In this document: piece after piece, positions 1 through 64,000 of the stretch
Layout: each line of letters starts with the position of its first letter
How positions within the stretch are numbered: position 1 is the first letter of the stretch
Assembly (NCBI GenBank): GCA_964631145.1
Contig: CAZVXT010000001.1
Location: 255,151 to 319,150 of the forward strand
DNA length: 64,000 nucleotides
Direction: 5' to 3'
From: an uncultured Candidatus Saccharibacteria bacterium
GTDB lineage: Bacteria > Patescibacteriota > Doudnabacteria > UBA920
Notes under the pieces: model-generated
Seen by the model: the letters and a program-made list of their open reading frames with translations, nothing else
Told to the model about the DNA's origin: nothing
Databases searched by the model: none
Made by a program: the position numbers and the translations under genes

Positions 1-142
1 GTTTTTTAGTTTTTGAAAATCTTAATTCAAAGATTGCTTCGTAATTTTTATGTATAAAGCTGTTCTAGACAAAAACCTATTTTTTGTTATACTGTGAACA
101 TCAAATATTGAATTTTGATGTCAAAACCAAAGGAGGTAGAAT

Positions 143-706
143 ATGAAATTAAAGAAAATGTTGTTATTGCTGTTTGTTGTATTTATTTGCGCTCTGCCTT
201 CTTTGGCAGATGGTGTTGATAAACCCAAAAAAAAGAAAAAATTAGTTAAAAAAACTTCTTTAGTAAAAAATAAAGTAGCTAGTAAAAAAACTGCTAAAAT
301 TGACCGAAGCACTCCAAGACCTGTAGTCGTAGATCCTGACGCTCCGCCAATGATTAAGCCAGTAGATAAGCCTAATTTAATTTTTTTATTAAATTTAGAA
401 CCTCAATTTATTAGATTAAGGTTTGCAAATTACAGCTTGGGTTGGAATGATCAACCAATAGTTTACAAAAAAGAAATTGTAAATGTTAATTTTGAAACTG
501 AAGACTCTATCAATAATCACGTTGATAAAAAATTAGTTCAACAAATATTACAACTTTTACCTGTAAAGTCTATTATCGTAGGTCAAGGAATGTTTAATTT
601 AGAAATGGATTCAAAATTATTTAATAAAAATATTTTGATTTCTATTTTACAAAAAACTTTTCCTGATTATCAAATTAAGGAAGAAAGTGCTAATTATTGG
701 CACTAA
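143..706 (+). CDS. secreted lysine-rich hypothetical protein
   Basis: N-terminal signal peptide (LLLLFVVFICALPSLADG), KKKKK-rich segment, SD aaaggagg 5 nt upstream of the ATG. Confidence 0.5.
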   Translation: MKLKKMLLLLFVVFICALPSLADGVDKPKKKKKLVKKTSLVKNKVASKKTAKIDRSTPRPVVVDPDAPPMIKPVDKPNLIFLLNLEPQFIRLRFANYSLGWNDQPIVYKKEIVNVNFETEDSINNHVDKKLVQQILQLLPVKSIIVGQGMFNLEMDSKLFNKNILISILQKTFPDYQIKEESANYWH

Positions 707-865
707 AATTTACCCTAATTAAGGCAAAGGGAGACGCCTTGGGAGATTGGGGTAAATGGCTGGCTTTTATAAAAGCCAGCCTTTTTATTAAAATTGACAA
801 AAAATCGATATTTTGGTAAGATTAATTACGATTTATTCAATTGAATTAACTTTTAAAATAAACTC

Positions 866-1033
866 ATGGGAGTACCTAAGAAGCATAAAACCAGAAGCGG
901 TCGTGATCAACGTCGCAGTCATCATGCGCTAGTGGCGGGTCAGGTTGCTAAATGTAGTAACTGTGGAAACCCAACCATGCCTCACCATGCATGTCCAAAC
1001 TGTGGTTTTTATAAAGGACGCAAAGCTATCTAA
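866..1033 (+). CDS. rpmF: 50S ribosomal protein L32
   Basis: 55-aa ORF missing from the supplied track (below its length cutoff): [23 protein letters not shown]...CSNCG...[16 protein letters not shown]. It has the L32 signature KxxRSxRDxRRSH plus a CxxC...CxxC zinc ribbon. A TTGACA-17-TAAGAT promoter lies at 793-821. Confidence 0.75.
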
Positions 1034-1083
1034 GCTTGGCGTTTTTTATTGACCAAAATTATTTATTTCATTATAATTTTTAC

Positions 1084-1512
1084 ATGGCAAATAGACATTT
1101 ATTAAGAACTGTAGCTCTTCAAGCTTTGTTCGAATGGGACTTTAATAATAAGCAGTTAGAAATTAACGATATCGTAGCTCGAGATTTTTCAGAGTTTGCT
1201 GGTGGTAGTGATGAATTTGAATTTGCTCAAAAATTAGTTGATGGTGTAAAGGAAAATCTAGAGCAGTTAGATGGTTTGATTGTAAAATACGCTCCAGAAT
1301 GGCCCATAGAACAAGTTACGATTATAGATCGTAATGTCTTGAGATTGGGATTTTATGAATTGATATTTAGCAAAGATATTCCGCCAAAAGTAGTAATTAA
1401 CGAAGCTGTAGAAATGGGTAAAAGATTTGGCGGCGATTCTTCTGGTAAATTTGTAAACGGTGTGCTCGGAACTTATTATAAAGAAACTTATAAAGAAGAT
1501 ATTACCATGTAA
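1084..1512 (+). CDS. nusB: transcription antitermination factor NusB
   Basis: [17 protein letters not shown] ... FVNGVLG motifs typical of NusB. The track ORF starts at 1036, but the ATG at 1084 sits directly after a TTGACC-17-TATAAT promoter (1049-1077), so I take 1084 as the start. Confidence 0.7.
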
Positions 1513-1524
1513 TTTTTTTATATA

Positions 1525-1550
1525 ACCCGCAATTGTGCGGGTTTTTTATT
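1525..1550 (+). terminator. rho-independent terminator after nusB
   Basis: hairpin acccgcaattgtgcgggt followed by tttttt. Confidence 0.7.
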
Positions 1551-1630
1551 TTAGCCAAAATTTATTTTTATTTAATCTAGCCTTGATTTATTATCAGTCA
1601 TAATCAAATTAAGATTATTAAAATAAATAT

Positions 1631-3793
1631 ATGTATAAATATTTGCTTAGGTTATGCGGGGCAATATCTGTATTGTCCTTAATGCTAGTGAGTTTTCCGT
1701 TTGCTGTTAAGGCGGATAATTTGCCGCTTATAATTTCTGCTGTTCAGATTACAGGAGGTTATGGGCATACCAATGACGACTTTGTTGAGTTATATAATCC
1801 TAATGCTGAACCTGTTAACTTAAATGGTTATCGTTTAGTTAAACGAGCAAGTTTAGGTCAAACTGATACATCAATTAAATCATGGACCTCAGATGTTTTT
1901 ATCCCTGGTTATAGTTTTTATTTGTGGGCAAACTCGAGTTTTTCTACTATTTCTAAAATTCCGGATGTAACTACATCTTCTACACTATCATCTGACAATG
2001 GAGTAGGGTTGAAGTTTGGGGCATTGGACACTGGTAATTTGGTAGATAGTATCTCATGGGGTGCTGCTAATAATGGTTTTGCAAAATCTGGTTTATCTAA
2101 TCCAGCTGGGCTAAAATCTATAATCAGACAAGACTTATTTAATGAGGATGCGTATGTTTTGCAAGATAGTAATCCAAGAAGCTCGAAAGATGTTTATGCT
2201 CCACTAATTTCTACTCCCACACAGCAACAACTAGTTGATAATGCATTGTGTAGTATGGATAATGTAGAAACAAATTTGGTTTCTGGAACAGGCACATCAT
2301 TTAATATTTATTTTGAAAATACAGGAGGGGTAAATTGGAATGAAGGTTATAGAGTAATGCAAAGCCAAGAAGAAGTGTTTAAACTTGATGCACTAGTAGT
2401 TCCTAGTTCTAAAATTACTATCCCAATAACTATAGAAAACAATGTTCCAGTCGGACAGCATTCTTATGAGTGGGGTTTGCAGAATTCTTCTGGGCAGTCT
2501 GTTGGAACCAGCTGTAATTTGGACTTAAATATTAGCAGTAATCCTCTATTAAACACTCCTCCCGAGCAATCTTTGCCTAAGTTAAAAATTCAAAAATTAG
2601 TACCTGGTGATGATAGTGCATCAGGGTATAATATTGCGCAAGTCGAATTATTAAATAATGATACTCAAGATATAGATTTAACAGGATTATTTTTAGATAT
2701 CGCTGAGAATCCATCTTTAGATAGTCCCAGCTTATCGGATAAAGCAATTGCTTTACCAAAATCTGTTATTTTGCAAGGAAAAACTATTGATATTAATTTA
2801 CCAGAAGAATCATTTAATTTAAGTAATAATGAAAAGACATTAATTATTGCTACATCTTCAGGATATCTGATTGATTCTGTTAAGTTTAATGGTGCCAACT
2901 ATATAAAAGACAGTAATTTTGTTTTAACAAATGGAGTTTGGTTATGGGTTCCACCGTCGTCATTGGATTTGGCTCCTAATTATGATAATGATTCGGTGCA
3001 AAACTCTTTACCTGCTAATAGTATTGATTTAAATAATAATGCTCCATCGCCAAATCTAGAAGATTTATCTAAAATAGTGATCTCTGAAGTTTACGCTAGC
3101 CCTACAATAGGCGATAAAGAGTTTTTAGAGTTACATAATATTGGGAGTATTGGTATAAATCTTTCCGTATTGCGTTTGTATATTGGCGATAAGCTTATTA
3201 AATTACCTATTAAAATTATAGAACCTAATCAGTTTTTGGTATTGCAAAAACCAGATGCTACTATAGTTTTACCAAACGGAGGTAAGGATATTGTAATAAA
3301 AGATCAAAATCTGAATATTATTAGCAAATTATCATACCCAAAAACAAATAAAGGACAATCTTATTCTTTAATTAACTCCGTATATAAAATTACTCAAAAG
3401 CCGACCCCAGGATTTGCTAATCAAGAAATTGGCAGCATCAAACAGGCAACCGTCGCATCTGTGATTAAGTCTGAAATTAAAAAATTGCAAGAGAAGGTGA
3501 AGTCTTCGTCAGTCATAAAAAAAGCAGTATCGAATAAAAGTAAAACAATAACTAAAAAAGTGCCTTCTAAGACTTCAGTCAAGCTTCAATCAACTACACA
3601 AAACGAAACCAATACTGGTACGGAAAATAAAGCTAATAGTATGGACATTGAAAATGATTTCAATAGCTTGGAAGCGTCGAATACAAATAAAGAAGCTTCT
3701 GGACCTTGGCAAGTAATAGTTTTGGGTGCTGCTGCTGTTTTGGCAGGAGGCGCAGGTATCTATAAATATTTTATTTCCAACTTGCCGATTTAG
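1631..3793 (+). CDS. surface protein with two lamin-tail-domain (LTD) repeats and a C-terminal transmembrane anchor
   Basis: signal peptide; LTD signatures DDFVELYNPNAEPVNLNGYRL and KEFLELHNIGSIGINLSVLRLYIGDK; C-terminal hydrophobic helix VIVLGAAAVLAGGAGIY. Confidence 0.6.
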   Translation: MYKYLLRLCGAISVLSLMLVSFPFAVKADNLPLIISAVQITGGYGHTNDDFVELYNPNAEPVNLNGYRLVKRASLGQTDTSIKSWTSDVFIPGYSFYLWANSSFSTISKIPDVTTSSTLSSDNGVGLKFGALDTGNLVDSISWGAANNGFAKSGLSNPAGLKSIIRQDLFNEDAYVLQDSNPRSSKDVYAPLISTPTQQQLVDNALCSMDNVETNLVSGTGTSFNIYFENTGGVNWNEGYRVMQSQEEVFKLDALVVPSSKITIPITIENNVPVGQHSYEWGLQNSSGQSVGTSCNLDLNISSNPLLNTPPEQSLPKLKIQKLVPGDDSASGYNIAQVELLNNDTQDIDLTGLFLDIAENPSLDSPSLSDKAIALPKSVILQGKTIDINLPEESFNLSNNEKTLIIATSSGYLIDSVKFNGANYIKDSNFVLTNGVWLWVPPSSLDLAPNYDNDSVQNSLPANSIDLNNNAPSPNLEDLSKIVISEVYASPTIGDKEFLELHNIGSIGINLSVLRLYIGDKLIKLPIKIIEPNQFLVLQKPDATIVLPNGGKDIVIKDQNLNIISKLSYPKTNKGQSYSLINSVYKITQKPTPGFANQEIGSIKQATVASVIKSEIKKLQEKVKSSSVIKKAVSNKSKTITKKVPSKTSVKLQSTTQNETNTGTENKANSMDIENDFNSLEASNTNKEASGPWQVIVLGAAAVLAGGAGIYKYFISNLPI

Positions 3794-3960
3794 TAATTAT
3801 TTTAGATTAATTTAAAAGGTAAAAATCTTTTAAATTCTTAATAAAAATGCTATAATGGATACACTATGCTTAGTTTATTCAAAAAAACCTGGAATAGCAT
3901 AGAAATTGCTATAGCTTTTATCATTAACAGTATTGGCAATATCTTTTTTGGGTAATATTT

Positions 3961-4263
3961 ATGGCTATAAATAAATCACAATTCATAGAATTACTAGCGG
4001 CTAAATTAGCGATAACATATACAGAAGCCGAGCGTATGATTAATTCTTTCACATCCTTAATTTATGAACAGTTAAGAAATGGTGAAAAAGTTAATATTAC
4101 AGGGTTTGGACAGTTTAGTGTTTCTCATCGTGCTCCTAGAATTGGAGTAAATCCAAGAAACCCTTCACAAAAAATTACAATACCAGAGTTGAATGTACCA
4201 AAGTTTAAGGCAGGAGAAGCTTTTAAGGAAGCTGTAAAACTCAGAAAATCTAATAATGTTTAA
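3961..4263 (+). CDS. hup: HU/IHF-family DNA-binding protein
   Basis: 100 aa; MAINKSQFIELLAAKL...GEKVNITGFGQFSV...RNPSQKITIP matches the HU fold signature. Confidence 0.75.
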   Translation: MAINKSQFIELLAAKLAITYTEAERMINSFTSLIYEQLRNGEKVNITGFGQFSVSHRAPRIGVNPRNPSQKITIPELNVPKFKAGEAFKEAVKLRKSNNV

Positions 4264-4269
4264 AATTAA

Positions 4270-4297
4270 AGACCGCATTTGATGCGGTCTTTAATTT
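4270..4297 (+). terminator. rho-independent terminator after hup
   Basis: hairpin gaccgcatttgatgcggtc plus T-rich tail. Confidence 0.6.
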
Positions 4298-4328
4298 AGT
4301 ATCAGTACAAAAAATTTAGACAATTTTT

Positions 4329-5402
4329 TTATTGTATTTTGAGGTCATTTTCGGGATAATCTAGATTTCGATTGTGATCTTTGTAATCCAAATTTGAATT
4401 GCTGCAAGTTGCTCCTTCAGGGCATTCAAAATTAGTCTCTCCGTCATCATATCTACAGCCATCATAGTCGATTGAACAATCCATATCTGGGTTATAGTTA
4501 CAACCAATTCTATCTTTTGAACAATGTGTTCCTGAATTATTGTTAAGTATTTCTGAAGCAAAAGAGTAGGATGCAAATACTCCAAAACCAACTAAAATAA
4601 TACCACCAATAACTGCTGCTATTTGGTAATACCAAACACCTCTAGAAGTTGGTAGTGCAGCTGGTCCAGTATTTTTTACATCATTATATATAATATACAT
4701 AAAGATCATGTATAGTGGGGCAAAAATGATCATAAGCGGACTGTAATACATGCCTGTGGTGAGGATGGCTAAGATCCATACGATTGCAAATCCAATAAAA
4801 AGGAAAAATAAATTCCACCATCTTCCTCTTACTAAGTCGCGGCTTGCTCTTACAGATTCCCATGTGGATTTGTTTTCTAATACAGCTATAAAGATAACAA
4901 ATGTAAGGCTAATGCCAAAAATAATTGCAGGGATTAAGAAGAGGGCGTATCCACCAATTATAATTAGAAACAAAATACCAATAGTTGGAAATAATCTTTT
5001 TACATCAGGCTTGGATTCTAGTAATAGATCTTTGATCGATTTGTCTTCGTTATTGGCTGCAAGATATTTGATGGAGGCTATCATCTGCCAAGAAATGGCT
5101 ACAAACAAAACAAATGCTCCATAAATAAGTAATAATGAAATGATTATCGCAGTAGCAATTTTCATATTTAAGATAGAAAAGATTGCAGCTAATAATACAG
5201 CTGGTATACCGCCAACTATAACAAACATAACCGCGATAACTAAGGTAATAATATTTATACCTAATAGGTTCCAAACTTTTGTTTTAGCTAAGCTCCAAGT
5301 TTGACTTAATATGTCGTAAAGCTGGATTTTTTTAACCGGAGCAAGAGTATTTTGAACCTGGGGTTCTTGGCTTGCCATGGTTTTTGTTGATTCTTCTGCC
5401 AT
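4329..5402 (-). CDS. polytopic membrane protein with a Cys-rich C-terminal tail
   Basis: about 8 hydrophobic helices; acidic, cysteine-rich C-terminus (CSKDRIGCNYNPDMDCSIDYDGCRYDDGETNFECPEGATC). Confidence 0.45.
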   Translation of the reverse strand: MAEESTKTMASQEPQVQNTLAPVKKIQLYDILSQTWSLAKTKVWNLLGINIITLVIAVMFVIVGGIPAVLLAAIFSILNMKIATAIIISLLLIYGAFVLFVAISWQMIASIKYLAANNEDKSIKDLLLESKPDVKRLFPTIGILFLIIIGGYALFLIPAIIFGISLTFVIFIAVLENKSTWESVRASRDLVRGRWWNLFFLFIGFAIVWILAILTTGMYYSPLMIIFAPLYMIFMYIIYNDVKNTGPAALPTSRGVWYYQIAAVIGGIILVGFGVFASYSFASEILNNNSGTHCSKDRIGCNYNPDMDCSIDYDGCRYDDGETNFECPEGATCSNSNLDYKDHNRNLDYPENDLKIQ

Positions 5403-5493
5403 TTGATAGATTGTTTATTAATTATTTTTATTATACAACATTTGATATGTATTCATCAATAATAAAACACCAGTTCGTCTGGTGTGTTATTAT

Positions 5494-5568
5494 TTGGAGC
5501 GGGTAAGGGGAATCGAACCCCTATCATCAGTTTGGAAAACTGAGATAATAACCATTATACGATACCCG
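5494..5568 (-). tRNA. tRNA-Gly(UCC)
   Basis: cloverleaf read by hand on the minus strand: acceptor GCGGGTA/TACCCGC, anticodon loop TTTCCAA, T-loop TTCGATT, encoded CCA; a hairpin terminator lies downstream. Confidence 0.8.
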
Positions 5569-5687
5569 CTAGTTTTTTTTACTTACTAAGTATATCAGCG
5601 ATTTTATTACTTTTCAAGGTGAAATGTCTAAGGCTATTGAAATAAAATTAAATAATTGTTATTATTGGTGAAATTATAGGAGGTTGT

Positions 5688-6035
5688 ATGAAAAATTTTG
5701 CATTGTGTCATTTGCCCAGAAATTCCTTGACTCGAGAATTAAATAATCCAAATTCAATGACTATGAAGTTTTTAAAGAAATTTTATGATCGGATGAATAG
5801 TTTAGTAGAATATTTTAGTCCTAAAGACCAAGAAAATGAAATTATGTTTGAGTTAGAGGTTAGAAGTGGTTTAAACAAAGTTTCTTATGAGTATGACGGT
5901 TTTGGGTATAAGTCTAAAATAGGTGCGTATCCTCCACATGTAAAATTGGGGTGGTGGGTAGCGAGAATGCATATTGTTATATACGATGATGATATTGCTA
6001 CTGAAAAAAAGAGTATAATTGGTATTTCTATATAA
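5688..6035 (+). CDS. hypothetical protein
   Basis: ORF only; sits between two tRNA genes; SD aggagg upstream. Confidence 0.3.
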   Translation: MKNFALCHLPRNSLTRELNNPNSMTMKFLKKFYDRMNSLVEYFSPKDQENEIMFELEVRSGLNKVSYEYDGFGYKSKIGAYPPHVKLGWWVARMHIVIYDDDIATEKKSIIGISI

Positions 6036-6242
6036 AAGAATTTGATATACACGGTAAATTAGCAAATAAGAAAATATCAGAAATGCTTAAGTTATTGAAA
6101 ATATTAAATATTAAACCAGAACCAGAATCTATAACTAAATTGGATAAAGCGATTGAAGTTTTGATTACATAAATATGTAAATTGTTATAAGAGCGTTTAG
6201 CTCTTTTTTATTTTAAAACCGCCCAGTTAGGCGGTTTTTATG

Positions 6243-6319
6243 TGGTCGGGAACCCGGGACTCGAACCCGGAACCTCTCGGTCCCAAACCGAGTGCTCTAG
6301 CCAATTGAGCCAGTTCCCG
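6243..6319 (-). tRNA. tRNA-Pro(UGG)
   Basis: acceptor CGGGAAC/GTTCCCG, anticodon loop TTTGGGA, T-loop TTCGAGT, encoded CCA. Confidence 0.8.
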
Positions 6320-6528
6320 TAACTTCAAAAGTAATAATATAACTATGTTATTATAACCAATTTTATAAATTTTGGCAATGGTTATTAATTTTTATCGTAT
6401 ACTCTAGCAGTGCCAACCCTTTTGGGATTTACTAATTCTGTAATAAATATGAAATATTAATCTTATTTCTATGTATTAATCTAGAATTTAGCCATTATTA
6501 AATGACTAAATATTAACCCTTAAAATGA

Positions 6529-6557
6529 TTGACATATATTTAAGAGTGTCTTATAAT
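6529..6557 (+). promoter_or_regulatory. consensus sigma70-type promoter, TTGACA-17-TATAAT
   Basis: perfect -35 TTGACA (6529-6534), 17-nt spacer, perfect -10 TATAAT (6552-6557). Confidence 0.55.
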
Positions 6558-6563
6558 GTACCT

Positions 6564-6667
6564 AAATATGAGTAGTTGGAACACCCATCATAAAAATTCA
6601 ATAAAATCAGCCTTTTTAGCCAAATAACGCAAAAGTTATTGGTTATTTATAGTAGGCTGATTTTTTT
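6564..6667 (+). ncRNA. candidate roughly 100-nt small RNA, or attenuated leader of the surface-protein gene
   Basis: predicted transcription start about 7 nt after the consensus -10; the transcript would end at the branched hairpin tcagcct...aggctga plus ttttttt (6607-6667); no ORF inside. Confidence 0.3.
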
Positions 6668-6740
6668 CGTGTCCTAAACCACTTATATCTGTAACATCTT
6701 AAAATATAAAGCGTCTATATAACTGAACCGTTAACAAAGC

Positions 6741-6779
6741 CTCAAAATTTGGCTCAAAGATTTTGAACCAAATTTTGAG
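6741..6779. repeat. perfect 12-bp inverted repeat with a 15-nt spacer
   Basis: ctcaaaatttgg ... ccaaattttgag; the spacer carries a nested tcaaa/tttga inverted repeat; lies about 390 bp upstream of the large surface-protein gene. Confidence 0.6.
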
Positions 6780-7165
6780 TAGTTGTTACTCGCAGAATAT
6801 AGTAGAAAGTTTTTACAATCTAATTATTGACCCATTCTTTAAATTCACTATAAAAGGTGTCTATTAATATAATTACCCGCTAAAGTTTGCTTTTAGTAAA
6901 CAGTAGTGGGGGAAAGACTTCTTGGTCGAACTTTTGTAGCAAATGGTTTGAGAATGGACTATCAATAGTCGGCCTATATTTAAAGTCCGGTTTAGCGAAC
7001 TCTAGAGCGCTAGGCTAGTACGATAAAATAGTTCGTTAAAATCAATTAATTATTTTCTAAAAATTTGATTGTCTCAATTGAATAATCAATTTTGCTTACC
7101 TCTCTTTTGTCAGATAATGAACACAAGATAGAACTAGGCATCAATTTTAGAAAATGGAGTTCTAA

Positions 7166-10100
7166 ATGAATTTAATTAAAAAAGTTGCTGTTAGCTTGTC
7201 TTCAGTAGCTATGGTTGCTGCCATGGCCTTTGTACCTGCTGCGGCTTCTGCTGCAACTCCTGGTGAAGTATACAAGACCACTGATGGTACTGTATGGTTT
7301 ATTACCAGCGATATGCAAAAGCGTCCTTTCACTTCCGCTGGCGCTTTCTTGAGCTATGGCTTCTTGTCTTGGTCTCAAGTTAAGTCTGCTGACGCAAGTG
7401 TTACCGCTCTTCCTACAGGTGCGTTTATCGCTCCTCAAGATGGTACAGTTTTCTGTGCTACCGAAACCAAAGGAACTGACGTAAAAGGTGAATGTTCTTT
7501 AGTAACTGGCGGTCAAAAAGCTGCTTTTACTTCTGCTGACGTTTTCACTGGTCTTGGTTTCTCTTTTGCTCGTGCACAATACGGTGATTCTTCTTTCTTA
7601 AGCAAAACTACTAACGTAGCTTCTGCTTCTGAAGCACACCGCACTGGTGTATTAGTAAACAACGCTGGAACAGTTCAATTAGTATGGAATGGTGCTCTAT
7701 GTGGCGTTCCTTCAATTGACGTGTTCAACTCTTGGGGTTACAGCTTTGCAAATGCTGTAACTGCAAACGCTGCTGACAAAGCTATGACACAATCTAGTGT
7801 TATGGTTGGTCGCACAGCTGGACAATTGGTTCCAACTTGTTCAAACAACCCAGCTCCAACTGGTCCTGTAACTGCTGCTTTAGCATTTGACAACCCAGCT
7901 GCTGGAACTGTAGTAACTAACCAAGCTGCTGCAGACTTAGCAAAAATCACCTTCACTGGTTCTGGTACCGTAACTGGTTTAACCTTCCAAAGAATTGGTG
8001 TTTCTGCTGATACTTCTTTGAGCAATGTTTACTTGTTCGATGGTGCTACTCGTTTGACTGATGCATCTTCTGTATCTTCTGGTAGCATGATCAACTTCTC
8101 TAATGGTGCTGGTTTATTCACTGTAAGTGGTTCCCGCACTATTACCGTAAAATCTGACTTAAACGCTGTTAGCGGTGAAACCGTTGGTGTTAAGTTGGTT
8201 AGCGGTACTTTAGCAGGTAGCTCTAGTCTTGCAGGTGTACCATTAAATGGTAACTTGATGACTGTTGCTGGTGCTACATTGGCTGGTGTTTCTTTTGGTG
8301 CAGTAACTCCAAGTTCTGCAACAATCGATCCTGCTAAGGATGTAGTAGTATGGCAAAGCACTGCTACTGTTTCTACTCGCGACGTATGGTTAGACCGTTT
8401 GGCATTACGCGAAATTGGTTCAATCAACTACAGCGATATCAATAACTTCCGTTTGATGGTTGACGGTACAACTGTTGCAACAACATCTAACTTAGATAGC
8501 AATGGTTATGTAACCTTCTCACCTGCATCTCCAGTTAAATTAACTTCTGGTGCTCGTGTGATTAAAGTAGTCGCTGACATTGTTGGTGGTTCTACTCGTA
8601 CAGCTACATTCTCTATCAGACAAAAAGCTGACTTAGGTCTACGTGATAGTCAATATAATGTTGGTATCGCAACCGCTACAGCTACTCCTATCGCAGCTGG
8701 TACATTAACTATCTCTACTGGTAGCGTAACTGTACAAAAAGCTTCTGATTCTCCATCTACTGACGTAACTTTGGGTGGTAATGATGTTCTTCTTGGTAAG
8801 TACACTTTAACCGCTTATGGTGAAGCAGTTAAGATTGAAACTCTAAGTGTTCAAGCTGTAATGGGTGTTAACGGTACTGCTGCTACAACTATTCGTAACG
8901 GTCGTATCTTAATTGGTGGTACTCAATACGGTTCTACCACAAACATGTCTACTGCTGCTGGTACTAGCTACACTGTTAATTACACAGTACAACCTGGTAC
9001 TCCTGTAACCTTAGAAGTTCGTGGTGATATCAAAAATGGTACTGGTGCTGACTTAAATGCAAACGATACCATTTTGGCTCGTATTAAAGCTGGTACCAAC
9101 AATGGTCAAGCTCAAGTATCTGGATCTACTATCAATGTTCCAACTACTGATGTAGATGCTAATACTCGTACAGTAAAGAGCGGTTCTATTAGCTTAGCTA
9201 AGACCTCTACTTACACAAACCAAACCACAACTGTTCCTCAAACTGCATACAAGATCGCTTCTTACCAGTTAACTGGTTCTAGCATCGAAGATGTAAACGT
9301 AAATACCATTTCTATGGATTTTGCAGCAGTTGCTGGTACTACCTTTACTTCTGCTGACATGACCAATGTCTACGCTATGTATAATGGTGAAAGACTAACA
9401 ACCAAGAGCACAATTTCTGCTTCTGGTAACACTTGGTCAATTTCTAAGACCTTGCCAGCTAATGGCACTGCTACAGTTGATATCTACGGTGACGTAGGTA
9501 CTGTAATCACCGCTGCTGATTCAGCACGCGCTACAGTAACTGTTAGCGGTACAACCGTTAACTCTGCACAATCTGTAACAAGTGGTGCAGTTACAGGTCA
9601 AACCATCTTGATTGGTAGCTCTTCAGTAGCTGCTACTAAAGATGCTTCATCTCCAGTAGCTTCTAACTTAGACGATACTGGTACTGTTACTGCAGCTGCA
9701 TTCAAGTTTGCTGCAACTAACGATAGCTACACTATTAGCCAAATCGACGTTAAGTTTGCTGCTGCTCCAACTACAGTTTCAACTGTATCTTTGGAAGACA
9801 GCAATGGTAATGCAATTGGTTCTCCAAAACCAGCTGCTGGTACTGTAAGCTTCGGTGGTTTGTCTGTAATGGTCCCAGCTAACGACACTGCAGGTAAGAT
9901 TGTTCGTGTTAAACTTACTCTTTCTACTGTAGGTCCATCTGCTGGTACTTCTGGCGAAGATGTAACTGTTACTTTGGATGGCTTTAACGCTGTAAGCGCT
10001 AATGGTACATCTGGTAACAGCACAACTGACGTAGCTGCTAATGGTATGTATGTCTTCAAGTCATTACCAACCATTACTAACGTTAACTTGCCAACAACTT

Positions 10101-10600
10101 CTCTAACTGGTGGTACTCAAACCTTAGCTAAGTTTACTATTAGCTCTAATGGTACTGGTACTGTTGCTTGGAAGAAGATTGCCTTCACTGTAACTAAGAC
10201 TGCTGCTCCAGGTCTTGCAAGCTTTGCTGTGTATGACTCTGATACCAACACTCAAGTTGCTGGTGCCTTTACTCCAACTGGTACCTTCACTGCTGCTGGT
10301 GGTTCTGGTGGTACTCAAGTCTTCGTTGCAACTAATGAAGAACAGATCACAAGCAAGACTTACGAATTGCGTGCAACTGTTTCTGGTACCTTAGGTACTG
10401 GTGACAACGTTGTTACCAACATAGCTTCAGGTGTATCTTCACACACCGCTCCAGCTGCTTATGCAACTGTTGCTGGTACTGCTGCTACTTTCGTATGGTC
10501 TGATGTATCTGCTTCTAGCCATAGCTCATCTACAACTGACTGGAATGATGATTACTTAGTAAAGAATATCCCAACTAACGGTCAATCTTTATTACGTTAA
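7166..10600 (+). CDS. major surface (S-layer-like) protein, 1144 aa
   Basis: signal peptide ending AAASAATP; T/S/A/G/V-rich and nearly Cys-free; strong bias to GCT/GGT/ACT/GTT/TCT codons unlike the flanking genes; GGAG SD; 800-bp upstream region; strong terminator downstream. Confidence 0.6.
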   Translation: MNLIKKVAVSLSSVAMVAAMAFVPAAASAATPGEVYKTTDGTVWFITSDMQKRPFTSAGAFLSYGFLSWSQVKSADASVTALPTGAFIAPQDGTVFCATETKGTDVKGECSLVTGGQKAAFTSADVFTGLGFSFARAQYGDSSFLSKTTNVASASEAHRTGVLVNNAGTVQLVWNGALCGVPSIDVFNSWGYSFANAVTANAADKAMTQSSVMVGRTAGQLVPTCSNNPAPTGPVTAALAFDNPAAGTVVTNQAAADLAKITFTGSGTVTGLTFQRIGVSADTSLSNVYLFDGATRLTDASSVSSGSMINFSNGAGLFTVSGSRTITVKSDLNAVSGETVGVKLVSGTLAGSSSLAGVPLNGNLMTVAGATLAGVSFGAVTPSSATIDPAKDVVVWQSTATVSTRDVWLDRLALREIGSINYSDINNFRLMVDGTTVATTSNLDSNGYVTFSPASPVKLTSGARVIKVVADIVGGSTRTATFSIRQKADLGLRDSQYNVGIATATATPIAAGTLTISTGSVTVQKASDSPSTDVTLGGNDVLLGKYTLTAYGEAVKIETLSVQAVMGVNGTAATTIRNGRILIGGTQYGSTTNMSTAAGTSYTVNYTVQPGTPVTLEVRGDIKNGTGADLNANDTILARIKAGTNNGQAQVSGSTINVPTTDVDANTRTVKSGSISLAKTSTYTNQTTTVPQTAYKIASYQLTGSSIEDVNVNTISMDFAAVAGTTFTSADMTNVYAMYNGERLTTKSTISASGNTWSISKTLPANGTATVDIYGDVGTVITAADSARATVTVSGTTVNSAQSVTSGAVTGQTILIGSSSVAATKDASSPVASNLDDTGTVTAAAFKFAATNDSYTISQIDVKFAAAPTTVSTVSLEDSNGNAIGSPKPAAGTVSFGGLSVMVPANDTAGKIVRVKLTLSTVGPSAGTSGEDVTVTLDGFNAVSANGTSGNSTTDVAANGMYVFKSLPTITNVNLPTTSLTGGTQTLAKFTISSNGTGTVAWKKIAFTVTKTAAPGLASFAVYDSDTNTQVAGAFTPTGTFTAAGGSGGTQVFVATNEEQITSKTYELRATVSGTLGTGDNVVTNIASGVSSHTAPAAYATVAGTAATFVWSDVSASSHSSSTTDWNDDYLVKNIPTNGQSLLR

Positions 10601-10644
10601 TTAGCCTCTAGTTTACACCTTTATTTATAAAGGTTGAGTAGAGA

Positions 10645-10678
10645 AGCCGCCTCCTGAAAAGGAGGCGGCTTTGTTTTT
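10645..10678 (+). terminator. strong rho-independent terminator
   Basis: agccgcctcc tgaaaa ggaggcggct followed by ttgttttt. Confidence 0.8.
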
Positions 10679-10747
10679 ATTCTTAGAATATGCTTGAAAA
10701 TTACTTAGTTTTTTTGTATAATATTGGAGTTAAATTAAATGTGACTC

Positions 10748-11428
10748 ATGAAAAAATATATTATTATTGGTAGCATCATTGGGCTGCTAATTATTGGGGT
10801 TGGTGGTTATTACGGTTTTTATAAATATCAGCAATACAAAAAAAGTAAGTTGGTTTTAATTAAGAATTTAGGATTAACAGATGCAGAAAAGCAGCAATTT
10901 GTAGATCGTATAAATTCGTTAAAAGATAGTTTGTCAAAAATTAAAGATGACAAAAAAGCAGAATATCGAACATATATAGATATTGCAGCTAATTATATGG
11001 GTATGGGAGAATATGAACAAAGTAAAGATTGGTTGGATAAAGCAAAATCAGTGATCAATGATGATCCGTTAGTTTACGCTCAAATGGCTGAGCTACAAAA
11101 GTTGATGTTAGATAGTGATGGTGCAATTAAAAGTTATCAAAAAGCTCTAGATATAGATCCTGGTAATGTGGTATTTTGGTCTGGGTATTTAGATTTATCT
11201 AAAGTTAAGATACAAAATGATCCTAAAGAATTAGCTAAATTATACGAAAAGGCAATAACGGCTACATCTTCAAATTTCGAAATTTTGGTAAGATATGCAA
11301 GATATAAAGCAGAGCAAAAAGATTTGATTTCCGCAGTAGAAATGCTTAAAAAGGCTAAGGAATCTAGTCCTCAAAATGCTGCACAGATTGAGCAAGAAAT
11401 AATTAATTTGCAAAATCTTGTAAAGTAA
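10748..11428 (+). CDS. membrane-anchored TPR-repeat protein
   Basis: N-terminal TM helix, then TPR-like repeats (AELQKLMLDSDGAIKSYQKALDIDPGN); extended -10 tgtataat upstream. Confidence 0.5.
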   Translation: MKKYIIIGSIIGLLIIGVGGYYGFYKYQQYKKSKLVLIKNLGLTDAEKQQFVDRINSLKDSLSKIKDDKKAEYRTYIDIAANYMGMGEYEQSKDWLDKAKSVINDDPLVYAQMAELQKLMLDSDGAIKSYQKALDIDPGNVVFWSGYLDLSKVKIQNDPKELAKLYEKAITATSSNFEILVRYARYKAEQKDLISAVEMLKKAKESSPQNAAQIEQEIINLQNLVK

Positions 11429-11456
11429 TAAATTAAAAAACCTCTTTTGAGGTTTT

Positions 11457-12476
11457 TTAATTTATTTGGTCATAAACAAGTTTGGATATTTGACCAATAG
11501 CAATCTCTAGTCCTTTAATATTATCTTGTGTAGATTTTGTCATGACGCATAATAGGTAAGGGTTTTGAGATTTATAAATAATACCACAATCGTGAAGTTC
11601 TATTAGGTTAATACTGTTATTATCTTTACTAACTTCTACGTGCTCACCAAACTTATGAGAAATATTGATATTATCTGGGATACCAGCAGCAAGTCCATCT
11701 TTGTAAGTTGCTTGATTAAGCCAAGAGAGAGCTAATTCAGAGTATTTTGGGTCCAGGTAAGTTGAGTTGTATAAAATTCTGAAAAATAAAGAATATATTT
11801 TTGGCGATATTAAATAATTACTAGAATTATCTGGATCAGCTATACCCAAATCAGTATAAATTTCGCTTAAATCATTTCTATCAATATTATTGAGTAATAT
11901 ATCTTTGGCGCCATTATCCGAATCTATTATCATTGCCTGTAGTAACTGTTCTACTGAATAACTAGAATTTACCTTTAGTTTTGTTGGAGACTCATAAGGG
12001 ATGTTTTCAGTAGAATCGCTAATATCTTTTGTATATGTAAGATTTTTATTTAAAATCTCGGGGTTATTTTCTGCAAGCTTGAGATAGGCGATCATGAGAG
12101 GTACTTTAAAAAGACTTGCCGGGTTATAATTGTCGTTCTCATTGATTCCTACCCAGCGTCCTTCGTTGAGATTTCGGTAATAAACAGAAGCATTGTCTAA
12201 ATCTCCGCTCAGCTTTTTACCATTAATAAATTTTTGAATACTTTGCTCTAATGGCTGATATTCTGAAAATTCTTTAGAACTTTCTGCGCTGTCGTAAGCT
12301 AGTAATGGTTTGGTGAACTTGTACTCGGAACTATTCTCTCTAATGGGTTTAAAGCTTTTTAGATAATTAACTGCGCTTTTGTCGCCATATGCTTTATTTG
12401 CTAATATGCCTGCTACAAAAAATACAAAAGCAAGTATAAAATGGTACTTGTAACTTGAGATCTGTTTTATAAGCAT
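11457..12476 (-). CDS. serine hydrolase, class A beta-lactamase / PBP-like
   Basis: N-terminal TM helix; SLFK (SxxK) and SDN motifs spaced as in class A beta-lactamases. Confidence 0.45.
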   Translation of the reverse strand: MLIKQISSYKYHFILAFVFFVAGILANKAYGDKSAVNYLKSFKPIRENSSEYKFTKPLLAYDSAESSKEFSEYQPLEQSIQKFINGKKLSGDLDNASVYYRNLNEGRWVGINENDNYNPASLFKVPLMIAYLKLAENNPEILNKNLTYTKDISDSTENIPYESPTKLKVNSSYSVEQLLQAMIIDSDNGAKDILLNNIDRNDLSEIYTDLGIADPDNSSNYLISPKIYSLFFRILYNSTYLDPKYSELALSWLNQATYKDGLAAGIPDNINISHKFGEHVEVSKDNNSINLIELHDCGIIYKSQNPYLLCVMTKSTQDNIKGLEIAIGQISKLVYDQIN

Positions 12477-12659
12477 GCAGTCATTATATCATTATTAGTA
12501 AATTTTATACTCAACCCATTTCTTTATCTAAACTTTATTTTTTCTTTATCTAAATTTTATAGTTTGTCTTATATACTAAATTTGACAAGATTTTTGGTTT
12601 TGATATTTTATAGATAATAAAAAACAAAAAGCCAAAAATAATAATTAATTCCTTATTTT

Positions 12660-15600
12660 ATGGCTCGTATAAAAAACACTAGTTTTTGTGCTAAATTAGC
12701 TGAAAAGCTAACAAGTGTGCTAGTTTTATTGCGTTCACACACAAGACTCATCTCTATGAATAGGCTAACTGCGTCTGCGTTAGTTTTTTTGTTGTCAATT
12801 CAGGTATTTGGTGCAATTTTTGCGCCTATTTTTATAAAACCTGTTTTTGCTCAAGAAGTTTTGCTAGATAGCGGAGCATCGTCTGTATCTGGGATTTCTA
12901 CTCTTACTCCAAATACAGATATTCCAAGCGTACCATCGCCGGCTGATCAAGTTGTGGGTATGCAGCCAGATTTTGGTATTAGTCAAAAACAGGATAATAA
13001 TTCTACAAACACTATTAAGTCTGGAGATATTAATAGCATAGACAACGCTGTAGATAGTGGTACTTTTAAAACTAACATTAAAGACAAAAATGATAGTTCA
13101 AAAACACCTGGTGTAGATTCCAAAACGCCTCAAACCGCTGCATCTTTGATGTCACCAACTGGAACAGTAATAAGCCCAGATTATTTTAGCCAGCCCCAGG
13201 CTCAAAACAAAATGACACCGAAAGTCGATAATAATACAGGTGCACTAACTTATAATTATACATTTAATCTTCCGCCAGGTCGTGGTGCAAGTTCTCCGTC
13301 TTTAGGTTTAAATTACAATAACCAAAATGCGGAAGATGGAAGTATTTTTGGCTATGGTTGGTCTTTGTCTCTACCTTATATCGAAAGAATTAATAAAACT
13401 GGTTTAAATAACTTATATTCTAGCAATACTTATAGTAGTAGTATTCATGGAGAATTGGTTAATACAACAAGTAGTAATTATGTTCCTAAAGTTCAGGACG
13501 GAACTTTCGTTAACTATGTTTTAGCTAGTGGATTTTCAATGAGAGATAGTACTGGGACAGAATATGTTTTTGGTGATACTTCTAGTAGTCAATTGTCCAA
13601 TAGTAATAACACTAAAATCTATCGCTGGTTAATTTCTAAAATTACTGATGTAAATGGGAACACTACTACTTTTACTTACATTAAAGATAGTAATCAAATT
13701 TATCCAGATAAAATTTCATATACTTCCCGTACCGGAGAAAGTGCGGTGTTTGAAGTGTATTTTAGTTATGAATTACGCCCTGATCCGATTTTAAGTTATA
13801 AAACTGGTTTTGATGTAAAAACTCTTAAAAGGACCAGTCAAATTTTAATCAAGCAAAGTGGTACACTCTTACATAAGTATGATTTTACCTATACTGCTGG
13901 CAGTAATACAGCAAGAAGCCTGCTTGCTTCTGTTATTGAAACTGGATATGACGAATCTGGAGTAGCAACAACTTTACCGGCAACAAACTTCGAATATTCT
14001 AGCGCTAGCACCGGATGGAATTATCAACCTTCAAGTTTAATCGCTCCTTTAAATCCAGATTATGGGGACCCTGTTCGTATTAATAAACCCGAAAGTCAAC
14101 TTATAGATTTAAATGGTGATAGTTATCCAGATTTGTGGCAGTCGTTTAGAGATACACCCAATGTAACTTCAAAGAATAAAATTTATTTTAGTGATACAAA
14201 TAATACTTGGGTATTGTCAACTTTAACCCCACCTGTCTTAATGAATGATTATGAAACGCGTTATGCTACTGGGGGAGTTTGGGATCAAGGTGATCGCATT
14301 GCCGATGTAAATGGTGATGGGTATCTGGACGTTATTCAGTCCGCTGATCAAAGCACTGGTATTTATAACATCTATTTTAATAATCAAGGTGCTAGTTTTA
14401 CAGGGCAGTTAAGTAATCCTACGACATTAGGATTTACTGAGTTAAGCGGTGCTAATCAAGGTTCTACAGTAGATTATCGTGCACGTACCATGGAATTAAA
14501 TGGTGATGGGCTAGTAGATATTTATTCTAACTGCTTCACTTCCTGTAATTTTAATTATCAAGTAAAAGGACAACAATTTGCTAATGGAGCTGGGTATGGC
14601 AGTGTAACTCAAACATGGAATATGCCAACCATTAATAACGGCATCTCAGATTATTTTTATGGACCACATCCTGATCGTAGCAGAGAATTTGATATTAATG
14701 GGGATGGTTTAACAGATATTGTATCTTCATATACAGCACAACCATATTGGAATATTTGGAACCAGCATTCTTTTATAAACAAAGGCGATGGTGCCTGGAA
14801 TGATTTACCTCAGTATTATTCACCGTTACCATTTTTTATTGCTAATGCCAGCTCGCAATTATTAATTATGCCTGTTGATATTAATAATGATGGTTTGGTC
14901 GATTACGTGGTTGACCCTAAAGATGGTGGATACTGGACTGATGGCGATAATATTCAACATCAAATTGGCACGTATTTAAATACTGGTAATGGTTTTGTGC
15001 GGTCTGCTAGTTTTGATTTACCAAATGCTGATACAAGCAATAGCGTAGCTGGTCAATTTTCAGAAACTGGTATATTTGCAGATGTTAATGCGGACGGACT
15101 ACAAGATATTGTCTATGGAGGAGCTCAAAATGGTGCAAATTATTATTATAAAGTTTTGTATCGTACAGGTGAAAAACCAGATCAATTAAAAAAGATTACT
15201 TTACCAGAAGGTGGTTATACTTCTGTTACATATAAATCTTCTGCCAATTACCGTAATAGCAGTAATCAAATTCTAAATCCAAATTTGCCATTTACCGTTT
15301 CAACAGTTGCTCAGATCACTAATAATGATGGTTTGGGAACTGTTCAGACATTTAGCTATTCATATGAGGGCGGTAAGTATTATTTTGGATCAAGTACAGA
15401 CAAGAAATTTGCTGGATTTGCAAAAGTTAAGATAACGGATGCTATTGGTAATACGACTGCAACTTTTTATCATCAAGGCGATAGTAGTAATTCTGCTTTA
15501 GGAGAATATCAAGATGAATCTTATAAAATTGGTAAGCCTTATCGTATTGAGCAAGCTGATAGCAATGGTAATAATTATTTAGTCACCATTAATAAATGGG

Positions 15601-18600
15601 ATAGTTTTGACCTTGGTAATAATTCTAAATTTGTTAAGCTTATACAAACTGTAGAACAAACTTTTGATGGCAATGCCACTCATAAAGACAAAGCAGAGGG
15701 GTATTCTTATAACGATGGTACAGGCAATCTGATAACACGTACAACTTATGGGGAGGTGAATAGTAGTAACGATGGTATTTTTACTGATGTTGGCAGCGAC
15801 AAAATCACTACAGATTATTCTTATGCCACGGGTAGTAGTTTAGGTGTTAGCTCTCTTCCAAGTTCTGTTACTGTAACAAATCAATCTGCTATTAAACAGG
15901 CAGAACAAAAGTTTTCTTATGATAATTTACCATGGGGTGGTATAGATAAAGGTAATTTAACAAAAACCGAAACCTGGAAAACCGGCACAAGTTATATAAC
16001 AACAACAAAAACTTATAATAGCTATGGATTAGTTACAGATGAAACTGATGGGCGAGGTAAAAATACTCATTATACTTTTGATAGTCTAAATTTGTATCCG
16101 ATAACTATCACTAATGCATTAAATCAAAGTACTCAATTTATTTATGATTATACTTTAGGCAAACCTAAACAAGTCACAGATGTAAATGGACTAGTTTTTC
16201 AAACTATATATGATGGTTTGGACAGGGTTATTTTGGAAAAGCAACCAGATGTTAGTACGCCAGCAACTTTAGTAAATAAAACAAGCTATACATATACGAG
16301 CTTGCCTGTAGGAACAAAGTTACAAAAAACAGATTATTTAGATAATAGCAACAGTGTTGATTCTTATAGTTACACTGATGGTTTTGGTCGCGTTGTTCAA
16401 ACTAGGGTAGAACAGGAAACTGCTAATCAATTTGCTGTAACTGACACTATTTATAATAATTTAGGTCAAATTTATAAAACTAGTTTACCTTACGCAAGTA
16501 CGGGATTATCCAAGACATCTGCAACTACAGATGCTAATATTCTGGTTACTTTTAGTTATGATGCCATTGGTAGGCAGGTTTCACAAACAGATATCCTTGG
16601 CTCAACAATTACTAGTTATGACGACTGGAAAACTATAATTACTGATGCTCGTGGTAAAAGTAAAAATTTGTATAAAGACGCATATAATAGATTGATTAAA
16701 GTTGATGAATTAAATAATTCTGCAGTTAGTATAACTTCATATGATTACGATAGTAGTGGCAATTTGGTTAAAATCACTGATGCTCTGGGTAATATTAGAA
16801 ATTTTGTTTATGATGGCGCTGGTCGCCGTACTTATGTAGAAGATTTGCACGCTGTAGCGGATACTTCCTTTGGCGTTTATTATTACACTTATGATGATAA
16901 TGGTAATGCAACCTCAATTACTAATCCAAATGGGCAAATTATCAATTCTACTTTTGATGATATCAATAGAAAATTAACTGAAGATTATACGGGTGCTGCA
17001 GGTGTAGAAGTTACTAATACTTATGATGCATGTACTTATGGTATAGGTAAGTTATGTACCAGCACTAATACGGGTGGTAGCGATGCTTTAACTTATAATC
17101 CTTTGGGTCAAGTTGCTAGCAAACAAACTACAATTGATGGTGTGCAGTATTTAACTACGTATAGTTACGATAGGCAAAATAATTTATTAGTAGAAGTTAA
17201 TCCAGATAGTAGCCAATTTAAATATAACTATAATACAGCCGGTCAGTTAGAAAGTACGCAGCGAAAAGAGTCTACAGATAGCACTTGGCAAAATGTTGTC
17301 ACTAATTTTGATTATGGAATTCATGGTGGATTAACCATTCAGGTTAACAATAATGGAACTACAACTACAAATACTTATGATCCTACTAAGCTGTATCGAT
17401 TAATAAGAAAACAAACCACTTCTAATGGATCTGGTAATCCAATTACCACATCTTTCTATTCTCTAGCTGGAGATGGCAGTGTTTATAATAGCGGAACAGT
17501 ATGGAGTACGGTGCATGATGCCAGTATTGGAACAGTCGCTACTTATACAACTACTCCATTATATGTAAGATCTGGAAAAAATTCCGCAACATCTTACCGT
17601 ATAGAAAGAGGGTTTTTACCTTTCGACACATCTGCAATTCCTGATACCGCAATAGTACAAGGTGCAAAATTAAAGTTATATGTTCAATCAAAGTTAAATC
17701 ATGACAATGATGGCGATGATTTTATTACAATTACTCAAGGCTCTGAACCCTCCACTTCAGTTTTAACAACAGCGGATTATTCTGCAGCGGGATCCACTAC
17801 TAATCCAACAGAAGGTATAGATATTGCAGAGCGAAAAGATATTACTGCAATTCCTGTTGCTCAATCTTTGACAATTAATTTAAATGCAACGGGACGTTCT
17901 TGGATATCCAAAACAGGATCTACTAAATTAGCTGTGCGAGAAGGGCACGATGTTGTAAACAGTCCGTTTGTGGGGGCTTCAAGTCAATATGATGAAGTTA
18001 GGTTTGCAACTTTAGAACAAGCAGGTGTTACTAATGATCCAGTGCTCGAAGTTACTTATGTTGATAATACTCCGTTAACTATTCAAGATGTTAATTACAC
18101 TTACGATGCAGTAGGAAATATAACACAAATCAATGATATATCTAGTACTTCTACTGCAAAAGTGGTAAATTATACTTATGATGATTTAAACCGTTTATCA
18201 TCTTCAGTAACTTCTTCGGTTGCATCCGGGCAGCAATCCTATAACGAAGCTTATACTTATGATGCCTTGGGTAATATTATAACTAAAACTTCTACTATAG
18301 GTTCTTCTCCTACCCAAACCTCAACCTACAGCTATGCAGGTAATGCAGGATCTAACTTTGCTAATCCTCACGCTGTAACATCCATATCAACCCTAACTAG
18401 CGGAAACCCAACACCTGTAGTAGTCAATTATTCCTACGATAATGCTGGTAATCTTATTTCAGAAAACTCTGACACCTACACTTGGAACTATAACAATACT
18501 TTAGCTTCTAGTGTGGTATCTGGCACCTCTTCTTCCTACACCTACAACTCTTCAGGGCTAAGAACAAAGCAATCAACGGGTTCTAGCTTTACTAGATACC

Positions 18601-19670
18601 CAAGTGGGGAGTACAATGTAGATAATACTGGTAAGGTTACCAAACATCTTGCAGCAGGAAGCAATCTTTCTCTAACCATAGAAGGAACAGGATCATCTAT
18701 TCTTCTTTCTTACACACATACAGATCACTTAGGTAGCTCTTCTGTCTCTACATCAAGCACAGGACAAATTCTAGAAACATCAGATTACTATCCATACGGA
18801 AACCTAAGAATCTCTTTACCATATACATCTTTCTCAGAACAGAGGAAGTACATAGGAAAAGAATATGACACCCAAACCAATCTCTCTTATCTAAATGCTA
18901 GGTACTACAAAGGAAGTATTGGAAGGTTTATTAGTGAGGATCCAGTGTTTTTATCCCTTGGTGATGCTAATGCTATTAAACCATTAACTAACCAAGATCA
19001 ATCTGTTGTTCTATCTGATCCTCAAAACTTCAACTCATACACTTATGGTAGAAGTAATCCATTGAGATATAGTGATCCGAGTGGAAACATTGCAATTGTT
19101 TCTCAGATGTTTAGGGATTTTAGTCAGGCAGGCTATGCGGGATCAACATTTTTTGAATCGGCTAGTAATAAATGGACATGGTCGGATAATCCTAGTGCAA
19201 AAATAATTTTAGGAGCCTTGGCAGATACATCACGTCAAGTTGCTACTGTGTATGATGGTCAAGCGAGCGTAAAGAACAGGTTATGGTCAGCTGCTCTTTT
19301 CTCGAGTAATTTTGCTGGAGGAGAAGAGGCTGTTTTTATCAAAGCAAGCCCTTTTGAAAAAACTTTGATAGCAAATCAAAAATCTCAAATAATAAAGGTT
19401 AGCAGTAATTTTGAGATACAAAAGTTGGTCAACACTTTATTTAAATCTACTGATGAAATGACTGGTGGTACTGCTGCTGCGGCTAAGTATGAAATTCAAA
19501 ATCCCGGATTTAAAATTGCTGGACGAAATCATATAATTAAAGCAGAACAGTCGATTAATAGAATAAATAATCTATTAAAAAAAGGAGATTTGTTCAATTT
19601 TAACAAACAAGACATTAATTTTCTTAAATCTATCAGAAAGGGGCTACAAAATGGACTCGTCGGTAAGTAA
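12660..19670 (+). CDS. Sec-signal polymorphic toxin: SpvB/TcB-like N-domain, FG-GAP-like beta-propeller, RHS/YD-repeat shell, RHS core, variable C-terminal toxin domain
   Basis: 2336 aa; probable true start at ATG 12756 (MNRLTASALVFLLSIQVFGAIFAPIFIKPVFAQE signal peptide). SpvB motif PPGRGASSPSLGLNYNN...GYGWSLSLPYIERI at about 13210-13410. Six DxNGDG-type repeats (DLNGDGYPDL, DVNGDGYLDV, ELNGDGLVDI, DINGDGLTDIV, DINNDGLVDYVV, DVNADGLQDIV) span 14100-15120. Many YD repeats (YDYDSSGNLVKITDALGN, YTYDDNGNATSITNPNGQ, and others) span 15300-18800. RHS core RYYKGSIGRFISEDPVF...NFNSYTYGRSNPLRYSDPSGN ends near 19088, followed by about 195 aa of unrecognised sequence. Confidence 0.85.
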   Translation: MARIKNTSFCAKLAEKLTSVLVLLRSHTRLISMNRLTASALVFLLSIQVFGAIFAPIFIKPVFAQEVLLDSGASSVSGISTLTPNTDIPSVPSPADQVVGMQPDFGISQKQDNNSTNTIKSGDINSIDNAVDSGTFKTNIKDKNDSSKTPGVDSKTPQTAASLMSPTGTVISPDYFSQPQAQNKMTPKVDNNTGALTYNYTFNLPPGRGASSPSLGLNYNNQNAEDGSIFGYGWSLSLPYIERINKTGLNNLYSSNTYSSSIHGELVNTTSSNYVPKVQDGTFVNYVLASGFSMRDSTGTEYVFGDTSSSQLSNSNNTKIYRWLISKITDVNGNTTTFTYIKDSNQIYPDKISYTSRTGESAVFEVYFSYELRPDPILSYKTGFDVKTLKRTSQILIKQSGTLLHKYDFTYTAGSNTARSLLASVIETGYDESGVATTLPATNFEYSSASTGWNYQPSSLIAPLNPDYGDPVRINKPESQLIDLNGDSYPDLWQSFRDTPNVTSKNKIYFSDTNNTWVLSTLTPPVLMNDYETRYATGGVWDQGDRIADVNGDGYLDVIQSADQSTGIYNIYFNNQGASFTGQLSNPTTLGFTELSGANQGSTVDYRARTMELNGDGLVDIYSNCFTSCNFNYQVKGQQFANGAGYGSVTQTWNMPTINNGISDYFYGPHPDRSREFDINGDGLTDIVSSYTAQPYWNIWNQHSFINKGDGAWNDLPQYYSPLPFFIANASSQLLIMPVDINNDGLVDYVVDPKDGGYWTDGDNIQHQIGTYLNTGNGFVRSASFDLPNADTSNSVAGQFSETGIFADVNADGLQDIVYGGAQNGANYYYKVLYRTGEKPDQLKKITLPEGGYTSVTYKSSANYRNSSNQILNPNLPFTVSTVAQITNNDGLGTVQTFSYSYEGGKYYFGSSTDKKFAGFAKVKITDAIGNTTATFYHQGDSSNSALGEYQDESYKIGKPYRIEQADSNGNNYLVTINKWDSFDLGNNSKFVKLIQTVEQTFDGNATHKDKAEGYSYNDGTGNLITRTTYGEVNSSNDGIFTDVGSDKITTDYSYATGSSLGVSSLPSSVTVTNQSAIKQAEQKFSYDNLPWGGIDKGNLTKTETWKTGTSYITTTKTYNSYGLVTDETDGRGKNTHYTFDSLNLYPITITNALNQSTQFIYDYTLGKPKQVTDVNGLVFQTIYDGLDRVILEKQPDVSTPATLVNKTSYTYTSLPVGTKLQKTDYLDNSNSVDSYSYTDGFGRVVQTRVEQETANQFAVTDTIYNNLGQIYKTSLPYASTGLSKTSATTDANILVTFSYDAIGRQVSQTDILGSTITSYDDWKTIITDARGKSKNLYKDAYNRLIKVDELNNSAVSITSYDYDSSGNLVKITDALGNIRNFVYDGAGRRTYVEDLHAVADTSFGVYYYTYDDNGNATSITNPNGQIINSTFDDINRKLTEDYTGAAGVEVTNTYDACTYGIGKLCTSTNTGGSDALTYNPLGQVASKQTTIDGVQYLTTYSYDRQNNLLVEVNPDSSQFKYNYNTAGQLESTQRKESTDSTWQNVVTNFDYGIHGGLTIQVNNNGTTTTNTYDPTKLYRLIRKQTTSNGSGNPITTSFYSLAGDGSVYNSGTVWSTVHDASIGTVATYTTTPLYVRSGKNSATSYRIERGFLPFDTSAIPDTAIVQGAKLKLYVQSKLNHDNDGDDFITITQGSEPSTSVLTTADYSAAGSTTNPTEGIDIAERKDITAIPVAQSLTINLNATGRSWISKTGSTKLAVREGHDVVNSPFVGASSQYDEVRFATLEQAGVTNDPVLEVTYVDNTPLTIQDVNYTYDAVGNITQINDISSTSTAKVVNYTYDDLNRLSSSVTSSVASGQQSYNEAYTYDALGNIITKTSTIGSSPTQTSTYSYAGNAGSNFANPHAVTSISTLTSGNPTPVVVNYSYDNAGNLISENSDTYTWNYNNTLASSVVSGTSSSYTYNSSGLRTKQSTGSSFTRYPSGEYNVDNTGKVTKHLAAGSNLSLTIEGTGSSILLSYTHTDHLGSSSVSTSSTGQILETSDYYPYGNLRISLPYTSFSEQRKYIGKEYDTQTNLSYLNARYYKGSIGRFISEDPVFLSLGDANAIKPLTNQDQSVVLSDPQNFNSYTYGRSNPLRYSDPSGNIAIVSQMFRDFSQAGYAGSTFFESASNKWTWSDNPSAKIILGALADTSRQVATVYDGQASVKNRLWSAALFSSNFAGGEEAVFIKASPFEKTLIANQKSQIIKVSSNFEIQKLVNTLFKSTDEMTGGTAAAAKYEIQNPGFKIAGRNHIIKAEQSINRINNLLKKGDLFNFNKQDINFLKSIRKGLQNGLVGK

Positions 19671-20025
19671 CATAAGTATTATTGTTGAAAATGATTTACA
19701 AGATTTTACAGCTAAATATTATCCTCATGGGTTTGATCAAACATGGAATTATTCACTATTTTCAGACATGGGAATGTATTTACAAGAATTAATTGATATT
19801 TATGATAATGAAAAAGCTCTGAAGGTAATATCATTTCTTAATGAAAGATATAAATTAAATGATATTACAAAAGATGATTATAACGCTATCGGAACAGAAA
19901 TCTTTGAACCTTTAAGCCAAGATGTAAAATACATAAAATACTTATTATCAAGCCTTAATGGTCTTGCAGTTCAAGACTTTAAAAAAGGGATCAACCAAGA
20001 TTTATTAGAAAATCTACCATCATAA
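19651..20025 (+). CDS. candidate cognate immunity protein
   Basis: 124-aa acidic ORF whose ATG overlaps the last 20 nt of the toxin gene (translational coupling); classic position for an RHS immunity gene; terminator follows. Confidence 0.5.
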   Translation: MDSSVSNISIIVENDLQDFTAKYYPHGFDQTWNYSLFSDMGMYLQELIDIYDNEKALKVISFLNERYKLNDITKDDYNAIGTEIFEPLSQDVKYIKYLLSSLNGLAVQDFKKGINQDLLENLPS

Positions 20026-20050
20026 CTATTAAGATTGACTTTTAAAAAAT

Positions 20051-20080
20051 AAAACCTATAAACTAGGTTTTATTTTTTTA
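20051..20080 (+). terminator. rho-independent terminator after the toxin-immunity pair
   Basis: aaaacctataaactaggtttt followed by a T-run. Confidence 0.65.
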
Positions 20081-20133
20081 CCCATCAGTATTGTCTAACC
20101 ATGATATAATAAAAATACAAATAAACCTTTAAA

Positions 20134-21693
20134 ATGGCATTTTTTACAAAAAAGAAAATAATCATTGGACTAATTTTGTTAGCAGCAATCGCTGGCGGTG
20201 CTTTTATTTTTACCAGAAGTAGTACTAACCCAGAAGATGTGGTGACAGAAAAATCAGAAATTAAAGACATAAAGCAAACGGTGTTAGCAACTGGTCAAGT
20301 TAGTAGTAGTACGGACTTGAAGCTTAGTTTTAAAGGCAGTGGGGTCGTAAGAAAAATCACAGTAAAAGTAGGTGATAAAGTTAAAGAAAATCAAATACTA
20401 GCAAATTTAGATCAACGCGATCAATTGGCTGCTTTAACTCAGGCGCGAGGTGTATTAGCTCAAGCGCAAGCTAATTATAAAAAAGTAGTAGACGGTGCTA
20501 GTTCCGAAGAAGTAGTTATTGCTCAAAAGAGCGTGGATGCTGCTACTGTGTCTTTAAACAACGCCAAGCGTAATTTATCAGATACTATAAGCCAGCAAGA
20601 ACAGTTGGTTAAAAATGCTCGCAAAGCCTTATATAACTCTACAATTTCTGCTACAGCTGGAGTAGGTACTAATTCTGTTTTAAATGTTTCTGGGGCTTAT
20701 AATGGTTCTGATGCCGGTACTTATTATGTTTCTATATATAACAGCGGGGGCGGCGTTCGTTACCAATATTCTGGTTTAGAGAGCGGATCTGATTATTTAG
20801 TTACTACAGGGCTTTTACAGCTCGGGACTAAGGGTTTGTATGTTAGCTTTCCAAGTTCTTACAATATTACAGATTCTTGGTCTTTAGAGATACCAAATAC
20901 AAAAGCGTCTACTTATGTTGCCAACTTAAATGCATATAATGCAGCTTTAGAATCACAGCGTAGTGCTATTTCTGCAGCAGAAAATGCTATTTCTACTGCT
21001 CAAGCATCGTTGGATACAGCAATTGCTCAATTAAATGCAAAAAAAGCATCAGCTCGACCTGCAGATGTTGCAGCTGCAACCGCCCAAATTACTTCAGCAC
21101 AGGGTCAGGTTTTGGCAGCAGAGGCGTCTTTAGAAAACACTGTAATCACAGCCCCAGCAGAAGGTACTATCACTACAATCGATATTAAAGTTGGGCAACA
21201 GTTTGCTCCAGGTCAATCCGCAATAGTATTACAAAATGTTGACAGCTTATTAGTGGAGGCAAATATCAGCGAGGCTAATATTGCAGAAGTAAAAGTTGGA
21301 CAATCTGTCAGCTTTACTTTTGATGCCCTCGGACCAGATAAAGAATTTACTGGGTCTGTTCAATTGATAGACCCGGCATCTACAGTTGTATCTGGCGTGG
21401 TAAATTATAAGGTTACTGCAAGTTTAGATAAACAAGAAGAAATCAAACCAGGTATGACTGCTAATATGATTGTGCTTACTAACCAAAAACAAAAAGTTTT
21501 GACTATCCCTCAAAGAGCTGTATTAAATAAAGATGGTAAAAAAATAGTCAGGGTGATAAATAATTCAAAAAAGAAAACTTTTGATGAAGTTGTTGTGCAA
21601 ACAGGTTTAGAGGCAGATGGTGGATTGATAGAAATTACTAACGGTTTGTCAGTTGGAACAGAAATAGTTACGTTTATTAAAACTAAAAAATAA
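20134..21693 (+). CDS. HlyD-family periplasmic adaptor / membrane fusion protein (YknX/MacA-like)
   Basis: N-terminal TM anchor, long coiled-coil region, C-terminal beta-barrel-like segment; directly precedes an ABC ATPase and two FtsX permeases. Confidence 0.65.
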   Translation: MAFFTKKKIIIGLILLAAIAGGAFIFTRSSTNPEDVVTEKSEIKDIKQTVLATGQVSSSTDLKLSFKGSGVVRKITVKVGDKVKENQILANLDQRDQLAALTQARGVLAQAQANYKKVVDGASSEEVVIAQKSVDAATVSLNNAKRNLSDTISQQEQLVKNARKALYNSTISATAGVGTNSVLNVSGAYNGSDAGTYYVSIYNSGGGVRYQYSGLESGSDYLVTTGLLQLGTKGLYVSFPSSYNITDSWSLEIPNTKASTYVANLNAYNAALESQRSAISAAENAISTAQASLDTAIAQLNAKKASARPADVAAATAQITSAQGQVLAAEASLENTVITAPAEGTITTIDIKVGQQFAPGQSAIVLQNVDSLLVEANISEANIAEVKVGQSVSFTFDALGPDKEFTGSVQLIDPASTVVSGVVNYKVTASLDKQEEIKPGMTANMIVLTNQKQKVLTIPQRAVLNKDGKKIVRVINNSKKKTFDEVVVQTGLEADGGLIEITNGLSVGTEIVTFIKTKK

Positions 21694-21694
21694 A

Positions 21695-22411
21695 ATGTCT
21701 TTAATTACAGTTAAAGATTTAAAAAAAGATTATGAAAATGACGGTGTACTCACTCCTGTACTTAAAGGAGTGAGTTTTACCATTAATTCAGGCGAATTTG
21801 TCGCGATTATGGGACCATCTGGTAGTGGTAAGTCTACATTAATGCATATCCTAGGGTTTTTGGATAGGGCAACATCTGGGGTTTATCAATTTGAGGATGA
21901 AAATATTTTAGGTTTTGACGATGATCATTTGGCGCAAATTCGCAATCAAAGAGTTGGGTTTATTTTTCAGGCTTTTAATTTGTTACCCCGTACCTCTGTT
22001 TTAGATAACGTAAAGCTTCCTCTTTTGTATAGTGTCAAAAAGGATCATGATAAATTAGCAAAAGATGCGCTTAAATCTGTTGGATTAGAAGATAGAATGA
22101 ATTACATGAGTAATCAAATTTCTGGAGGACAAAAGCAGCGCGTTGCTATAGCTCGTGCTTTGGTAAACGATCCTGCTGTAATTTTTGCAGACGAGCCAAC
22201 TGGAAATTTGGATTCTAGATCCGGAAATACTGTAATGAAAATTTTGCAAGATTTGAACAAGCAAGGACGTACAATTATTTTGGTAACTCATGAACAAGAA
22301 ACTGCTCAACACGCAACTCGCATTATGAAGTTGCGTGATGGTTTGTTAGTAGAAGATTATCCTGTCAAAAAACGTATTTTTGCTAAGGAATATGGCGATT
22401 TAGAAAAATAA
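21695..22411 (+). CDS. ABC transporter ATP-binding protein (MacB/LolD/YknY family)
   Basis: Walker [10 protein letters not shown], signature [15 protein letters not shown], Walker [12 protein letters not shown]. Confidence 0.8.
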
Positions 22412-22412
22412 T

Positions 22413-23651
22413 ATGAAGTTATATACGGAGCTAAAAATGGTTATTTCTGGTTTACTTGCCCGTAAAGGCAGGTCTTTTTTAACTATTTTGGGTATTGTCA
22501 TTGGTGTTGCAGGGGTAATTATAATTATTTCTTTAGGTGCTGGTGCGCAAAGTTTGGTTTTATCTCAAATTAATAAATTGGGGACTAATTTGATTGGAGT
22601 ATTACCGGGAAAGTCCAACGAGAACGGTCCACCAGCTGCTGTTTTTGGTATTCAGATTACTACTCTTACAGAAGCCGATGCCGAAAGCATGCGAGATAAA
22701 TCTCGCTTTCCAAATTTGGTTGCAGTAACTTCTGGTGCGCGTGGTAGTGGCAGTGTTTCGTGGCGAGATGTTACTGTTGATACTCAGTTTACTGGTACAG
22801 ATGCATTTTACCCGGAAGTTCAAAATGTAGAACTAGAAATTGGGAGATTTTTTGATGAACGTGAATCACTGGGAAGTAATGTTATAGTTTTAGGTCATGA
22901 TGTCTATACTCAGTTATTTGAAAACCAAGAAGCTCTTGGTCAGATAGTAAAAATTAAAAATGTACCGTTTGAAGTTATCGGTGTAGTCAAAAAACAAGGT
23001 ACCGTTGCTTTTCAAAATCAAGACGATCAAGTTTATATTCCTTTGTCTATTGCTCAGCAGCAATTACTAGGTATTAAGCATTTGCAATTTATAAGAGCTA
23101 AGGCAGATTCTGCCCAAAACGTTCCTGTGCTAATTGAAGAAATGAGGCAATTATTAAGAGAAAGGCATAATATTCGTTCGGCAGATGATGAAGATTTTTC
23201 TGTTAGAGATTTAGCTGATGCCATACGTTTACTCACCACGATTACTGATGCACTCAGATTATTTTTGGTAGCAATGGCTGCTATTGCTTTGTTGGTAGGT
23301 GGTATCGGTATTATGAATGTTATGTTGGTCACTGTTGCCGAGAGAACTAGAGAAATAGGTTTGCGCAAAGCTATTGGTGCTACTAGCAATGCTATACGCA
23401 ATCAATTTTTACTAGAGGCGATTACCGTAACACTGCTTGGTGGTGTTGCTGGGGTAATAATGGGATCTATAATTTCATACTTAATTGCTTTGGGTGCTAG
23501 GTATGCTGGCTACGAATGGGATTTTGTTATCTCACTATTTTCTATAGGTATTGCTCTGGGGGTATCTGTGCTTACAGGTGTGATTTTTGGATTGTACCCA
23601 GCATTTAAAGCAAGTAAACTCGATCCTATCGAGGCATTGAGGTACGAATAA
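22413..23651 (+). CDS. ABC transporter permease, MacB/FtsX family
   Basis: N-terminal TM helix, large extracytoplasmic domain, C-terminal FtsX-type 3-TM bundle; start overlaps the upstream stop. Confidence 0.7.
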   Translation: MKLYTELKMVISGLLARKGRSFLTILGIVIGVAGVIIIISLGAGAQSLVLSQINKLGTNLIGVLPGKSNENGPPAAVFGIQITTLTEADAESMRDKSRFPNLVAVTSGARGSGSVSWRDVTVDTQFTGTDAFYPEVQNVELEIGRFFDERESLGSNVIVLGHDVYTQLFENQEALGQIVKIKNVPFEVIGVVKKQGTVAFQNQDDQVYIPLSIAQQQLLGIKHLQFIRAKADSAQNVPVLIEEMRQLLRERHNIRSADDEDFSVRDLADAIRLLTTITDALRLFLVAMAAIALLVGGIGIMNVMLVTVAERTREIGLRKAIGATSNAIRNQFLLEAITVTLLGGVAGVIMGSIISYLIALGARYAGYEWDFVISLFSIGIALGVSVLTGVIFGLYPAFKASKLDPIEALRYE

Positions 23652-24907
23652 TGTTAAATATAATAAAACAGGCAATAGCTGGGCTGCTCCGAAACCCAGC
23701 AAGAACTATATTAACAACATTGGGCATTGTTATTGGTATTGCTACAGTTATTGTTGTATTATCAGCAGGGCAAGGTTTTAATGCATTTATTAATCAGCAG
23801 ATACAAGCATACGGAACTAACAGTTTGACAGTTGAAACTCGAGTTCCTCCAACCACAAAACAACGCAATGGAGGATTTGACGCAACTAATGGTAGTGCTG
23901 CTAATCAGGCAATCGCAATAACCTCTTTAAAAAATCGAGATGTGGAAGATATAAAGAAATTGCCAAATGTTTCTGGGGTTTATGGCTCGGTAATTGGGCA
24001 AAAAGTTGTGTCTTATAAAAATACATCAAAAACCACCAACTTTTTTGGTGCCGATCCATCTAGATTTGAAATAGATTCTGGGATAATTGGAGTGGGTAGA
24101 GGATATACTGATACCGAAAATTTTGGCGCGAGCCAGGTAGCTGTATTGGGCTATAACGTAGCTAGAGATTTATTTGGTAATGATGATCCGCTTGGAAAAA
24201 CTATTCGTTTGGGAGAATATAATTTTGTAGTGATCGGGGTTTATGAAAAACGAGGAGGGGTTGGGGGGTTTGGTGAAGATGATATGGTTTTTGTACCAAT
24301 TCAGACAGCTCAAAAAAAGCTCTTAGGTATTGATTATTTATTCTTTGTAGTTGCTCAAGTTTATGATAATACTAAGGCAGAAGTAACGGCCGAAGATATA
24401 AGGTATGTTTTAAGAAGCAATCATAATATCACGGATTCTTTTAAAGATGATTTTGTAGTAAATACCCAAGCAGGAAATTTGGATACCTTTAATACTATTC
24501 TTGCAGGGCTAACTTTTTTGCTCATAGCAGTTGCTGGCATATCTTTGGTTGTAGGCGGGGTAGGGATCATGAATATTATGTACGTTGTTGTCACAGAACG
24601 CATTAGCGAGATAGGTTTAAAAAAAGCATTAGGGGCAAAAAATTCTGACATACTTAAAGAATTTCTTGCAGAATCTGTACTTTTAACTAGCGTTGGTGGG
24701 ATTATGGGAGTGGCTTTAGGGGCAGCTATTTCATTTATTATTTATATTGTTGCAAATAGTTTTGGATTTGCTTGGGCTTTTATTGTTCCTTTAAGTTCAA
24801 TTATTTTGGGCGTGGGCACAGCTTCTTTTATTGGTTTGGTTTTTGGAGTTTTTCCTGCTAGAAAAGCAAGTAAACTAGATCCAATAGTAGCTTTGGGGCA
24901 TGAATAA
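23651..24907 (+). CDS. ABC transporter permease, MacB/FtsX family (second copy)
   Basis: same architecture as the previous permease; 1-nt overlap with its stop. Confidence 0.7.
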   Translation: MLNIIKQAIAGLLRNPARTILTTLGIVIGIATVIVVLSAGQGFNAFINQQIQAYGTNSLTVETRVPPTTKQRNGGFDATNGSAANQAIAITSLKNRDVEDIKKLPNVSGVYGSVIGQKVVSYKNTSKTTNFFGADPSRFEIDSGIIGVGRGYTDTENFGASQVAVLGYNVARDLFGNDDPLGKTIRLGEYNFVVIGVYEKRGGVGGFGEDDMVFVPIQTAQKKLLGIDYLFFVVAQVYDNTKAEVTAEDIRYVLRSNHNITDSFKDDFVVNTQAGNLDTFNTILAGLTFLLIAVAGISLVVGGVGIMNIMYVVVTERISEIGLKKALGAKNSDILKEFLAESVLLTSVGGIMGVALGAAISFIIYIVANSFGFAWAFIVPLSSIILGVGTASFIGLVFGVFPARKASKLDPIVALGHE

Positions 24908-24913
24908 AATATT

Positions 24914-24941
24914 TTGAATATAGCCGTTAATGTATTATAAT
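24914..24941 (+). promoter_or_regulatory. sigma70-like promoter upstream of pilB
   Basis: TTGAAT -35, 16-nt spacer, TATAAT -10. Confidence 0.45.
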
Positions 24942-24981
24942 AAACTTACGTATTACAGATTGAAACAAAGATAAAAATTTC

Positions 24982-26724
24982 ATGATTACTGCGGATTTAA
25001 ACGCATTACTAAAGAAAAAACGCATTGTTTCTGATGCTAACTTAAAGGCATTTGAAGAAGAGTGGCACAAGGCAAAAACCCAGGTTTCTTGGGAAGATTT
25101 TTTAGTGGAGAAAAAAGCTTTAACAGAAGAACAGCTTTTAACAGTTAAGAGTGAGGAGTTTAGTGTAGAAACTGTAGATTTGAGAAATATTCAAATTCCT
25201 GAAGATGTTCTTAGTATGGTGCCAGAGCCAATTGCTCGTCGTCATAAAGTAATCAGTTTTGCTAAAGCCAAAAATGAATTGAGTTTGGCAATGGTTGATC
25301 CGACCGACCTTCAAACCAGGGAGTTTATGAAGAAGAAAGCTGGTATGGAGATTAAAGTTTTTTTAATTGGAAAAACTTCCTTAGACTTTGGGCTTTCTAA
25401 GTATCACAACAACTTAGAAGGTGAAATTAAGCACATGGTTCAGGAAGGGAAAAAGGATGATTTATCCGCAGATATTGATCCTGATGATGAGCTAAAGAAA
25501 ATGGCGGAAGAAATTCCTATTGTTCGAGTTGTAGATACTTTACTTGAGTATGCTGTTATTGAGCATGCTTCTGATATTCATATTGAGCCTCAAGAAACCT
25601 CTGTTTCAGTTAGGTATCGTATTGATGGTGTTTTGCATGATGCTATGACTTTGCCTAAAGCAATTCAAGCTGCATTAGTTGCCCGCATAAAAGTATTGTC
25701 TAACCTTAAAATAGATGAACATAGACTTCCTCAAGATGGACGTTATAAAATCGCTAAAGATGGTTATAAGTTTAGCTTGCGTATTTCTACTATTCCAATT
25801 TTTGACGGAGAAAAAGTTGTTATCCGTTTATTAGATGAATCTAGTAAGGCACTCAGTTTAGAACAGTTAGGATTTTTGTCAGAGCAGCTTGAAGTGGTAA
25901 ACAGAAATATTCATAAACCTCACGGTATGATGCTTGTAACCGGACCAACTGGTAGTGGTAAATCAACTAGCTTGTATGCTATTTTAACAATTTTAAATAC
26001 TAAACAGGTTAATATTTCTACCATCGAAGATCCAGTAGAATACCGTATGCCTGGAGCAAACCAAATGCAGGTTAATCCAAAGATTGGTTTAACTTTTGCA
26101 TTAGGACTTAGAGCTCTGCTCCGTCAAGATCCTAATATCATTATGATCGGTGAAATCCGTGACCAAGAAACTGCAGAAGAAGCTATGCACGCTGCGATGA
26201 CTGGTCATATTGTATTATCAACATTGCACACTAACTCGGCAGCGGCTAGCCCGCCCCGTTTGATTGATATTGGTATCGAGCCGTATTTAATTGCATCAAC
26301 CGTTAATGCAATTATGGCGCAGCGTTTGGTTAGGCTTATCTGTAAAGATTGTAAGACAGAAAATCCGGTAAGTAAGGACGACGTTGCAACCCTAAAAAAG
26401 CAGTTTGATTTGGATAAATTAATGACTGTAATGCAGCGTTTAGGTGTTGCTGGTAAAGCTAAAACCTTTGAACAACTTCCATTTTTCATAGGTAAAGGTT
26501 GTGATAAATGTGGTAATTCTGGTTACAAAGGACGTATTGGTATTCACGAAATTTTAGAAAATACTCCAGAAGTTCAGGATCTTATTGTAAAGCGAGCAAC
26601 TAGTCAGGATATAGAAACTCAAGCTGAAAAACAAGACATGATAACTATGTGGGAAGATGGTTTTATTAAAGCAGTTCAAGGTTCTACTACAATAGAAGAA
26701 ATATTACGTGTGACTAAAGAATGA
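24982..26724 (+). CDS. pilB: type IV pilus assembly ATPase PilB (GspE family)
   Basis: GspE N-terminal domain, Walker A GPTGSGKST, Asp box, His box, tetracysteine CKDC...CDKCG; 580 aa; TGA stop. Confidence 0.85.
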   Translation: MITADLNALLKKKRIVSDANLKAFEEEWHKAKTQVSWEDFLVEKKALTEEQLLTVKSEEFSVETVDLRNIQIPEDVLSMVPEPIARRHKVISFAKAKNELSLAMVDPTDLQTREFMKKKAGMEIKVFLIGKTSLDFGLSKYHNNLEGEIKHMVQEGKKDDLSADIDPDDELKKMAEEIPIVRVVDTLLEYAVIEHASDIHIEPQETSVSVRYRIDGVLHDAMTLPKAIQAALVARIKVLSNLKIDEHRLPQDGRYKIAKDGYKFSLRISTIPIFDGEKVVIRLLDESSKALSLEQLGFLSEQLEVVNRNIHKPHGMMLVTGPTGSGKSTSLYAILTILNTKQVNISTIEDPVEYRMPGANQMQVNPKIGLTFALGLRALLRQDPNIIMIGEIRDQETAEEAMHAAMTGHIVLSTLHTNSAAASPPRLIDIGIEPYLIASTVNAIMAQRLVRLICKDCKTENPVSKDDVATLKKQFDLDKLMTVMQRLGVAGKAKTFEQLPFFIGKGCDKCGNSGYKGRIGIHEILENTPEVQDLIVKRATSQDIETQAEKQDMITMWEDGFIKAVQGSTTIEEILRVTKE

Positions 26725-27035
26725 TGGATAAAAAAGATAATTTATATTTATGGGTTGTTGTTTTAACCGCACTACTTTTAGTGGTATCTCTGGTTAGTTA
26801 TTTATTTAGTCTTACACCTCAGCAGGGTGCATATATCCCAGGCGGTCAATTACCTGGAGGGACTTGCGCATATACCGGTTGTTATCCTCGAGTCATCTAT
26901 GAGCATCCCATGCAAGTTATGCTTAGTTCTATGGGTGTATATTTGCCTTCCTTAGTTTTAGGGATTATGGGTTGCGCAGTAGTTTTTTTTGTACAACGGT
27001 TTATCAAAGAAATGGATATTGGTTTCTATTATTAG
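26721..27035 (+). CDS. small 2-TM membrane protein in the pilus operon
   Basis: 104 aa, two hydrophobic helices, start overlaps the pilB stop (ATGATGG). Confidence 0.4.
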   Translation: MMDKKDNLYLWVVVLTALLLVVSLVSYLFSLTPQQGAYIPGGQLPGGTCAYTGCYPRVIYEHPMQVMLSSMGVYLPSLVLGIMGCAVVFFVQRFIKEMDIGFYY

Positions 27036-27107
27036 TATGGAGTTGTGGACCGGCTTATTGGTTATAAAAATATTTATGACCTGGATTACTCCAAATTAAG
27101 AATTATT

Positions 27108-28322
27108 ATGGCAACATTTTCTTACACTGCAGTTTCTAAAGATGGTAAAACTGAAAATGGAACTTTAGAAGCTGCTAATTTAATGGCCGCAGGTCATTTA
27201 CTAAAAGAACAAGGTTTAATTCCGACTGATTTAAAAGAAAAATCAGAAAGTTTTAATTTGTTCGCGTTTTTGGGAAATATTGCTTCAATTCCGCTTAAAG
27301 AAAAGATTGCTTTTATCCAAAATTTACAACTACTTTTAAAGTCTGGGGTTTCGGCACCTCGTGCGATGCGTATTATTTCTAAGCAAACTTCCAATAAAAA
27401 ATTTCGTAGCATGTTATCTGATATGGCAGGAAGTGTGGAAGCGGGAAAGAGTTTGCACGAGGCAATGGGTTTGTATCCAAAAGTTTTTTCTCATATATTT
27501 TTAAGTATGGTAGAAGTTGGAGAATTGTCCGGTAATTTAGAGGATAGCTTAGAGCATTTACGTATTCAATTACAGCGTGAGGCAGACTTAAGATCCAAAA
27601 CTAAAGGTGCAATGATGTATCCAGGAGTAATTTTATCCGCTATGGTTATTATTGGTGTGGTGTTGGCGATTTTCGTTTTACCGAAATTAACTTCAACATT
27701 TAAGGAGTTTGGAGGAGAGCTACCATTTCTTACTCGTGTGGTTATTATGATTACTGATTTTATGTCCGGACATGCTGTACTGGTTATCGGTGGATTAATC
27801 GGACTAGTTATTTCTGTAATATTATTTTTACGAACCCCATCAGGAAAAGAAGCCTTGTCTCTTGTATTGCTTAATTTCCCTATGATTTCTCCTATTGTAA
27901 AAAAGATTAACATTGCTCGTTTTACTCGTATCCTTGGATCATTAATGAAGTCTGGTGTATCTGTGGTGCAAGGACTTCAGGTTACTAGCGAAGCAATGGA
28001 CAATGTTTTTTATAGAAGAGTTTTGTTAGAAACTGCAGAGCAAGTGAAATTAGGTAAACCTTTGACAGAATCACTAGCAAAAAGCGATAAACTTTTTCCA
28101 TTCATAGTTACACAGATGTTGGCGATAGGGGAAGAAACTGGAAGTATTGAAAGTATTTTGGATCAGATTGCGGAACATAACGAAATGGAAATTGATGATA
28201 CTATGAAAAACGTTTCATCTATCATAGAACCTTTATTGTTATTGGTTATTGGTGTAGTTGTTGGTTTTTTGGCGCTCGCGTTAATCATGCCGATTTATAA
28301 TATTAGCCAAAGCATATCTTAA
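27108..28322 (+). CDS. pilC: type IV pilus platform protein PilC (GspF family)
   Basis: two GspF repeats and 3 TM segments. The track ORF uses a GTG at 27045 that has GGAG 2 nt upstream. The ATG at 27108 gives the canonical PilC N-terminus MATFSYTA..., so I use 27108. Confidence 0.8.
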   Translation: MATFSYTAVSKDGKTENGTLEAANLMAAGHLLKEQGLIPTDLKEKSESFNLFAFLGNIASIPLKEKIAFIQNLQLLLKSGVSAPRAMRIISKQTSNKKFRSMLSDMAGSVEAGKSLHEAMGLYPKVFSHIFLSMVEVGELSGNLEDSLEHLRIQLQREADLRSKTKGAMMYPGVILSAMVIIGVVLAIFVLPKLTSTFKEFGGELPFLTRVVIMITDFMSGHAVLVIGGLIGLVISVILFLRTPSGKEALSLVLLNFPMISPIVKKINIARFTRILGSLMKSGVSVVQGLQVTSEAMDNVFYRRVLLETAEQVKLGKPLTESLAKSDKLFPFIVTQMLAIGEETGSIESILDQIAEHNEMEIDDTMKNVSSIIEPLLLLVIGVVVGFLALALIMPIYNISQSIS

Positions 28323-28365
28323 TAAATAAATTAGTTATTCATATTTGAGGTATAATTAAATTAGT

Positions 28366-29424
28366 ATGAACTTTAATATTTTTGAAAAGAAACATCATTA
28401 TATAGGGATTCATCTAAATAGCCATGCTTTAAAAGCATTGCAATTTAATATTACTTCCAAAAAGACAGAGGTTGCTGCATATACAAACTTATCGATGCCA
28501 AAAGGATTGGTTGTTAATGATGATTTTACTGATCATGAAGCTATCTCTGATCTGATTGTGAGGGCTTTGGATAAGCCTCAGTATGGCAAATTTAATACTA
28601 ATTCTGTTATATTATCTATTCCAGAAAGTAAGTCTTTTATCCGCGTTATAAAAATGCAAAATATGAAAGATTCCGAAATAGAAAATGCTATTTTATTTGA
28701 AGCAGAAAGTTATATACCATTGCCTATGGATCAGGTTTATTATGATTGGCAAGTATTAAATAGAAAAGCAGATGGTATAGAAGTTTTGCTGATTGCTTCA
28801 CCAAAAAGTTTTGTTGATAATTTTATTAGCGTAGTTGAAAAAGCTAACTTAGTTATTTCTGGAATAGAAACCGAGGCTCAAAGCGTGGTGAGGGCTTTAG
28901 TGCCACAAACAGTAACGGAGCCTATTTTAATAGCAGACATTGATGCTTTTAAAACCGCTTTAATTATTGTGCAAAATAGCGCTTTGCAATTTACTTCTTC
29001 TGTCCCAATTGCAGGAAATGTTTTTACTGAAAGATTTGCTAAAGCAATTGCCAAAACACCGTTGGAAGCAGAAAAATTAAAGCGCATGATCGGTTTATCT
29101 AATACAGTAGAGTACCCAAACATTAAAACTCAATTAGTACCTGTTGTAAGTGATTTTGCTGCAGAATTAAAAAATATTTTGAAATTTCATTATGATCATC
29201 ACGAAACTCATATTAACAGAGTTTTGCTTACTGGTGGAGGAGCAAAATTACAGAATATAGGCGAGATATTAGAACCTATGCTGTCTGATTATGCTCCAAT
29301 TAAAGTTACAGTAGCTAATCCTTTAGAGCATTTACCTCAATTTAAAGATGGTGGTCTTGATGCTTATGAGGCGTTAAGTTTTACCACCTCTATTGGACTT
29401 GCAATGTGGGAGATTAACCAATGA
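28366..29424 (+). CDS. pilM: type IV pilus assembly protein PilM (actin-like ATPase fold)
   Basis: 352 aa; size, position and FtsA/PilM-like fold signatures (LLTGGGAKL near the C-terminus). Confidence 0.7.
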   Translation: MNFNIFEKKHHYIGIHLNSHALKALQFNITSKKTEVAAYTNLSMPKGLVVNDDFTDHEAISDLIVRALDKPQYGKFNTNSVILSIPESKSFIRVIKMQNMKDSEIENAILFEAESYIPLPMDQVYYDWQVLNRKADGIEVLLIASPKSFVDNFISVVEKANLVISGIETEAQSVVRALVPQTVTEPILIADIDAFKTALIIVQNSALQFTSSVPIAGNVFTERFAKAIAKTPLEAEKLKRMIGLSNTVEYPNIKTQLVPVVSDFAAELKNILKFHYDHHETHINRVLLTGGGAKLQNIGEILEPMLSDYAPIKVTVANPLEHLPQFKDGGLDAYEALSFTTSIGLAMWEINQ

Positions 29425-29984
29425 AGCGAATAAATTTACTACCAAAACAAAAACAAACTGAGTTGTATTTTGACAACCTTTTTCATAGTATTTTAGTCGC
29501 AATCTGTATTGCTGTAGCAGTTTTGCTTTTTGGTATTTTGATACAAATCGGCACCTGGCTTTATTTAGATCAGTCCTTAGGTCTTTTAAGTACAGAAATT
29601 GAAGGAGTGAAGTCTAGTAGTAATAAAACAGAAAATGCTGAATTAAAAAACCAGATTAAAAGTTTGAATGTTCAAATGAAAGATTTTGATGATTTGGCAG
29701 CTGGTACCCCTGTCTGGTCAACAGTGTTGCAATCATTTGCAAAACAAGTTCCTAATGGAGTTAAAATTAGCATGTTTGATGCAGACGCTACTAATGGAAA
29801 GATACAAATTTCTGGCTATGCTCCAAAACGTGATCAAGTAATAGAGCTTTATAATAACATAAATAACGACAGAGATTTTTTTAAGGATATAGATTATCCG
29901 TTAGAAAATGTTTCGCAGCCTACAGACATAATTTTCAAGTTTACTTTTTATGTCCAAGATGGAGTCTTAATAAAAAAGAAATAG
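29421..29984 (+). CDS. pilN: PilN-like bitopic membrane protein
   Basis: 187 aa, single N-terminal TM helix, start overlaps the pilM stop. Confidence 0.55.
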   Translation: MKRINLLPKQKQTELYFDNLFHSILVAICIAVAVLLFGILIQIGTWLYLDQSLGLLSTEIEGVKSSSNKTENAELKNQIKSLNVQMKDFDDLAAGTPVWSTVLQSFAKQVPNGVKISMFDADATNGKIQISGYAPKRDQVIELYNNINNDRDFFKDIDYPLENVSQPTDIIFKFTFYVQDGVLIKKK

Positions 29985-29985
29985 T

Positions 29986-30537
29986 ATGCCTAAACTTTCA
30001 GCTAGATTAAAATTAATCTTACTTATTGCTGGCTTTGTAGTTTTTACAATGCTAATGTTTTTGTATGGCTATGGAATTATGGAGAGACGCAATCAATCAT
30101 TGTTAGATAATACTTTACAGAAACGTTTAGAGCTTGAAGTGTTAAAGCGGGAGCAAAAAAACTTTGAACAAGGGAAAAAAGATATTGCTACTTTAGATCA
30201 AAAAGAATATCCACCACAAGACCTTTTTAGTAAAGATACAAAAGTAGTAAAAGAAATCCAAAAGCTGGAGGCTCTTGCTGCAAATTATAATCTAAAAATT
30301 AGTTTATCTGTTTCTGGTACTTCAAAAACTGCAAAAAAGGCTACAGGTGTATCAGGGGATTTATTGCTTGTTCCTTATATAGTAAGTTTAGAAGGGTCCT
30401 ATACAAATATAGTGCGTTACGTTCAATCTGCAGAGCACACATCTTTTATAAATAAAACTCAAGCAGTTAGATTGGCGGCTTTGCAGAATGGAAATGTAAA
30501 AGCTACTTTAAATTCAGAATTTTACCTAAAACAATGA
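29986..30537 (+). CDS. pilO: PilO-like bitopic membrane protein
   Basis: 183 aa, N-terminal TM helix, coiled coil, position after pilN. Confidence 0.5.
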   Translation: MPKLSARLKLILLIAGFVVFTMLMFLYGYGIMERRNQSLLDNTLQKRLELEVLKREQKNFEQGKKDIATLDQKEYPPQDLFSKDTKVVKEIQKLEALAANYNLKISLSVSGTSKTAKKATGVSGDLLLVPYIVSLEGSYTNIVRYVQSAEHTSFINKTQAVRLAALQNGNVKATLNSEFYLKQ

Positions 30538-30830
30538 AAATAAATTTTGATAAAAAAAATATATTATATATTTTAAACCGCTATACTGTTTGGTTTTTGT
30601 GGGCATTTTTGCTTTTGATTATTTTGTCAGAAGGGTTTGTATTAAAAAATTCTGTGGGCAAATATTTAGCTAGCAATGGAGATGTTGCTGTATCTTCAGC
30701 GCAGTTAGTTAGAGTTAATTTTGAAGCTTATCAAAAAATTGAGAACAGGCTGAAAGCTAACGAATCATTTGTGCCTGCTGGCTCTGAAGGCTCAGGTGCT
30801 TTTGGGTTGGTAATAAAAGAGTCAAATTAA
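30534..30830 (+). CDS. small membrane protein, last gene of the pilus operon
   Basis: 98 aa, N-terminal TM helix, start overlaps the pilO stop; lacks the G/FTLxE motif, so not a pilin. Confidence 0.35.
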   Translation: MKINFDKKNILYILNRYTVWFLWAFLLLIILSEGFVLKNSVGKYLASNGDVAVSSAQLVRVNFEAYQKIENRLKANESFVPAGSEGSGAFGLVIKESN

Positions 30831-30916
30831 GGTTGATTTTTTATCCCAAATATAGTAAAATTTCTTAGTATTGTAGTGTAAGTAAATACTAATTTTTTAT
30901 TTAAAACTGAATAAAT

Positions 30917-30992
30917 GGGTCGGTAGCTCAGTTGGTAGAGCAGGTGCCTCTTAAGCACTCGGTCGTGGGTTCGAGTCCCACCCGACCCACCA
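30917..30992 (+). tRNA. tRNA-Lys(CUU)
   Basis: acceptor GGGTCGG/CCGACCC, anticodon loop CTCTTAA, T-loop TTCGAGT, encoded CCA; TTGATT-17-TAAAAT promoter at 30833-30861; terminator at 31000-31022. Confidence 0.8.
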
Positions 30993-31080
30993 TAATAATA
31001 AAACACCATTTTTGGTGTTTTATTATTTAGTCATAATTTTAAGCTATGTAATATAAATAAAAAAGCCAACATTATGTTGG

Positions 31081-31800
31081 CTATATTGGAGCACCTATAG
31101 ATATCTCCTTTTGAGCTTCTATTATCATTTGTTTGATAACAAGAATATTTTTCTTTTTCAGAAGTTCTAATTTATTTTTTAATTTAGGAGTTTGGTATTT
31201 ATGATTTTCCATAAATTTTAAACTTTTTTCTAGCTCAGTGACTTTACAAAAAGTTAATGGCTCTAAGTTTTTTTCTTCTTCTAAATATAAATTTTGCCAC
31301 TTACGGAATTCTAATTCTGTTAAGCAGGCAAGGTGAGAAAGGTCTGCGTCTCTTAAAATTTGATTGGGCAGTATATGGTCAAATTGCTGGCTGATAGTAT
31401 CATTAGATTTTATCATTTTCGTAGCAACTATGGCGTTATAGCCAGTGCGAAGCTCTTCATCAGAATAAAAATTCGGAGAGGTTTTGTTAATAATATTTAG
31501 GACTTCTTGGGCACTTTTTTCTTCTGCATTATGAGATCTGACGTATATGTCATGTCCTTGCGCAAAATAACCAATAATTTGTTTGGCACGTATAGATAAC
31601 TTTAAATTATTAGCGATTAGTAAGGCTTGCTGTCTTACAAATGTTCCATGGTCTTCGCCATGAAAGCAAAGTTTTTTTGACATACCATTACTGCGTGCAT
31701 TATTAATAGCATCTTTGATTTGAAGTTTGATGTAGTTTGCCTTATCAATGTCTAATTCTGGCAAATCTTTTTGAAAATTAAAACTCATATTTTCCTCCAT
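31081..31800 (-). CDS. hypothetical protein, possible HD-type phosphohydrolase
   Basis: H...HD-like spacing (FHGEDHG ... GHDIY) only; weak. Confidence 0.3.
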   Translation of the reverse strand: MEENMSFNFQKDLPELDIDKANYIKLQIKDAINNARSNGMSKKLCFHGEDHGTFVRQQALLIANNLKLSIRAKQIIGYFAQGHDIYVRSHNAEEKSAQEVLNIINKTSPNFYSDEELRTGYNAIVATKMIKSNDTISQQFDHILPNQILRDADLSHLACLTELEFRKWQNLYLEEEKNLEPLTFCKVTELEKSLKFMENHKYQTPKLKNKLELLKKKNILVIKQMIIEAQKEISIGAPI

Positions 31801-31847
31801 AAAATATTTTACAACTCATTATACAAAATAAAATAACTAGCGTCAAG

Positions 31848-32528
31848 CTAGTTATTTTTGTACTTTTTTACGTAGTAGTTATTAGCAAAGTCTAATTGAA
31901 TAGGAGTTCCAACTGGTAGCCAATTACTTGCCATAATTGCATGAACTGGTTGTGTTTTTGCCAGATTAATTAATGTGTGAGGAAGGCTATATTCTGTTTT
32001 TTCATTAACAGAAATTTTTACTAATTCTTGATCATAAAAATCTTTTGTTAAAGCATAAGCTCCGCAAATTGTTAGTCCAGAGCTACTATCAAATCCTTCA
32101 ATTAGTCCTTCGCTGTCGATTTTTAATCCAAACTCGTAAGCTTTGTTGCTTGGCCATGCAAGAAGTCCTACTCCATTTGATATTAGTTTTTGTAAATCAT
32201 TTTTGTCGTACAAGTCATCTCCATTTACAACCAGAAACTTTTCTTTTACAAAATCTTTTACACGAAGAATAGCGTCACCGGTACCTAGTAATTCTGTTTG
32301 TTCAACATAAGTTATTGGTTTTCCATTCCAAGATTCTTTAAAATGATCTTTAATTTGTTGTCCTAAGTAACCAATTACGATTAAAATCTTGTCTATTTTA
32401 TCTGGTAAGGATTCGAGTGTATATTCAAGTAGAGGTTTATCAGCAATAGGGATGAGTGGTTTTGGATGATGTTCTGTGAAAGGGCGAAGTCTTAGACCTT
32501 TGCCCGCCGCGAGGATTACAGCTTGCAT
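31848..32528 (-). CDS. sugar-phosphate nucleotidyltransferase
   Basis: N-terminal AILAAGKGLRLRP nucleotidyltransferase signature. Confidence 0.65.
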   Translation of the reverse strand: MQAVILAAGKGLRLRPFTEHHPKPLIPIADKPLLEYTLESLPDKIDKILIVIGYLGQQIKDHFKESWNGKPITYVEQTELLGTGDAILRVKDFVKEKFLVVNGDDLYDKNDLQKLISNGVGLLAWPSNKAYEFGLKIDSEGLIEGFDSSSGLTICGAYALTKDFYDQELVKISVNEKTEYSLPHTLINLAKTQPVHAIMASNWLPVGTPIQLDFANNYYVKKYKNN

Positions 32529-32604
32529 AATTGACTATTTTAAAGATATTAGGTAAATTATATAGTTGTAATTAGAAAATTACAAGCCAAAAGGAGGAAA
32601 ATTT

Positions 32605-32970
32605 ATGGACCAAGAATTAGGCTTAAAAAAGAGGTTGTTGTGGAATTTTAGCACAACTTTAACAATATTTTTGTTACTGACTACTTCGGCTGTTTTTGCT
32701 TATTATTTATGGGTAGATCCGGGAAAAGTTTGGACAGAAGTTTCGAGTAGCGAAGGTTTGGTAAATATCGTGTGGGTATTTTGTAGCTATAATGTTTTAT
32801 TTACTAACACGCTAGATAATTGGGAAAGCTTTGCGAAAATATCCTTCAGAATAATGGCTTTTGGAGCTGCTTTTATAACTTTGATATTTAATCCAATATT
32901 GTTTTTAATTGGCAGTATTTTTGGGCTATTATTATTGCTGCATTATTTTATTAAAATAGCTCAAAAATAA
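32605..32970 (+). CDS. hypothetical membrane protein
   Basis: 121 aa, 3-4 hydrophobic helices, SD aaggagg; terminator at 32972-33003. Confidence 0.35.
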   Translation: MDQELGLKKRLLWNFSTTLTIFLLLTTSAVFAYYLWVDPGKVWTEVSSSEGLVNIVWVFCSYNVLFTNTLDNWESFAKISFRIMAFGAAFITLIFNPILFLIGSIFGLLLLLHYFIKIAQK

Positions 32971-33014
32971 TTTATAGGCATCATTTTTGATGCCTTTTTA
33001 ATTTAAATAAAATG

Positions 33015-33039
33015 CAAATGGTGCGCCCTGAGGGACTCG
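33015..33039. repeat. 25-bp direct repeat copying the 3' end of tRNA-Arg(UCG) plus 4 nt of flank
   Basis: caaatggtgcgccctgagggactcg at 33015-33039 is identical to 33207-33231 (tRNA 3' end); the copies are 192 bp apart. Confidence 0.8.
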
Positions 33040-33118
33040 TCTACCTCACGCTAGTTTCCTCAACACAATCGTTATCACTCATTGTGTTTCGTCAACTGAC
33101 GCTGCGGTAGACTCCTAC

Positions 33119-33149
33119 GCAAAAATTCTTCCACTGGAAAAATTTTTGC
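33119..33149. repeat. 31-bp near-perfect palindrome inside the 190-bp insert
   Basis: gcaaaaattcttcca c tggaaaaatttttgc: 15-bp arms with one mismatch. Confidence 0.7.
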
Positions 33150-33210
33150 TATTTTCTCGTCCCGCGTTGCAATCATTTGTATTTTCAGCATAATGTGCCA
33201 AAAATACAAA

Positions 33211-33287
33211 TGGTGCGCCCTGAGGGACTCGAACCCCCGACACTTGGTTCCGAAGACCAATGCTCTAATCCACTGAGCTAAGGGCGC
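33211..33287 (-). tRNA. tRNA-Arg(UCG)
   Basis: acceptor GCGCCCT/AGGGCGC, anticodon loop CTTCGGA, T-loop TTCGAGT, encoded CCA. Confidence 0.75.
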
Positions 33288-33355
33288 ATAAAGCTTAGTT
33301 ATTTTAACCAAATTACGATAAAAAATCAATCAATAATAAATGCTATACTTATTTT

Positions 33356-34285
33356 ATGATTACTTTGTTATTAGGATCTGAATTCTTAAGTAAAACTAAA
33401 TATTTGGGAGATTTGTTAAAGAATGGCGGCAATATGGAGCCTTTGTATATAAAAGAAAAAGAAAGACTTCCAAAACAAGCCGATCTAAATTCTGGTACCT
33501 TGTTTGGACCAAAGCAATGTTGGGTTATAGAGAATCTAGCACAAGAGCTAAATGAAGAATTGGTCCTGGCATGGGAGCAGAGTTATCAACAAATTGTTCT
33601 GGTACAGGACAGTATCGACAAGCGTACCAAGTTATTAAAATTTTTATTAGAGCACAGTAGTGTTGTAGAATTTAACCCTCCAAATATAAATGAGGCTAGT
33701 AAATGGATTGCATCTCATGTTAAAAATTTGGGCGGTACAATCGACTCCAAGGCTTCCGAAGAATTGGTGAGAAGGTTATGTGGAGATGTTTATGAGGAAC
33801 TTCCTATTGGCATATGCCATAATGAGATTTTAAAATTATTAAGCTATGTTGGAACGAAAAAACATATTACTTTAAAAGATGTTGAAAGTCTCACTTCCGG
33901 TCAAGATAATATCGATATTTTTTCTTTGACAGATGCATTGGCAAAAAAAGATAAGCGTTCTGCTATTTCGTTATTGCAGAGATATTATAATAATGAAGCT
34001 GATTTTAAATCTGCAACTATTAAATTAGTAGCTTTATGGAACGAGCAAATCAGAACATCACTAATGGTGAAGGACTGGATTGCACAAGGTGTTGCAGAAT
34101 CTGAGATCTTAGCAAAAACAGGATGGAAAAGTGGACGACTATATATGGTTAAGAAAAATGCTAATCAATTTGATCAAAAATTATTGCTCTCAATTATTAA
34201 CAAATTAGTTAATCTAGATATCGAACTAAAAACAAGTACAATGCCTGCTGATGTGGTTGTGGATTTGATTATTGCATCTTTATAA
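33356..34285 (+). CDS. holA: DNA polymerase III delta subunit-like (HolA)
   Basis: C-terminal pattern SKASEELVRRLCGD...EILKLLSYVG..KHITLKDVESL...NIDIFSLTDAL resembles the HolA clamp-loader delta subunit. Confidence 0.5.
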   Translation: MITLLLGSEFLSKTKYLGDLLKNGGNMEPLYIKEKERLPKQADLNSGTLFGPKQCWVIENLAQELNEELVLAWEQSYQQIVLVQDSIDKRTKLLKFLLEHSSVVEFNPPNINEASKWIASHVKNLGGTIDSKASEELVRRLCGDVYEELPIGICHNEILKLLSYVGTKKHITLKDVESLTSGQDNIDIFSLTDALAKKDKRSAISLLQRYYNNEADFKSATIKLVALWNEQIRTSLMVKDWIAQGVAESEILAKTGWKSGRLYMVKKNANQFDQKLLLSIINKLVNLDIELKTSTMPADVVVDLIIASL

Positions 34286-34326
34286 TTAGGGGATATATAA
34301 TATATATCGTAAATTAATTATAAGAA

Positions 34327-34842
34327 ATGAACAAAAATTTTAAATTTTTATCTGGTGCCGTTTTACTTTTTGCTTTAATCGTCACAATGGCTCCAGTATC
34401 TGTTAACGCTGATAACTCTTCTGAAGTAAAGAATAAATCAACAGAGATAAAGGCATGTAAGAAAGAAAATGAAGCAACAAGGTCTTCTTATCGTGATACT
34501 GTAAAAAATAACCAAAAAACTTATACTTCCGCCATCTCTACAGCTAATGATGCTTACAAGACCGCGATTAGCGCGGCGCGTGATGCAAGAAAATCCGCAG
34601 TAAAGGCTGCTGAAGACACTTACAAGACCGCTATTGCAGCTGCAACAGACGATGCGGCTAAACAAGCAGCAAAGGCAGTTCGTAAAGTTTCTATAGAAAA
34701 GGCTCAGGCAGATTATAAAAAGGCTGTATCTGATGCAGTAGCTGCAAGAAAAGCTGCTAAAGATAAAGCTCTTTCAACAAGAAAATCATCCAATGACACT
34801 GCAAAAACTTCTCGCGATTCAGCTCTCAAAGACTGTAAATAA
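34327..34842 (+). CDS. secreted Ala/Lys-rich amphipathic-repeat protein
   Basis: signal peptide; repeats of the form T/SA..AAxDAxKxAxKAAEDTYKTAI. Confidence 0.45.
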   Translation: MNKNFKFLSGAVLLFALIVTMAPVSVNADNSSEVKNKSTEIKACKKENEATRSSYRDTVKNNQKTYTSAISTANDAYKTAISAARDARKSAVKAAEDTYKTAIAAATDDAAKQAAKAVRKVSIEKAQADYKKAVSDAVAARKAAKDKALSTRKSSNDTAKTSRDSALKDCK

Positions 34843-34855
34843 TTACTTAGATACG

Positions 34856-34888
34856 AAAAAACCATCCAATTTTATTGGATGGTTTTTA
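34856..34888. terminator. bidirectional terminator between convergent genes
   Basis: aaaaccatccaattttattggatggttttt. Confidence 0.7.
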
Positions 34889-34897
34889 ATTTTGATG

Positions 34898-36748
34898 TTA
34901 ACTACGCTTGTCTCTCTTGCGATCATTAGCATTTAGAAAACGCTTGCGAATACGAACGCTTTGAGGAGTTACTTCTACTAATTCATCTGCTCCAATGTAT
35001 TCTAGAGCAAAATCCAAAGTAACTGCGCGAGGAGGGGTTAATACAATACCTTCATCGCTACCTGAAGCACGCATGTTAGTTAGTTTTTTACCTTTACAGA
35101 CATTAACTTCAATATCTTGATCAAGCGCATTTTTACCAACAACCATTCCTTCATAAACATCAACAGCTGGACCGACAAACATAATACCGCGTTCTTGAGC
35201 GTTGTTAAGTCCGTAGCTACTGGTGGTTCCAGATTCTGAAGCAATCAATGAGCCATGCTCATTGCTGCGCAAATCAATATCATGAACTGGCTTGTAACTA
35301 TCAAATAAGTTATTAATAATTGCTGTTCCTCGTGTGCGAGTAAGTAATAAGTTTTTTAATCCAATTAAACCACGAGTTGGAATAATGTATTCTGCATGAA
35401 TTTCTCCCGCTGCATTAGTTTCCATGTTTTGTAATTCGCCACCACGTTTTGCAACTTCTTCAATCATTACACCTTGGTGTTCGCTAGGAACATCTATGGT
35501 CAAAAATTCATACGGTTCTTTTTTTACACCATCTTCTTCGATGTAAATAACTTGGGGTTGAGATACTTGAAGTTCAAATCCTTCACGGCGCATGGTTTCT
35601 ATTAGGATGCCTAAATGAAGTTCACCACGTCCAGATACTAAATAAGAATCACCACTGTCTGCAGCAGGTTCTACTCGCAATGCAACATTTGTTTCTAATT
35701 CACGATCAAGTCTGTCTTTAATATTACGAGAAGTTAATTGTGTTCCTTCTTTACCAGCAAATGGTGAAGTGTTTACACCAAAAGTCATTTTGATGGTAGG
35801 TTGTTCTATTTCTACAGGAGGGATTTGAATTGGGTTTTGGCTATCAGCAAGAGTATCGCCGATTTGCACATTATCAAATCCACCAATTGCAACAATGTCA
35901 CCAGCGGTTGCTTCTTCTACTTCTGTTGGAACCAAACCTTGGTACATTTGTAAACTACTAACTTTTCCGGTAGAAGTTTTTCCGTCTCTACTTATCAAAG
36001 CAATGCTTTGTGCTTTTTTTAGACTTCCTGCGGTAATTTTTCCGATACCAATTTTACCTTTATAGTTATCAAAGCGGAGTGCTAATACTAGCATACCAAA
36101 AGGATCTTCTGGTTTAACTTCTGGAGCAGGGATGTGATTGATAATTGCTTCAAAAACTGGCGTGATGTTATGAGCTTCGTTTGGTAAGTCTTCGCCAGTC
36201 TTAGTAGCTGCAACAATTTTTTCGGGTTCTGTATCAGCAATTCCGTTAATACCGCTAGCGTATAAGATAGGGAAGTCTAATTGTTGGTCATTGGCACCGA
36301 GAGAAACAAACAAATCAAAAGTTTTATTTATAACTTCGTCAATTTGAGCATCTGGTTTATCTACTTTATTAATGACAACAATTGCTCTATGTCCAAGTTC
36401 CAAAGCTTTCTTTAACACGAACTTAGTTTGAGGCATTGGTCCTTCTTTTGCATCTACAAGTAACAGTACGCCATCAGCCATACGTAGGGTACGTTCTACT
36501 TCGCCGCCAAAGTCAGCATGTCCTGGAGTATCTACAATATTGATGCGGATATCGTTGTACATAACTGATGCATTTTTTGCAGTGATTGTAATTCCGCGCT
36601 CGCGTTCCAAATCTCCTGAGTCCATAATTAAAGCACCGCCAGTATCTTTGACAGTTTGAGTCTGTTTTAGCATCGCATCTACCAAAGTGGTTTTTCCGTG
36701 GTCAACGTGAGCTATGATTGCAACATTTCTAATGTTATCTCTTTTCAT
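34898..36748 (-). CDS. typA: translational GTPase TypA/BipA
   Basis: AIIAHVDHGKTTLVD, DTPGHADF, NKVD G-motifs; 616 aa. Confidence 0.85.
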   Translation of the reverse strand: MKRDNIRNVAIIAHVDHGKTTLVDAMLKQTQTVKDTGGALIMDSGDLERERGITITAKNASVMYNDIRINIVDTPGHADFGGEVERTLRMADGVLLLVDAKEGPMPQTKFVLKKALELGHRAIVVINKVDKPDAQIDEVINKTFDLFVSLGANDQQLDFPILYASGINGIADTEPEKIVAATKTGEDLPNEAHNITPVFEAIINHIPAPEVKPEDPFGMLVLALRFDNYKGKIGIGKITAGSLKKAQSIALISRDGKTSTGKVSSLQMYQGLVPTEVEEATAGDIVAIGGFDNVQIGDTLADSQNPIQIPPVEIEQPTIKMTFGVNTSPFAGKEGTQLTSRNIKDRLDRELETNVALRVEPAADSGDSYLVSGRGELHLGILIETMRREGFELQVSQPQVIYIEEDGVKKEPYEFLTIDVPSEHQGVMIEEVAKRGGELQNMETNAAGEIHAEYIIPTRGLIGLKNLLLTRTRGTAIINNLFDSYKPVHDIDLRSNEHGSLIASESGTTSSYGLNNAQERGIMFVGPAVDVYEGMVVGKNALDQDIEVNVCKGKKLTNMRASGSDEGIVLTPPRAVTLDFALEYIGADELVEVTPQSVRIRKRFLNANDRKRDKRS

Positions 36749-36892
36749 AAATCTATATAAATAATCAAGAAAAAATGCCGAGTTATGCTTCGGCTCTTTG
36801 ACATAATTTAATCATAATTTGAGCAAGTTGTCAATTATAAAGTTTGTGATTTAGCTTTTTTAATTTTTTAAATTAGCTATAATAAATATACT

Positions 36893-37915
36893 ATGAACCA
36901 AAAAATTCAAACCATTAGTTTCTTTGCAATTTTGTTAATTGCGTTAATTGCAGTAATATTTTTGTTTAAGCCATTTGCTAGCCTTTTAGCATTCGCTGTA
37001 ATTTTATCCATACTCTTTGCTCCAATAAATACTTGGTTGCGAAAGAAATTAAATTCTGATAATTTTGCCGCGTTGCTGACAGTGCTAATTATGATTGTTA
37101 TTGTGCTAATACCAGTTGTGTTTTTTGGGCAAGCAATTATTAGTGAGGTCTTTGATCTCTATCAAAAAGTAAAAACCGGACAGTTAGTAATCAATAAGGA
37201 TCAAATTATTAGCTCGTTACCTTCAGAAATGCAGAATCTTGTGACTGATTTTGCTAATGACATTAGTTCTTTAATTGGAAGGTTTGCTTCTGGGGCAGTG
37301 CAGAGTTTTTCTGGGCTGTTGTCTAACATAGCCAATTTCGTTGTTTCTTTATTTATCACTTTTTTTGCTACATTCTTTTTGCTTAGAGATGGAAAAAAGT
37401 TAAAAGAAGTGTTTATGGATATTTCTCCAATGGCAACTCGCCAAGAAAGCGTGTTGGTCGACCGAATTATTATTGCTGTTAATGGAGTGGTAAAAGGACA
37501 GTTTTTGACAGCTCTAATACAAGGTTTGGTTGCCATGTTAGGATTCTTTATTTTTGGAGTTCCTCAGCCTGTTGTGTGGGGACTGTTTACTGTGTTTACA
37601 GCTTTGGTTCCTAATATTGGTACATCTATTTCCATTATCCCCGCGATAGGTTACTTACTTATTACTGGACATACTGGCGCTGCTATTGGGATGTTAATAT
37701 GGGGAATGGTTGCCGTTGGTTTGATAGATAATTTAGTTGGGCCTAAATTAGTAGGAAGTACAACCAAATTACACCCATTATTAGTTTTGTTTAGCATTTT
37801 AGGTGGAGTGCAGTTGTTTGGCATTTTGGGAATTTTAATCGGACCAATTATTACTTCGATTTTGGTAGCTTTGATAGATATTTATCGCGAAGACTTTAAA
37901 GATTACGTAAAGTAA
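36893..37915 (+). CDS. AI-2E family transporter (PerM / UPF0118)
   Basis: about 8 TM helices, FFLLRDGKKL and VPNIGTSISIIP-type motifs, 340 aa. Confidence 0.55.
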   Translation: MNQKIQTISFFAILLIALIAVIFLFKPFASLLAFAVILSILFAPINTWLRKKLNSDNFAALLTVLIMIVIVLIPVVFFGQAIISEVFDLYQKVKTGQLVINKDQIISSLPSEMQNLVTDFANDISSLIGRFASGAVQSFSGLLSNIANFVVSLFITFFATFFLLRDGKKLKEVFMDISPMATRQESVLVDRIIIAVNGVVKGQFLTALIQGLVAMLGFFIFGVPQPVVWGLFTVFTALVPNIGTSISIIPAIGYLLITGHTGAAIGMLIWGMVAVGLIDNLVGPKLVGSTTKLHPLLVLFSILGGVQLFGILGILIGPIITSILVALIDIYREDFKDYVK

Positions 37916-37916
37916 A

Positions 37917-39113
37917 ATGTTATTTACCTGGCTATTTATTTGTTCACTAATTTTATCTCCTCTATATGTATGGAGGTTTTCATTGTTGGGAAGTGTGCCG
38001 GCAAATTTTTTGCTAGTTATTCAAACAATTTTATTTGCCACTTTTTTTCTATGGTTATTGTGGACGAAACAAATAAAAAGTTTTTTGTTAGAAATAAAAA
38101 ATACAGACAAGTTTTTACTAATTAGTTGTTTAATCTTTTGGTTCGTCTCTGTAATTGGACTATTTAATTTTGGATTTAGTACTGCAAAATTTGGTCAAGA
38201 ACTGGTTTTGTTTAGTTTTCCAATTACAACACTTTTTGCATTAAAATATTTAATACAAAAATATTCTATAGACTCTAAAATCTTAGCTTATATTTTTTTG
38301 GGATTTATTTTAGTCAATGGTTTGTTGGCAATAATTCAATATTTTAGTTTGTGGTCTCTACCAGTTATATACTGGGGAAATAGTGCAGAGCCAAAAAGAG
38401 CAGTTAGTTTTTTTGCCCACCCTAACGGTTATGGTTTGTTTGTGGTTCCCTTGTTGGTATTTGTTATACCATGGCTATATGACAACTTTTTAAAGACTAA
38501 AAACATATGGTTATGGGTAATGTGGATGATTGGATTCTTGGGTATTTTATTGTCTTTATCTCGAGGGGCGTTATTGGGTTTATTCGCGGCGCTTGGTGTA
38601 TTTGTTTTGGTAAAAGGCGGTAAAAAATTATGGATTGCTTTTGCTTCTGCTGTCGTAGTGATGGTGATAGTCATATCTGCGGTTCCTAATTTGAGATATA
38701 GAGTAATGCTTCCATTTATGGGAGAAAAATCTTCTGTTGCTAGATTTAGCCTGTGGCATACCGGAGAAAAAGTAATTATAGATCATCCTTTAATTGGTTT
38801 AGGGGTAAATGGTTTTGCTGACAATTGGAATAAATATAATTCTGATTCAGGTTTGCAGCATTATAATTATCCTCATAATATAATTTTAAATTTTTGGGTG
38901 GATTATGGGCTAGTCGGTGTTTCTGGTTTTGTGGCTTTGATATTGTATGGGTTGTATTTTTCCTATAAAAATAAGACTAAAGCTTTTGCTCTAGGATTTG
39001 GTTTATTTTTAGTATCTATGATTGTTCATGGGCTAATAGATATTCCATATTTAAAAAATGATTTGGCGTTACAGTTTTGGATATTATATGCCATAGCTTT
39101 GTCTGTATTATAA
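37917..39113 (+). CDS. O-antigen ligase / Wzy-like polymerase family membrane protein
   Basis: about 10-12 TM helices with a LSLSRGALLGLF loop motif typical of the O-antigen ligase domain. Confidence 0.45.
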   Translation: MLFTWLFICSLILSPLYVWRFSLLGSVPANFLLVIQTILFATFFLWLLWTKQIKSFLLEIKNTDKFLLISCLIFWFVSVIGLFNFGFSTAKFGQELVLFSFPITTLFALKYLIQKYSIDSKILAYIFLGFILVNGLLAIIQYFSLWSLPVIYWGNSAEPKRAVSFFAHPNGYGLFVVPLLVFVIPWLYDNFLKTKNIWLWVMWMIGFLGILLSLSRGALLGLFAALGVFVLVKGGKKLWIAFASAVVVMVIVISAVPNLRYRVMLPFMGEKSSVARFSLWHTGEKVIIDHPLIGLGVNGFADNWNKYNSDSGLQHYNYPHNIILNFWVDYGLVGVSGFVALILYGLYFSYKNKTKAFALGFGLFLVSMIVHGLIDIPYLKNDLALQFWILYAIALSVL

Positions 39114-39214
39114 AGAATTTATTTATTGACACATATATAATTAGTAGATAAAATTATTAATCTTCTAGCAATAGAAGGTTTTTTAATATAAACATCGTAA
39201 GGAGGATGTATTTT

Positions 39215-40333
39215 ATGATTATTGGGATTAACGGCAATAATTTATTGGCTCCAATTAAGCTAGTTGCTAACCAAGAATTTTTATCCGGTGCATTAGGTGA
39301 TGCTAAGTTGCATTATTTAAGTAGAAGAGATATTGCGATCTCTGCTTTAGATTTAGAATCTTCAAACATCGAAACATTGATCAAGCAATCAGTTGAATGC
39401 AAAGACAATGACTCTGTTATAGAAAGATCTTATGAAACAGAAGAATTATTGCGCTCATCTACTAGTAAGTTTTTTACTGCGGCTCATAACGCGTTTGATT
39501 TGCACGCAAATTTTACACTGCGTCCAGAAGTGGTTTGGTATATGATTGTTCATGAAGTTGCTATTTGCGTCAAGCAAAATAGTAAACAATATGCACATCT
39601 ATTTACTAAAAGCCCTGATAAAAAAGTATTACTTGAAGTTATTGATAACTCGTTAATTTATGGATCAGAAGAAAATAATTGGGATGATACCATTGAGATG
39701 TTTAGGCAAAAGTTATCCGAACATATATCGCCATTAGTGTTAAGTTTATTTTTAACAAAATTTTCTACTAGCGACAAAGAATCTGATCTTGCAACATTGT
39801 TGGCATTTATGGATACAGTTTCTAGTTATTATAAGTATCAAGTTAATACATTGTGCGGTATTCCTCAAATTAAGATTGCTGGCACAAGAGGTGACTGGAT
39901 GATGTTGGTATATAAAGTTAATGAATTAATGACTTTGTTTGAGCCGCTTAAGCAGTATTTTGTAGAATTAAAATCAGTATTGCAAACTATTTGTGATACA
40001 CTACACGGCGAAGTTATAGAAGCTGATTTCTGGAAGTCCTTTTACAAATTTAAAGAAAGCTCTGGCTCGGCATCCGTAACAGGTTGGATAAATACTTTTT
40101 TTGCTTATTTAATTCATCCAATGAACAACAGTTTGGTGCTCAAATCTGATTTTCAGTGGGGCATAGAATTGGGATATAAAATGGATTTGTTGCCTCAACA
40201 TATTACCAGTGTTGACTTTAATTGGAATTATTACGAGACTGATATTGCGATGAAGTTTTTTGCTGGAATAATTGGCGTTGAAAATGACAATGGTTTTTTA
40301 ACACCACGACTGGGCTTTGGGGTTGCCGAATAA
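39215..40333 (+). CDS. hypothetical protein
   Basis: the track ORF starts at 39206, directly abutting the AAGGAGG SD; the second ATG at 39215 has proper spacing; no recognised domain. Confidence 0.35.
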   Translation: MIIGINGNNLLAPIKLVANQEFLSGALGDAKLHYLSRRDIAISALDLESSNIETLIKQSVECKDNDSVIERSYETEELLRSSTSKFFTAAHNAFDLHANFTLRPEVVWYMIVHEVAICVKQNSKQYAHLFTKSPDKKVLLEVIDNSLIYGSEENNWDDTIEMFRQKLSEHISPLVLSLFLTKFSTSDKESDLATLLAFMDTVSSYYKYQVNTLCGIPQIKIAGTRGDWMMLVYKVNELMTLFEPLKQYFVELKSVLQTICDTLHGEVIEADFWKSFYKFKESSGSASVTGWINTFFAYLIHPMNNSLVLKSDFQWGIELGYKMDLLPQHITSVDFNWNYYETDIAMKFFAGIIGVENDNGFLTPRLGFGVAE

Positions 40334-40561
40334 TCATTAAGATAAAAAAATAGAAGCGAAATTTTCGCTTCTTTTTATTTAAATAAAATTATACATCCCG
40401 CTATTGAGATTGCTATTCCTAATATTGTAGATATGTATCTGTGTTTTTATTCTCAAAAACCATATAGTAAATGCTTTAAAGTGTCCTGGTATCATAAAAC
40501 CTCCTATAGAGCATTATATTACTATAATAAAAATATTTTTACAATCCGTTTTATTTGGTTG

Positions 40562-40915
40562 TTACGAGTTGTGATAAACATCTCCGTCATTCAGGAGTTG
40601 TATAATACCAAAGCAGACTAATACAGAAACAACTGAAATTGCTAATTTTTGGAATGCAGAAAAAGTTACAGGCAGGTCGTTTGTAAACAGTAAATAATTG
40701 AAAATTATCACGAGTAAGAGTACTGCATAGTTACGACTTGTTTTGGAAGTGTAATCTTGATTTCTAGCTAACATATAGCTATATTCAACTATCCAAAATA
40801 TCCAAGAGATCGCTATAATTAACAATCTAAATGGATAAAATATCCAAAGCAATATTTTATATGGAGTGGAGAATTGGTTATTTGTATAATCAGGGTCTAT
40901 TAAGACTTTTTCCAT
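40562..40915 (-). CDS. small membrane protein
   Basis: 117 aa, 3 hydrophobic helices. Confidence 0.3.
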   Translation of the reverse strand: MEKVLIDPDYTNNQFSTPYKILLWIFYPFRLLIIAISWIFWIVEYSYMLARNQDYTSKTSRNYAVLLLVIIFNYLLFTNDLPVTFSAFQKLAISVVSVLVCFGIIQLLNDGDVYHNS

Positions 40916-41989
40916 TTACTTTTGAATTAATTTTTCATAGTCGAACCAGTTATCTAATTCGTTTTTAATTTTTACATATCCCGCAACGTTTGTTCTTGTT
41001 CCGATGTATAACCCTAAATGCAGATGTTTTCGTTCATCACCATTTTCACTTGAGTTAGCTTTTCCTAATACTCCCAAGCTTGTTCCTGGCATAAGATATT
41101 CATTAACCTTATACTTAACGCTATCTAATTTCATATGCCCATAAGATACAGTAAATCTTTGATTTCCGATTTCGCATTGTTGCATGATTAAACCGCCATA
41201 GCCAGAAACTGTATTTTTGCTTATCAGGGGTCCACCGCAAATAGTATTTATTTTTACATCATGATTTAATTCGTCATCATTTAAAATTTCAAAATCTGTA
41301 CCTGTATGATAACCAGAAAATTTTTCTGGGGAAACAGGGGAGTTGTTAGGAGAAACTTGTGTGCCAAAATGTTTTTTGGTAATTCTTTTTTGAGAATCTT
41401 GTAGGGGTTCTCGTAACGAAGACTTGTCATTATAAAAGTTTAAGCTCTCAGTAAATTTATCAAAAATTGACTGCGATAGCTGTGGGTTGTATGCTATGAC
41501 AAAAAAATTAGATGGGTTGCTTTCAGAATAGCGAACGTCTATGAGTTTATGTTTTTGACTTCGCCACAATGGTTGGTTAACAAAATTTGGAACCTCATCT
41601 TTCTTGATGATTTCATATTTAATTGCTTTGTGTCCTTTCAACAAAGTTTCTTGCTTGCTTAAAATATTTACTGTATTTAGAGTTAAAAATTGATTTGAAG
41701 TAAAATAAGAAATATATATTTCTGACTTTTCTAAATTATTATTTGCCTGGTTCTCTGGATTATAAATATTGAGACTTTTAGTAGCGGGTATGTATTCTAT
41801 TTGCCAGTTTTGGGGGATTTGTGAAGAAAATTGATAGTTAGAGTTAAAGTGTGAAAAATCTAAGTCTTTAAAATTTCGTTCTTCTGGAGAATTGGTTTTT
41901 TGTAAGTTGTTTGTTTGAACTCTGTTGTCATTACTGCATCCGCCAGCCAGTAAGGTGATAACAATAAGAGATGATAAAAATTTATTCAT
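40916..41989 (-). CDS. M23-family metallopeptidase lipoprotein (LytM-like)
   Basis: HTGTDF (HxxxD) and KHLHLGLY (HxH) zinc motifs; lipobox LLAGGC after the internal Met (MNKFLSSLIVITLLAGGCS), so start placed at 41989 rather than 42082. Confidence 0.6.
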   Translation of the reverse strand: MNKFLSSLIVITLLAGGCSNDNRVQTNNLQKTNSPEERNFKDLDFSHFNSNYQFSSQIPQNWQIEYIPATKSLNIYNPENQANNNLEKSEIYISYFTSNQFLTLNTVNILSKQETLLKGHKAIKYEIIKKDEVPNFVNQPLWRSQKHKLIDVRYSESNPSNFFVIAYNPQLSQSIFDKFTESLNFYNDKSSLREPLQDSQKRITKKHFGTQVSPNNSPVSPEKFSGYHTGTDFEILNDDELNHDVKINTICGGPLISKNTVSGYGGLIMQQCEIGNQRFTVSYGHMKLDSVKYKVNEYLMPGTSLGVLGKANSSENGDERKHLHLGLYIGTRTNVAGYVKIKNELDNWFDYEKLIQK

Positions 41990-42033
41990 ACATGTAATAT
42001 AACAAAAAATCGCCACTAAGGCGATTTTGTAAA

Positions 42034-42336
42034 TTAGATTATGTTTATAATTAAGAGAATAATAAGTGCAATAGAAAGCCATCCCAAGGTGTATACAAAT
42101 AATCTGATAGATTCTACTCTTTGCCCACTTATAAACATTAACACTGGTCTGCCTAAAATTAAGCTTGAGGTAACAGCCGCAGAAAAAACGAATAATGTAA
42201 GCATTGTTATGCCCGCGATAAGTTCGTTTTTAAACTGCATTGATTTTCCTGCCGCATTCATAATCGTAACGAGTAAGGCTATGTAAGCTATGGTGCCTAA
42301 AGAATTTATAAAGCTCCACTTAATAATATTTTTCAT
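42034..42336 (-). CDS. small 3-TM membrane protein
   Basis: 100 aa hydrophobic ORF. Confidence 0.3.
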   Translation of the reverse strand: MKNIIKWSFINSLGTIAYIALLVTIMNAAGKSMQFKNELIAGITMLTLFVFSAAVTSSLILGRPVLMFISGQRVESIRLFVYTLGWLSIALIILLIINII

Positions 42337-42419
42337 ATTGTTTGATTAACTTAAATTATAAAAGACCTCTCTTTAATTATACGCAGAAATTTGCTAAAAG
42401 TAACATTTTAAAATATTCT

Positions 42420-44177
42420 TTAACTTATTCTGTTTTGGTGCAATAGCATCTCAAGAGCATGATCCATAGAGCCGGCTTTTATGACATTTCCAGAATTAAC
42501 AAAGTATATTTCATCTGCATTTTGAATAGTATTTAAGCGATGCGCGATAATCACTTTGGTTGTGGTAGGGGGTAAGTTTTTTAATATATCTTCTAGTAGT
42601 TGTTCTGTTACAGTATCTATGTTTGCAGTTGCTTCATCTAATATTAGTAGTTGCGGATTTCTTAGGACTGCACGCATAAACGCTATAAGTTGTTTTTGCC
42701 CCAGGCTTACACCGTCTTCACTAGCAACAATTTTAGTTTCTAGACCTTGGTCAAATCTTTCTAATAACGATTCTAAGCCAAATTTATGTATTACCTCGGT
42801 TAGTTTTTGGCTGTCATAAGAACCGTATTCTTCATTTGCATATAGAATATTATCTTTGACTGTTCCTGTAAACATAATAGGTTCTTGGAGTATAAAGCCA
42901 ATAGCTTTGGTTCTGTCTTCATTGGAATAGCTACGGATATCTTTACCGTTGAAAGCTACTATTCCTGATGTTGGGTCATATAGTCTCGCCATCAAAGAAG
43001 CTGTAGTTGTTTTTCCTCCTCCTGTCGGACCTACCAGGGCATATGTTTTTCCTTGTTCTAAATTAAGATTAATATGATGAAGTACTTCTTTGCCGTTAGG
43101 GTAGTTAAAGCTCACGTCTTTAAATTCTAATAACGCTGAAGTTTGATTTGCAGAGTTGTCATCTAAAATTGGCAAGTTGTTTTCCATAACTAAAATTTCA
43201 TGAACTCTATCCCAGCTTGCCAACGCTGTTTGAAAGTTAGCCCATAACGCAGCTAATTGTCTAAGTGGATTGTAAAAGTTATTAGCATACAGTATAAAAC
43301 TAAGCAAAAGCCCTATTGTAAAATTACCGCTGGATATTAGTGATATACCATAAGCAAGTACGATTAATTGTCCTATGTTAGAAGCTAGTCCATAAATTGG
43401 TACGAAAGTGTTATTTGCTATACCCGCATCTACTGCAGATAAGTAATTTTCATTGTTAACTTCGGCAAAGCGACTTTTAAAATAATCACGACGGTTAAAC
43501 GTAATGATAACTTTAAAATTATTCAAGCTTTCTTGAATCTCAGAACTTAATCCACCCAAACTTTTCGCATTGACAAGGTTTTTATTTTTAACCCATGATG
43601 ATAATGTCAAAGTAATCACAAGTAAAAACAGGGCTGGAAATAAAGTAGCGGCTCCTAGTTTGACATTTAAGCTTAACAAGAATACTGCCGCACCAATCAT
43701 AATAAAGATGCTGCCAAAAAATTGAACTAAGGATTGCGAAAAGAATTGATTAATCTTATCTGTATCGTTATTGATTCTTGAGATAAGATCACCGGCTTTA
43801 TTTTGATTAAAGAATGCAATTGGTAAAGATTGCAGTTTATTGAATATTTGATTACGTAATCTGAATAATACTCTTTGCCCAACACCTCCCATTAAACGAG
43901 TTTGTAAATAACTAGTGATTAAGCCTAATAAATATATTATAAGAATAAAACCAGAGTAAGTTAGTACCCCGTGGTAATCTCGATTTGTTATGTAGGTATC
44001 AACTGTATGGGCGATTAACCGTGGTGCATAAAGATTAAGTAGTGAGTTTGCAATTACTGCAGCTAGTGCAGCGATTATAAACTTTTTTTCTTCAGATATA
44101 AGAACCCATAATTTTTTTGCAGCTTGTAATAAAGAGTTGTCTTGAGGGTTGTTATTTGTATTTAAATTGTAGCTCAT
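42420..44177 (-). CDS. ABC exporter, fused permease and ATPase (half-transporter)
   Basis: 6 TM segments, then a nucleotide-binding domain with Walker A GPTGGGKTT and signature SLGQKQLIAF. Confidence 0.75.
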   Translation of the reverse strand: MSYNLNTNNNPQDNSLLQAAKKLWVLISEEKKFIIAALAAVIANSLLNLYAPRLIAHTVDTYITNRDYHGVLTYSGFILIIYLLGLITSYLQTRLMGGVGQRVLFRLRNQIFNKLQSLPIAFFNQNKAGDLISRINNDTDKINQFFSQSLVQFFGSIFIMIGAAVFLLSLNVKLGAATLFPALFLLVITLTLSSWVKNKNLVNAKSLGGLSSEIQESLNNFKVIITFNRRDYFKSRFAEVNNENYLSAVDAGIANNTFVPIYGLASNIGQLIVLAYGISLISSGNFTIGLLLSFILYANNFYNPLRQLAALWANFQTALASWDRVHEILVMENNLPILDDNSANQTSALLEFKDVSFNYPNGKEVLHHINLNLEQGKTYALVGPTGGGKTTTASLMARLYDPTSGIVAFNGKDIRSYSNEDRTKAIGFILQEPIMFTGTVKDNILYANEEYGSYDSQKLTEVIHKFGLESLLERFDQGLETKIVASEDGVSLGQKQLIAFMRAVLRNPQLLILDEATANIDTVTEQLLEDILKNLPPTTTKVIIAHRLNTIQNADEIYFVNSGNVIKAGSMDHALEMLLHQNRIS

Positions 44178-45898
44178 AAAGTATTTGTACTTTGTTGTGA
44201 ATTATAAATCTGTACGTACTCTGGAGATGTGTCCATTAAGTGTTGGTGTGTTCCAGTGCCAATGATTTCTCCTTCCATAATTAGAACAATTTGTTCATAT
44301 TGTTCTATTGGTCCTATAGATTGGGTTACAGAAACTAAAGTTAAATTAGGATAATTAGAACCAATGTTTTCGAGAATCTTCTTTTCTGTGCTTGCGTCCA
44401 CTCTGGCGGTAAATTCATCTAAGAATAAAACTTTTGGATTTAAAGCTAAGGCTCGCGCAAGCATGATTCTTTGCTTTTGCCCACCTGACAGGCTTGTACC
44501 ACGTTCTGATACTATAGAGTCTAGTCCAGCAGGCAGAGTTTGTATAAAATCGCTAAGTTCTGCTGTTGAGATAGCTTTCTGAAAATCTTCTTTGGTTACT
44601 TCAGAGTTAAAAGCAATATTCTCTTTCAAGCTCATATTAAAAATAATACTATCTTGAAATACTATACCAACTTGCTTATAAAAATCTTCTTTTTTGTATT
44701 CCTGTAAATTTATTCCATCATATTTAACTTGACCGCTTGTAGGGGACACTAACCCAACCATAGTGTTTAACAATTGTGTTTTTCCTGCAGCTGTTGGTCC
44801 AATTATAGCGACACGACTACCAGATTTGATTTGTAAAGACACATCTCGTAGCGCTGATTTTTCGCCAAATAGTAAATTTAAGTTTTGAATTTCAATATCT
44901 CCATTTATAGGTGTTGTGATTGTTCCTTCGTCTGGTGCTGGTGGTGAAGATAAAACTTCTGAGATTCTGCCATAAGAAGCTTGGGCTTGTGCCATAATAT
45001 TGCTAACAAAACCCAAAATTAAAATTGGAAATATCAAAATCATCAAATAGCTTTGAAAGGAGGCAAAGTCACCTAAGTTCATACTGCCATTGATAATAAA
45101 TTTTCCTCCTAAAACTAAAATTATTAAAATAGCTAAATTAGAACAAAAAGTAATTACTGGTATGACCGCAGAAAACAATTTTAAAATACCGGTTCCCACA
45201 TCTCTTGCTTGTGAATTGGCTTGGATAAACTTTTCGTGCTCCAGGTTTTGAGAATTTAAAACTCTAATTAAAGATGCTCCTAATATACTTTCGTTTATAA
45301 CCTTGTTTAGCCAGTCGATAATTTCTCTGGTTCTCATAAACAAGCTTCTTACTTTTCCTAGGACAAAGAAAAATGTTATTCCGATAATTGGTAATACACT
45401 TAAAACAGCTAGCCCTAATTTCCAGTTAATACTAATTAGCAAATAGCTACCGCCAATTATTAAAAATAAGGAAGATACAATATTAACAATCGCTTGAGAA
45501 ACAAAGTTCTTTACCGAATCTACATCAGAGGTTAAATTGGTTAGTAGTTTGGCTGATGTTGCTTGTTGTACTTCTGCAAAGGTTTGTGTGGAAATTTTAT
45601 CAGACAAGTTGTTTCGTAGGTCTTTAGCAACAGATTCTGAAGCATAAGTTTGAACTATATTTTGTAAGTAGGTGAGTATAAAAATTACAGCACCTGCTAT
45701 TCCATATTTCCACAACACTGTATTAATAGATCCTTGTGTAAAAAAGTCGTTAATTCCGTGTGATAATAATCTTGGCAACCATAAAGTTAGACCATTGCTA
45801 ACCAATGCTAGGATTATTAAAGGTATAATAAAGTGCTTATAAGGTTTTAGAAGTCCAATTAAATTAGGTTTACTTGGGCTTTGAGAGTCACTGCTCAT
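44174..45898 (-). CDS. ABC exporter, fused permease and ATPase (partner half-transporter)
   Basis: GPTAAGKTQ, LSGGQKQRIMLARAL; 4-nt overlap with the downstream partner suggests a heterodimer. Confidence 0.75.
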   Translation of the reverse strand: MSSDSQSPSKPNLIGLLKPYKHFIIPLIILALVSNGLTLWLPRLLSHGINDFFTQGSINTVLWKYGIAGAVIFILTYLQNIVQTYASESVAKDLRNNLSDKISTQTFAEVQQATSAKLLTNLTSDVDSVKNFVSQAIVNIVSSLFLIIGGSYLLISINWKLGLAVLSVLPIIGITFFFVLGKVRSLFMRTREIIDWLNKVINESILGASLIRVLNSQNLEHEKFIQANSQARDVGTGILKLFSAVIPVITFCSNLAILIILVLGGKFIINGSMNLGDFASFQSYLMILIFPILILGFVSNIMAQAQASYGRISEVLSSPPAPDEGTITTPINGDIEIQNLNLLFGEKSALRDVSLQIKSGSRVAIIGPTAAGKTQLLNTMVGLVSPTSGQVKYDGINLQEYKKEDFYKQVGIVFQDSIIFNMSLKENIAFNSEVTKEDFQKAISTAELSDFIQTLPAGLDSIVSERGTSLSGGQKQRIMLARALALNPKVLFLDEFTARVDASTEKKILENIGSNYPNLTLVSVTQSIGPIEQYEQIVLIMEGEIIGTGTHQHLMDTSPEYVQIYNSQQSTNTL

Positions 45899-45921
45899 AT
45901 ATGAATTATATTTTTTAAATA

Positions 45922-46485
45922 TTAATTATTGCTTTGCTTAACAAATTTTAGAATATTAAGCTTCGGTATTTTACTAATCGAATTATTCGTTATCAAATTA
46001 AAGGAGTATTGATTTGCTAATTCTTCAAATTGATCAATCGTATAAAATTTTTCAAAGTGGTAAGGCTCGTGGCATCTAATGCTATTATATATAATTTGGG
46101 AAAGCTCATTTTGAGGAAATATATCTAGAACATAAAATTGTCCTTGAGGTTGTAAAATTCTGCCAACTTCTGCGAGTGTCTGATTTATGTTTTTATAATG
46201 ATGCAAGGACATCAGACATGTGATTACATCAAAAGTTTGATTTAAGAACTGGGTCTGATCTGAAGAAGTTTTATGAAATTTAATTATATCACTATCAAAT
46301 TTGTGATCAACAATGTCAATGCCATATAAATCTAACTGATTAGTTTTATCTTGTGACTTTATCAACTTTAATAATTTACCATCACCACACGATAAATCCA
46401 GAAGTTTGCCTTCAATTGGCAAATTTACATTATTTAAAAATTTAGCGGACCTGTTTATAGAACGCTTTTCTCCATTTAGCAACAT
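45922..46485 (-). CDS. class I SAM-dependent methyltransferase
   Basis: motif I LLDLSCGDGKLL, motif II-like DVITC. Confidence 0.55.
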   Translation of the reverse strand: MLLNGEKRSINRSAKFLNNVNLPIEGKLLDLSCGDGKLLKLIKSQDKTNQLDLYGIDIVDHKFDSDIIKFHKTSSDQTQFLNQTFDVITCLMSLHHYKNINQTLAEVGRILQPQGQFYVLDIFPQNELSQIIYNSIRCHEPYHFEKFYTIDQFEELANQYSFNLITNNSISKIPKLNILKFVKQSNN

Positions 46486-46569
46486 ATATGTAGATTAACA
46501 AAAAACCGCTTATTAAGCGATTAATTGTTCAATCATTATGATTAAATAATTGTCTTAACTAAAGTAAAG

Positions 46570-47883
46570 TTATTTCCAATTTTTAGGTTTTTTTGAGAAT
46601 TTTTTTCTGAAATTTTTATTTTCAAAATGTCGTTGCTGGTTTTTACCAGAAATAGGATGATGCTCGGTTTTTGGCAATGTTTTATGCTCTTTATTTTGGT
46701 CTGCCGTTACTGCTTGGAGCTTGTCATTTAATTTTTTTCTAGGAAGTTGCTTTTTGATTAACCTTTCAATAATTTTAACGTCCCTAGATTGATTGTGTGT
46801 AGCAAAGGAAATTGCATGACCGGTCTGATTAGCTCTACCAGTTCTACCGATACGGTGTACATAATCTTCCGCTTGGTCAGGTAAGTCGTAGTTGATGACT
46901 AATTGAATACCAGAAACATCTATACCTCGTGCAGCAATATCTGTCGCCACTAAAACTCTATATGTTCCAAGTTTAAAACCTTGCAAAGAATCCAAGCGCT
47001 GGTTTAGTGTTCTATTAGAATGGATTTCAGTAGAGGTAATTCCAGCAGTGCGGATATCTTTAGCAATTTTTTTAGCACCAAATTTGGTTCGAGCAAAAAC
47101 TAATATACTACCTTTGTATTCTTTTAGTGTTTGAAGTAGTAAAGGCATTTTTTGGCGTTGCTCTATAAAATAAATTTCTTGTGTTACAGATTTTACAGCA
47201 CTTCCTGCTGGAGCAACTTCAATTCGAAGCGGGGTTTGCATATATGAGTTTGCAATTTTTACAATCTCATTGGGCATGGTTGCAGAGAAGAGTAGAGTCT
47301 GTCTATTTTTTGGTACAGAGTCTAAGATTTTTTTAATTTGTGGTGCGAAGCCCATGTCTAGCATACGGTCGGCTTCATCTAAAACTAAGACACTAGTACT
47401 AGAAATATCTACAGTCTTTTGATTTAAATGATCAATCAATCTTCCTGGAGTAGAAATAATGATATGCGGTTTAGACTTTAAAGTTGCTACTTGTTTGCGA
47501 ATTGGTACGCCGCCAATTAAAATAGCTGTTTTTAATCCAATAGGTGTACCAATTTTTTTGAGGGTCTCATTTACCTGAAGAGCAAGCTCTCTGGTTGGTA
47601 AAATTATTAACCCAGTGCTTCTGTTGTTTGGCTTTGTTCTTTGTTGAGCTAATCTCTGAATCATCGGAATACTAAATGCCAAAGTTTTGCCTGTTCCTGT
47701 TTGTGCAATTCCCATTAAGTCATTGCCTTCTAGTGCGCTAGGTAATGATTGCTCCTGAATTGGAGTAGGGGTAAGAAACTTTTGACGGGTTAGGATTTCT
47801 AAAAGCTTAGGTGCTATGCCTAAGTTGTCAAAAGTTTTTTTGTTAGTTTGCGCCGCTTCGTTTCTGTTGTTTAAGTTATTCAT
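46570..47883 (-). CDS. DEAD-box ATP-dependent RNA helicase
   Basis: Q-motif, AQTGTGKT, DEAD, SAT, HRIGRTGR; basic C-terminal tail. Confidence 0.8.
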   Translation of the reverse strand: MNNLNNRNEAAQTNKKTFDNLGIAPKLLEILTRQKFLTPTPIQEQSLPSALEGNDLMGIAQTGTGKTLAFSIPMIQRLAQQRTKPNNRSTGLIILPTRELALQVNETLKKIGTPIGLKTAILIGGVPIRKQVATLKSKPHIIISTPGRLIDHLNQKTVDISSTSVLVLDEADRMLDMGFAPQIKKILDSVPKNRQTLLFSATMPNEIVKIANSYMQTPLRIEVAPAGSAVKSVTQEIYFIEQRQKMPLLLQTLKEYKGSILVFARTKFGAKKIAKDIRTAGITSTEIHSNRTLNQRLDSLQGFKLGTYRVLVATDIAARGIDVSGIQLVINYDLPDQAEDYVHRIGRTGRANQTGHAISFATHNQSRDVKIIERLIKKQLPRKKLNDKLQAVTADQNKEHKTLPKTEHHPISGKNQQRHFENKNFRKKFSKKPKNWK

Positions 47884-48157
47884 TAAATCTTTCTGTAAAA
47901 GTTATTAGTTAATTTTAGAAAATATAGTTGAAAAGATATTTAAAGCACTATGAGTATAACATTAAATAAGGTTTTTGTATGCCTATATAAAAGGCTGCTA
48001 TTTTGTTAGCCATGCTGTTTAAGTATCAAAATTAAAATGATCGTTTCAATATAGATTTTCCGAATAATATTTCTAAGCAAAACTATAAATTAATATAACT
48101 TGACTTTATATATAATATATGATATAATATTGCCAAATTTAGTTTTTGGAGGAAATT

Positions 48158-49162
48158 ATGATTGGTCAAAATGATATCAAAGGTTTGGTAGCTATTGTTT
48201 CTGGTAAATTGAAAAATAAAACCAGAAAACAGAAAGAACGCATTGTCTGCAATTTTTTACAAGATTTTGCAGTTAAAGGTATGAAATTGCCTGAATATAG
48301 AAATGATCGTTATTTCTATGATTACCATAAACTTTTACTAAGTGTCACTGATTTTATTGAGATGGACTTTCATCTACTATTAGAATTAAAGCTTGGTTTT
48401 AAAAGTAATGATAAAGTAAAGATCATAAATTTTTGGGCAATGAAAAAGCCATTTAACCGGATGTCTGGTAACCGTTCGGCACAAGGTCGTGTTCATACCG
48501 AGATTGTCTGCACGCCTAATGAAATTGTTTTTTTAGAAACAGACTTTGGCGTTGTTAAAGTTAAGCGGAGATATGCTTACGAGGCAGCATTGGAAATCAT
48601 TCTATATAATCTATTTATGGAACTGCGGTTTCTGCATGTTGATGCTATAAGTCATCAGATCATTAGATCAATAAATTCGTTTGCTCGTCCTTTGGCGATA
48701 GTCGAAAATGAAAAAGATGAAAAACTATCAGACTTATTAAGACGTGCTTCTGGTCAAGAAATGAAAATTGCAGATGATTACTTTCGTTACATTGATGCTG
48801 GAAATGATTACCGCATTCAAAAAACTTACAAAGATATAGAGTTGTTTGAAGCTAGTGGTCGTGCTGTTACCGGCAAGAATAGATATACAACCAAAGAGCT
48901 TTTTGATTGTTTAAATAAATTGGGTTATGAAAAAGTCCCAATTCATAAAGCAGTTTTATACACTATGTCTAAAAAACGAGTTGAGAATGCTCGAGACAGA
49001 GTCGTATATTCTGATTTATTTACAGCGGATGGACTTAGTCTTATTCCAACTATTGAGTTGGGATACTATGATGGAAGAAAAGCTGTGTCCGCCAAAATGT
49101 GCGAAATGGAAGATTATTGGTTTGGAAGAACCATGTGGGTCTTTCAAAAGAAGGTCAGATAA
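48158..49162 (+). CDS. hypothetical protein
   Basis: the track ORF starts at a TTG at 48146; the ATG at 48158 sits 5 nt after GGAGG; no recognised domain; terminator at 49173-49203. Confidence 0.35.
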   Translation: MIGQNDIKGLVAIVSGKLKNKTRKQKERIVCNFLQDFAVKGMKLPEYRNDRYFYDYHKLLLSVTDFIEMDFHLLLELKLGFKSNDKVKIINFWAMKKPFNRMSGNRSAQGRVHTEIVCTPNEIVFLETDFGVVKVKRRYAYEAALEIILYNLFMELRFLHVDAISHQIIRSINSFARPLAIVENEKDEKLSDLLRRASGQEMKIADDYFRYIDAGNDYRIQKTYKDIELFEASGRAVTGKNRYTTKELFDCLNKLGYEKVPIHKAVLYTMSKKRVENARDRVVYSDLFTADGLSLIPTIELGYYDGRKAVSAKMCEMEDYWFGRTMWVFQKKVR

Positions 49163-49236
49163 TTCTGGCTAGACTGTGTCAAAAAACACAGTCTTTTTTA
49201 TTTGCAAAAAACATCCCGCGTTGGAGATGTTTTTGC

Positions 49237-49313
49237 TGGGGTGAGTGACGGGTTACGATCCCGCTGCCTCCGCTGCCACAGAGCGGCGCTCTACCGATTG
49301 AGCTACACCCACC
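49237..49313 (-). tRNA. tRNA-His(GUG) with genomically encoded G-1
   Basis: anticodon loop CTGTGGC, extra 5' G opposite discriminator C73, encoded CCA, T-loop ATCGTAA. Confidence 0.8.
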
Positions 49314-49491
49314 ATATTAAAATAAAAACTTACAATGCACAGGCTTTGTAAGAAGTTTATCTGCTGTGCCAGATAGGATTAAATCCGTTAGTATTATAAC
49401 TGTTTTTGATTATATCGTCAATTTAATCAAGCTTTAACGCTTGATTAATTTTGTAATTTTAAGTATAATGTATTTCTTCAAGGAGGATATT

Positions 49492-50250
49492 ATGACAACT
49501 TACACGCAACGATTAAATCGGCTCATTTTGGCATTTGAACAATCAGGTGCCATTAGATCGAATCAAAATTTAGATCAAGATTTAACAAAAATTTTGCTCT
49601 ACTTTAGAGAGATTGAAGGTTTAGTAGAAAAATTTTATTACAACATGGTTTGTAATTTGCCACTAAGTCAGTATCAAGAAATTGTTGAGTTTGCAAAACA
49701 GTGGAGCACAGAAGAAGAAAGACATAAAGTAATTTTAGACTTGTATCTGCAATCTAAAAATATTTATGCTCCAGAAATAACTTCACCAAAGTTGAGTTTG
49801 AAGACAAAATTAACTTTGTTTCTTGCCAAATTTCTTCGTCCTATTACTTTAAGAGTTTATTTGTTAATAGGAATGGTTAACGAAGCAACAACAGCTTCTG
49901 GGTATGGTGCTATTAAAGACCTTGCTTCTGATGTCGATTTAAAAGAAATTGCTGAAGCAATTAAAATTGAAGAATCCCATCACTTTGGTTTTTATAAAAC
50001 TCAAGCTCTAAAGTTGCTTAAAAATAGTTGCATAGAAAAATGTCTAGTAAAATTATTTTTCAAATACTCGTGGCAGCCAGTAGGTAGTGGAGAAGCAAAT
50101 GCACAAAATTGCATTAAGCTTTTATTGGCAAACAAAGAAATATGCTCTAAATTTTATCTTGGGGTAAAAACTAAGTTAAAAGCTTTAGACAATCAACTGC
50201 CTTGGTTTTCTGAATATGTAATTTTAAAACTAAAAGAGTTACACAGTTAA
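49492..50250 (+). CDS. hypothetical protein, possible ferritin-like di-iron fold
   Basis: two ExxH motifs (EEERHK, EESHHF). The track start at 49441 is the TTG of the -35 box of a TTGATT-17-TATAAT promoter (49441-49469); the true ATG at 49492 follows AAGGAGG. Confidence 0.35.
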   Translation: MTTYTQRLNRLILAFEQSGAIRSNQNLDQDLTKILLYFREIEGLVEKFYYNMVCNLPLSQYQEIVEFAKQWSTEEERHKVILDLYLQSKNIYAPEITSPKLSLKTKLTLFLAKFLRPITLRVYLLIGMVNEATTASGYGAIKDLASDVDLKEIAEAIKIEESHHFGFYKTQALKLLKNSCIEKCLVKLFFKYSWQPVGSGEANAQNCIKLLLANKEICSKFYLGVKTKLKALDNQLPWFSEYVILKLKELHS

Positions 50251-50291
50251 AGAAATAATAATGCCTTGTAATATACAAGGCATTTTTTGTT

Positions 50292-51929
50292 TTAGTGGTG
50301 TTTAATATGTTCTGTATAAAAGCTTAAATCGGCATCAGTCTTTTTGTGGGGATTGAAGATGTTTTGCGGATCAAAAATTTGTTTTACTTGTTTAAATAAA
50401 TCAAAAACTTTTTCTCCGTACATGCTTTCTAAAAATGGTCCACGCACCAAACCGTCATTATGTTCTGCAGCAATTGAACCTTTATAATTTTTGACTAAAG
50501 CAAATACTTTGTCGCTGATTTCTATCACTTGATTTCTATGCTCTGGGATAGACAAGTCTACTAAAGGAATTATATGAAAGTTTGCATCACCGGCATGCCC
50601 TGCGATTGTGTAAGTAAAGTCTGGGTAAGAATTAAAAATTTCATCTAATTGAGGCATAAATTGCGGAAGCTGTTCTGGGTGCACAATGATATCTTCGACA
50701 AATGGAGCAGAAATTTTTCTTGCATTATGTTGTCTTAATAGATTGTAGCTTTCTCTGCGAATTGTCCAATATTTTTGACTATCTTCATAGTCTTTTGCTA
50801 GCTTAGTTTTTAATCCAAATTTATCTAAAAGTGCTTGGCTTGTATTTTGTGCTTTACTTTCTGCTTCTGCTTGTGTGTCAGCTGTAAATTCTGCAAGTAA
50901 AACAATTTGTGGTAATCCTTTTTTTATCATCAGCCAAAGTTCTGGGAAAAATTTAAAGAGCATTTTTAAAGTAGAAGCTTTACTTTTGCTAATTAACTCT
51001 GGTAAGTACCTTAACGCTAAACTTAAGGTATGTTGATCAAATAATTCGAAGCTTTCGGGGTTATAAGAATTGACTAAGTTAATGATATCGCCAAGTTGTT
51101 TGGTATCGGCGAGATAGCATACCATTAATTGTCTGCCGCGGAGGATAGGAACTAGGCGCCATTTAATTTTAGAAATTATTCCTAAAGTGCCTTGACTGCC
51201 AACAAATAGCTTTGTTAAATCAAAAGTTTTTCCATTCCATACATCCCATAAATAGTAACCGGTAGAGTTTTTGGAAGTGTTTGGTTTGGCATCTTGGATA
51301 GTTCGGTAGTTGTCTTGTATTAACTGATAAACTTGTTTGTATAAATTGCCTTCATAATCATTTTGAGCCATTTTTTTGTTTAGCTCCTCTTCTGTTAAAG
51401 GAGTGATGTGATAAGTTTTCCCATCTGCTAAAGTAACATCCAGCTCTAAAACATAATCAATAGCCTGTCCGTATCGAAGTGTTTTTTCGCCGCCGCAATT
51501 ATTACCAACCATCCCACCAACTGCACACCATGCTTTAGAAACAGGGTAGGTTGGCATGATTGTATTTTGAGCAATTAATTTTGGTTCTAAATCTCTAAAA
51601 TAAACACCGCTTTCTGTAGTAACATTGTGCGTGTTAAGTTCAGAAATTTTGTTTAAATGTTTTGATACGTCTAGTACAATAGAATTATTAATGCTACCGC
51701 CTGTCATGTCTGTGCCGCCAGCGCGGGCTGTAATCGAAAGTTCTGGGTTGGCGGCTTTATTTAGACTAACCCAAGAAACTATTTGTTCTATGTCTTTGGT
51801 ATTTTCAGGAAATATTATGGCACTTGGAGTAATTTCAAAAATACTCGCATCTCTGCTATAAAATTCCTTGTCTGCTTCGTGGGTTGTTATTGCTCCTTTT
51901 ATTTTTTGTTTCAGTTCGTCAAAGTTCAT
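50292..51929 (-). CDS. FAD-binding oxidoreductase (GlcD / D-lactate dehydrogenase family)
   Basis: PCMH-type FAD-binding region with RAGGTDMTGG and CAVGGMVGNNCGG. Confidence 0.65.
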   Translation of the reverse strand: MNFDELKQKIKGAITTHEADKEFYSRDASIFEITPSAIIFPENTKDIEQIVSWVSLNKAANPELSITARAGGTDMTGGSINNSIVLDVSKHLNKISELNTHNVTTESGVYFRDLEPKLIAQNTIMPTYPVSKAWCAVGGMVGNNCGGEKTLRYGQAIDYVLELDVTLADGKTYHITPLTEEELNKKMAQNDYEGNLYKQVYQLIQDNYRTIQDAKPNTSKNSTGYYLWDVWNGKTFDLTKLFVGSQGTLGIISKIKWRLVPILRGRQLMVCYLADTKQLGDIINLVNSYNPESFELFDQHTLSLALRYLPELISKSKASTLKMLFKFFPELWLMIKKGLPQIVLLAEFTADTQAEAESKAQNTSQALLDKFGLKTKLAKDYEDSQKYWTIRRESYNLLRQHNARKISAPFVEDIIVHPEQLPQFMPQLDEIFNSYPDFTYTIAGHAGDANFHIIPLVDLSIPEHRNQVIEISDKVFALVKNYKGSIAAEHNDGLVRGPFLESMYGEKVFDLFKQVKQIFDPQNIFNPHKKTDADLSFYTEHIKHH

Positions 51930-51976
51930 ATGTATATTATATCAAATAAAAAAGCAAGCGTTGCTTGCTTAGGTGA

Positions 51977-52315
51977 TTAGGAGTGTTTTTTCTCCCAGTC
52001 TAATATTTGCTGTTCAATTTGTTCTGCACTAATTCCTATGATTTGTGCGAGCTTTATTGCATTAATGATAAGTAATGCAGGGATTTTTGCAAGTGGTTTT
52101 GTATGAAAAGTAACTTGATGATCGCTGTGTTCAACTTCAGTTGCAATATCTCCAGAAATTTTATTGATATGCAGTAATATATGATTAATGGCAAAATTAT
52201 TTTCACCATTGTATGTCATTTCTCTATTTTTAATCGGGTAAGCGATAGAGTTAAAATCCCACGACTTTTCAATTATTGTAAACAATGTCTTGATTTTCAT
52301 ATTAATTTCCTCCAT
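51977..52315 (-). CDS. hypothetical protein
   Basis: 112-aa ORF, GGAGG SD; terminator hairpin downstream on the minus strand. Confidence 0.3.
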   Translation of the reverse strand: MEEINMKIKTLFTIIEKSWDFNSIAYPIKNREMTYNGENNFAINHILLHINKISGDIATEVEHSDHQVTFHTKPLAKIPALLIINAIKLAQIIGISAEQIEQQILDWEKKHS

Positions 52316-52392
52316 TTTTTTTGAATTATATATTAGACGCAGTTTTTGTCAATTTTTTGACATGCTCGTTAATTATAAACTAAACTAATGGT

Positions 52393-52872
52393 ATGCCTAT
52401 AGATATAAAAGAGCAACAACCAAAATTAGATATCGCAGAAAGGTTTACCAATTGGATCGGTTCAACTACTTCGATAGTTGTTCATACGATATTATTTATC
52501 GCTGCTTTTGCTTTAGTATTTTTTGGTGTAGCTTTTGATACTATACTGTTAGTGTTAACAACTGCAGTATCTTTAGAAGCAATCTATTTGGCATTGTTTA
52601 TTCAGATGACTGTAAATAAAAATACTCAGAGTTTGGCTGACGTTGAAGAAGACATTGATGAGATTCAGGAAGACATTGATGAGATCCAAGAAGATGTTGA
52701 AGAAATTGAAAAAGATATTGATGAGATCCAAGAAGATGTTGATGATATCGAAAAAGATGGAGAAGAGGATGATCTCCATGATGCTGCAACAATGAAGACT
52801 CTTAATGAAATTCAGGCTAATATGATGAAGCTGATGCAAGAGTTAGAGCATTTAAAAAATCAAAAGAAATAG
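52393..52872 (+). CDS. DUF1003-like membrane protein with an acidic tandem-repeat tail
   Basis: two N-terminal TM helices, then (E/D)DIDEIQED repeats. Confidence 0.4.
   Translation: MPIDIKEQQPKLDIAERFTNWIGSTTSIVVHTILFIAAFALVFFGVAFDTILLVLTTAVSLEAIYLALFIQMTVNKNTQSLADVEEDIDEIQEDIDEIQEDVEEIEKDIDEIQEDVDDIEKDGEEDDLHDAATMKTLNEIQANMMKLMQELEHLKNQKK
52645..52765 (+). repeat. in-frame 21-24-nt imperfect tandem repeat (coding)
   Basis: gaagacattgatgagattcag x2, then diverged units encoding EDVEEIEKD / IDEIQEDVDDIEKD. Confidence 0.6.
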
Positions 52873-52933
52873 ATTAATGGTTGAATTTTTCAACCATTTT
52901 TGTTAATATAACAAAAATTCTAGGAGGTAAGGT

Positions 52934-53413
52934 ATGATTAGGTTTAATGCATGGAGCCAAATAGTGGCTTTAAGCCAACAACAAGAAGCATTTTTATCTA
53001 TTAAGAAACAAATGCAAGAAGATCAAAAAATAAGAACAAAGCATGACTTTGGTATTCCTGTATCTAGGTATTTTGTATTAATAAAAATTGGCGATCAAGA
53101 AATGATATGCTTTTTTGGACAAGACGGTAAACAATATGTTTTATCCGTAGATGTTTTTACACCACAGATTTGTGCATATACTTGTTTTTCTGACCTTGTA
53201 GATAAAGAATATCAAGAAACCTATCAAAGAATATCGGCTAAATTTTCTGAAAAAATGCCTATTATGGAATCTTTAGGTGAAGCAATCAAGTTTGCTAAAA
53301 TAGGAGTATTAACAAAATTACCTAATAATTGCATGGAACCTCATGATAATGGTAACGCAACTTATGAAGCTTTGCTAGAAAGAGCAGAATATTATTTACA
53401 ACACGGTAAATAA
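52934..53413 (+). CDS. hypothetical protein
   Basis: 159-aa ORF, AGGAGGT SD; bidirectional terminator at 53421-53452. Confidence 0.3.
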   Translation: MIRFNAWSQIVALSQQQEAFLSIKKQMQEDQKIRTKHDFGIPVSRYFVLIKIGDQEMICFFGQDGKQYVLSVDVFTPQICAYTCFSDLVDKEYQETYQRISAKFSEKMPIMESLGEAIKFAKIGVLTKLPNNCMEPHDNGNATYEALLERAEYYLQHGK

Positions 53414-53556
53414 TATAAAAGACTATGAAATTTCATAGTCTTATTTTTTTATTACCACAACATTTTGTAAATGAGCACAAATATTATTGTGCAAATTATG
53501 ACAAAACCCTTTCTGCCAATTTTTATATTCATAACACCTCCTTTGTATCAATATAA

Positions 53557-55302
53557 TTATTCACTAGCGATTTGTTGACGCCACATCGCATAGTATAAGC
53601 CTTGCTTCTTTAATAATTCGTCGTGGCTGCCTTGTTCTATTAATTTGCCTTTTTCAAGAACATAAATTGTATCAGCGTGAGTAATTGTAGAGAGTCTGTG
53701 AGCAATCAGGATGCGGATTAAATTCGGATGTTCTTTTTCGATCTTTTTAATAGTATCTGTAATGTGTTGTTCTGTTAAAGAGTCTAAGCTAGAAGTTGCT
53801 TCGTCAAAAATCAATACATCTGGATTTCGAAGTAGGGCACGAGCAATTGCTAATCTTTGCTTTTCGCCACCACTTAGTTTTAATCCGCCTTCGCCGATTT
53901 TAGTGTTAAGTCCTAAGTTTTGTCCTCGATCTAAAATACTATCTGCGCTAGATGCTTTAAGTGCATTAATACATTCTTCATCAGTTGCATTTGGCTTGAC
54001 GAAGATCAGATTTTCTCTAATGGTTCCAGCAAATAATTGAGTGTCTTGTGCCACCAAACCAATTTTTTGTCTAAGTTTAGAAAAGTCAATTTGTTTGCTA
54101 TCGATATTGTTGTATAGAAGTTGTCCGGAAACTGGTTTGTATAAACCAACAATAGTTTTGATGGTTGTGGATTTACCGCTTCCAGATGGACCAACAAAAG
54201 CAACTGTTTTTCCTGGTTGAATTGTAAAGCTTATATCGTTAAGGGCGTGTTGAGTGTTGTCTTGATAACCAAAAGAAACGTTTTTAAATTCGATTGAGCT
54301 AATCTTTTCGATTGGACTAGCATCTTCTACGACTGGTTCTTTTTGTAGAGCAAGAATTTCTTCAAGTTTGCCGAGGCTTGCTTTGGTCTCTTGGTAGCTA
54401 GTTGCAACTTGTCCAATCATAGACAAAGGATTGAAGATAAAGAAGGAGTAGAACATCAAGCTAAAGAATTGTCCTAAGGTAATGACTTTAGCAAAAATTA
54501 ACCACAACATTAAAAGTAATAAACCCATGCGAAGTGCATTGATTAAGGTGCCTTGAATAAAATTATAAGTGCGTACTAATCTTACTTTCTTAAGCTCTAG
54601 TTCTAATATTTTTTCGTTGGTGGTATTAAGTCTGTTAACTTCTTGATTTTCTAACCCTAAGGATTTTACTAATTCTACATTTCTAATAGTTTCGGTTGTG
54701 CTACCAGCAAGACTTTGTGTTTCTGCGACAATATCAGTTTGAACCTCTCTGATCCTTTTAGAAATAATAAAAGTGACAAAGCCAAGCACGGGGATCATAG
54801 AAAAGTATGCAAGTCCTATGCTCCAATGTACGATAAATGCGTATACTAAAACAAATACTACACCAACGATAGTAAAGAATAATAAATCAATGCTTGTGTT
54901 AATAAGCATGCGGCTGTCTTGGCGAGCATTTTGTAACTTGGCTAAAAATTCTCCACTGCGTTGATCTTCAAATACAGAGTAGGGTAAAGAGAAAGAGTGC
55001 GTAACGCTATCATTATAAAGTTGTGCTCCAAGTCTTTGAGAAATCATATTGCTGTAATAGTCTTGAAAGCTTTTTGCAATTCTAGAGACCATTGCCACTC
55101 CCATAGTAGCAATCAACATTAAAATTACTCCTTGGATATATTCGGTGCGAGTAAGCTGATCAAATTTTGAGGCATACTTATCGATGATTATTCTAAAGAT
55201 TTGCGGGTCTAATAAAGAAAACACCTGGTTAATGGTTGCGAGCCCCAGGGCTAAGAATAAAAGTTTCTTATAATTTTTTAAATATTGCCATAGTAAATTC
55301 AT
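53557..55302 (-). CDS. ABC exporter, fused permease and ATPase (MsbA-like)
   Basis: 6 TM segments, then [35 protein letters not shown]. Confidence 0.8.
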   Translation of the reverse strand: MNLLWQYLKNYKKLLFLALGLATINQVFSLLDPQIFRIIIDKYASKFDQLTRTEYIQGVILMLIATMGVAMVSRIAKSFQDYYSNMISQRLGAQLYNDSVTHSFSLPYSVFEDQRSGEFLAKLQNARQDSRMLINTSIDLLFFTIVGVVFVLVYAFIVHWSIGLAYFSMIPVLGFVTFIISKRIREVQTDIVAETQSLAGSTTETIRNVELVKSLGLENQEVNRLNTTNEKILELELKKVRLVRTYNFIQGTLINALRMGLLLLMLWLIFAKVITLGQFFSLMFYSFFIFNPLSMIGQVATSYQETKASLGKLEEILALQKEPVVEDASPIEKISSIEFKNVSFGYQDNTQHALNDISFTIQPGKTVAFVGPSGSGKSTTIKTIVGLYKPVSGQLLYNNIDSKQIDFSKLRQKIGLVAQDTQLFAGTIRENLIFVKPNATDEECINALKASSADSILDRGQNLGLNTKIGEGGLKLSGGEKQRLAIARALLRNPDVLIFDEATSSLDSLTEQHITDTIKKIEKEHPNLIRILIAHRLSTITHADTIYVLEKGKLIEQGSHDELLKKQGLYYAMWRQQIASE

Positions 55303-55306
55303 AAAT

Positions 55307-55441
55307 TTATCGAAGTTGTTGATTAATTTTTGGTTTGGTTAAGTGGTCTTTATTTGGACTTTTGGTTAAGTAAAAGTATGCTCCGGTTAAAAGTATAACC
55401 AAAATTATAATTATGAGTGCTAAATAATTTTTGTTTTTCAT
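55307..55441 (-). CDS. 44-aa single-TM micro-protein upstream of the ABC exporter (not in the supplied track)
   Basis: MKNKNYLALIIIILVILLTGAYFYLTKSPNKDHLTKPKINQQLR, translated by hand; its stop lies 4 nt before the exporter start. Confidence 0.25.
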   Translation of the reverse strand: MKNKNYLALIIIILVILLTGAYFYLTKSPNKDHLTKPKINQQLR

Positions 55442-55445
55442 ATTC

Positions 55446-56132
55446 TTAAATAATATCTGACCTGTTTACTATTTGATATTTTCCAGGGGCGAGATTACTT
55501 GGTAAAGATAACTTGTTTATTCTAATGCGTTTTAAATTTTTTACACCTAGACCAACTGCGTTAAACATGCGACGGATTTGACGCTTTTTCCCTTCATGAA
55601 TAGTTATCAAAACTTTACCGCTTTTTGTTTTTACTTTTGCGGCTGAAGTTAATCCAGAAGAAATTTCTACCCCTTGTCTTAGCTTGTCTAATTGTTGGGT
55701 TTTAGGGTCTATATCTGTAATAACTTCATATTCTTTGTCATGTTCGTATTTTGGATGGGCGAGCTGTTCTGTTAAATCTCCATCATTGGTTAAAATAATC
55801 AAACCTTCAGTTTCGTAATCCAATCTGCCCACATTCCAAACACTGGTTCTTAGTTCTTCTGGTAAAAGCGAAAAGATGGTTTTTCTTCCTTGAGGATCTC
55901 TTTTGCTGACAACATAACCACGTGGCTTGTATAAAGCGATATAGTGTTTTAGATTTTTTGGCTTAATGATTTTGCCGTAAACTTTTACTTCATCTTTATC
56001 AGGGTTAACTTTGTCTCCAAGCTTAGCTCGTCGTCCGTTAATAGAAACTTGCCCTGATTTAATAAACTCCTCAGCTTTACGCCTAGAAGCTATACCTTGC
56101 TCGCTTAAAAATTTTTGTACTCGTTCTAACAT
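55446..56132 (-). CDS. pseudouridine synthase, RsuA/RluB family
   Basis: N-terminal S4 domain (RVQKFLSEQGIASRRKAEEFIKSGQVSING), catalytic GRLDYETEGLIILTNDG. Confidence 0.7.
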   Translation of the reverse strand: MLERVQKFLSEQGIASRRKAEEFIKSGQVSINGRRAKLGDKVNPDKDEVKVYGKIIKPKNLKHYIALYKPRGYVVSKRDPQGRKTIFSLLPEELRTSVWNVGRLDYETEGLIILTNDGDLTEQLAHPKYEHDKEYEVITDIDPKTQQLDKLRQGVEISSGLTSAAKVKTKSGKVLITIHEGKKRQIRRMFNAVGLGVKNLKRIRINKLSLPSNLAPGKYQIVNRSDII

Positions 56133-56198
56133 ATATGTATTTTAGCAGGTTGCTGTAACTTCTGGTAGTAGTTACAATATAGAAAAATGGAGGATAAA

Positions 56199-56951
56199 AT
56201 GAGTAGATTAATAGATAAATTTTTAATTTGGTTGCATAAAACATATCCCTTGCCAAAGCCAGAACTAATAGTTTGGTTAAGGCATGGAGAATCTGAACAT
56301 AATGTAATGCCTAGAGAAAATGGGGTTATAATTGACCAAGTGAGTAGAGAAGTGTTAGAAAATTTTCCTACTGACCACAATGTTTCTCTTACCGAAAAAG
56401 GCATGAGGCAAGCTTTGCTAACAGGTGAAGGAATTAAAAAAGAATTTGGGTTATTCGATGTAATTTATCATTCAGGTTATCAAAGAACTAAGCAGACTTT
56501 AGATAATGTGCTAAAAGCTTATACCTACGAAGAGCGGTTGCAAATGAAGATTAGGGCAAATCATAAAATCGCAGAAAGGCAAGCGGGTTATACTTTTGGA
56601 GTGAATAAAGAAATGGTTGATAAGCTTTACCCTGACTATGCTAATTACTCCAAAAAGTATGGATATTTCTGGAGCAAACCTCCGGGAGGCGAAAATCAGT
56701 TTGAAGTTGTCACGCGGATTTATAGTTTTATAGGAGAAATGTTTAGGACCAGACCAGGTCAAAAAATATTAGTAGTTTGTCATGGTGGTGTTATTAGAGC
56801 GGCTCGTTATAATTTAGAATGCTGGGATGTGGAAGATTATCAGGCAGATTTAAATAACGGAGTTGCGCCTAATTGCAGTGTTACTGTTTATAAAAGAGAT
56901 CAAAAAAATAACCAATTAAAATTGAGCATTTTAGACCAAATTTACTATTAA
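56199..56951 (+). CDS. histidine phosphatase family protein (phosphoglycerate mutase-like)
   Basis: RHGESEHN catalytic motif; start set at the second ATG, 5 nt after TGGAGG. Confidence 0.55.
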   Translation: MSRLIDKFLIWLHKTYPLPKPELIVWLRHGESEHNVMPRENGVIIDQVSREVLENFPTDHNVSLTEKGMRQALLTGEGIKKEFGLFDVIYHSGYQRTKQTLDNVLKAYTYEERLQMKIRANHKIAERQAGYTFGVNKEMVDKLYPDYANYSKKYGYFWSKPPGGENQFEVVTRIYSFIGEMFRTRPGQKILVVCHGGVIRAARYNLECWDVEDYQADLNNGVAPNCSVTVYKRDQKNNQLKLSILDQIYY

Positions 56952-57050
56952 ATAGTTTAAAATAAATGACTTGACTAAAATTGTTATTTATGATATACTT
57001 AATTCAGCAATTTAATTGCTGATTTTTTATTTTCTTAGGAGGAATTTAAA

Positions 57051-57509
57051 ATGAAAAAAATATTTACAATTTTTTTCTTGAGTATAACTTTAACTTTATC
57101 TGCTTTTGCAGTCGAGGATGAAAATCCAGAAACAAATTTGTTTCTGGAAAACGTAATGGACAATTTAGTCCAAGGACAATGTCCTCAAATAAATAAGTTT
57201 TCTGATAATACAATTTTTCATGCTATGGAAACAAAGTATGATGAAGTAGTTTTAGGTTCGCTGCCATTCTCAAACGGGTTCATGGCGGAACTTAATCATC
57301 GAAGCAAAAATTTGGTTAAAGTTGGTGCGATTTTATTACCGCAACCCAATACTCGAAGTCGTTTTAGCGAAAAGCAATTTGTCTCGGTGGACTTTGAGGT
57401 TTGGTCAAAAGCCAACAAAAAAGGCGAAAGGGAATTAAAAGTTGTAAACTTCAAATTTTACAACGCAGTGAATGCTTCGCAAAAAGTATTTGCCTGCAGT
57501 GTGAGATAA
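57051..57509 (+). CDS. secreted hypothetical protein
   Basis: signal peptide IFTIFFLSITLTLSAFA; SD aggagg; TTGACT-17-TATACT promoter at 56969-56997. Confidence 0.35.
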   Translation: MKKIFTIFFLSITLTLSAFAVEDENPETNLFLENVMDNLVQGQCPQINKFSDNTIFHAMETKYDEVVLGSLPFSNGFMAELNHRSKNLVKVGAILLPQPNTRSRFSEKQFVSVDFEVWSKANKKGERELKVVNFKFYNAVNASQKVFACSVR

Positions 57510-57595
57510 TTATCAAAAGTGTTAGTCTAAAAACTAACGCTTTTTTCTTTTATCAAAATAAAAAAGCGTCTAAGTAAATTAGACGTTTTTTATAA

Positions 57596-57672
57596 TGGTG
57601 ACCTCGGCTGGGATCGAACCAGCGACCTAGAGATTAGAAGTCTCTCGCTCTATCCAACTGAGCTACGAGGTC
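57596..57672 (-). tRNA. tRNA-Arg(UCU)
   Basis: acceptor GACCTCG/CGAGGTC, anticodon loop CTTCTAA, T-loop TTCGATC, encoded CCA. Confidence 0.8.
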
Positions 57673-57747
57673 TTATATACATTGACTTTTTAGCTTAACT
57701 ATACTATAATAGCAAAATCTTATTTAAATTTCAAGGAGGAAATAATA

Positions 57748-58086
57748 ATGTCAGGTATTGCTAATCAAAAAATTCCAACTATAGGTAGAACAGATCCTAG
57801 AAGGATAGAGGAATTGGAAAAAGATTTATTAGGGGTAAGTTTTTTTGAATCCGAGGATGGAAATAAAACAATTTTATTTTCCAATCATCTTCATATTATT
57901 CAAAAAATTTATAACTTGCTTTGTGCTGATAAAATAGGACAAGATTTGCTGGCAGAGTATAATAGCCAACCTTCCAACGCCCTAAGAATTTTATCAGTTT
58001 TAAAATTTCATGGTCTGTTAGGAGAAAAAATTTCTGTGATACAATCTGATTCGGTTTTTGGAAATTACATAGAGTTTACAAGTTAG
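57748..58086 (+). CDS. hypothetical protein
   Basis: 112-aa ORF between two tRNA-Arg genes; TTGACT-17-TATAAT promoter at 57683-57711; AAGGAGG SD. Confidence 0.3.
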   Translation: MSGIANQKIPTIGRTDPRRIEELEKDLLGVSFFESEDGNKTILFSNHLHIIQKIYNLLCADKIGQDLLAEYNSQPSNALRILSVLKFHGLLGEKISVIQSDSVFGNYIEFTS

Positions 58087-58201
58087 TTGTTAATGCAACT
58101 GAGGAGGTTTTATGTTTTGCTCCCGCGTGAGCTTTAACTAGTATTTTCATTTATATAATTATAACAAAAAATAAAAACGCCATATAAAGGCGTTTTTATT
58201 A

Positions 58202-58278
58202 TGGTGCACCCGACAGGATTCGAACCTATGACCTCCCGCTCCGCAAGCGGACGCTCTATCCAGCTGAGCTACGGGTGC
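58202..58278 (-). tRNA. tRNA-Arg, genomic anticodon GCG (hand-folded)
   Basis: acceptor GCACCCG/CGGGTGC, anticodon stem TCCGC/GCGGG, loop TTGCGGA, T-loop TTCGAAT, encoded CCA. Confidence 0.6.
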
Positions 58279-58380
58279 ATGTTTGATTTATATTAATCAT
58301 CATGAGCTTTCGGCACAGCCGACAGCTCTATATTGCACTGTGTAGTTAATTGGCTATAATTTTGTTGCCCTAAGGCAACG

Positions 58381-58400
58381 CCAGTTGAGCTACGGGTGCA
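58381..58400. repeat. 20-bp copy (one mismatch) of the 5' end of the adjacent tRNA-Arg
   Basis: ccagttgagctacgggtgca at 58381-58400 versus ccagctgagctacgggtgca at 58260-58279; the 100-bp spacer holds two stable hairpins. Confidence 0.7.
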
Positions 58401-58515
58401 AATAAGATTACGATTTGAAAAGTAAATCTTTTATATTTTACTAAAAATCACAAAAAATATCAAGTCAGCGCTATAACTTTTATATTTATAAAATAATCCG
58501 TAGTATAATAAATAT

Positions 58516-59532
58516 ATGAACAAGGTTTTTGTCCGAAACATTTTAGCTCGCCGTTATTTAGATACTATGCTAGTGTTAGCAGTCGTAACTATCTTAGTTA
58601 CCAGAGTGTTTTTATTTTTAACAGGATGGCCAACTATAGGCGGAGCAACTCTTCATATTGCGCATATGCTGTGGGGTGGCTTGTTAATGCTTGCGGCAAT
58701 GATTTTGCTTTTTGGATTTTTAGATCGCAAATCACAAAATTTAGCAGCTATATTTGGCGGTATAGGTTTTGGGTTATTCATAGATGAGGTGGGGAAGTTT
58801 GTGACTCGTAACAATGATTATTTTTTTCAGCCCACGTTTACTATAATTTATTTTGTCTTTATAGCATTCTATTTTGTTATTAGAGAAATTGATAAACAGG
58901 TCCCTCTTAATAAAGTTGAACAGACTATAAATGTTTTAGAAATTTCAAAAGAAATTTTTTTACATGATCTAAATGCAGAAGAGCGAACTCAACTATTGAA
59001 TTTACTTTCTGTTAATCCCAAACATAGTAAAGTTTTTAATGCCCTGATGACCGAATTAAGTAAAACCCGTCTAGCTCCAGTTACTTCGTGGCAGAAGACT
59101 ACAGACAGATTTGATAAATTTGTTACAAATTTTTTAAAGCAAAGCATAACTGCAAATTTTATCTGGGTATTATTAATTCTACAAGGGCTTGTTTTTGCTA
59201 TTAGCTTTGGAAGGTACTGGTTAGAGATAACTTCTAGTATGGCAGATCGAGGGATTGTTATTATGGGAATTAGCTTTGCGGTATTTTCTTTTTTGTTTAT
59301 AATTTCTGGTTTAAGTATTTTTAACCGCAATCGCTACGAAGCCTATCGAAAATTTTATAAAGCAAATTTACTAGCAGTATTTTTAATCCAACCATTTGCG
59401 TTTTATGTGGCGACAATTTTACCTCTGTTTGCCTTAGGTATTAATTTGGTAAGTATATTCGCACTACAATATTTAATAGAACAAGAACAGAAGAAAATAG
59501 TTGTTAATACAGAGACAAGTCCAGCAGGTTAA
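58516..59532 (+). CDS. hypothetical polytopic membrane protein
   Basis: about 7 hydrophobic helices; -10 tagtataat upstream. Confidence 0.35.
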   Translation: MNKVFVRNILARRYLDTMLVLAVVTILVTRVFLFLTGWPTIGGATLHIAHMLWGGLLMLAAMILLFGFLDRKSQNLAAIFGGIGFGLFIDEVGKFVTRNNDYFFQPTFTIIYFVFIAFYFVIREIDKQVPLNKVEQTINVLEISKEIFLHDLNAEERTQLLNLLSVNPKHSKVFNALMTELSKTRLAPVTSWQKTTDRFDKFVTNFLKQSITANFIWVLLILQGLVFAISFGRYWLEITSSMADRGIVIMGISFAVFSFLFIISGLSIFNRNRYEAYRKFYKANLLAVFLIQPFAFYVATILPLFALGINLVSIFALQYLIEQEQKKIVVNTETSPAG

Positions 59533-59593
59533 GCTGGACTTGTTTTTTATTCATGGCTATTTTATAATTGATTTTATACAAAAGGAGGCAACT

Positions 59594-60511
59594 ATGAAAT
59601 ATCGTAACGATTTAATGTTGGCATATATAGGTATGGCAGATGCGTATGCTTTGAGTGCGGAATTTGTTAATAAAAATAATTATCCAGATCAATTACAAAA
59701 ATGTTTAACGTTTGAAAAATATTTAATGAATCCGATTTTTAAACTAACACCAGGATGTTATACAGATGACACAGAAATGTCTGTGGCAAATGCCAGAGTG
59801 TTGATTAAAAATAATTATCCTTTTACAAAGCTGCAATTTGCTAATCAATATGTATTAGAATTTAAACTAGGTGGTTATAGAAAAGGCTATGCCGCCGGCT
59901 TTCAGGCTTTTTTAGAATCTATAAATTCTGGTGAAGAATTTTTACAAAAAATTCATAATAACTCAAATAAAAATGGAGCTGCTATGCGTTCTGTGCCAAT
60001 TGGTGTTCTTCTAAAAATTCATGATGTAATTGAAACTGCAACTTTGCAGGCAAGTATTACTCATAACACGGATCCTGGTTTATTTAGTGCAAGGGCTGTT
60101 GCATTGATGACGCATATGGCACTTTATACTGAATATCCGTTTGCTATGATTTCTCAATATTGTCGAGATTTTTTACCACATGAAGATTTTAAAAAGTTTG
60201 GAGAAATATTTACCAAGTCTTGGAAGGGGACTGCTGTGACAGGGTCTGCTGAGTATTCGATTGCCATTAGCACAGTTAGAGCAGTTCGGCATTTGTTAGA
60301 AAATTGTAATTCTTTAATGGATATATTAAAGACGTTAATAATTTGGGGAGGTGATACAGACAGCGTTGCGGCAATTGCATGGGGAATAGCATCTGCTCGT
60401 TATCAAAATGAAGTTCTACCTAGATTTATGCCCACGGATTTAGAATACGGCAAAGGTTACAGCTATTTATCGGATTTAAGTAATAGCTTGATGGCAAAAT
60501 ACGATAACTAG
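59594..60511 (+). CDS. ADP-ribosylglycohydrolase family protein
   Basis: ARH signatures YTDDTEM and GGDTDSVAAIAWGIA; start at the ATG after AAAGGAGG, not the track start at 59501. Confidence 0.6.
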   Translation: MKYRNDLMLAYIGMADAYALSAEFVNKNNYPDQLQKCLTFEKYLMNPIFKLTPGCYTDDTEMSVANARVLIKNNYPFTKLQFANQYVLEFKLGGYRKGYAAGFQAFLESINSGEEFLQKIHNNSNKNGAAMRSVPIGVLLKIHDVIETATLQASITHNTDPGLFSARAVALMTHMALYTEYPFAMISQYCRDFLPHEDFKKFGEIFTKSWKGTAVTGSAEYSIAISTVRAVRHLLENCNSLMDILKTLIIWGGDTDSVAAIAWGIASARYQNEVLPRFMPTDLEYGKGYSYLSDLSNSLMAKYDN

Positions 60512-60582
60512 AAAAAGCGTCAATATAATATTGACGCTTTATTTTTATAATTATAAATTAGGAGCACAAATTAGTTTTGAGA

Positions 60583-61533
60583 TCAAACTTTATTTAAAAT
60601 ATCTAAAGCCTCCTCAGCACTTTTAGCTTCATATAAATTAGCTCTTAGCTCTCCAGCACCGTCAAAGCCATGGATATAAGCTTTAAAATGTCTCTTCATG
60701 ATGTCAAAGGGTTTGATGCCATTAAATAATTTATGATATAAAGCAATGTGTTCTTTTAATACAGAAATTTTTTCATCTTGAGTAACTAAGGTTTTGGATT
60801 GGTCAAATAACCAGGGGTTGCCAAAAATACCGCGACCAATCATAACACCATCACAGCCAGTAGTATTTATTTTTTCTTGAGCTTGGTGCAAATTTTCTAT
60901 ATCTCCATTACCAATAATTTTTGGTTTATATTGTTCTGTGTAATGTTGTTTGATAAAAGCAACAATGGCTGGCATAAGTTCCCAGTGAGCTGGAACTTTG
61001 CTCATCTCACTCCGTGTGCGCAAGTGAACCGCAATTGCTTCTGGTTTAGCCTCAAGCAATTTACTAATCCATGGTTGCCAATCGATTTTACTGTCACCGA
61101 TTCTAATTTTTACAGATATCGGTATCCTAGCTTCTTTAGAAGCAAGAACTATTTCTTTAGCAAGTTCTGGTGTTTTGAATAGTGCAGCGCAGGAACCAGT
61201 TTTAATAACATTCTTATCTGGGCATCCCATATTTATATCCATACCGTCAAAGCCCAGATCTTTTACAAGTAGTGCGGTTTGATAAAACTTTTCTGGGTTG
61301 GTTCCAAAGACTTGAGCGACTACCGGATGTTCAATATCATTTAGCTTTAAATGATGTAATAGTTTTTCTCGTCCTGCACTTTGAAGTCCTTCAGTAGATA
61401 CAAACTCAGTGTAGAATACATCGGGTTTACCATATTTTGCAATAATATATCTAAAAGCCGCATCTGTAACATCGTACATTGGTGCGAGTGCATAAAAAGG
61501 CTTATTTAGTTTTTCCCAAAAATTATTTTGCAT
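60583..61533 (-). CDS. dus: tRNA-dihydrouridine synthase
   Basis: ALAPMYDVTDAAFR N-terminal Dus motif, TIM-barrel length, catalytic Cys region GCPDKNV. Confidence 0.75.
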   Translation of the reverse strand: MQNNFWEKLNKPFYALAPMYDVTDAAFRYIIAKYGKPDVFYTEFVSTEGLQSAGREKLLHHLKLNDIEHPVVAQVFGTNPEKFYQTALLVKDLGFDGMDINMGCPDKNVIKTGSCAALFKTPELAKEIVLASKEARIPISVKIRIGDSKIDWQPWISKLLEAKPEAIAVHLRTRSEMSKVPAHWELMPAIVAFIKQHYTEQYKPKIIGNGDIENLHQAQEKINTTGCDGVMIGRGIFGNPWLFDQSKTLVTQDEKISVLKEHIALYHKLFNGIKPFDIMKRHFKAYIHGFDGAGELRANLYEAKSAEEALDILNKV

Positions 61534-61602
61534 AAATTATATTTTAGCCTAAAATGCCAAATAAAAAAAGCTCTATAAAAGAGCTTTGGTTGGAAAGTTG
61601 TT

Positions 61603-61914
61603 TTATTTCCAGCAAACGTCTTCAACTGTGGCAAAGTATTTTGACCGACAAAGAAATTTACTTTTTAAATCATACAATGCTACTGCATCTTTAATTAAGT
61701 CTTTTGGCAATGTAATTTCTGTAACTACTTCAAAACTTTGATCAGTATGAGATTCGTTAATAATAAAATCATAAGGTCCATTTGTGAACATTAAAAATTT
61801 ACGTCCTTCGTAAAAGAAATATATTTGCTTATGTTTTTCGCCATGACCTACTGTGGGTTCTATTATCAATTGAGCATGAAATAATTCTTCTGTTACATCT
61901 TCTATATTTGGCAT
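61603..61914 (-). CDS. hypothetical protein
   Basis: 103-aa ORF with GGAGG SD. Confidence 0.3.
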   Translation of the reverse strand: MPNIEDVTEELFHAQLIIEPTVGHGEKHKQIYFFYEGRKFLMFTNGPYDFIINESHTDQSFEVVTEITLPKDLIKDAVALYDLKSKFLCRSKYFATVEDVCWK

Positions 61915-62106
61915 ATTTAAGCCTCCTTTTTATGTAAAATTAGCAACTCAGTTTTGTATGAACTAAAATTTGCTATCTATATTATAGTGGTTTTTTGACC
62001 TTGGTCAATGGCTGGGGGAGAGCGGTGGAAAACTTATAAAAAATACTTGCAAACTTTTTATGAGAGGAATATTATAACCAGGTGCAAAATTTTGCTTGGA
62101 GGAAAT

Positions 62107-62499
62107 ATGAAAACTTTACAGGATCAGCACGTTGATTATTTGATAATTTTGGTAGTTTCATTTTTTGTTTTGATCGCCAGTTTCTGGATTCACTTAAATT
62201 TTTGGATTATGTTTTGTATTTTAGCAATTGCAATTTGTTCTGCGGGTTATGCGGTTTATAAAATTTCTGTAATTTGCAAAACAATAAATACTTTCTCACA
62301 TGTATTACAGCTTAAACTTTGGAAACGCCCTAGTGAATACAAAGCTTGGAAAGAGCGAAAAATTCCAAAAGTTAATTTAAAAATAACAGAACTTTCTGAG
62401 CAGTTAATAAGCTTAAACCCTCAAGATCTACAATATCAAAAAATTTTACAAAATTTGAAAGATGTCAAAATAGCTTCAAAAATCACGGGCTTGTTATAA
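62107..62499 (+). CDS. hypothetical 2-TM membrane protein
   Basis: ATG 5 nt after TGGAGG; the track ORF began upstream at 62008. Confidence 0.3.
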   Translation: MKTLQDQHVDYLIILVVSFFVLIASFWIHLNFWIMFCILAIAICSAGYAVYKISVICKTINTFSHVLQLKLWKRPSEYKAWKERKIPKVNLKITELSEQLISLNPQDLQYQKILQNLKDVKIASKITGLL

Positions 62500-62592
62500 A
62501 TTACAAAAATAGCGCTCTAATCATAGAGCGCTTTTTACATACTTGTAATTTAATAAATTTACTATTATAATGTATCAAATTTAGGAGGCTAT

Positions 62593-63024
62593 ATGAAATC
62601 TATAAAAAATCAAAAGAATTTTTATACTACAGGATATTTTTGCAGTGCCGGTGTTGTATTACTATCGTTAGCTGGTATGGCTTATAATTCGTATCCTTAT
62701 ATAATGATGATAGCGTTTTTTGCTGGTGTAATTTCTGCTATTGGATTTAGTATCTGTTACGATGTTTTTAAGCGAAGAGTAAAAGATTGGCAAGAAAATT
62801 TTTCCGACATTCCTTTAAATTGGAGTTCTGCCCCAGATCATGTTCTCTGGGTAAATAAAAATAGTGCCAAAGTAAGAAGTCAAATTGCTCTTGAAAGTCG
62901 CATTGTAACAAAGGAGCTAATGGAAAATTTAAATGGCAAAACACCTCCAGCAATTTTAGATCGGGCTGTAAAAAATCGAGTTATGCAAATTACTGCAGAA
63001 TACTTCGGCATAAAAGTTACATAA
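62593..63024 (+). CDS. hypothetical membrane protein
   Basis: 143 aa, 2 TM helices, AGGAGG SD. Confidence 0.3.
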   Translation: MKSIKNQKNFYTTGYFCSAGVVLLSLAGMAYNSYPYIMMIAFFAGVISAIGFSICYDVFKRRVKDWQENFSDIPLNWSSAPDHVLWVNKNSAKVRSQIALESRIVTKELMENLNGKTPPAILDRAVKNRVMQITAEYFGIKVT

Positions 63025-63052
63025 CAAAAAGACTTGTCTATTATAGACAAGT

Positions 63053-64000
63053 CTATTTTTTATTGTGAAATCTTTTATGAATTTCGCGAAGCTGCTTATT
63101 GGTCACGTGAGTGTATATTTGAGTTGTTGTGATGGAGGCATGTCCGAGTAAAGTTTGGACACTTCTAATGTCGGCGCCGTTTTGCAACAAGTCAGTAGCA
63201 AATCCATGTCTAAAAGTATGAGGGGTTACTTTGTGCATAATACCGGCAAGTCCTGCATATTTTTTTACCAATCTCTGGACGCTGCGAGCGGTTAATCCGG
63301 GGATCATTTGGTTACCGCCAATGGATTCGATTTGTCTTTCTACGCTATTGCCAACTTTGCTATGGCTAACAAATAGGGCAGGGTTGTTGTCGTTACGTTT
63401 TTTTAAATAATTTTTAATAGCTTTAGCAGCTTCGTCGGACATAAAAACTAATCTAAGCTTATCTCCCTTACCACGGACAGTAAATTCGCCGCGCTCAAAA
63501 TTTAACTGTTTAATTTTTAGTTGTACAAGTTCTGAGATACGTACACCGCTAGAGAAGAGAAGTTCTAAAATTGCCAAATCCCTTAAGCGAGCAACTTCAT
63601 TATTTTCTCTGCTGGTTGCTTCTTTAATGCGATCAAGTTCATCAATTGTTACCACATCAACTTCTCGGCTTGGATTTTTTGGTAATTCTATTTTTTCTGC
63701 TGATAGAGTATCTATATCTCTTTTAGCTAGATACTTTAAAAATGCTCTCACTGCAATGATGTGATAGTTCTGAGTGATGATTTTTAGATTGCGACCTGTG
63801 CGTTCGTCTGTAAGACGGTTTAAATAAAGTCTGTAGCTTCTAACAACTTCTAGATTTACTTGTTTTGGGTCAGTGATATTTTGTGACTTACAGAAAGTGG
63901 AGAAGCGGGAAAGATAGTGGTCGTAGTTGCGAATAGTCTTTTGGGACTTATTTTTTTCTATTTCGCAGTATTCTAAAAAATCCTGAACAAATTTAGCGAT
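63053..64000 (-). CDS. xerD: XerC/XerD-family tyrosine recombinase, N-terminus truncated by the window edge
   Basis: C-terminal catalytic region HTFRHGFATDLLQNGADIRSVQTLLGHASITTTQIYTHV. The reading frame continues in-frame upstream of the GTG start chosen by the track (IAKFVQDFLEYCEIEKNKSQKTIRNYDHYLSRF... core-binding domain) out to position 64000. Confidence 0.7.
   Translation of the reverse strand: MAKFVQDFLEYCEIEKNKSQKTIRNYDHYLSRFSTFCKSQNITDPKQVNLEVVRSYRLYLNRLTDERTGRNLKIITQNYHIIAVRAFLKYLAKRDIDTLSAEKIELPKNPSREVDVVTIDELDRIKEATSRENNEVARLRDLAILELLFSSGVRISELVQLKIKQLNFERGEFTVRGKGDKLRLVFMSDEAAKAIKNYLKKRNDNNPALFVSHSKVGNSVERQIESIGGNQMIPGLTARSVQRLVKKYAGLAGIMHKVTPHTFRHGFATDLLQNGADIRSVQTLLGHASITTTQIYTHVTNKQLREIHKRFHNKK

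Follow-up and report, generated by a model that had tools for sequence, protein, structure and literature searches.

The two overlapping genes at positions 12660 to 20025 of the window, by which we mean the whole 64,000-nt stretch of DNA that was analyzed, are best read as a polymorphic toxin-immunity unit of a Saccharibacteria-type (CPR) bacterium, a reading to which we assign a probability of about 0.78. On this reading, the unit is an ordinary bacterial contact weapon of a tiny epibiont, in which the gene for a secreted RHS “cocoon” toxin is followed by the gene for its antidote. The preliminary description of this DNA had proposed a single 2336-aa ORF and a 124-aa ORF starting 20 nt inside the toxin stop, and both were recovered as claimed. 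The toxin ORF is single and intact, the second ORF overlaps it by 20 nt, and both begin with ATG. The features of the locus are as follows.

12582..12609, + strand: promoter-like site 5' of the toxin gene (TTGACA, 16 nt, TATTTT, with TG), from a consensus scan; weak
12660..19670, + strand: ORF of the RHS polymorphic toxin, 2336 aa, or 2304 aa if the start is Met33 (nt 12756)
12756..12851, + strand: probable Sec signal peptide, Met33 to Ala64 (VFA/QE), read from the sequence
13233..14012, + strand: SpvB-type N-terminal domain, residues ~192-451 (Pfam PF03534)
14106..15107, + strand: six FG-GAP/integrin-like propeller repeats, residues 483-816 (Pfam and motif positions)
15108..18785, + strand: RHS/YD-repeat shell (Pfam RHS_repeat, E 1e-30; YD_repeat_2x, E 4e-20)
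17448..18071, + strand: ~208-aa non-RHS insertion within the shell, residues 1597-1804, from shell comparison
18786..19088, + strand: RHS-associated core, residues 2043-2143, ending in DPSGN (TIGR03696)
19089..19358, + strand: linker or pre-toxin sub-domain of the C-terminal region, residues 2144-2233, helical (pLDDT 52-76)
19359..19667, + strand: toxin module of an unnamed family, residues 2234-2336, with the motif STD…GGTAAAAKYE…H2291xxK
19651..20025, + strand: probable immunity gene, divergent DUF7674-like, 124 aa, acidic (Pfam DUF7674 and conserved pairing)
20044..20078, + strand: terminator-like hairpin (15-bp stem) and U run at the end of the two-gene unit

The number of promoter-like sites found in the consensus scan equalled the shuffle expectation. 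A Shine-Dalgarno-like sequence, GAAAGGGG, lies upstream of the ATG of the 124-aa ORF. The hairpin at the end of the unit has a predicted energy of -13.1 kcal/mol (z = -4.7), and none of 200 shuffled sequences folded equally well.

The domain architecture of the large protein agreed closely with what had been proposed. All quoted motifs were located, namely PPGRGASSP (residues 205-213), GYGWSLSLPYIERI (231-244), RYYKGSIGRFISEDP (2081-2095), and NPLRYSDPSGN (2133-2143). The SpvB domain was matched with E 2e-16, and the six propeller repeats, of the form D/ExN(G/N/A)D(G/S)xxD, lie at residues 483, 549, 612, 678, 740, and 808 (Pfam FG-GAP_3, E 1e-10; FG-GAP, E 8e-7). The RHS/YD shell includes a DUF6443 match (residues 1222-1285), and its ~208-aa insertion has only a weak CBM96 match (E 0.0038). 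The core was matched by the NCBIfam model Rhs_assc_core over residues 2043-2142 with 52.3 bits (cutoff 32.5), and from what is known of the family, DPSGN would be the autoproteolysis site. The proposed Sec signal peptide is present, but it is truly N-terminal only if translation starts at Met33. From there the signal sequence reads MNRLTASALVFLLSIQVFGAIFAPIFIKPVFA followed by QE, with a hydrophobic peak at residues 41-59 in the hydropathy profile. In a homologue from a syntenic locus (L003), the N-terminus is the signal peptide directly.

This architecture is that of the TcdB/TcaC-type polymorphic toxins, a class listed in Table 1 of PMC3482391 with a signal peptide, an SpvB domain, an integrin-like (FG-GAP) propeller, and RHS repeats, and sharing with the window unit a variable C-terminal toxin and an adjacent immunity gene. 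The window protein differs in its extra shell insert, and its C-terminal region and immunity family lie outside the named Tox/Ntox/Imm families held in Pfam. A text search of PMC3482391 for the GGT, PGG, and HxxK motifs of the C-terminal region returned only Ntox33, which is unrelated.

As expected of a polymorphic toxin, related shells carry different C-terminal regions (CTs), so the CT is not fixed across homologues. The shells of three RHS proteins (P0004, P0017, and L003) are about equally related to that of the window (~45-49% identity). P0004 and P0017, with shells ~45% and 47% identical, retain the CT family of the window, and the shell insertion is present in P0017 and absent from P0004 and L003. 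L003 comes from a Saccharibacteria locus in synteny with the window; identity to the window protein is 44-49% in the shell (44% over the RHS/YD-repeat stretch listed above) and 37% in the SpvB region, and L003 has no FG-GAP propeller repeats. Its similarity to the window protein stops at residue 2146, three residues past DPxGN; a different CT and a DUF2283 gene (E 1e-12) follow, and then a PilB gene whose product is 78% identical to the window PilB. This comparison of sequences indicates that the CT is swapped at the RHS core boundary, apparently taking the downstream gene along with it.

The reduced-genome bacterium suggested earlier fits the data: the source contig measures 654 kb, and the window PilB shares 78% identity with its counterpart in a Candidatus Saccharibacteria MAG. 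The same molecule might serve mainly as an effector against an actinobacterial host, killing it or releasing its resources, and not as a weapon against competitors, in which case the immunity gene would only guard against self-poisoning before export. This role is possible but rather unlikely. It would suit a Saccharibacteria relative with a small genome, the locus adjoins type IV pilus genes, which are implicated in episymbiosis (PMC11623550), and the propeller and CBM96-like insert, both surface-type modules, could bind the host envelope. However, the sequence gives no pointer to the target cell, the toxin domain with DUF7674 is also found on orphan Rhs cassettes of Proteus and in numerous non-epibiotic soil bacteria, and CT swapping among related Saccharibacteria is a signature of competition among kin.

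The CT itself comprises 193 aa from nt 19089 onward and, as previously noted, has no cysteine. It had also been said to belong to no recognizable toxin family, which holds for curated libraries (no match to the CT in Pfam, NCBIfam, PADLOC, PHROGs, or PDB sequences) but not beyond them, because its last ~100 aa belong to an uncurated, unnamed family, of which more than 160 members were found. An exhaustive phmmer search returned 64 relatives at E<=1e-3, excluding the query itself, one of which (P0005) was left out as spurious; a profile search added 30 matches at the same threshold, 25 of them new, and a metagenome scan a further 80 loci. When the window sequence was left out of the family profile, the profile scored the window module at 83 bits (E 1e-25). 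In 88 of 89 proteins checked, the domain lies at the extreme C-terminus, within 28 aa of the end, usually after an RHS core whose consensus lies directly upstream. RHS repeats were found in 9 of 34 and 18 of 40 longer members, and PT-TG and DUF6531 domains also occur among the carriers. None of the members found has a library annotation as toxic; the named ones are all “hypothetical protein.” From these patterns, the CT appears to belong to a real toxin family, unnamed and uncharacterized, with DUF7674 as its constant partner.

The module is a basic four-helix domain of ~100 aa (AF2 pLDDT 88-97; pI 10.0, family median 9.5), and Foldseek searches with the modelled fold gave best E values of 0.6 against the PDB, where nothing solved matched, and 1.5 against BFVD, neither pointing to a chemistry. 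The linker preceding it is common only to P0003 and P0004. Conserved across the family are an Asp, a GGT(A)G(A) loop, Arg/Lys-x-Glu, and an invariant His (H2291 in the window), usually with a Lys three positions later, giving the motif GGTAGA…E…H..K. The window sequence departs from the consensus (TGGTAAAAKYE versus PGGTAGAVRxE). In P0003 and P0004, which have the two most closely related full-length CTs, the Lys is absent, making a catalytic model with His and Lys less convincing. We infer that the CT may be an enzyme acting on a phosphate-bearing cytoplasmic substrate; activity as a nuclease or on nucleotides is a tentative and somewhat doubtful assignment. A membrane-acting CT, pore-forming or depolarizing like Tse5-CT of Pseudomonas RhsP1, would be consistent with the failure to detect a catalytic family and with the hydrophobic, Gly/Ala-rich segments that many relatives have after the RHS core and before the toxin module. 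We consider it improbable, since the window CT has no hydrophobic segment (maximum 19-residue Kyte-Doolittle mean 0.71) and the module is polar and basic, its conserved Gly, Thr, Ala, and His, in most cases joined by Lys, resembling those of an active or binding site. The hydrophobic linker of the relatives also precedes the unrelated CT of L003, and thus seems to be a delivery module common to these proteins, not the part that is toxic.

The proposed toxin-immunity arrangement found independent backing in the gene that follows. Of 62 relatives tested, 61 encode a Pfam DUF7674 protein right after the toxin domain, and the stop and start codons of the two genes often overlap. Among seven neighborhoods inspected, DUF7674 was directly downstream in six, and in the seventh, the ORF after the toxin was interrupted by an IS element. 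The 124-aa ORF has DUF7674 as its sole library match, at 19 bits (E 0.0015) below the Pfam cutoff of 27, and ranked first among 259 window ORFs scored with a profile of the 62 partner proteins, at an E value of only 0.027; hhalign against a five-sequence profile found nothing. It is acidic as described (pI 4.3, net charge -10), like the partner proteins in general (pI 4.2-4.7). We regard it as a probable divergent DUF7674-like protein with a sub-cutoff score. That the CT is instead a tail with an adhesive or regulatory function and no toxicity, followed by a small gene that has nothing to do with it, is very unlikely. The toxicity of the family is deduced from sequence, and the ORF scores below the DUF7674 cutoff and gives an uninformative AF2 model on its own (pLDDT 39), but the conserved two-gene arrangement, the position of the domain after RHS cores and PT-TG and on orphan cassettes, the complementary charges of the domain and its partner, and the transfer of the downstream gene in the core-boundary swap all argue for a pair.

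For the toxin-immunity unit, the following mechanism can be proposed. The Sec system would export the large protein, in which SpvB, the FG-GAP propeller, and the RHS repeats may enclose the C-terminal 193 residues in a TcB/TcC-like cocoon, a packaging suggested by Tc and Rhs structures. Cleavage by the core after DPSGN (residue 2143) would set the CT free within the shell. On contact with a neighbor, either a competing epibiont or a host actinobacterium, the CT would be released into that cell and attack its phosphate-bearing substrate, most likely nucleic acid or nucleotide. The acidic DUF7674-like protein would protect the producer and its kin by binding and blocking the toxin.

Several known systems resemble parts of this scheme. 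WapA of Bacillus subtilis is a Sec-dependent, wall-associated RHS toxin with WapI as its immunity protein, acting by contact without a T6SS, and its CTs are tRNases. It shares with the window protein the Sec signal, RHS repeats, C-terminal toxin, downstream immunity gene, and, on the proposed mechanism, its contact-dependent mode of action, whereas wall-binding repeats were not detected in the window protein, which has SpvB and the propeller instead. The earlier suggestion of WapA-like delivery with no TcA-like partner stands for the 64-kb window only, in which no TcA-like or other translocation partner was seen. In the TcB-TcC cocoon of Photorhabdus and Yersinia Tc toxins, an SpvB N-terminus, a propeller, and an RHS shell are followed by a core whose aspartyl autoprotease frees the encapsulated C-terminal toxin. 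The window protein has these domains in common with it, but TcB and TcC parts are fused in one chain with a Sec signal, and the CT is not an ADP-ribosyltransferase. To our knowledge, Tc toxins have no immunity gene; the window unit has one. That the protein is nevertheless the TcB-TcC part of an ABC toxin against eukaryotes, with TcA encoded elsewhere in the genome, is suggested by its build but hardly credible, given a genome of ~0.65 Mb or slightly more, no second window ORF above 1144 aa, neighboring genes for TPR, beta-lactamase-like, HlyD/MacB, and PilB proteins, a dedicated immunity gene and CT swapping that point to bacterial targets, and the description of the class with a Sec signal and SpvB-propeller as an export route of its own in non-Tc bacteria (PMC3482391).

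T6SS Rhs effectors and orphan cassettes, such as those of the Proteus mirabilis Rhs arrays, share the core-boundary recombination logic of the window system, and a Proteus mirabilis orphan Rhs-CT cassette carries the toxin domain of the window (82 bits) with an overlapping DUF7674-like gene. Unlike T6SS effectors, the window protein has a Sec signal and no PAAR or VgrG context, and delivery in the Saccharibacteria envelope must differ. The window unit is a standard polymorphic toxin. RHS toxin and immunity genes have already been described from a soil genome of the Saccharibacteria: ‘T. rhizospherense’ encodes a 2487-aa RHS/YD protein with a neighboring immunity gene, likewise a large secreted polymorphic toxin, set apart in its description by PA14 and galactose-binding domains (PMC6031116). 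The largest other ORF of the window, of 1144 aa, encodes a Thr/Ala-rich surface protein without Pfam matches.

What the preliminary description had observed, an RHS polymorphic toxin gene followed by an immunity gene, was confirmed, and its interpretation was supported. An RHS cocoon toxin with its immunity gene is a textbook system, and a large RHS toxin with an adjoining immunity gene has been reported earlier from a soil Saccharibacteria genome (PMC6031116), so that the value here lies in annotation and in a new family rather than in the concept. The payload belongs to an uncharacterised family for which no solved structure gave a match. New here are the definition of this unnamed toxin-domain family and, as read from sequence and gene context, the assignment of DUF7674 as its putative immunity partner. 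The two genes are as follows, the second beginning 20 nt before the end of the toxin stop codon.

Toxin and candidate immunity genes in the window
12660-19670, + strand: RHS toxin ORF, 2336 aa
19651-20025: candidate immunity ORF, 124 aa, overlapping the toxin gene by 20 nt

Every motif that had been quoted from the toxin ORF was found where it had been placed. Pfam detected an SpvB domain (E 2e-16), FG-GAP-type repeats (FG-GAP_3, E 1e-10; FG-GAP, E 8e-7), a DUF6443 match and an RHS/YD shell (RHS_repeat PF05593, E 1e-30, in seven stretches; also NCBIfam YD_repeat_2x TIGR01643, E 4e-20), and the regular expression DxN(G/N/A)D(G/S)xxD matched six times between residues 483 and 816, in agreement with six propeller repeats. 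The NCBIfam model TIGR03696 recognized the RHS-associated core over residues 2043-2142, scoring 52.3 bits where 32.5 is the cutoff. Because NPLRYSDPSGN closes this core at residue 2143, the C-terminal region (CT) begins at nt 19089, as had been stated; its 193 aa contain no cysteine.

The Sec signal peptide that had also been proposed was borne out in part. A hydrophobic segment is present at residues 41-59, but it is N-terminal only if translation starts at Met33 (nt 12756), which a classical Sec signal (MNRLTAS…PVFA/QE) requires. This judgement draws on hydropathy and on homology with the start of the closest homologue, a 1711-aa RHS protein at a Candidatus Saccharibacteria MAG locus (L003), which opens directly with its signal peptide. 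A likely signal peptide followed by SpvB and then an integrin-like beta-propeller are features of the TcdB/TcaC-type trafficking class of polymorphic toxins, under which this build is listed by Zhang et al. 2012 (PMC3482391). As had been noted, the 64-kb window holds no TcA-like partner, and no candidate for the pentamer-forming gene of a Tc (ABC) complex was found there.

Two further features of the shell were observed. The six-repeat FG-GAP propeller (14106-15107) is missing in the L003 homologue, which is otherwise collinear, indicating that the propeller is optional in this lineage. A non-RHS domain of about 208 aa (17448-18071, residues 1597-1804) interrupts the shell; it occurs in the relative P0017 and not in the L003 or P0004 homologues, its sole match is a weak one to CBM96 (E 0.0038), and it may serve as an exposed module for binding.

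The CT had been described as matching no recognizable toxin family, and it has no match in Pfam, NCBIfam, PADLOC, PHROGs or PDB sequences. It is not, however, an orphan. While a word-indexed protein search with the 193-aa CT returned zero matches, CT's own protein included, exhaustive phmmer against 1.8 billion representatives gave 65 matches at E<=1e-3, one of them the toxin itself; one match (P0005) was discarded as spurious. Searching 5.8 billion proteins with a profile added 25 new sequences among 30 matches, all named ones being "hypothetical protein", and a metagenome scan yielded 80 further loci, mostly from soil, a set that is biased towards members with GGTAGAVRxE because the scan used 12 closer sequences. 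By tblastn, the module was also found in the cultured bacteria Methylorubrum extorquens AM1, Kitasatospora, Ca. Paracaedimonas and Proteus mirabilis, and zero matches were obtained with the toxin domain in phages. This broad occurrence in the absence of any library entry suggests a widespread but uncurated polymorphic-toxin domain.

Nearly all relatives align with CT residues ~100-193 alone, and in 88 of 89 proteins at most 28 aa remain between the end of the alignment and the C-terminus. The family is thus a module of about 100 aa at the extreme C-terminus, carrying an Asp, GGT, a Glu and an invariant His, with the consensus L(F/Y)xxxDxxPGGTAGAxRxExxTGxxVGGxxHxxKA…LSxxD…DLxxAL. In the window toxin, the module (residues 2234-2336) fits this description: it carries the invariant H2291 together with G2269, G2270, T2271, A2274 and K2294, GGT, Ala and Lys being near-invariant across the family alignment, and the CT scored 83 bits (E 1e-25) against a family profile made without the window sequence. 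Pfam matched nothing over the module in any of 34 members, the N-terminal parts of which carry RHS repeats, RHS core, SpvB, PT-TG or DUF6531. RHS repeats were found in 18 of 40 longer metagenomic members, whose consensus places the RHS core (…DPxG) immediately upstream of the module.

Named toxin families (HNH, deaminase, ART, Ntox/Tox RNases, HEPN, PLD etc.) gave no significant profile or fold match in a check comprising Pfam on the CT and 34 relatives, NCBIfam on 43 domain sequences, PADLOC, PHROGs and a PDB profile. NCBIfam produced scattered chance matches only, as did the family profile against PDB sequences (E >= 0.1). By motif inspection, HEPN (Rx4-6H), PLD (HxK) and Ntox33 ([DN]xHxxK) were rejected as misfits; for HEPN and PLD, this judgement was made together with Pfam on the CT and 34 relatives. 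Motif searches in the 2012 catalogue (PMC3482391) found no description of the domain, and our literature search found no paper tying Patescibacteria to it.

A polymorphic toxin should exchange its CT between related shells, and a fixed CT had been named beforehand as a possible refutation. Other large members were compared with the window toxin by BLASTP.

Homologues of the window toxin ("aligns to" gives the last window-protein residue in the final BLASTP segment)
L003 (Saccharibacteria MAG): shell 44-49% identical; aligns to residue 2146, three past DPSGN; CT unrelated
P0004 (protein relative): shell about 45% identical; aligns to residue 2336; CT of the window's family
P0017 (protein relative): shell about 47% identical; aligns to residue 2329; CT of the window's family

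Shells of 44-49% identity were therefore combined with different as well as with kept CTs; the last aligned segment is 39% identical in P0004 and 35% in P0017. Modules of this family are also borne on shells that share only about 25% identity with that of the window or have no detectable similarity to it. At the L003 locus, which is the nearest genome match and is syntenic with the window because PilB comes next (78% identical to the window PilB, 24982-26724), a 76-aa ORF with a Pfam DUF2283 match (E 1e-12) overlaps the toxin stop by 4 nt. Recombination of a CT/immunity cassette at the core boundary is expected to leave such a pattern. GC content is 0.30 in the toxin module and 0.27 in the immunity gene, somewhat lower than in the shell (0.35), which is weak evidence. 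A first guess that the L003 CT is DUF4258-like was dropped since Pfam gave no such match, and only its DUF2283 partner is claimed.

Separately, a pre-toxin linker (W.KEFITGQQSW…DHPY.TGAAVG…YLGG.GT.CIA.C), Gly/Ala-rich and hydrophobic, is common to L003 (9760-10000 region), P0014, P0018, P0025, P0054 and P0062. It joins the RHS core to either of two unrelated toxin domains and may be a common translocation module.

For the 124-aa ORF, Pfam gave a single weak match, to DUF7674 (E 0.0015; 19 bits against a gathering cutoff of 27), collinear over profile positions 18-86 of 111. It was the best of 259 window ORFs against a profile of 62 partner proteins, yet with E 0.027, and hhalign of the ORF with a profile of five DUF7674 partners gave no match. 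The 19-bit match is marginal alone and becomes convincing through the conserved DUF7674 context. The next gene is DUF7674 in six of the seven family-member neighbourhoods inspected (one of the six holding two in tandem), and in the seventh an IS element interrupts the downstream ORF. Across the metagenome loci, an ORF of 71-257 aa starts between -60 and +250 nt from the toxin stop in 79 of 80, often with a 4-nt overlap. DUF7674 was matched by 62 of the 63 downstream ORFs scanned, or by 61 of 62 relatives when the window ORF is set aside. The pairs in Proteus and Methylorubrum behaved alike when our own profiles were used.

The charges also suit a toxin-antidote pair, the module being basic (pI 10.0 in the window, family median 9.5) and the partner proteins all acidic (pI 4.2-4.7; 4.3 in the window). 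An SD-like GAAAGGGG upstream of the second ATG and a 15-bp hairpin with a U run downstream of the pair mark the two ORFs as a two-gene unit. We call the window ORF a divergent, DUF7674-like putative immunity protein, its DUF7674 membership being strongly favoured by context. The same protein is recorded on an NCBI contig of 653,896 bp and is encoded on two Logan contigs identical to the window. DUF7674, for which our literature search found no paper, would thereby gain a function as the immunity partner of a specific unnamed polymorphic-toxin domain, one that spans soil metagenomes, Proteus mirabilis, Methylorubrum extorquens AM1 and Saccharibacteria.

The AF2 model of the CT, built from a 62-sequence alignment, had a mean pLDDT of 79.5, with 88-97 over CT residues ~100-190 and 52-76 over the N-terminal linker. 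The module is predicted to form four helices and a tiny hairpin. In the model, the conserved Asp and GGT loop lie ahead of helix 2, the Arg/Lys-x-Glu within helix 2, and the His, usually with Lys, opens helix 3; from their positions in sequence and model, we infer that the conserved residues would cluster. Foldseek searches with the CT model gave best E values of 0.6 against PDB and 1.5 against BFVD, so that the fold offers no functional lead. The single-sequence AF2 model of the immunity protein (pLDDT 39) was left out of the fold search.

These features make the module a candidate for a new toxin activity, being small (~100 aa), modelled with high confidence and endowed with an invariant His. 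We propose, with a probability of about one in three, that it would be an enzyme acting on a phosphate-bearing cytoplasmic substrate. The invariant His, the glycine-rich loops at two helix N-termini and the pairing of a basic module with an acidic inhibitor point in this direction. The main alternative is a toxin that acts on membranes; the CT has no hydrophobic segment (maximum 19-residue Kyte-Doolittle mean 0.71), which argues for the enzyme instead. If the module is an enzyme, a strict His/Lys mechanism is argued against by P0003 and P0004, two relatives in which the Lys after the His is absent. By analogy with the established behaviour of Tc and Rhs proteins, the CT would be encapsulated, the chain cut after DPSGN and delivery contact-dependent.

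A bolder proposal, which we consider somewhat doubtful as a whole, is that the ~100-aa GGTAGA…His module has a fold and activity unseen in any characterised toxin, that DUF7674 is its dedicated immunity family, and that in Saccharibacteria a Sec-exported, TcA-independent SpvB-propeller-RHS cocoon carries it across a Gram-positive-type envelope. If true, CPR epibionts would have in this module a molecular weapon for use on hosts or rivals. For CPR biology, the locus offers a concrete contact-weapon candidate adjoining type IV pilus genes.

With L003 as the nearest genome match and a PilB 78% identical there, the window is assigned to a Saccharibacteria-type bacterium with a small genome. The neighbours of the pair include a TPR protein, a beta-lactamase-like protein, an ABC exporter of HlyD/YknX-MacB type and PilB. 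The exporter follows the pair directly (20134-24907: an HlyD/YknX-like adaptor, an ABC ATPase and two MacB/FtsX permeases) and precedes PilB; it is absent from the L003 locus, where PilB is kept. Upstream, at 7166-10600 on the + strand, lies a gene for a protein of 1144 aa that has a Sec signal, a high content of Thr, Ala, Ser, Gly and Val and no Pfam match; it probably serves as a surface or S-layer-like protein. GC content is 0.36 and 0.42 in the intervals spanning it, compared with about 0.31-0.34 for most of the stretch.

The module was also seen in other arrangements. In Proteus mirabilis H63 (NZ_OL790811, a 4-Mb record that carries a plasmid label), orphan Rhs-CT cassettes stand in an array at 2308-6683, each beginning MAGGINLYAYAPN…WVDPWG. 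The cassette at 5848-6282 bears a toxin domain of the window's family, and a DUF7674-like gene (6279-6683) overlaps it; E. coli genomes had only RHS-core DNA in common with this Proteus cassette. At three loci (L023, 4279-5790; L024; L025, 2776-4287), the domain occurs as a stand-alone version of 146 aa, flanked upstream by a DUF4417 gene, whose stop overlaps the domain's start, and downstream by a DUF7674 gene, a three-gene arrangement unrelated to RHS. On the contig of another relative, P0069 (JGI 3300071358), one toxin gene is followed by tandem DUF7674 genes (543-935 and 945-1328), which may represent an accumulation of immunity genes. At locus L020, the ORF in the expected DUF7674 place (6369-6599) is shortened by an IS element (rve transposase) and has no Pfam match, and this pair adjoins a PIN/PhdYeFM toxin-antitoxin pair.

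Follow-up and report, generated by a model that had tools for sequence, protein, structure and literature searches.

Results

A second copy of the tRNA-Arg(UCG) 3' end lies downstream of the intact gene

The locus described here lies within a 64-kb stretch of DNA from a small, AT-rich genome; the whole of this stretch is referred to below as the window. The locus comprises an intact tRNA-Arg(UCG) gene with an encoded CCA, located on the minus strand at 33211..33287, which the original prediction had called from the letters of the sequence and which was recovered by both ARAGORN and Rfam (RF00005, 68.5 bits). A promoter-like site on the same strand (33301..33329), consisting of TTGATT, a 17-nt spacer and TAAAAT and identified by consensus match only, is present upstream of the tRNA. 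The neighbours of the locus are housekeeping genes, with an NTP-transferase gene (31848-32528, minus strand) on one side and holA (33356-34285, plus strand), which is followed by typA/bipA, on the other. Between the NTP-transferase gene and the tRNA locus there is an orphan 121-aa ORF (32605-32970, plus strand) that codes for a predicted membrane protein and has no Pfam or NCBIfam match. A GC-containing terminator hairpin at 32976..32995 is common to the tRNA and the convergent ORF.

The tRNA gene shares an exact 25-nt direct repeat (CAAATGGTGCGCCCTGAGGGACTCG) with sequence downstream of it, the two co-oriented copies being spaced 192 bp apart from start to start. The proximal copy (33207..33231, minus strand) begins midway through the T-loop and ends 4 nt into the trailer, past CCA, and the distal copy (33015..33039, minus strand) constitutes a displaced tRNA 3' end with a terminator hairpin 24 nt away. 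When read on the tRNA strand, the repeat starts at the third base of the T-loop (TT/CGAGT) and continues through the T-stem 3' strand, the acceptor 3' strand, CCA and the 4 nt of trailer. The repeat thus comprises the last 21 nt of the tRNA and 4 nt of flank, exactly as had been predicted, and it grows to 31 nt when one mismatch is allowed (33009-33039 versus 33201-33231). The window contains only five exact direct repeats of at least 16 nt, among which the 25-nt repeat is the second longest, so a chance origin of this repeat is excluded. That the repeat might be an assembly artefact, a possibility raised with the original prediction, is countered by the independent Logan assembly of run SRR12712865 (L001), which shows 100% identity over 841 nt of the locus, and the locus is therefore not the artefact of one assembler.

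The placement of the terminator is also informative. The remaining tRNAs of the window have a terminator no more than about 10 nt from CCA, and the sole convincing terminator for tRNA-Arg(UCG) is the hairpin 24 nt past the distal copy, which probably represents the original terminator of this gene. Given the spacing of about 10 nt at the window's other tRNAs, the distal copy would mark the original end of the gene, and tRNA-Arg(UCG) would now have a long structured trailer.

The inserted segment is gene-less and rich in hairpins

The sequence between the two repeat copies (33040..33206) is 167 bp in length, and the 190 bp originally given for the bracketed segment has to be corrected accordingly, 192 bp being the period of the repeat. 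No credible ORF is found in this segment, in agreement with the original prediction, since the interval offers only reading frames of 27-42 aa and one of 84 aa that passes through the tRNA in antisense. The GC content of the insert is 40%, as compared to ~31% for non-coding sequence of the window and 34% for the window as a whole, which places the insert in the top 7% of non-coding windows.

Three hairpins are present. The first, H1 (33174..33212), has 17-nt arms (33174-33190 and 33196-33212) that are 88% complementary and occurs straight after the intact tRNA, overlapping its CCA and trailer; its stem is 15-17 bp long and no U-run follows it on the tRNA strand. The second, H2 (33119..33149), is the near-perfect palindrome that had been noticed initially, with 15+15-nt arms (33119-33133 and 33135-33149) that are complementary at 14 of 15 positions and a CAGUGG loop on the tRNA strand. 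The third, H3 (33053..33097), has a core stem of CACAAT/ATTGTG at 33064-33086 and corresponds to the second hairpin of the original prediction, which had missed H1 as well as a 10-nt inverted repeat (GTCTACCTCA/TGCGGTAGAC; 33039-33048 and 33103-33112) that begins at the left junction and encloses H3 (33039..33112 overall). On the tRNA strand the order is thus tRNA, H1, a GGGAC motif, H2, the nested hairpin region H3, the displaced 3' end and the terminator. The insert reads TCTACC... from 33040 and ...AAAATA up to 33206, so its two ends do not form inverted repeats. Folding of the insert relative to shuffled sequence gives z = -8.0 for the tRNA strand and -6.6 for the opposite strand, and its fold is in the extreme tail among the non-coding segments of the window. 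A covariance search with Rfam 15, run at an E-value threshold for the locus and at the gathering threshold for the whole window, returned only sub-gathering noise for 33015-33210, the tRNAs being the sole matches at the locus and throughout the window.

Degenerate homology extends beyond the identical core

We compared each position around the repeat with the position 192 nt away. In-register similarity rises above background only over ~95 nt around the core, which rules out a simple tandem duplication, including one of the full 192 bp. Specifically, the 40-nt trailer after the intact tRNA (33171..33210, minus strand) matches the distal trailer (32979-33018) in register at 24 of 40 positions (shuffle p ~1e-4; genome-wide frequency 0.001). 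On the other side of the core, the 34 nt adjoining the distal copy (33040..33073, minus strand) match the tRNA body at 17 of 34 positions and form a degenerate tRNA-like remnant (shuffle p = 0.003; best of 138 offsets; genome-wide frequency 0.014). Roughly 97 nt in the middle of the insert have no counterpart. A further degenerate fragment leftward, as would mark a larger island, was also sought and nothing above background was found. Judged by this profile, the locus is composed of two diverged copies of the tRNA 3' part plus trailer that are identical only in the 25-31-nt core. Such a profile would be expected of an attP with its origin in a tRNA locus and under constraint only where it had to match attB, and also of recombination with diverged orthologous DNA.

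The site is unoccupied in syntenic relatives

Among 5.8 billion clustered proteins, no relative of the window's HolA exceeds 39% identity, which indicates that no close relatives are present in the data. The order NTP-transferase, tRNA-Arg(UCG), holA is nonetheless kept in five distant genomes (L003, L004, L005, L007 and L008; holA 33-39% identical), and this allowed the comparison with related genomes that the original prediction had proposed. In all five a hairpin or the next gene directly follows the tRNA, a second copy of the tRNA end is absent and the site is unoccupied. The 192 bp thus constitute an insertion specific to the window's lineage. The slot downstream of tRNA-Arg(UCG) varies between lineages, some of the relatives having unrelated small ORFs there. 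We also considered the 121-aa ORF of the window as a candidate native gene and rejected it, as it is not homologous to the small ORFs that relatives have in this place; consequently, this ORF is no proof of a native distal flank.

Searches for further copies, a parent element and a recombinase

The original prediction had also proposed a search for further copies of the segment, and none were found in the window or in the collections that were scanned. Specifically, BLAST of the insert against the 64-kb window gave no second copy, and distant BLAST searches of phage and plasmid collections gave only a chance 36-nt match to chicken microviruses. Scans of larger collections were by exact match only, hence insensitive, and the window's organism is itself not in these collections; within those bounds, the displaced-fragment pattern (tRNA 3' end plus a non-tRNA base) had no match in GTDB representative genomes or in IMG/VR and four chance matches in JGI metagenomes, on GC-rich contigs without a tRNA. 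Likewise, five 19-23-mers taken from the insert and its junctions had no match in IMG/VR, and two patterns built from the Moranbacteria units described below had no matches.

In regards to a recombinase, there is no integrase in or adjoining the interval. The XerD-like recombinase that had been noted 30 kb away at the end of the window is real, being a XerC/D-like gene (63053-64000, minus strand) and the sole tyrosine recombinase in the 64 kb, but nothing connects it to the tRNA-Arg(UCG) site. The frame of this gene is open to the end of the window and runs off it, so the 232-aa length of the ORF as listed is a truncation artefact and does not reflect an N-terminally shortened protein.

Small inserts at tRNA ends occur in other genomes

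We examined 80 GTDB loci that have the same tRNA 3' end. Three of these (L046, L049 and L019) contain a tRNA-Arg(UCG) gene, then 100-180 nt, and then a co-oriented copy of the last 15-19 nt of the tRNA; L046 and L049 are from Parcubacteria and Moranbacteria and L019 is from a deltaproteobacterium. Several other double matches were rejected. Those in the Chloroflexota loci L013, L031 and L072 represent two complete tRNA-Arg(UCG) genes located 1.2-2.1 kb apart, with metabolic genes (Rieske/DoxD, epimerase) and no integrase between the tRNAs of L072, the Chloroflexota locus examined, and the match in L028 represents two adjacent tRNA-Lys genes.

L046 (4270-5270) and L049 (6240-6930) contain tRNA operons (Lys, Arg, His, Arg) in which hairpin-rich units of 75-180 nt are bracketed by perfect tRNA-end copies. 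Relatives of L046 were fetched through its neighbouring VanW gene (L093, L094, L095, L096 and L098), and their comparison shows these units to be present in some strains and absent in others. L098 has a clean four-tRNA operon with zero inserts. L046 and L093 share a 163-bp insert, flanked on both sides by 22 nt of the tRNA-His 3' end, that L094 lacks, the VanW common to L093 and L094 being 98% identical to that of L046. A case at a 5' end is provided by a 92-bp insert that contains a promoter-like sequence and is accompanied by a duplication of 17 nt from the tRNA-Lys 5' end; it occurs in L046, L093 and L094 and is missing from L049. Strains that are otherwise near-identical have different middle parts in their Arg unit.

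Two further loci from this set have more complex arrangements. L095 contains two tandem units after tRNA-Lys (4541-4765), each of which starts with GGGATTTGA, an inverted TCAAATCCC, and is closed by the 3' end of tRNA-Lys (AAATCCCTCACAGCGCAC), and upstream there is a near full-length tRNA-Lys pseudogene with a ~20-nt hairpin in the D-loop. L096 contains two upstream tRNA-Lys 5' fragments (4376-4560) of a GCGCTGT type with D-loop hairpins of 23 and 46 nt. The intact tRNA-Lys is of a GGGTCAT type, so these fragments are not copies of the adjacent gene.

The 3'-type units open with an inverted copy, 11-14 nt long and significant, of the T-loop plus T-stem 3' strand and end with a direct copy, and both of their ends track the local tRNA sequence. 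Shuffled sequences did as well as the inverted T-arm copy in 0-2 of 300 trials for L046, L049, L095 and L096, as compared to 269 of 300 for the window's insert. No integrase is present within ~3 kb of the Moranbacteria-type units and no Rfam match was obtained for them. Since these comparable inserts, which are bracketed by tRNA ends, vary between near-identical strains, tiny tRNA-end inserts are a recurrent phenomenon. The window's insert does not demonstrably belong to the same sequence family as the Moranbacteria units: only H2 aligns with L049, and weakly (z = 3.8; 3 of 500 shuffles), and nothing aligns with L046 or L019.

The deltaproteobacterial case comes from a MAG in which tRNA-Arg(UCG) is followed by 102 nt and a copy of the last 15 nt of the tRNA (18-21 nt when trailer is counted) at L019 7495-7611, with a ccdB toxin gene located just beyond. 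The window also has a second tRNA gene with a partial repeat nearby. At 58381-58400 on the minus strand, the first 19-20 nt of tRNA-Arg(GCG) (58202-58278) are repeated with one mismatch 121 nt upstream of the gene, and the interval 58279-58400 contains a hairpin (GTTGCCTTAGGGCAAC) and a degenerate stretch that resembles the D-stem 3' strand and anticodon stem of this tRNA. This interval looks like a 5'-type partial tRNA duplicate with a D-loop insertion, like those upstream of tRNA-Lys in L046, L095 and L096. A common identity of the window's two tRNA-associated inserts was considered and rejected, as there is no mutual similarity between them.

Discussion

An att-flanked remnant as the preferred reading

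The reading that we prefer, tentatively and at somewhat less than an even chance, is that an element integrated in the T-loop of tRNA-Arg(UCG) and that the insert is its gene-less remnant or a miniature form of it, still flanked by att sites and similar to a cis-mobilizable element (CIME). A small foreign DNA would have recombined site-specifically with the tRNA gene, in or beside the T-loop, most probably by the action of a tyrosine integrase. This integrase may have been encoded by a larger element that later lost its interior, or may have been supplied in trans; alternatively, a unit that was minimal from the outset may have integrated. The incoming DNA would have contributed a tRNA segment of its own, reaching from the T-loop to CCA and followed by a short trailer, and this supplied copy (33207-33231, an attL-like junction) would now complete the working gene. 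The original 3' end would have been displaced 192 bp downstream (33015-33039, an attR-like junction), where it presumably still lies beside the original terminator. The remaining 167 bp of hairpins would then be two half-attP arms joined to each other, and the remnant is probably inert today. A likely side effect is that, with its nearby terminator lost, the tRNA is transcribed with a structured 3' trailer of ~215 nt. The empty site predicted by this scheme is ...TTAAATAAAATGCAAATGGTGCGCCCTGAGGGACTCGAACCCCCGACAC... and the predicted circle junction is ...GTGCCAAAAATACAAATGGTGCGCCCTGAGGGACTCGTCTACCTCACGC...

The original prediction had described the locus as the attL/attR signature of a tyrosine-integrase element. 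The geometry of the repeat and the empty sites in relatives uphold this description, and the missing linked integrase speaks against it. The distal copy keeps the terminator spacing typical of the window's other tRNAs, and the gene-less Moranbacteria inserts, which are present or absent among near-identical strains, are arranged in tandem as in att-site accretion. The sharply bounded core and the raised GC content of the insert also favour this reading. Against the action of an integrase are the absence of any integrase in or adjoining the interval, the window's only tyrosine recombinase being an Xer-like gene 30 kb off, and the searches of the window, IMG/VR, GTDB representatives, JGI metagenomes, phages and plasmids, in which no parent element or second copy was found. 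The interval is also about 10-fold below the 2-kb minimum used by Islander. One part of the original prediction, that the locus may be the scar of an excised island, does not hold, as precise excision restores the site and leaves no duplicate; thus, only the internal decay of an integrated element leaves such a structure.

Alternative origins of the insert

An integrase-independent origin is unlikely on balance, though it is the main alternative. Here foreign or ectopic DNA with a diverged tRNA-Arg 3' region and trailer would have been joined via a short stretch of identical tRNA, with no mobile element involved, either by homology-facilitated illegitimate recombination after natural transformation or by a short-homology or template-switch event, and the product would be a partial duplication. 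The flanks of the two copies are homologous yet diverged, as they would be in orthologous donor DNA, and homology of the trailers past the core is also what orthologous recombination partners or local ectopic duplication would produce. No integrase is present, and type IV pilus or competence-like genes occur nearby (PilM, PilN, T2SSF), which is circumstantial. Near-identical Moranbacteria strains swap whole spacer blocks with boundaries inside tRNA genes, and L096 has 5' fragments whose tRNA-Lys type differs from that of the intact gene. Other bacteria are known to have small variable segments near tRNA runs and to undergo homology-facilitated illegitimate recombination (PMC2884548). However, independent events consistently place the junctions in the T-loop for 3' cases and in the D-loop for 5' cases, which argues for a structure- or site-specific process instead of random microhomology. 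In addition, an anchor of 25 nt does not exceed the usual RecA threshold, and a duplication would require a circular donor or an unequal exchange.

The Moranbacteria loci also bear on how an att-flanked remnant could have arisen, as three mini-inserts in one four-tRNA operon and the mismatch of the L096 fragments fit poorly to the independent decay of full-size islands. A broader proposal, which we regard as rather unlikely, is that the window's insert is one of an undescribed class of gene-less miniature elements of ~75-190 bp that target the D-loop or T-loop of tRNA genes in Patescibacteria. Such elements would rebuild the displaced tRNA end from their own copy, bring a terminator or a promoter, stack in tandem and vary between strains, and they would be moved by a recombinase acting in trans or by single-stranded DNA or template switching at the palindromes of the tRNA arms.

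The narrower claim that the 192-bp unit (insert plus one core copy) is an intact miniature mobile element, moved in trans and belonging to a wider candidate-phyla class at tRNA ends, appears quite improbable. The original prediction had offered a miniature non-autonomous element as one of its two readings; it gains plausibility from the strain-polymorphic mini-inserts found elsewhere, but no second copy of the window's insert was found, and the mobility of this insert is hypothetical. The inserts of 75-180 nt in L046, L049, L093-L096 and L019 are bracketed by 15-22 nt of tRNA end, vary between near-identical strains, form tandem arrays and carry their own terminator or promoter, and the interval at tRNA-Arg(GCG) provides a second case in the window. 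On the other hand, the insert has no other copy, no significant similarity to those units, no terminal inverted repeats and no significant inverted T-arm copy, only GGGAC being present, which 269 of 300 shuffles equalled or exceeded. A double-stranded circle as small as 192 bp is furthermore a poor substrate for recombination.

A functional structured RNA in the tRNA 3' trailer, with the hairpins and the second tRNA-like 3' end under selection as a processing signal or protected 3' end, is very improbable. The fold is far stabler than that of shuffled sequence and extreme among the window's non-coding segments, the distal core has stayed perfect while its flanks decayed, the nearest convincing terminator lies past the distal copy, and the Moranbacteria units have GNRA and CUUG tetraloops. 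Other observations speak against such an RNA: both strands fold about equally, as DNA palindromes do; there is no Rfam match; the segment is missing in all of the syntenic relatives and is without homologues on which covariation could show; and, by inspection of the sequence, the pseudo T-arm and acceptor would be unable to form a tRNA-like minihelix. Finally, direct repeats that immediately flank inserted DNA would also fit a transposon-type insertion with a target-site duplication (MITE- or casposon-like), an assembly artefact or a chance repeat, all of which we consider highly unlikely, as the insert is single copy in the window with ends that are not inverted repeats, a 25-nt duplication is beyond the usual range of transposases and the similarity extends past the repeat, two assemblies agree on a repeat that is shorter than a sequencing read, and the expectation for chance is ~1e-6.

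Relation to known systems

Islander identifies tRNA-integrated islands by a full tDNA with a cognate co-oriented terminal fragment, a crossover in the anticodon loop, T-loop or T/acceptor junction, an integrase inside or overlapping the island, and a length of 2-200 kb (PMC4383910). The locus has a co-oriented fragment on the same replicon, which is a terminal 3' fragment located downstream, a T-loop sublocation and a site that is unoccupied in relatives; there is no tyrosine integrase in the interval, and its length of 192 bp lies outside of the 2-200 kb range. The resemblance to tRNA-integrated islands and prophages therefore includes the intact tRNA with a downstream 3' fragment, a repeat that starts in the T-loop and passes the 3' end, a gene restored by incoming DNA and an empty site. 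The differences are that the locus is gene-less, lacks an integrase, spans 192 bp instead of 2-200 kb and has no known parent element.

CIMEs are cis-mobilizable elements, that is, decayed ICEs or IMEs that have kept attL and attR and have lost their integration and transfer genes (PMC5704250). As far as sequence can indicate, the locus bears the signature of such an element, with att-like repeats at a tRNA 3' end and no recombination genes, and the Moranbacteria analogues show tandem arrays that resemble accretion. To our knowledge, the CIMEs described so far extend over kilobases, originate from Firmicutes and can be traced to parent ICEs. In the window, in contrast, ~170 bp are left, and no parent ICE or IME was found in the collections searched, for which the exact-match scans are insensitive.

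Microdiversity and insertions near tRNA runs have been attributed to homology-facilitated illegitimate recombination (PMC2884548). The locus is similar to these events in having a small variable segment that adjoins a tRNA gene, a probably competent host and no mobile-element genes, but no restoration of a tRNA end by an exact duplication that reaches from T-loop to 3' terminus is described for those events. In regards to MITEs and other elements that leave target-site duplications, there are no terminal inverted repeats at 33040/33206 and there is a single copy in the window.

In arrangement the locus resembles the Moranbacteria/Parcubacteria units, which share with it the succession of tRNA, hairpin, 100-180 nt of hairpins, direct 3'-end copy and native terminator, without an integrase in cis; they differ in that the window's insert lacks a significant inverted T-arm copy and has no significant similarity in sequence to them. 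We know of no published name for these hairpin-rich tRNA-end units. A limited literature search found no description of such mini-inserts at tRNA ends in candidate-phyla bacteria, and their novelty is accordingly unproven.

If the insert is only the scar that an att-flanked remnant would represent, then even a genome of ~0.65 Mb was visited by tRNA-integrating elements, and such elements erode to ~170 bp yet still frame their site. Footprints of such a size go uncounted, as island finders discard anything so small. If the inserts instead form a true class of elements, they would represent minimal mobile DNA of a new kind, one that generates strain-level variation in tRNA operons and alters promoters, terminators and precursor structure in genomes where there is often one gene per tRNA.

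Other features of the window

Two additional regions of the window were noted in the course of this analysis. The first is an 846-nt non-coding stretch (6320-7165) that extends from a tRNA-Pro gene to a 1144-aa ORF and is predicted to fold very stably, with z down to -6.7; it contains a hairpin with 27-nt arms (6732-6788) and has no Rfam match at the gathering score. The second, at 52648-52742, consists of exact direct repeats of 26 nt and 17 nt, spaced 42 and 21 nt apart, that lie within an ORF (52393-52872), which suggests that they code for a short tandem amino-acid repeat.
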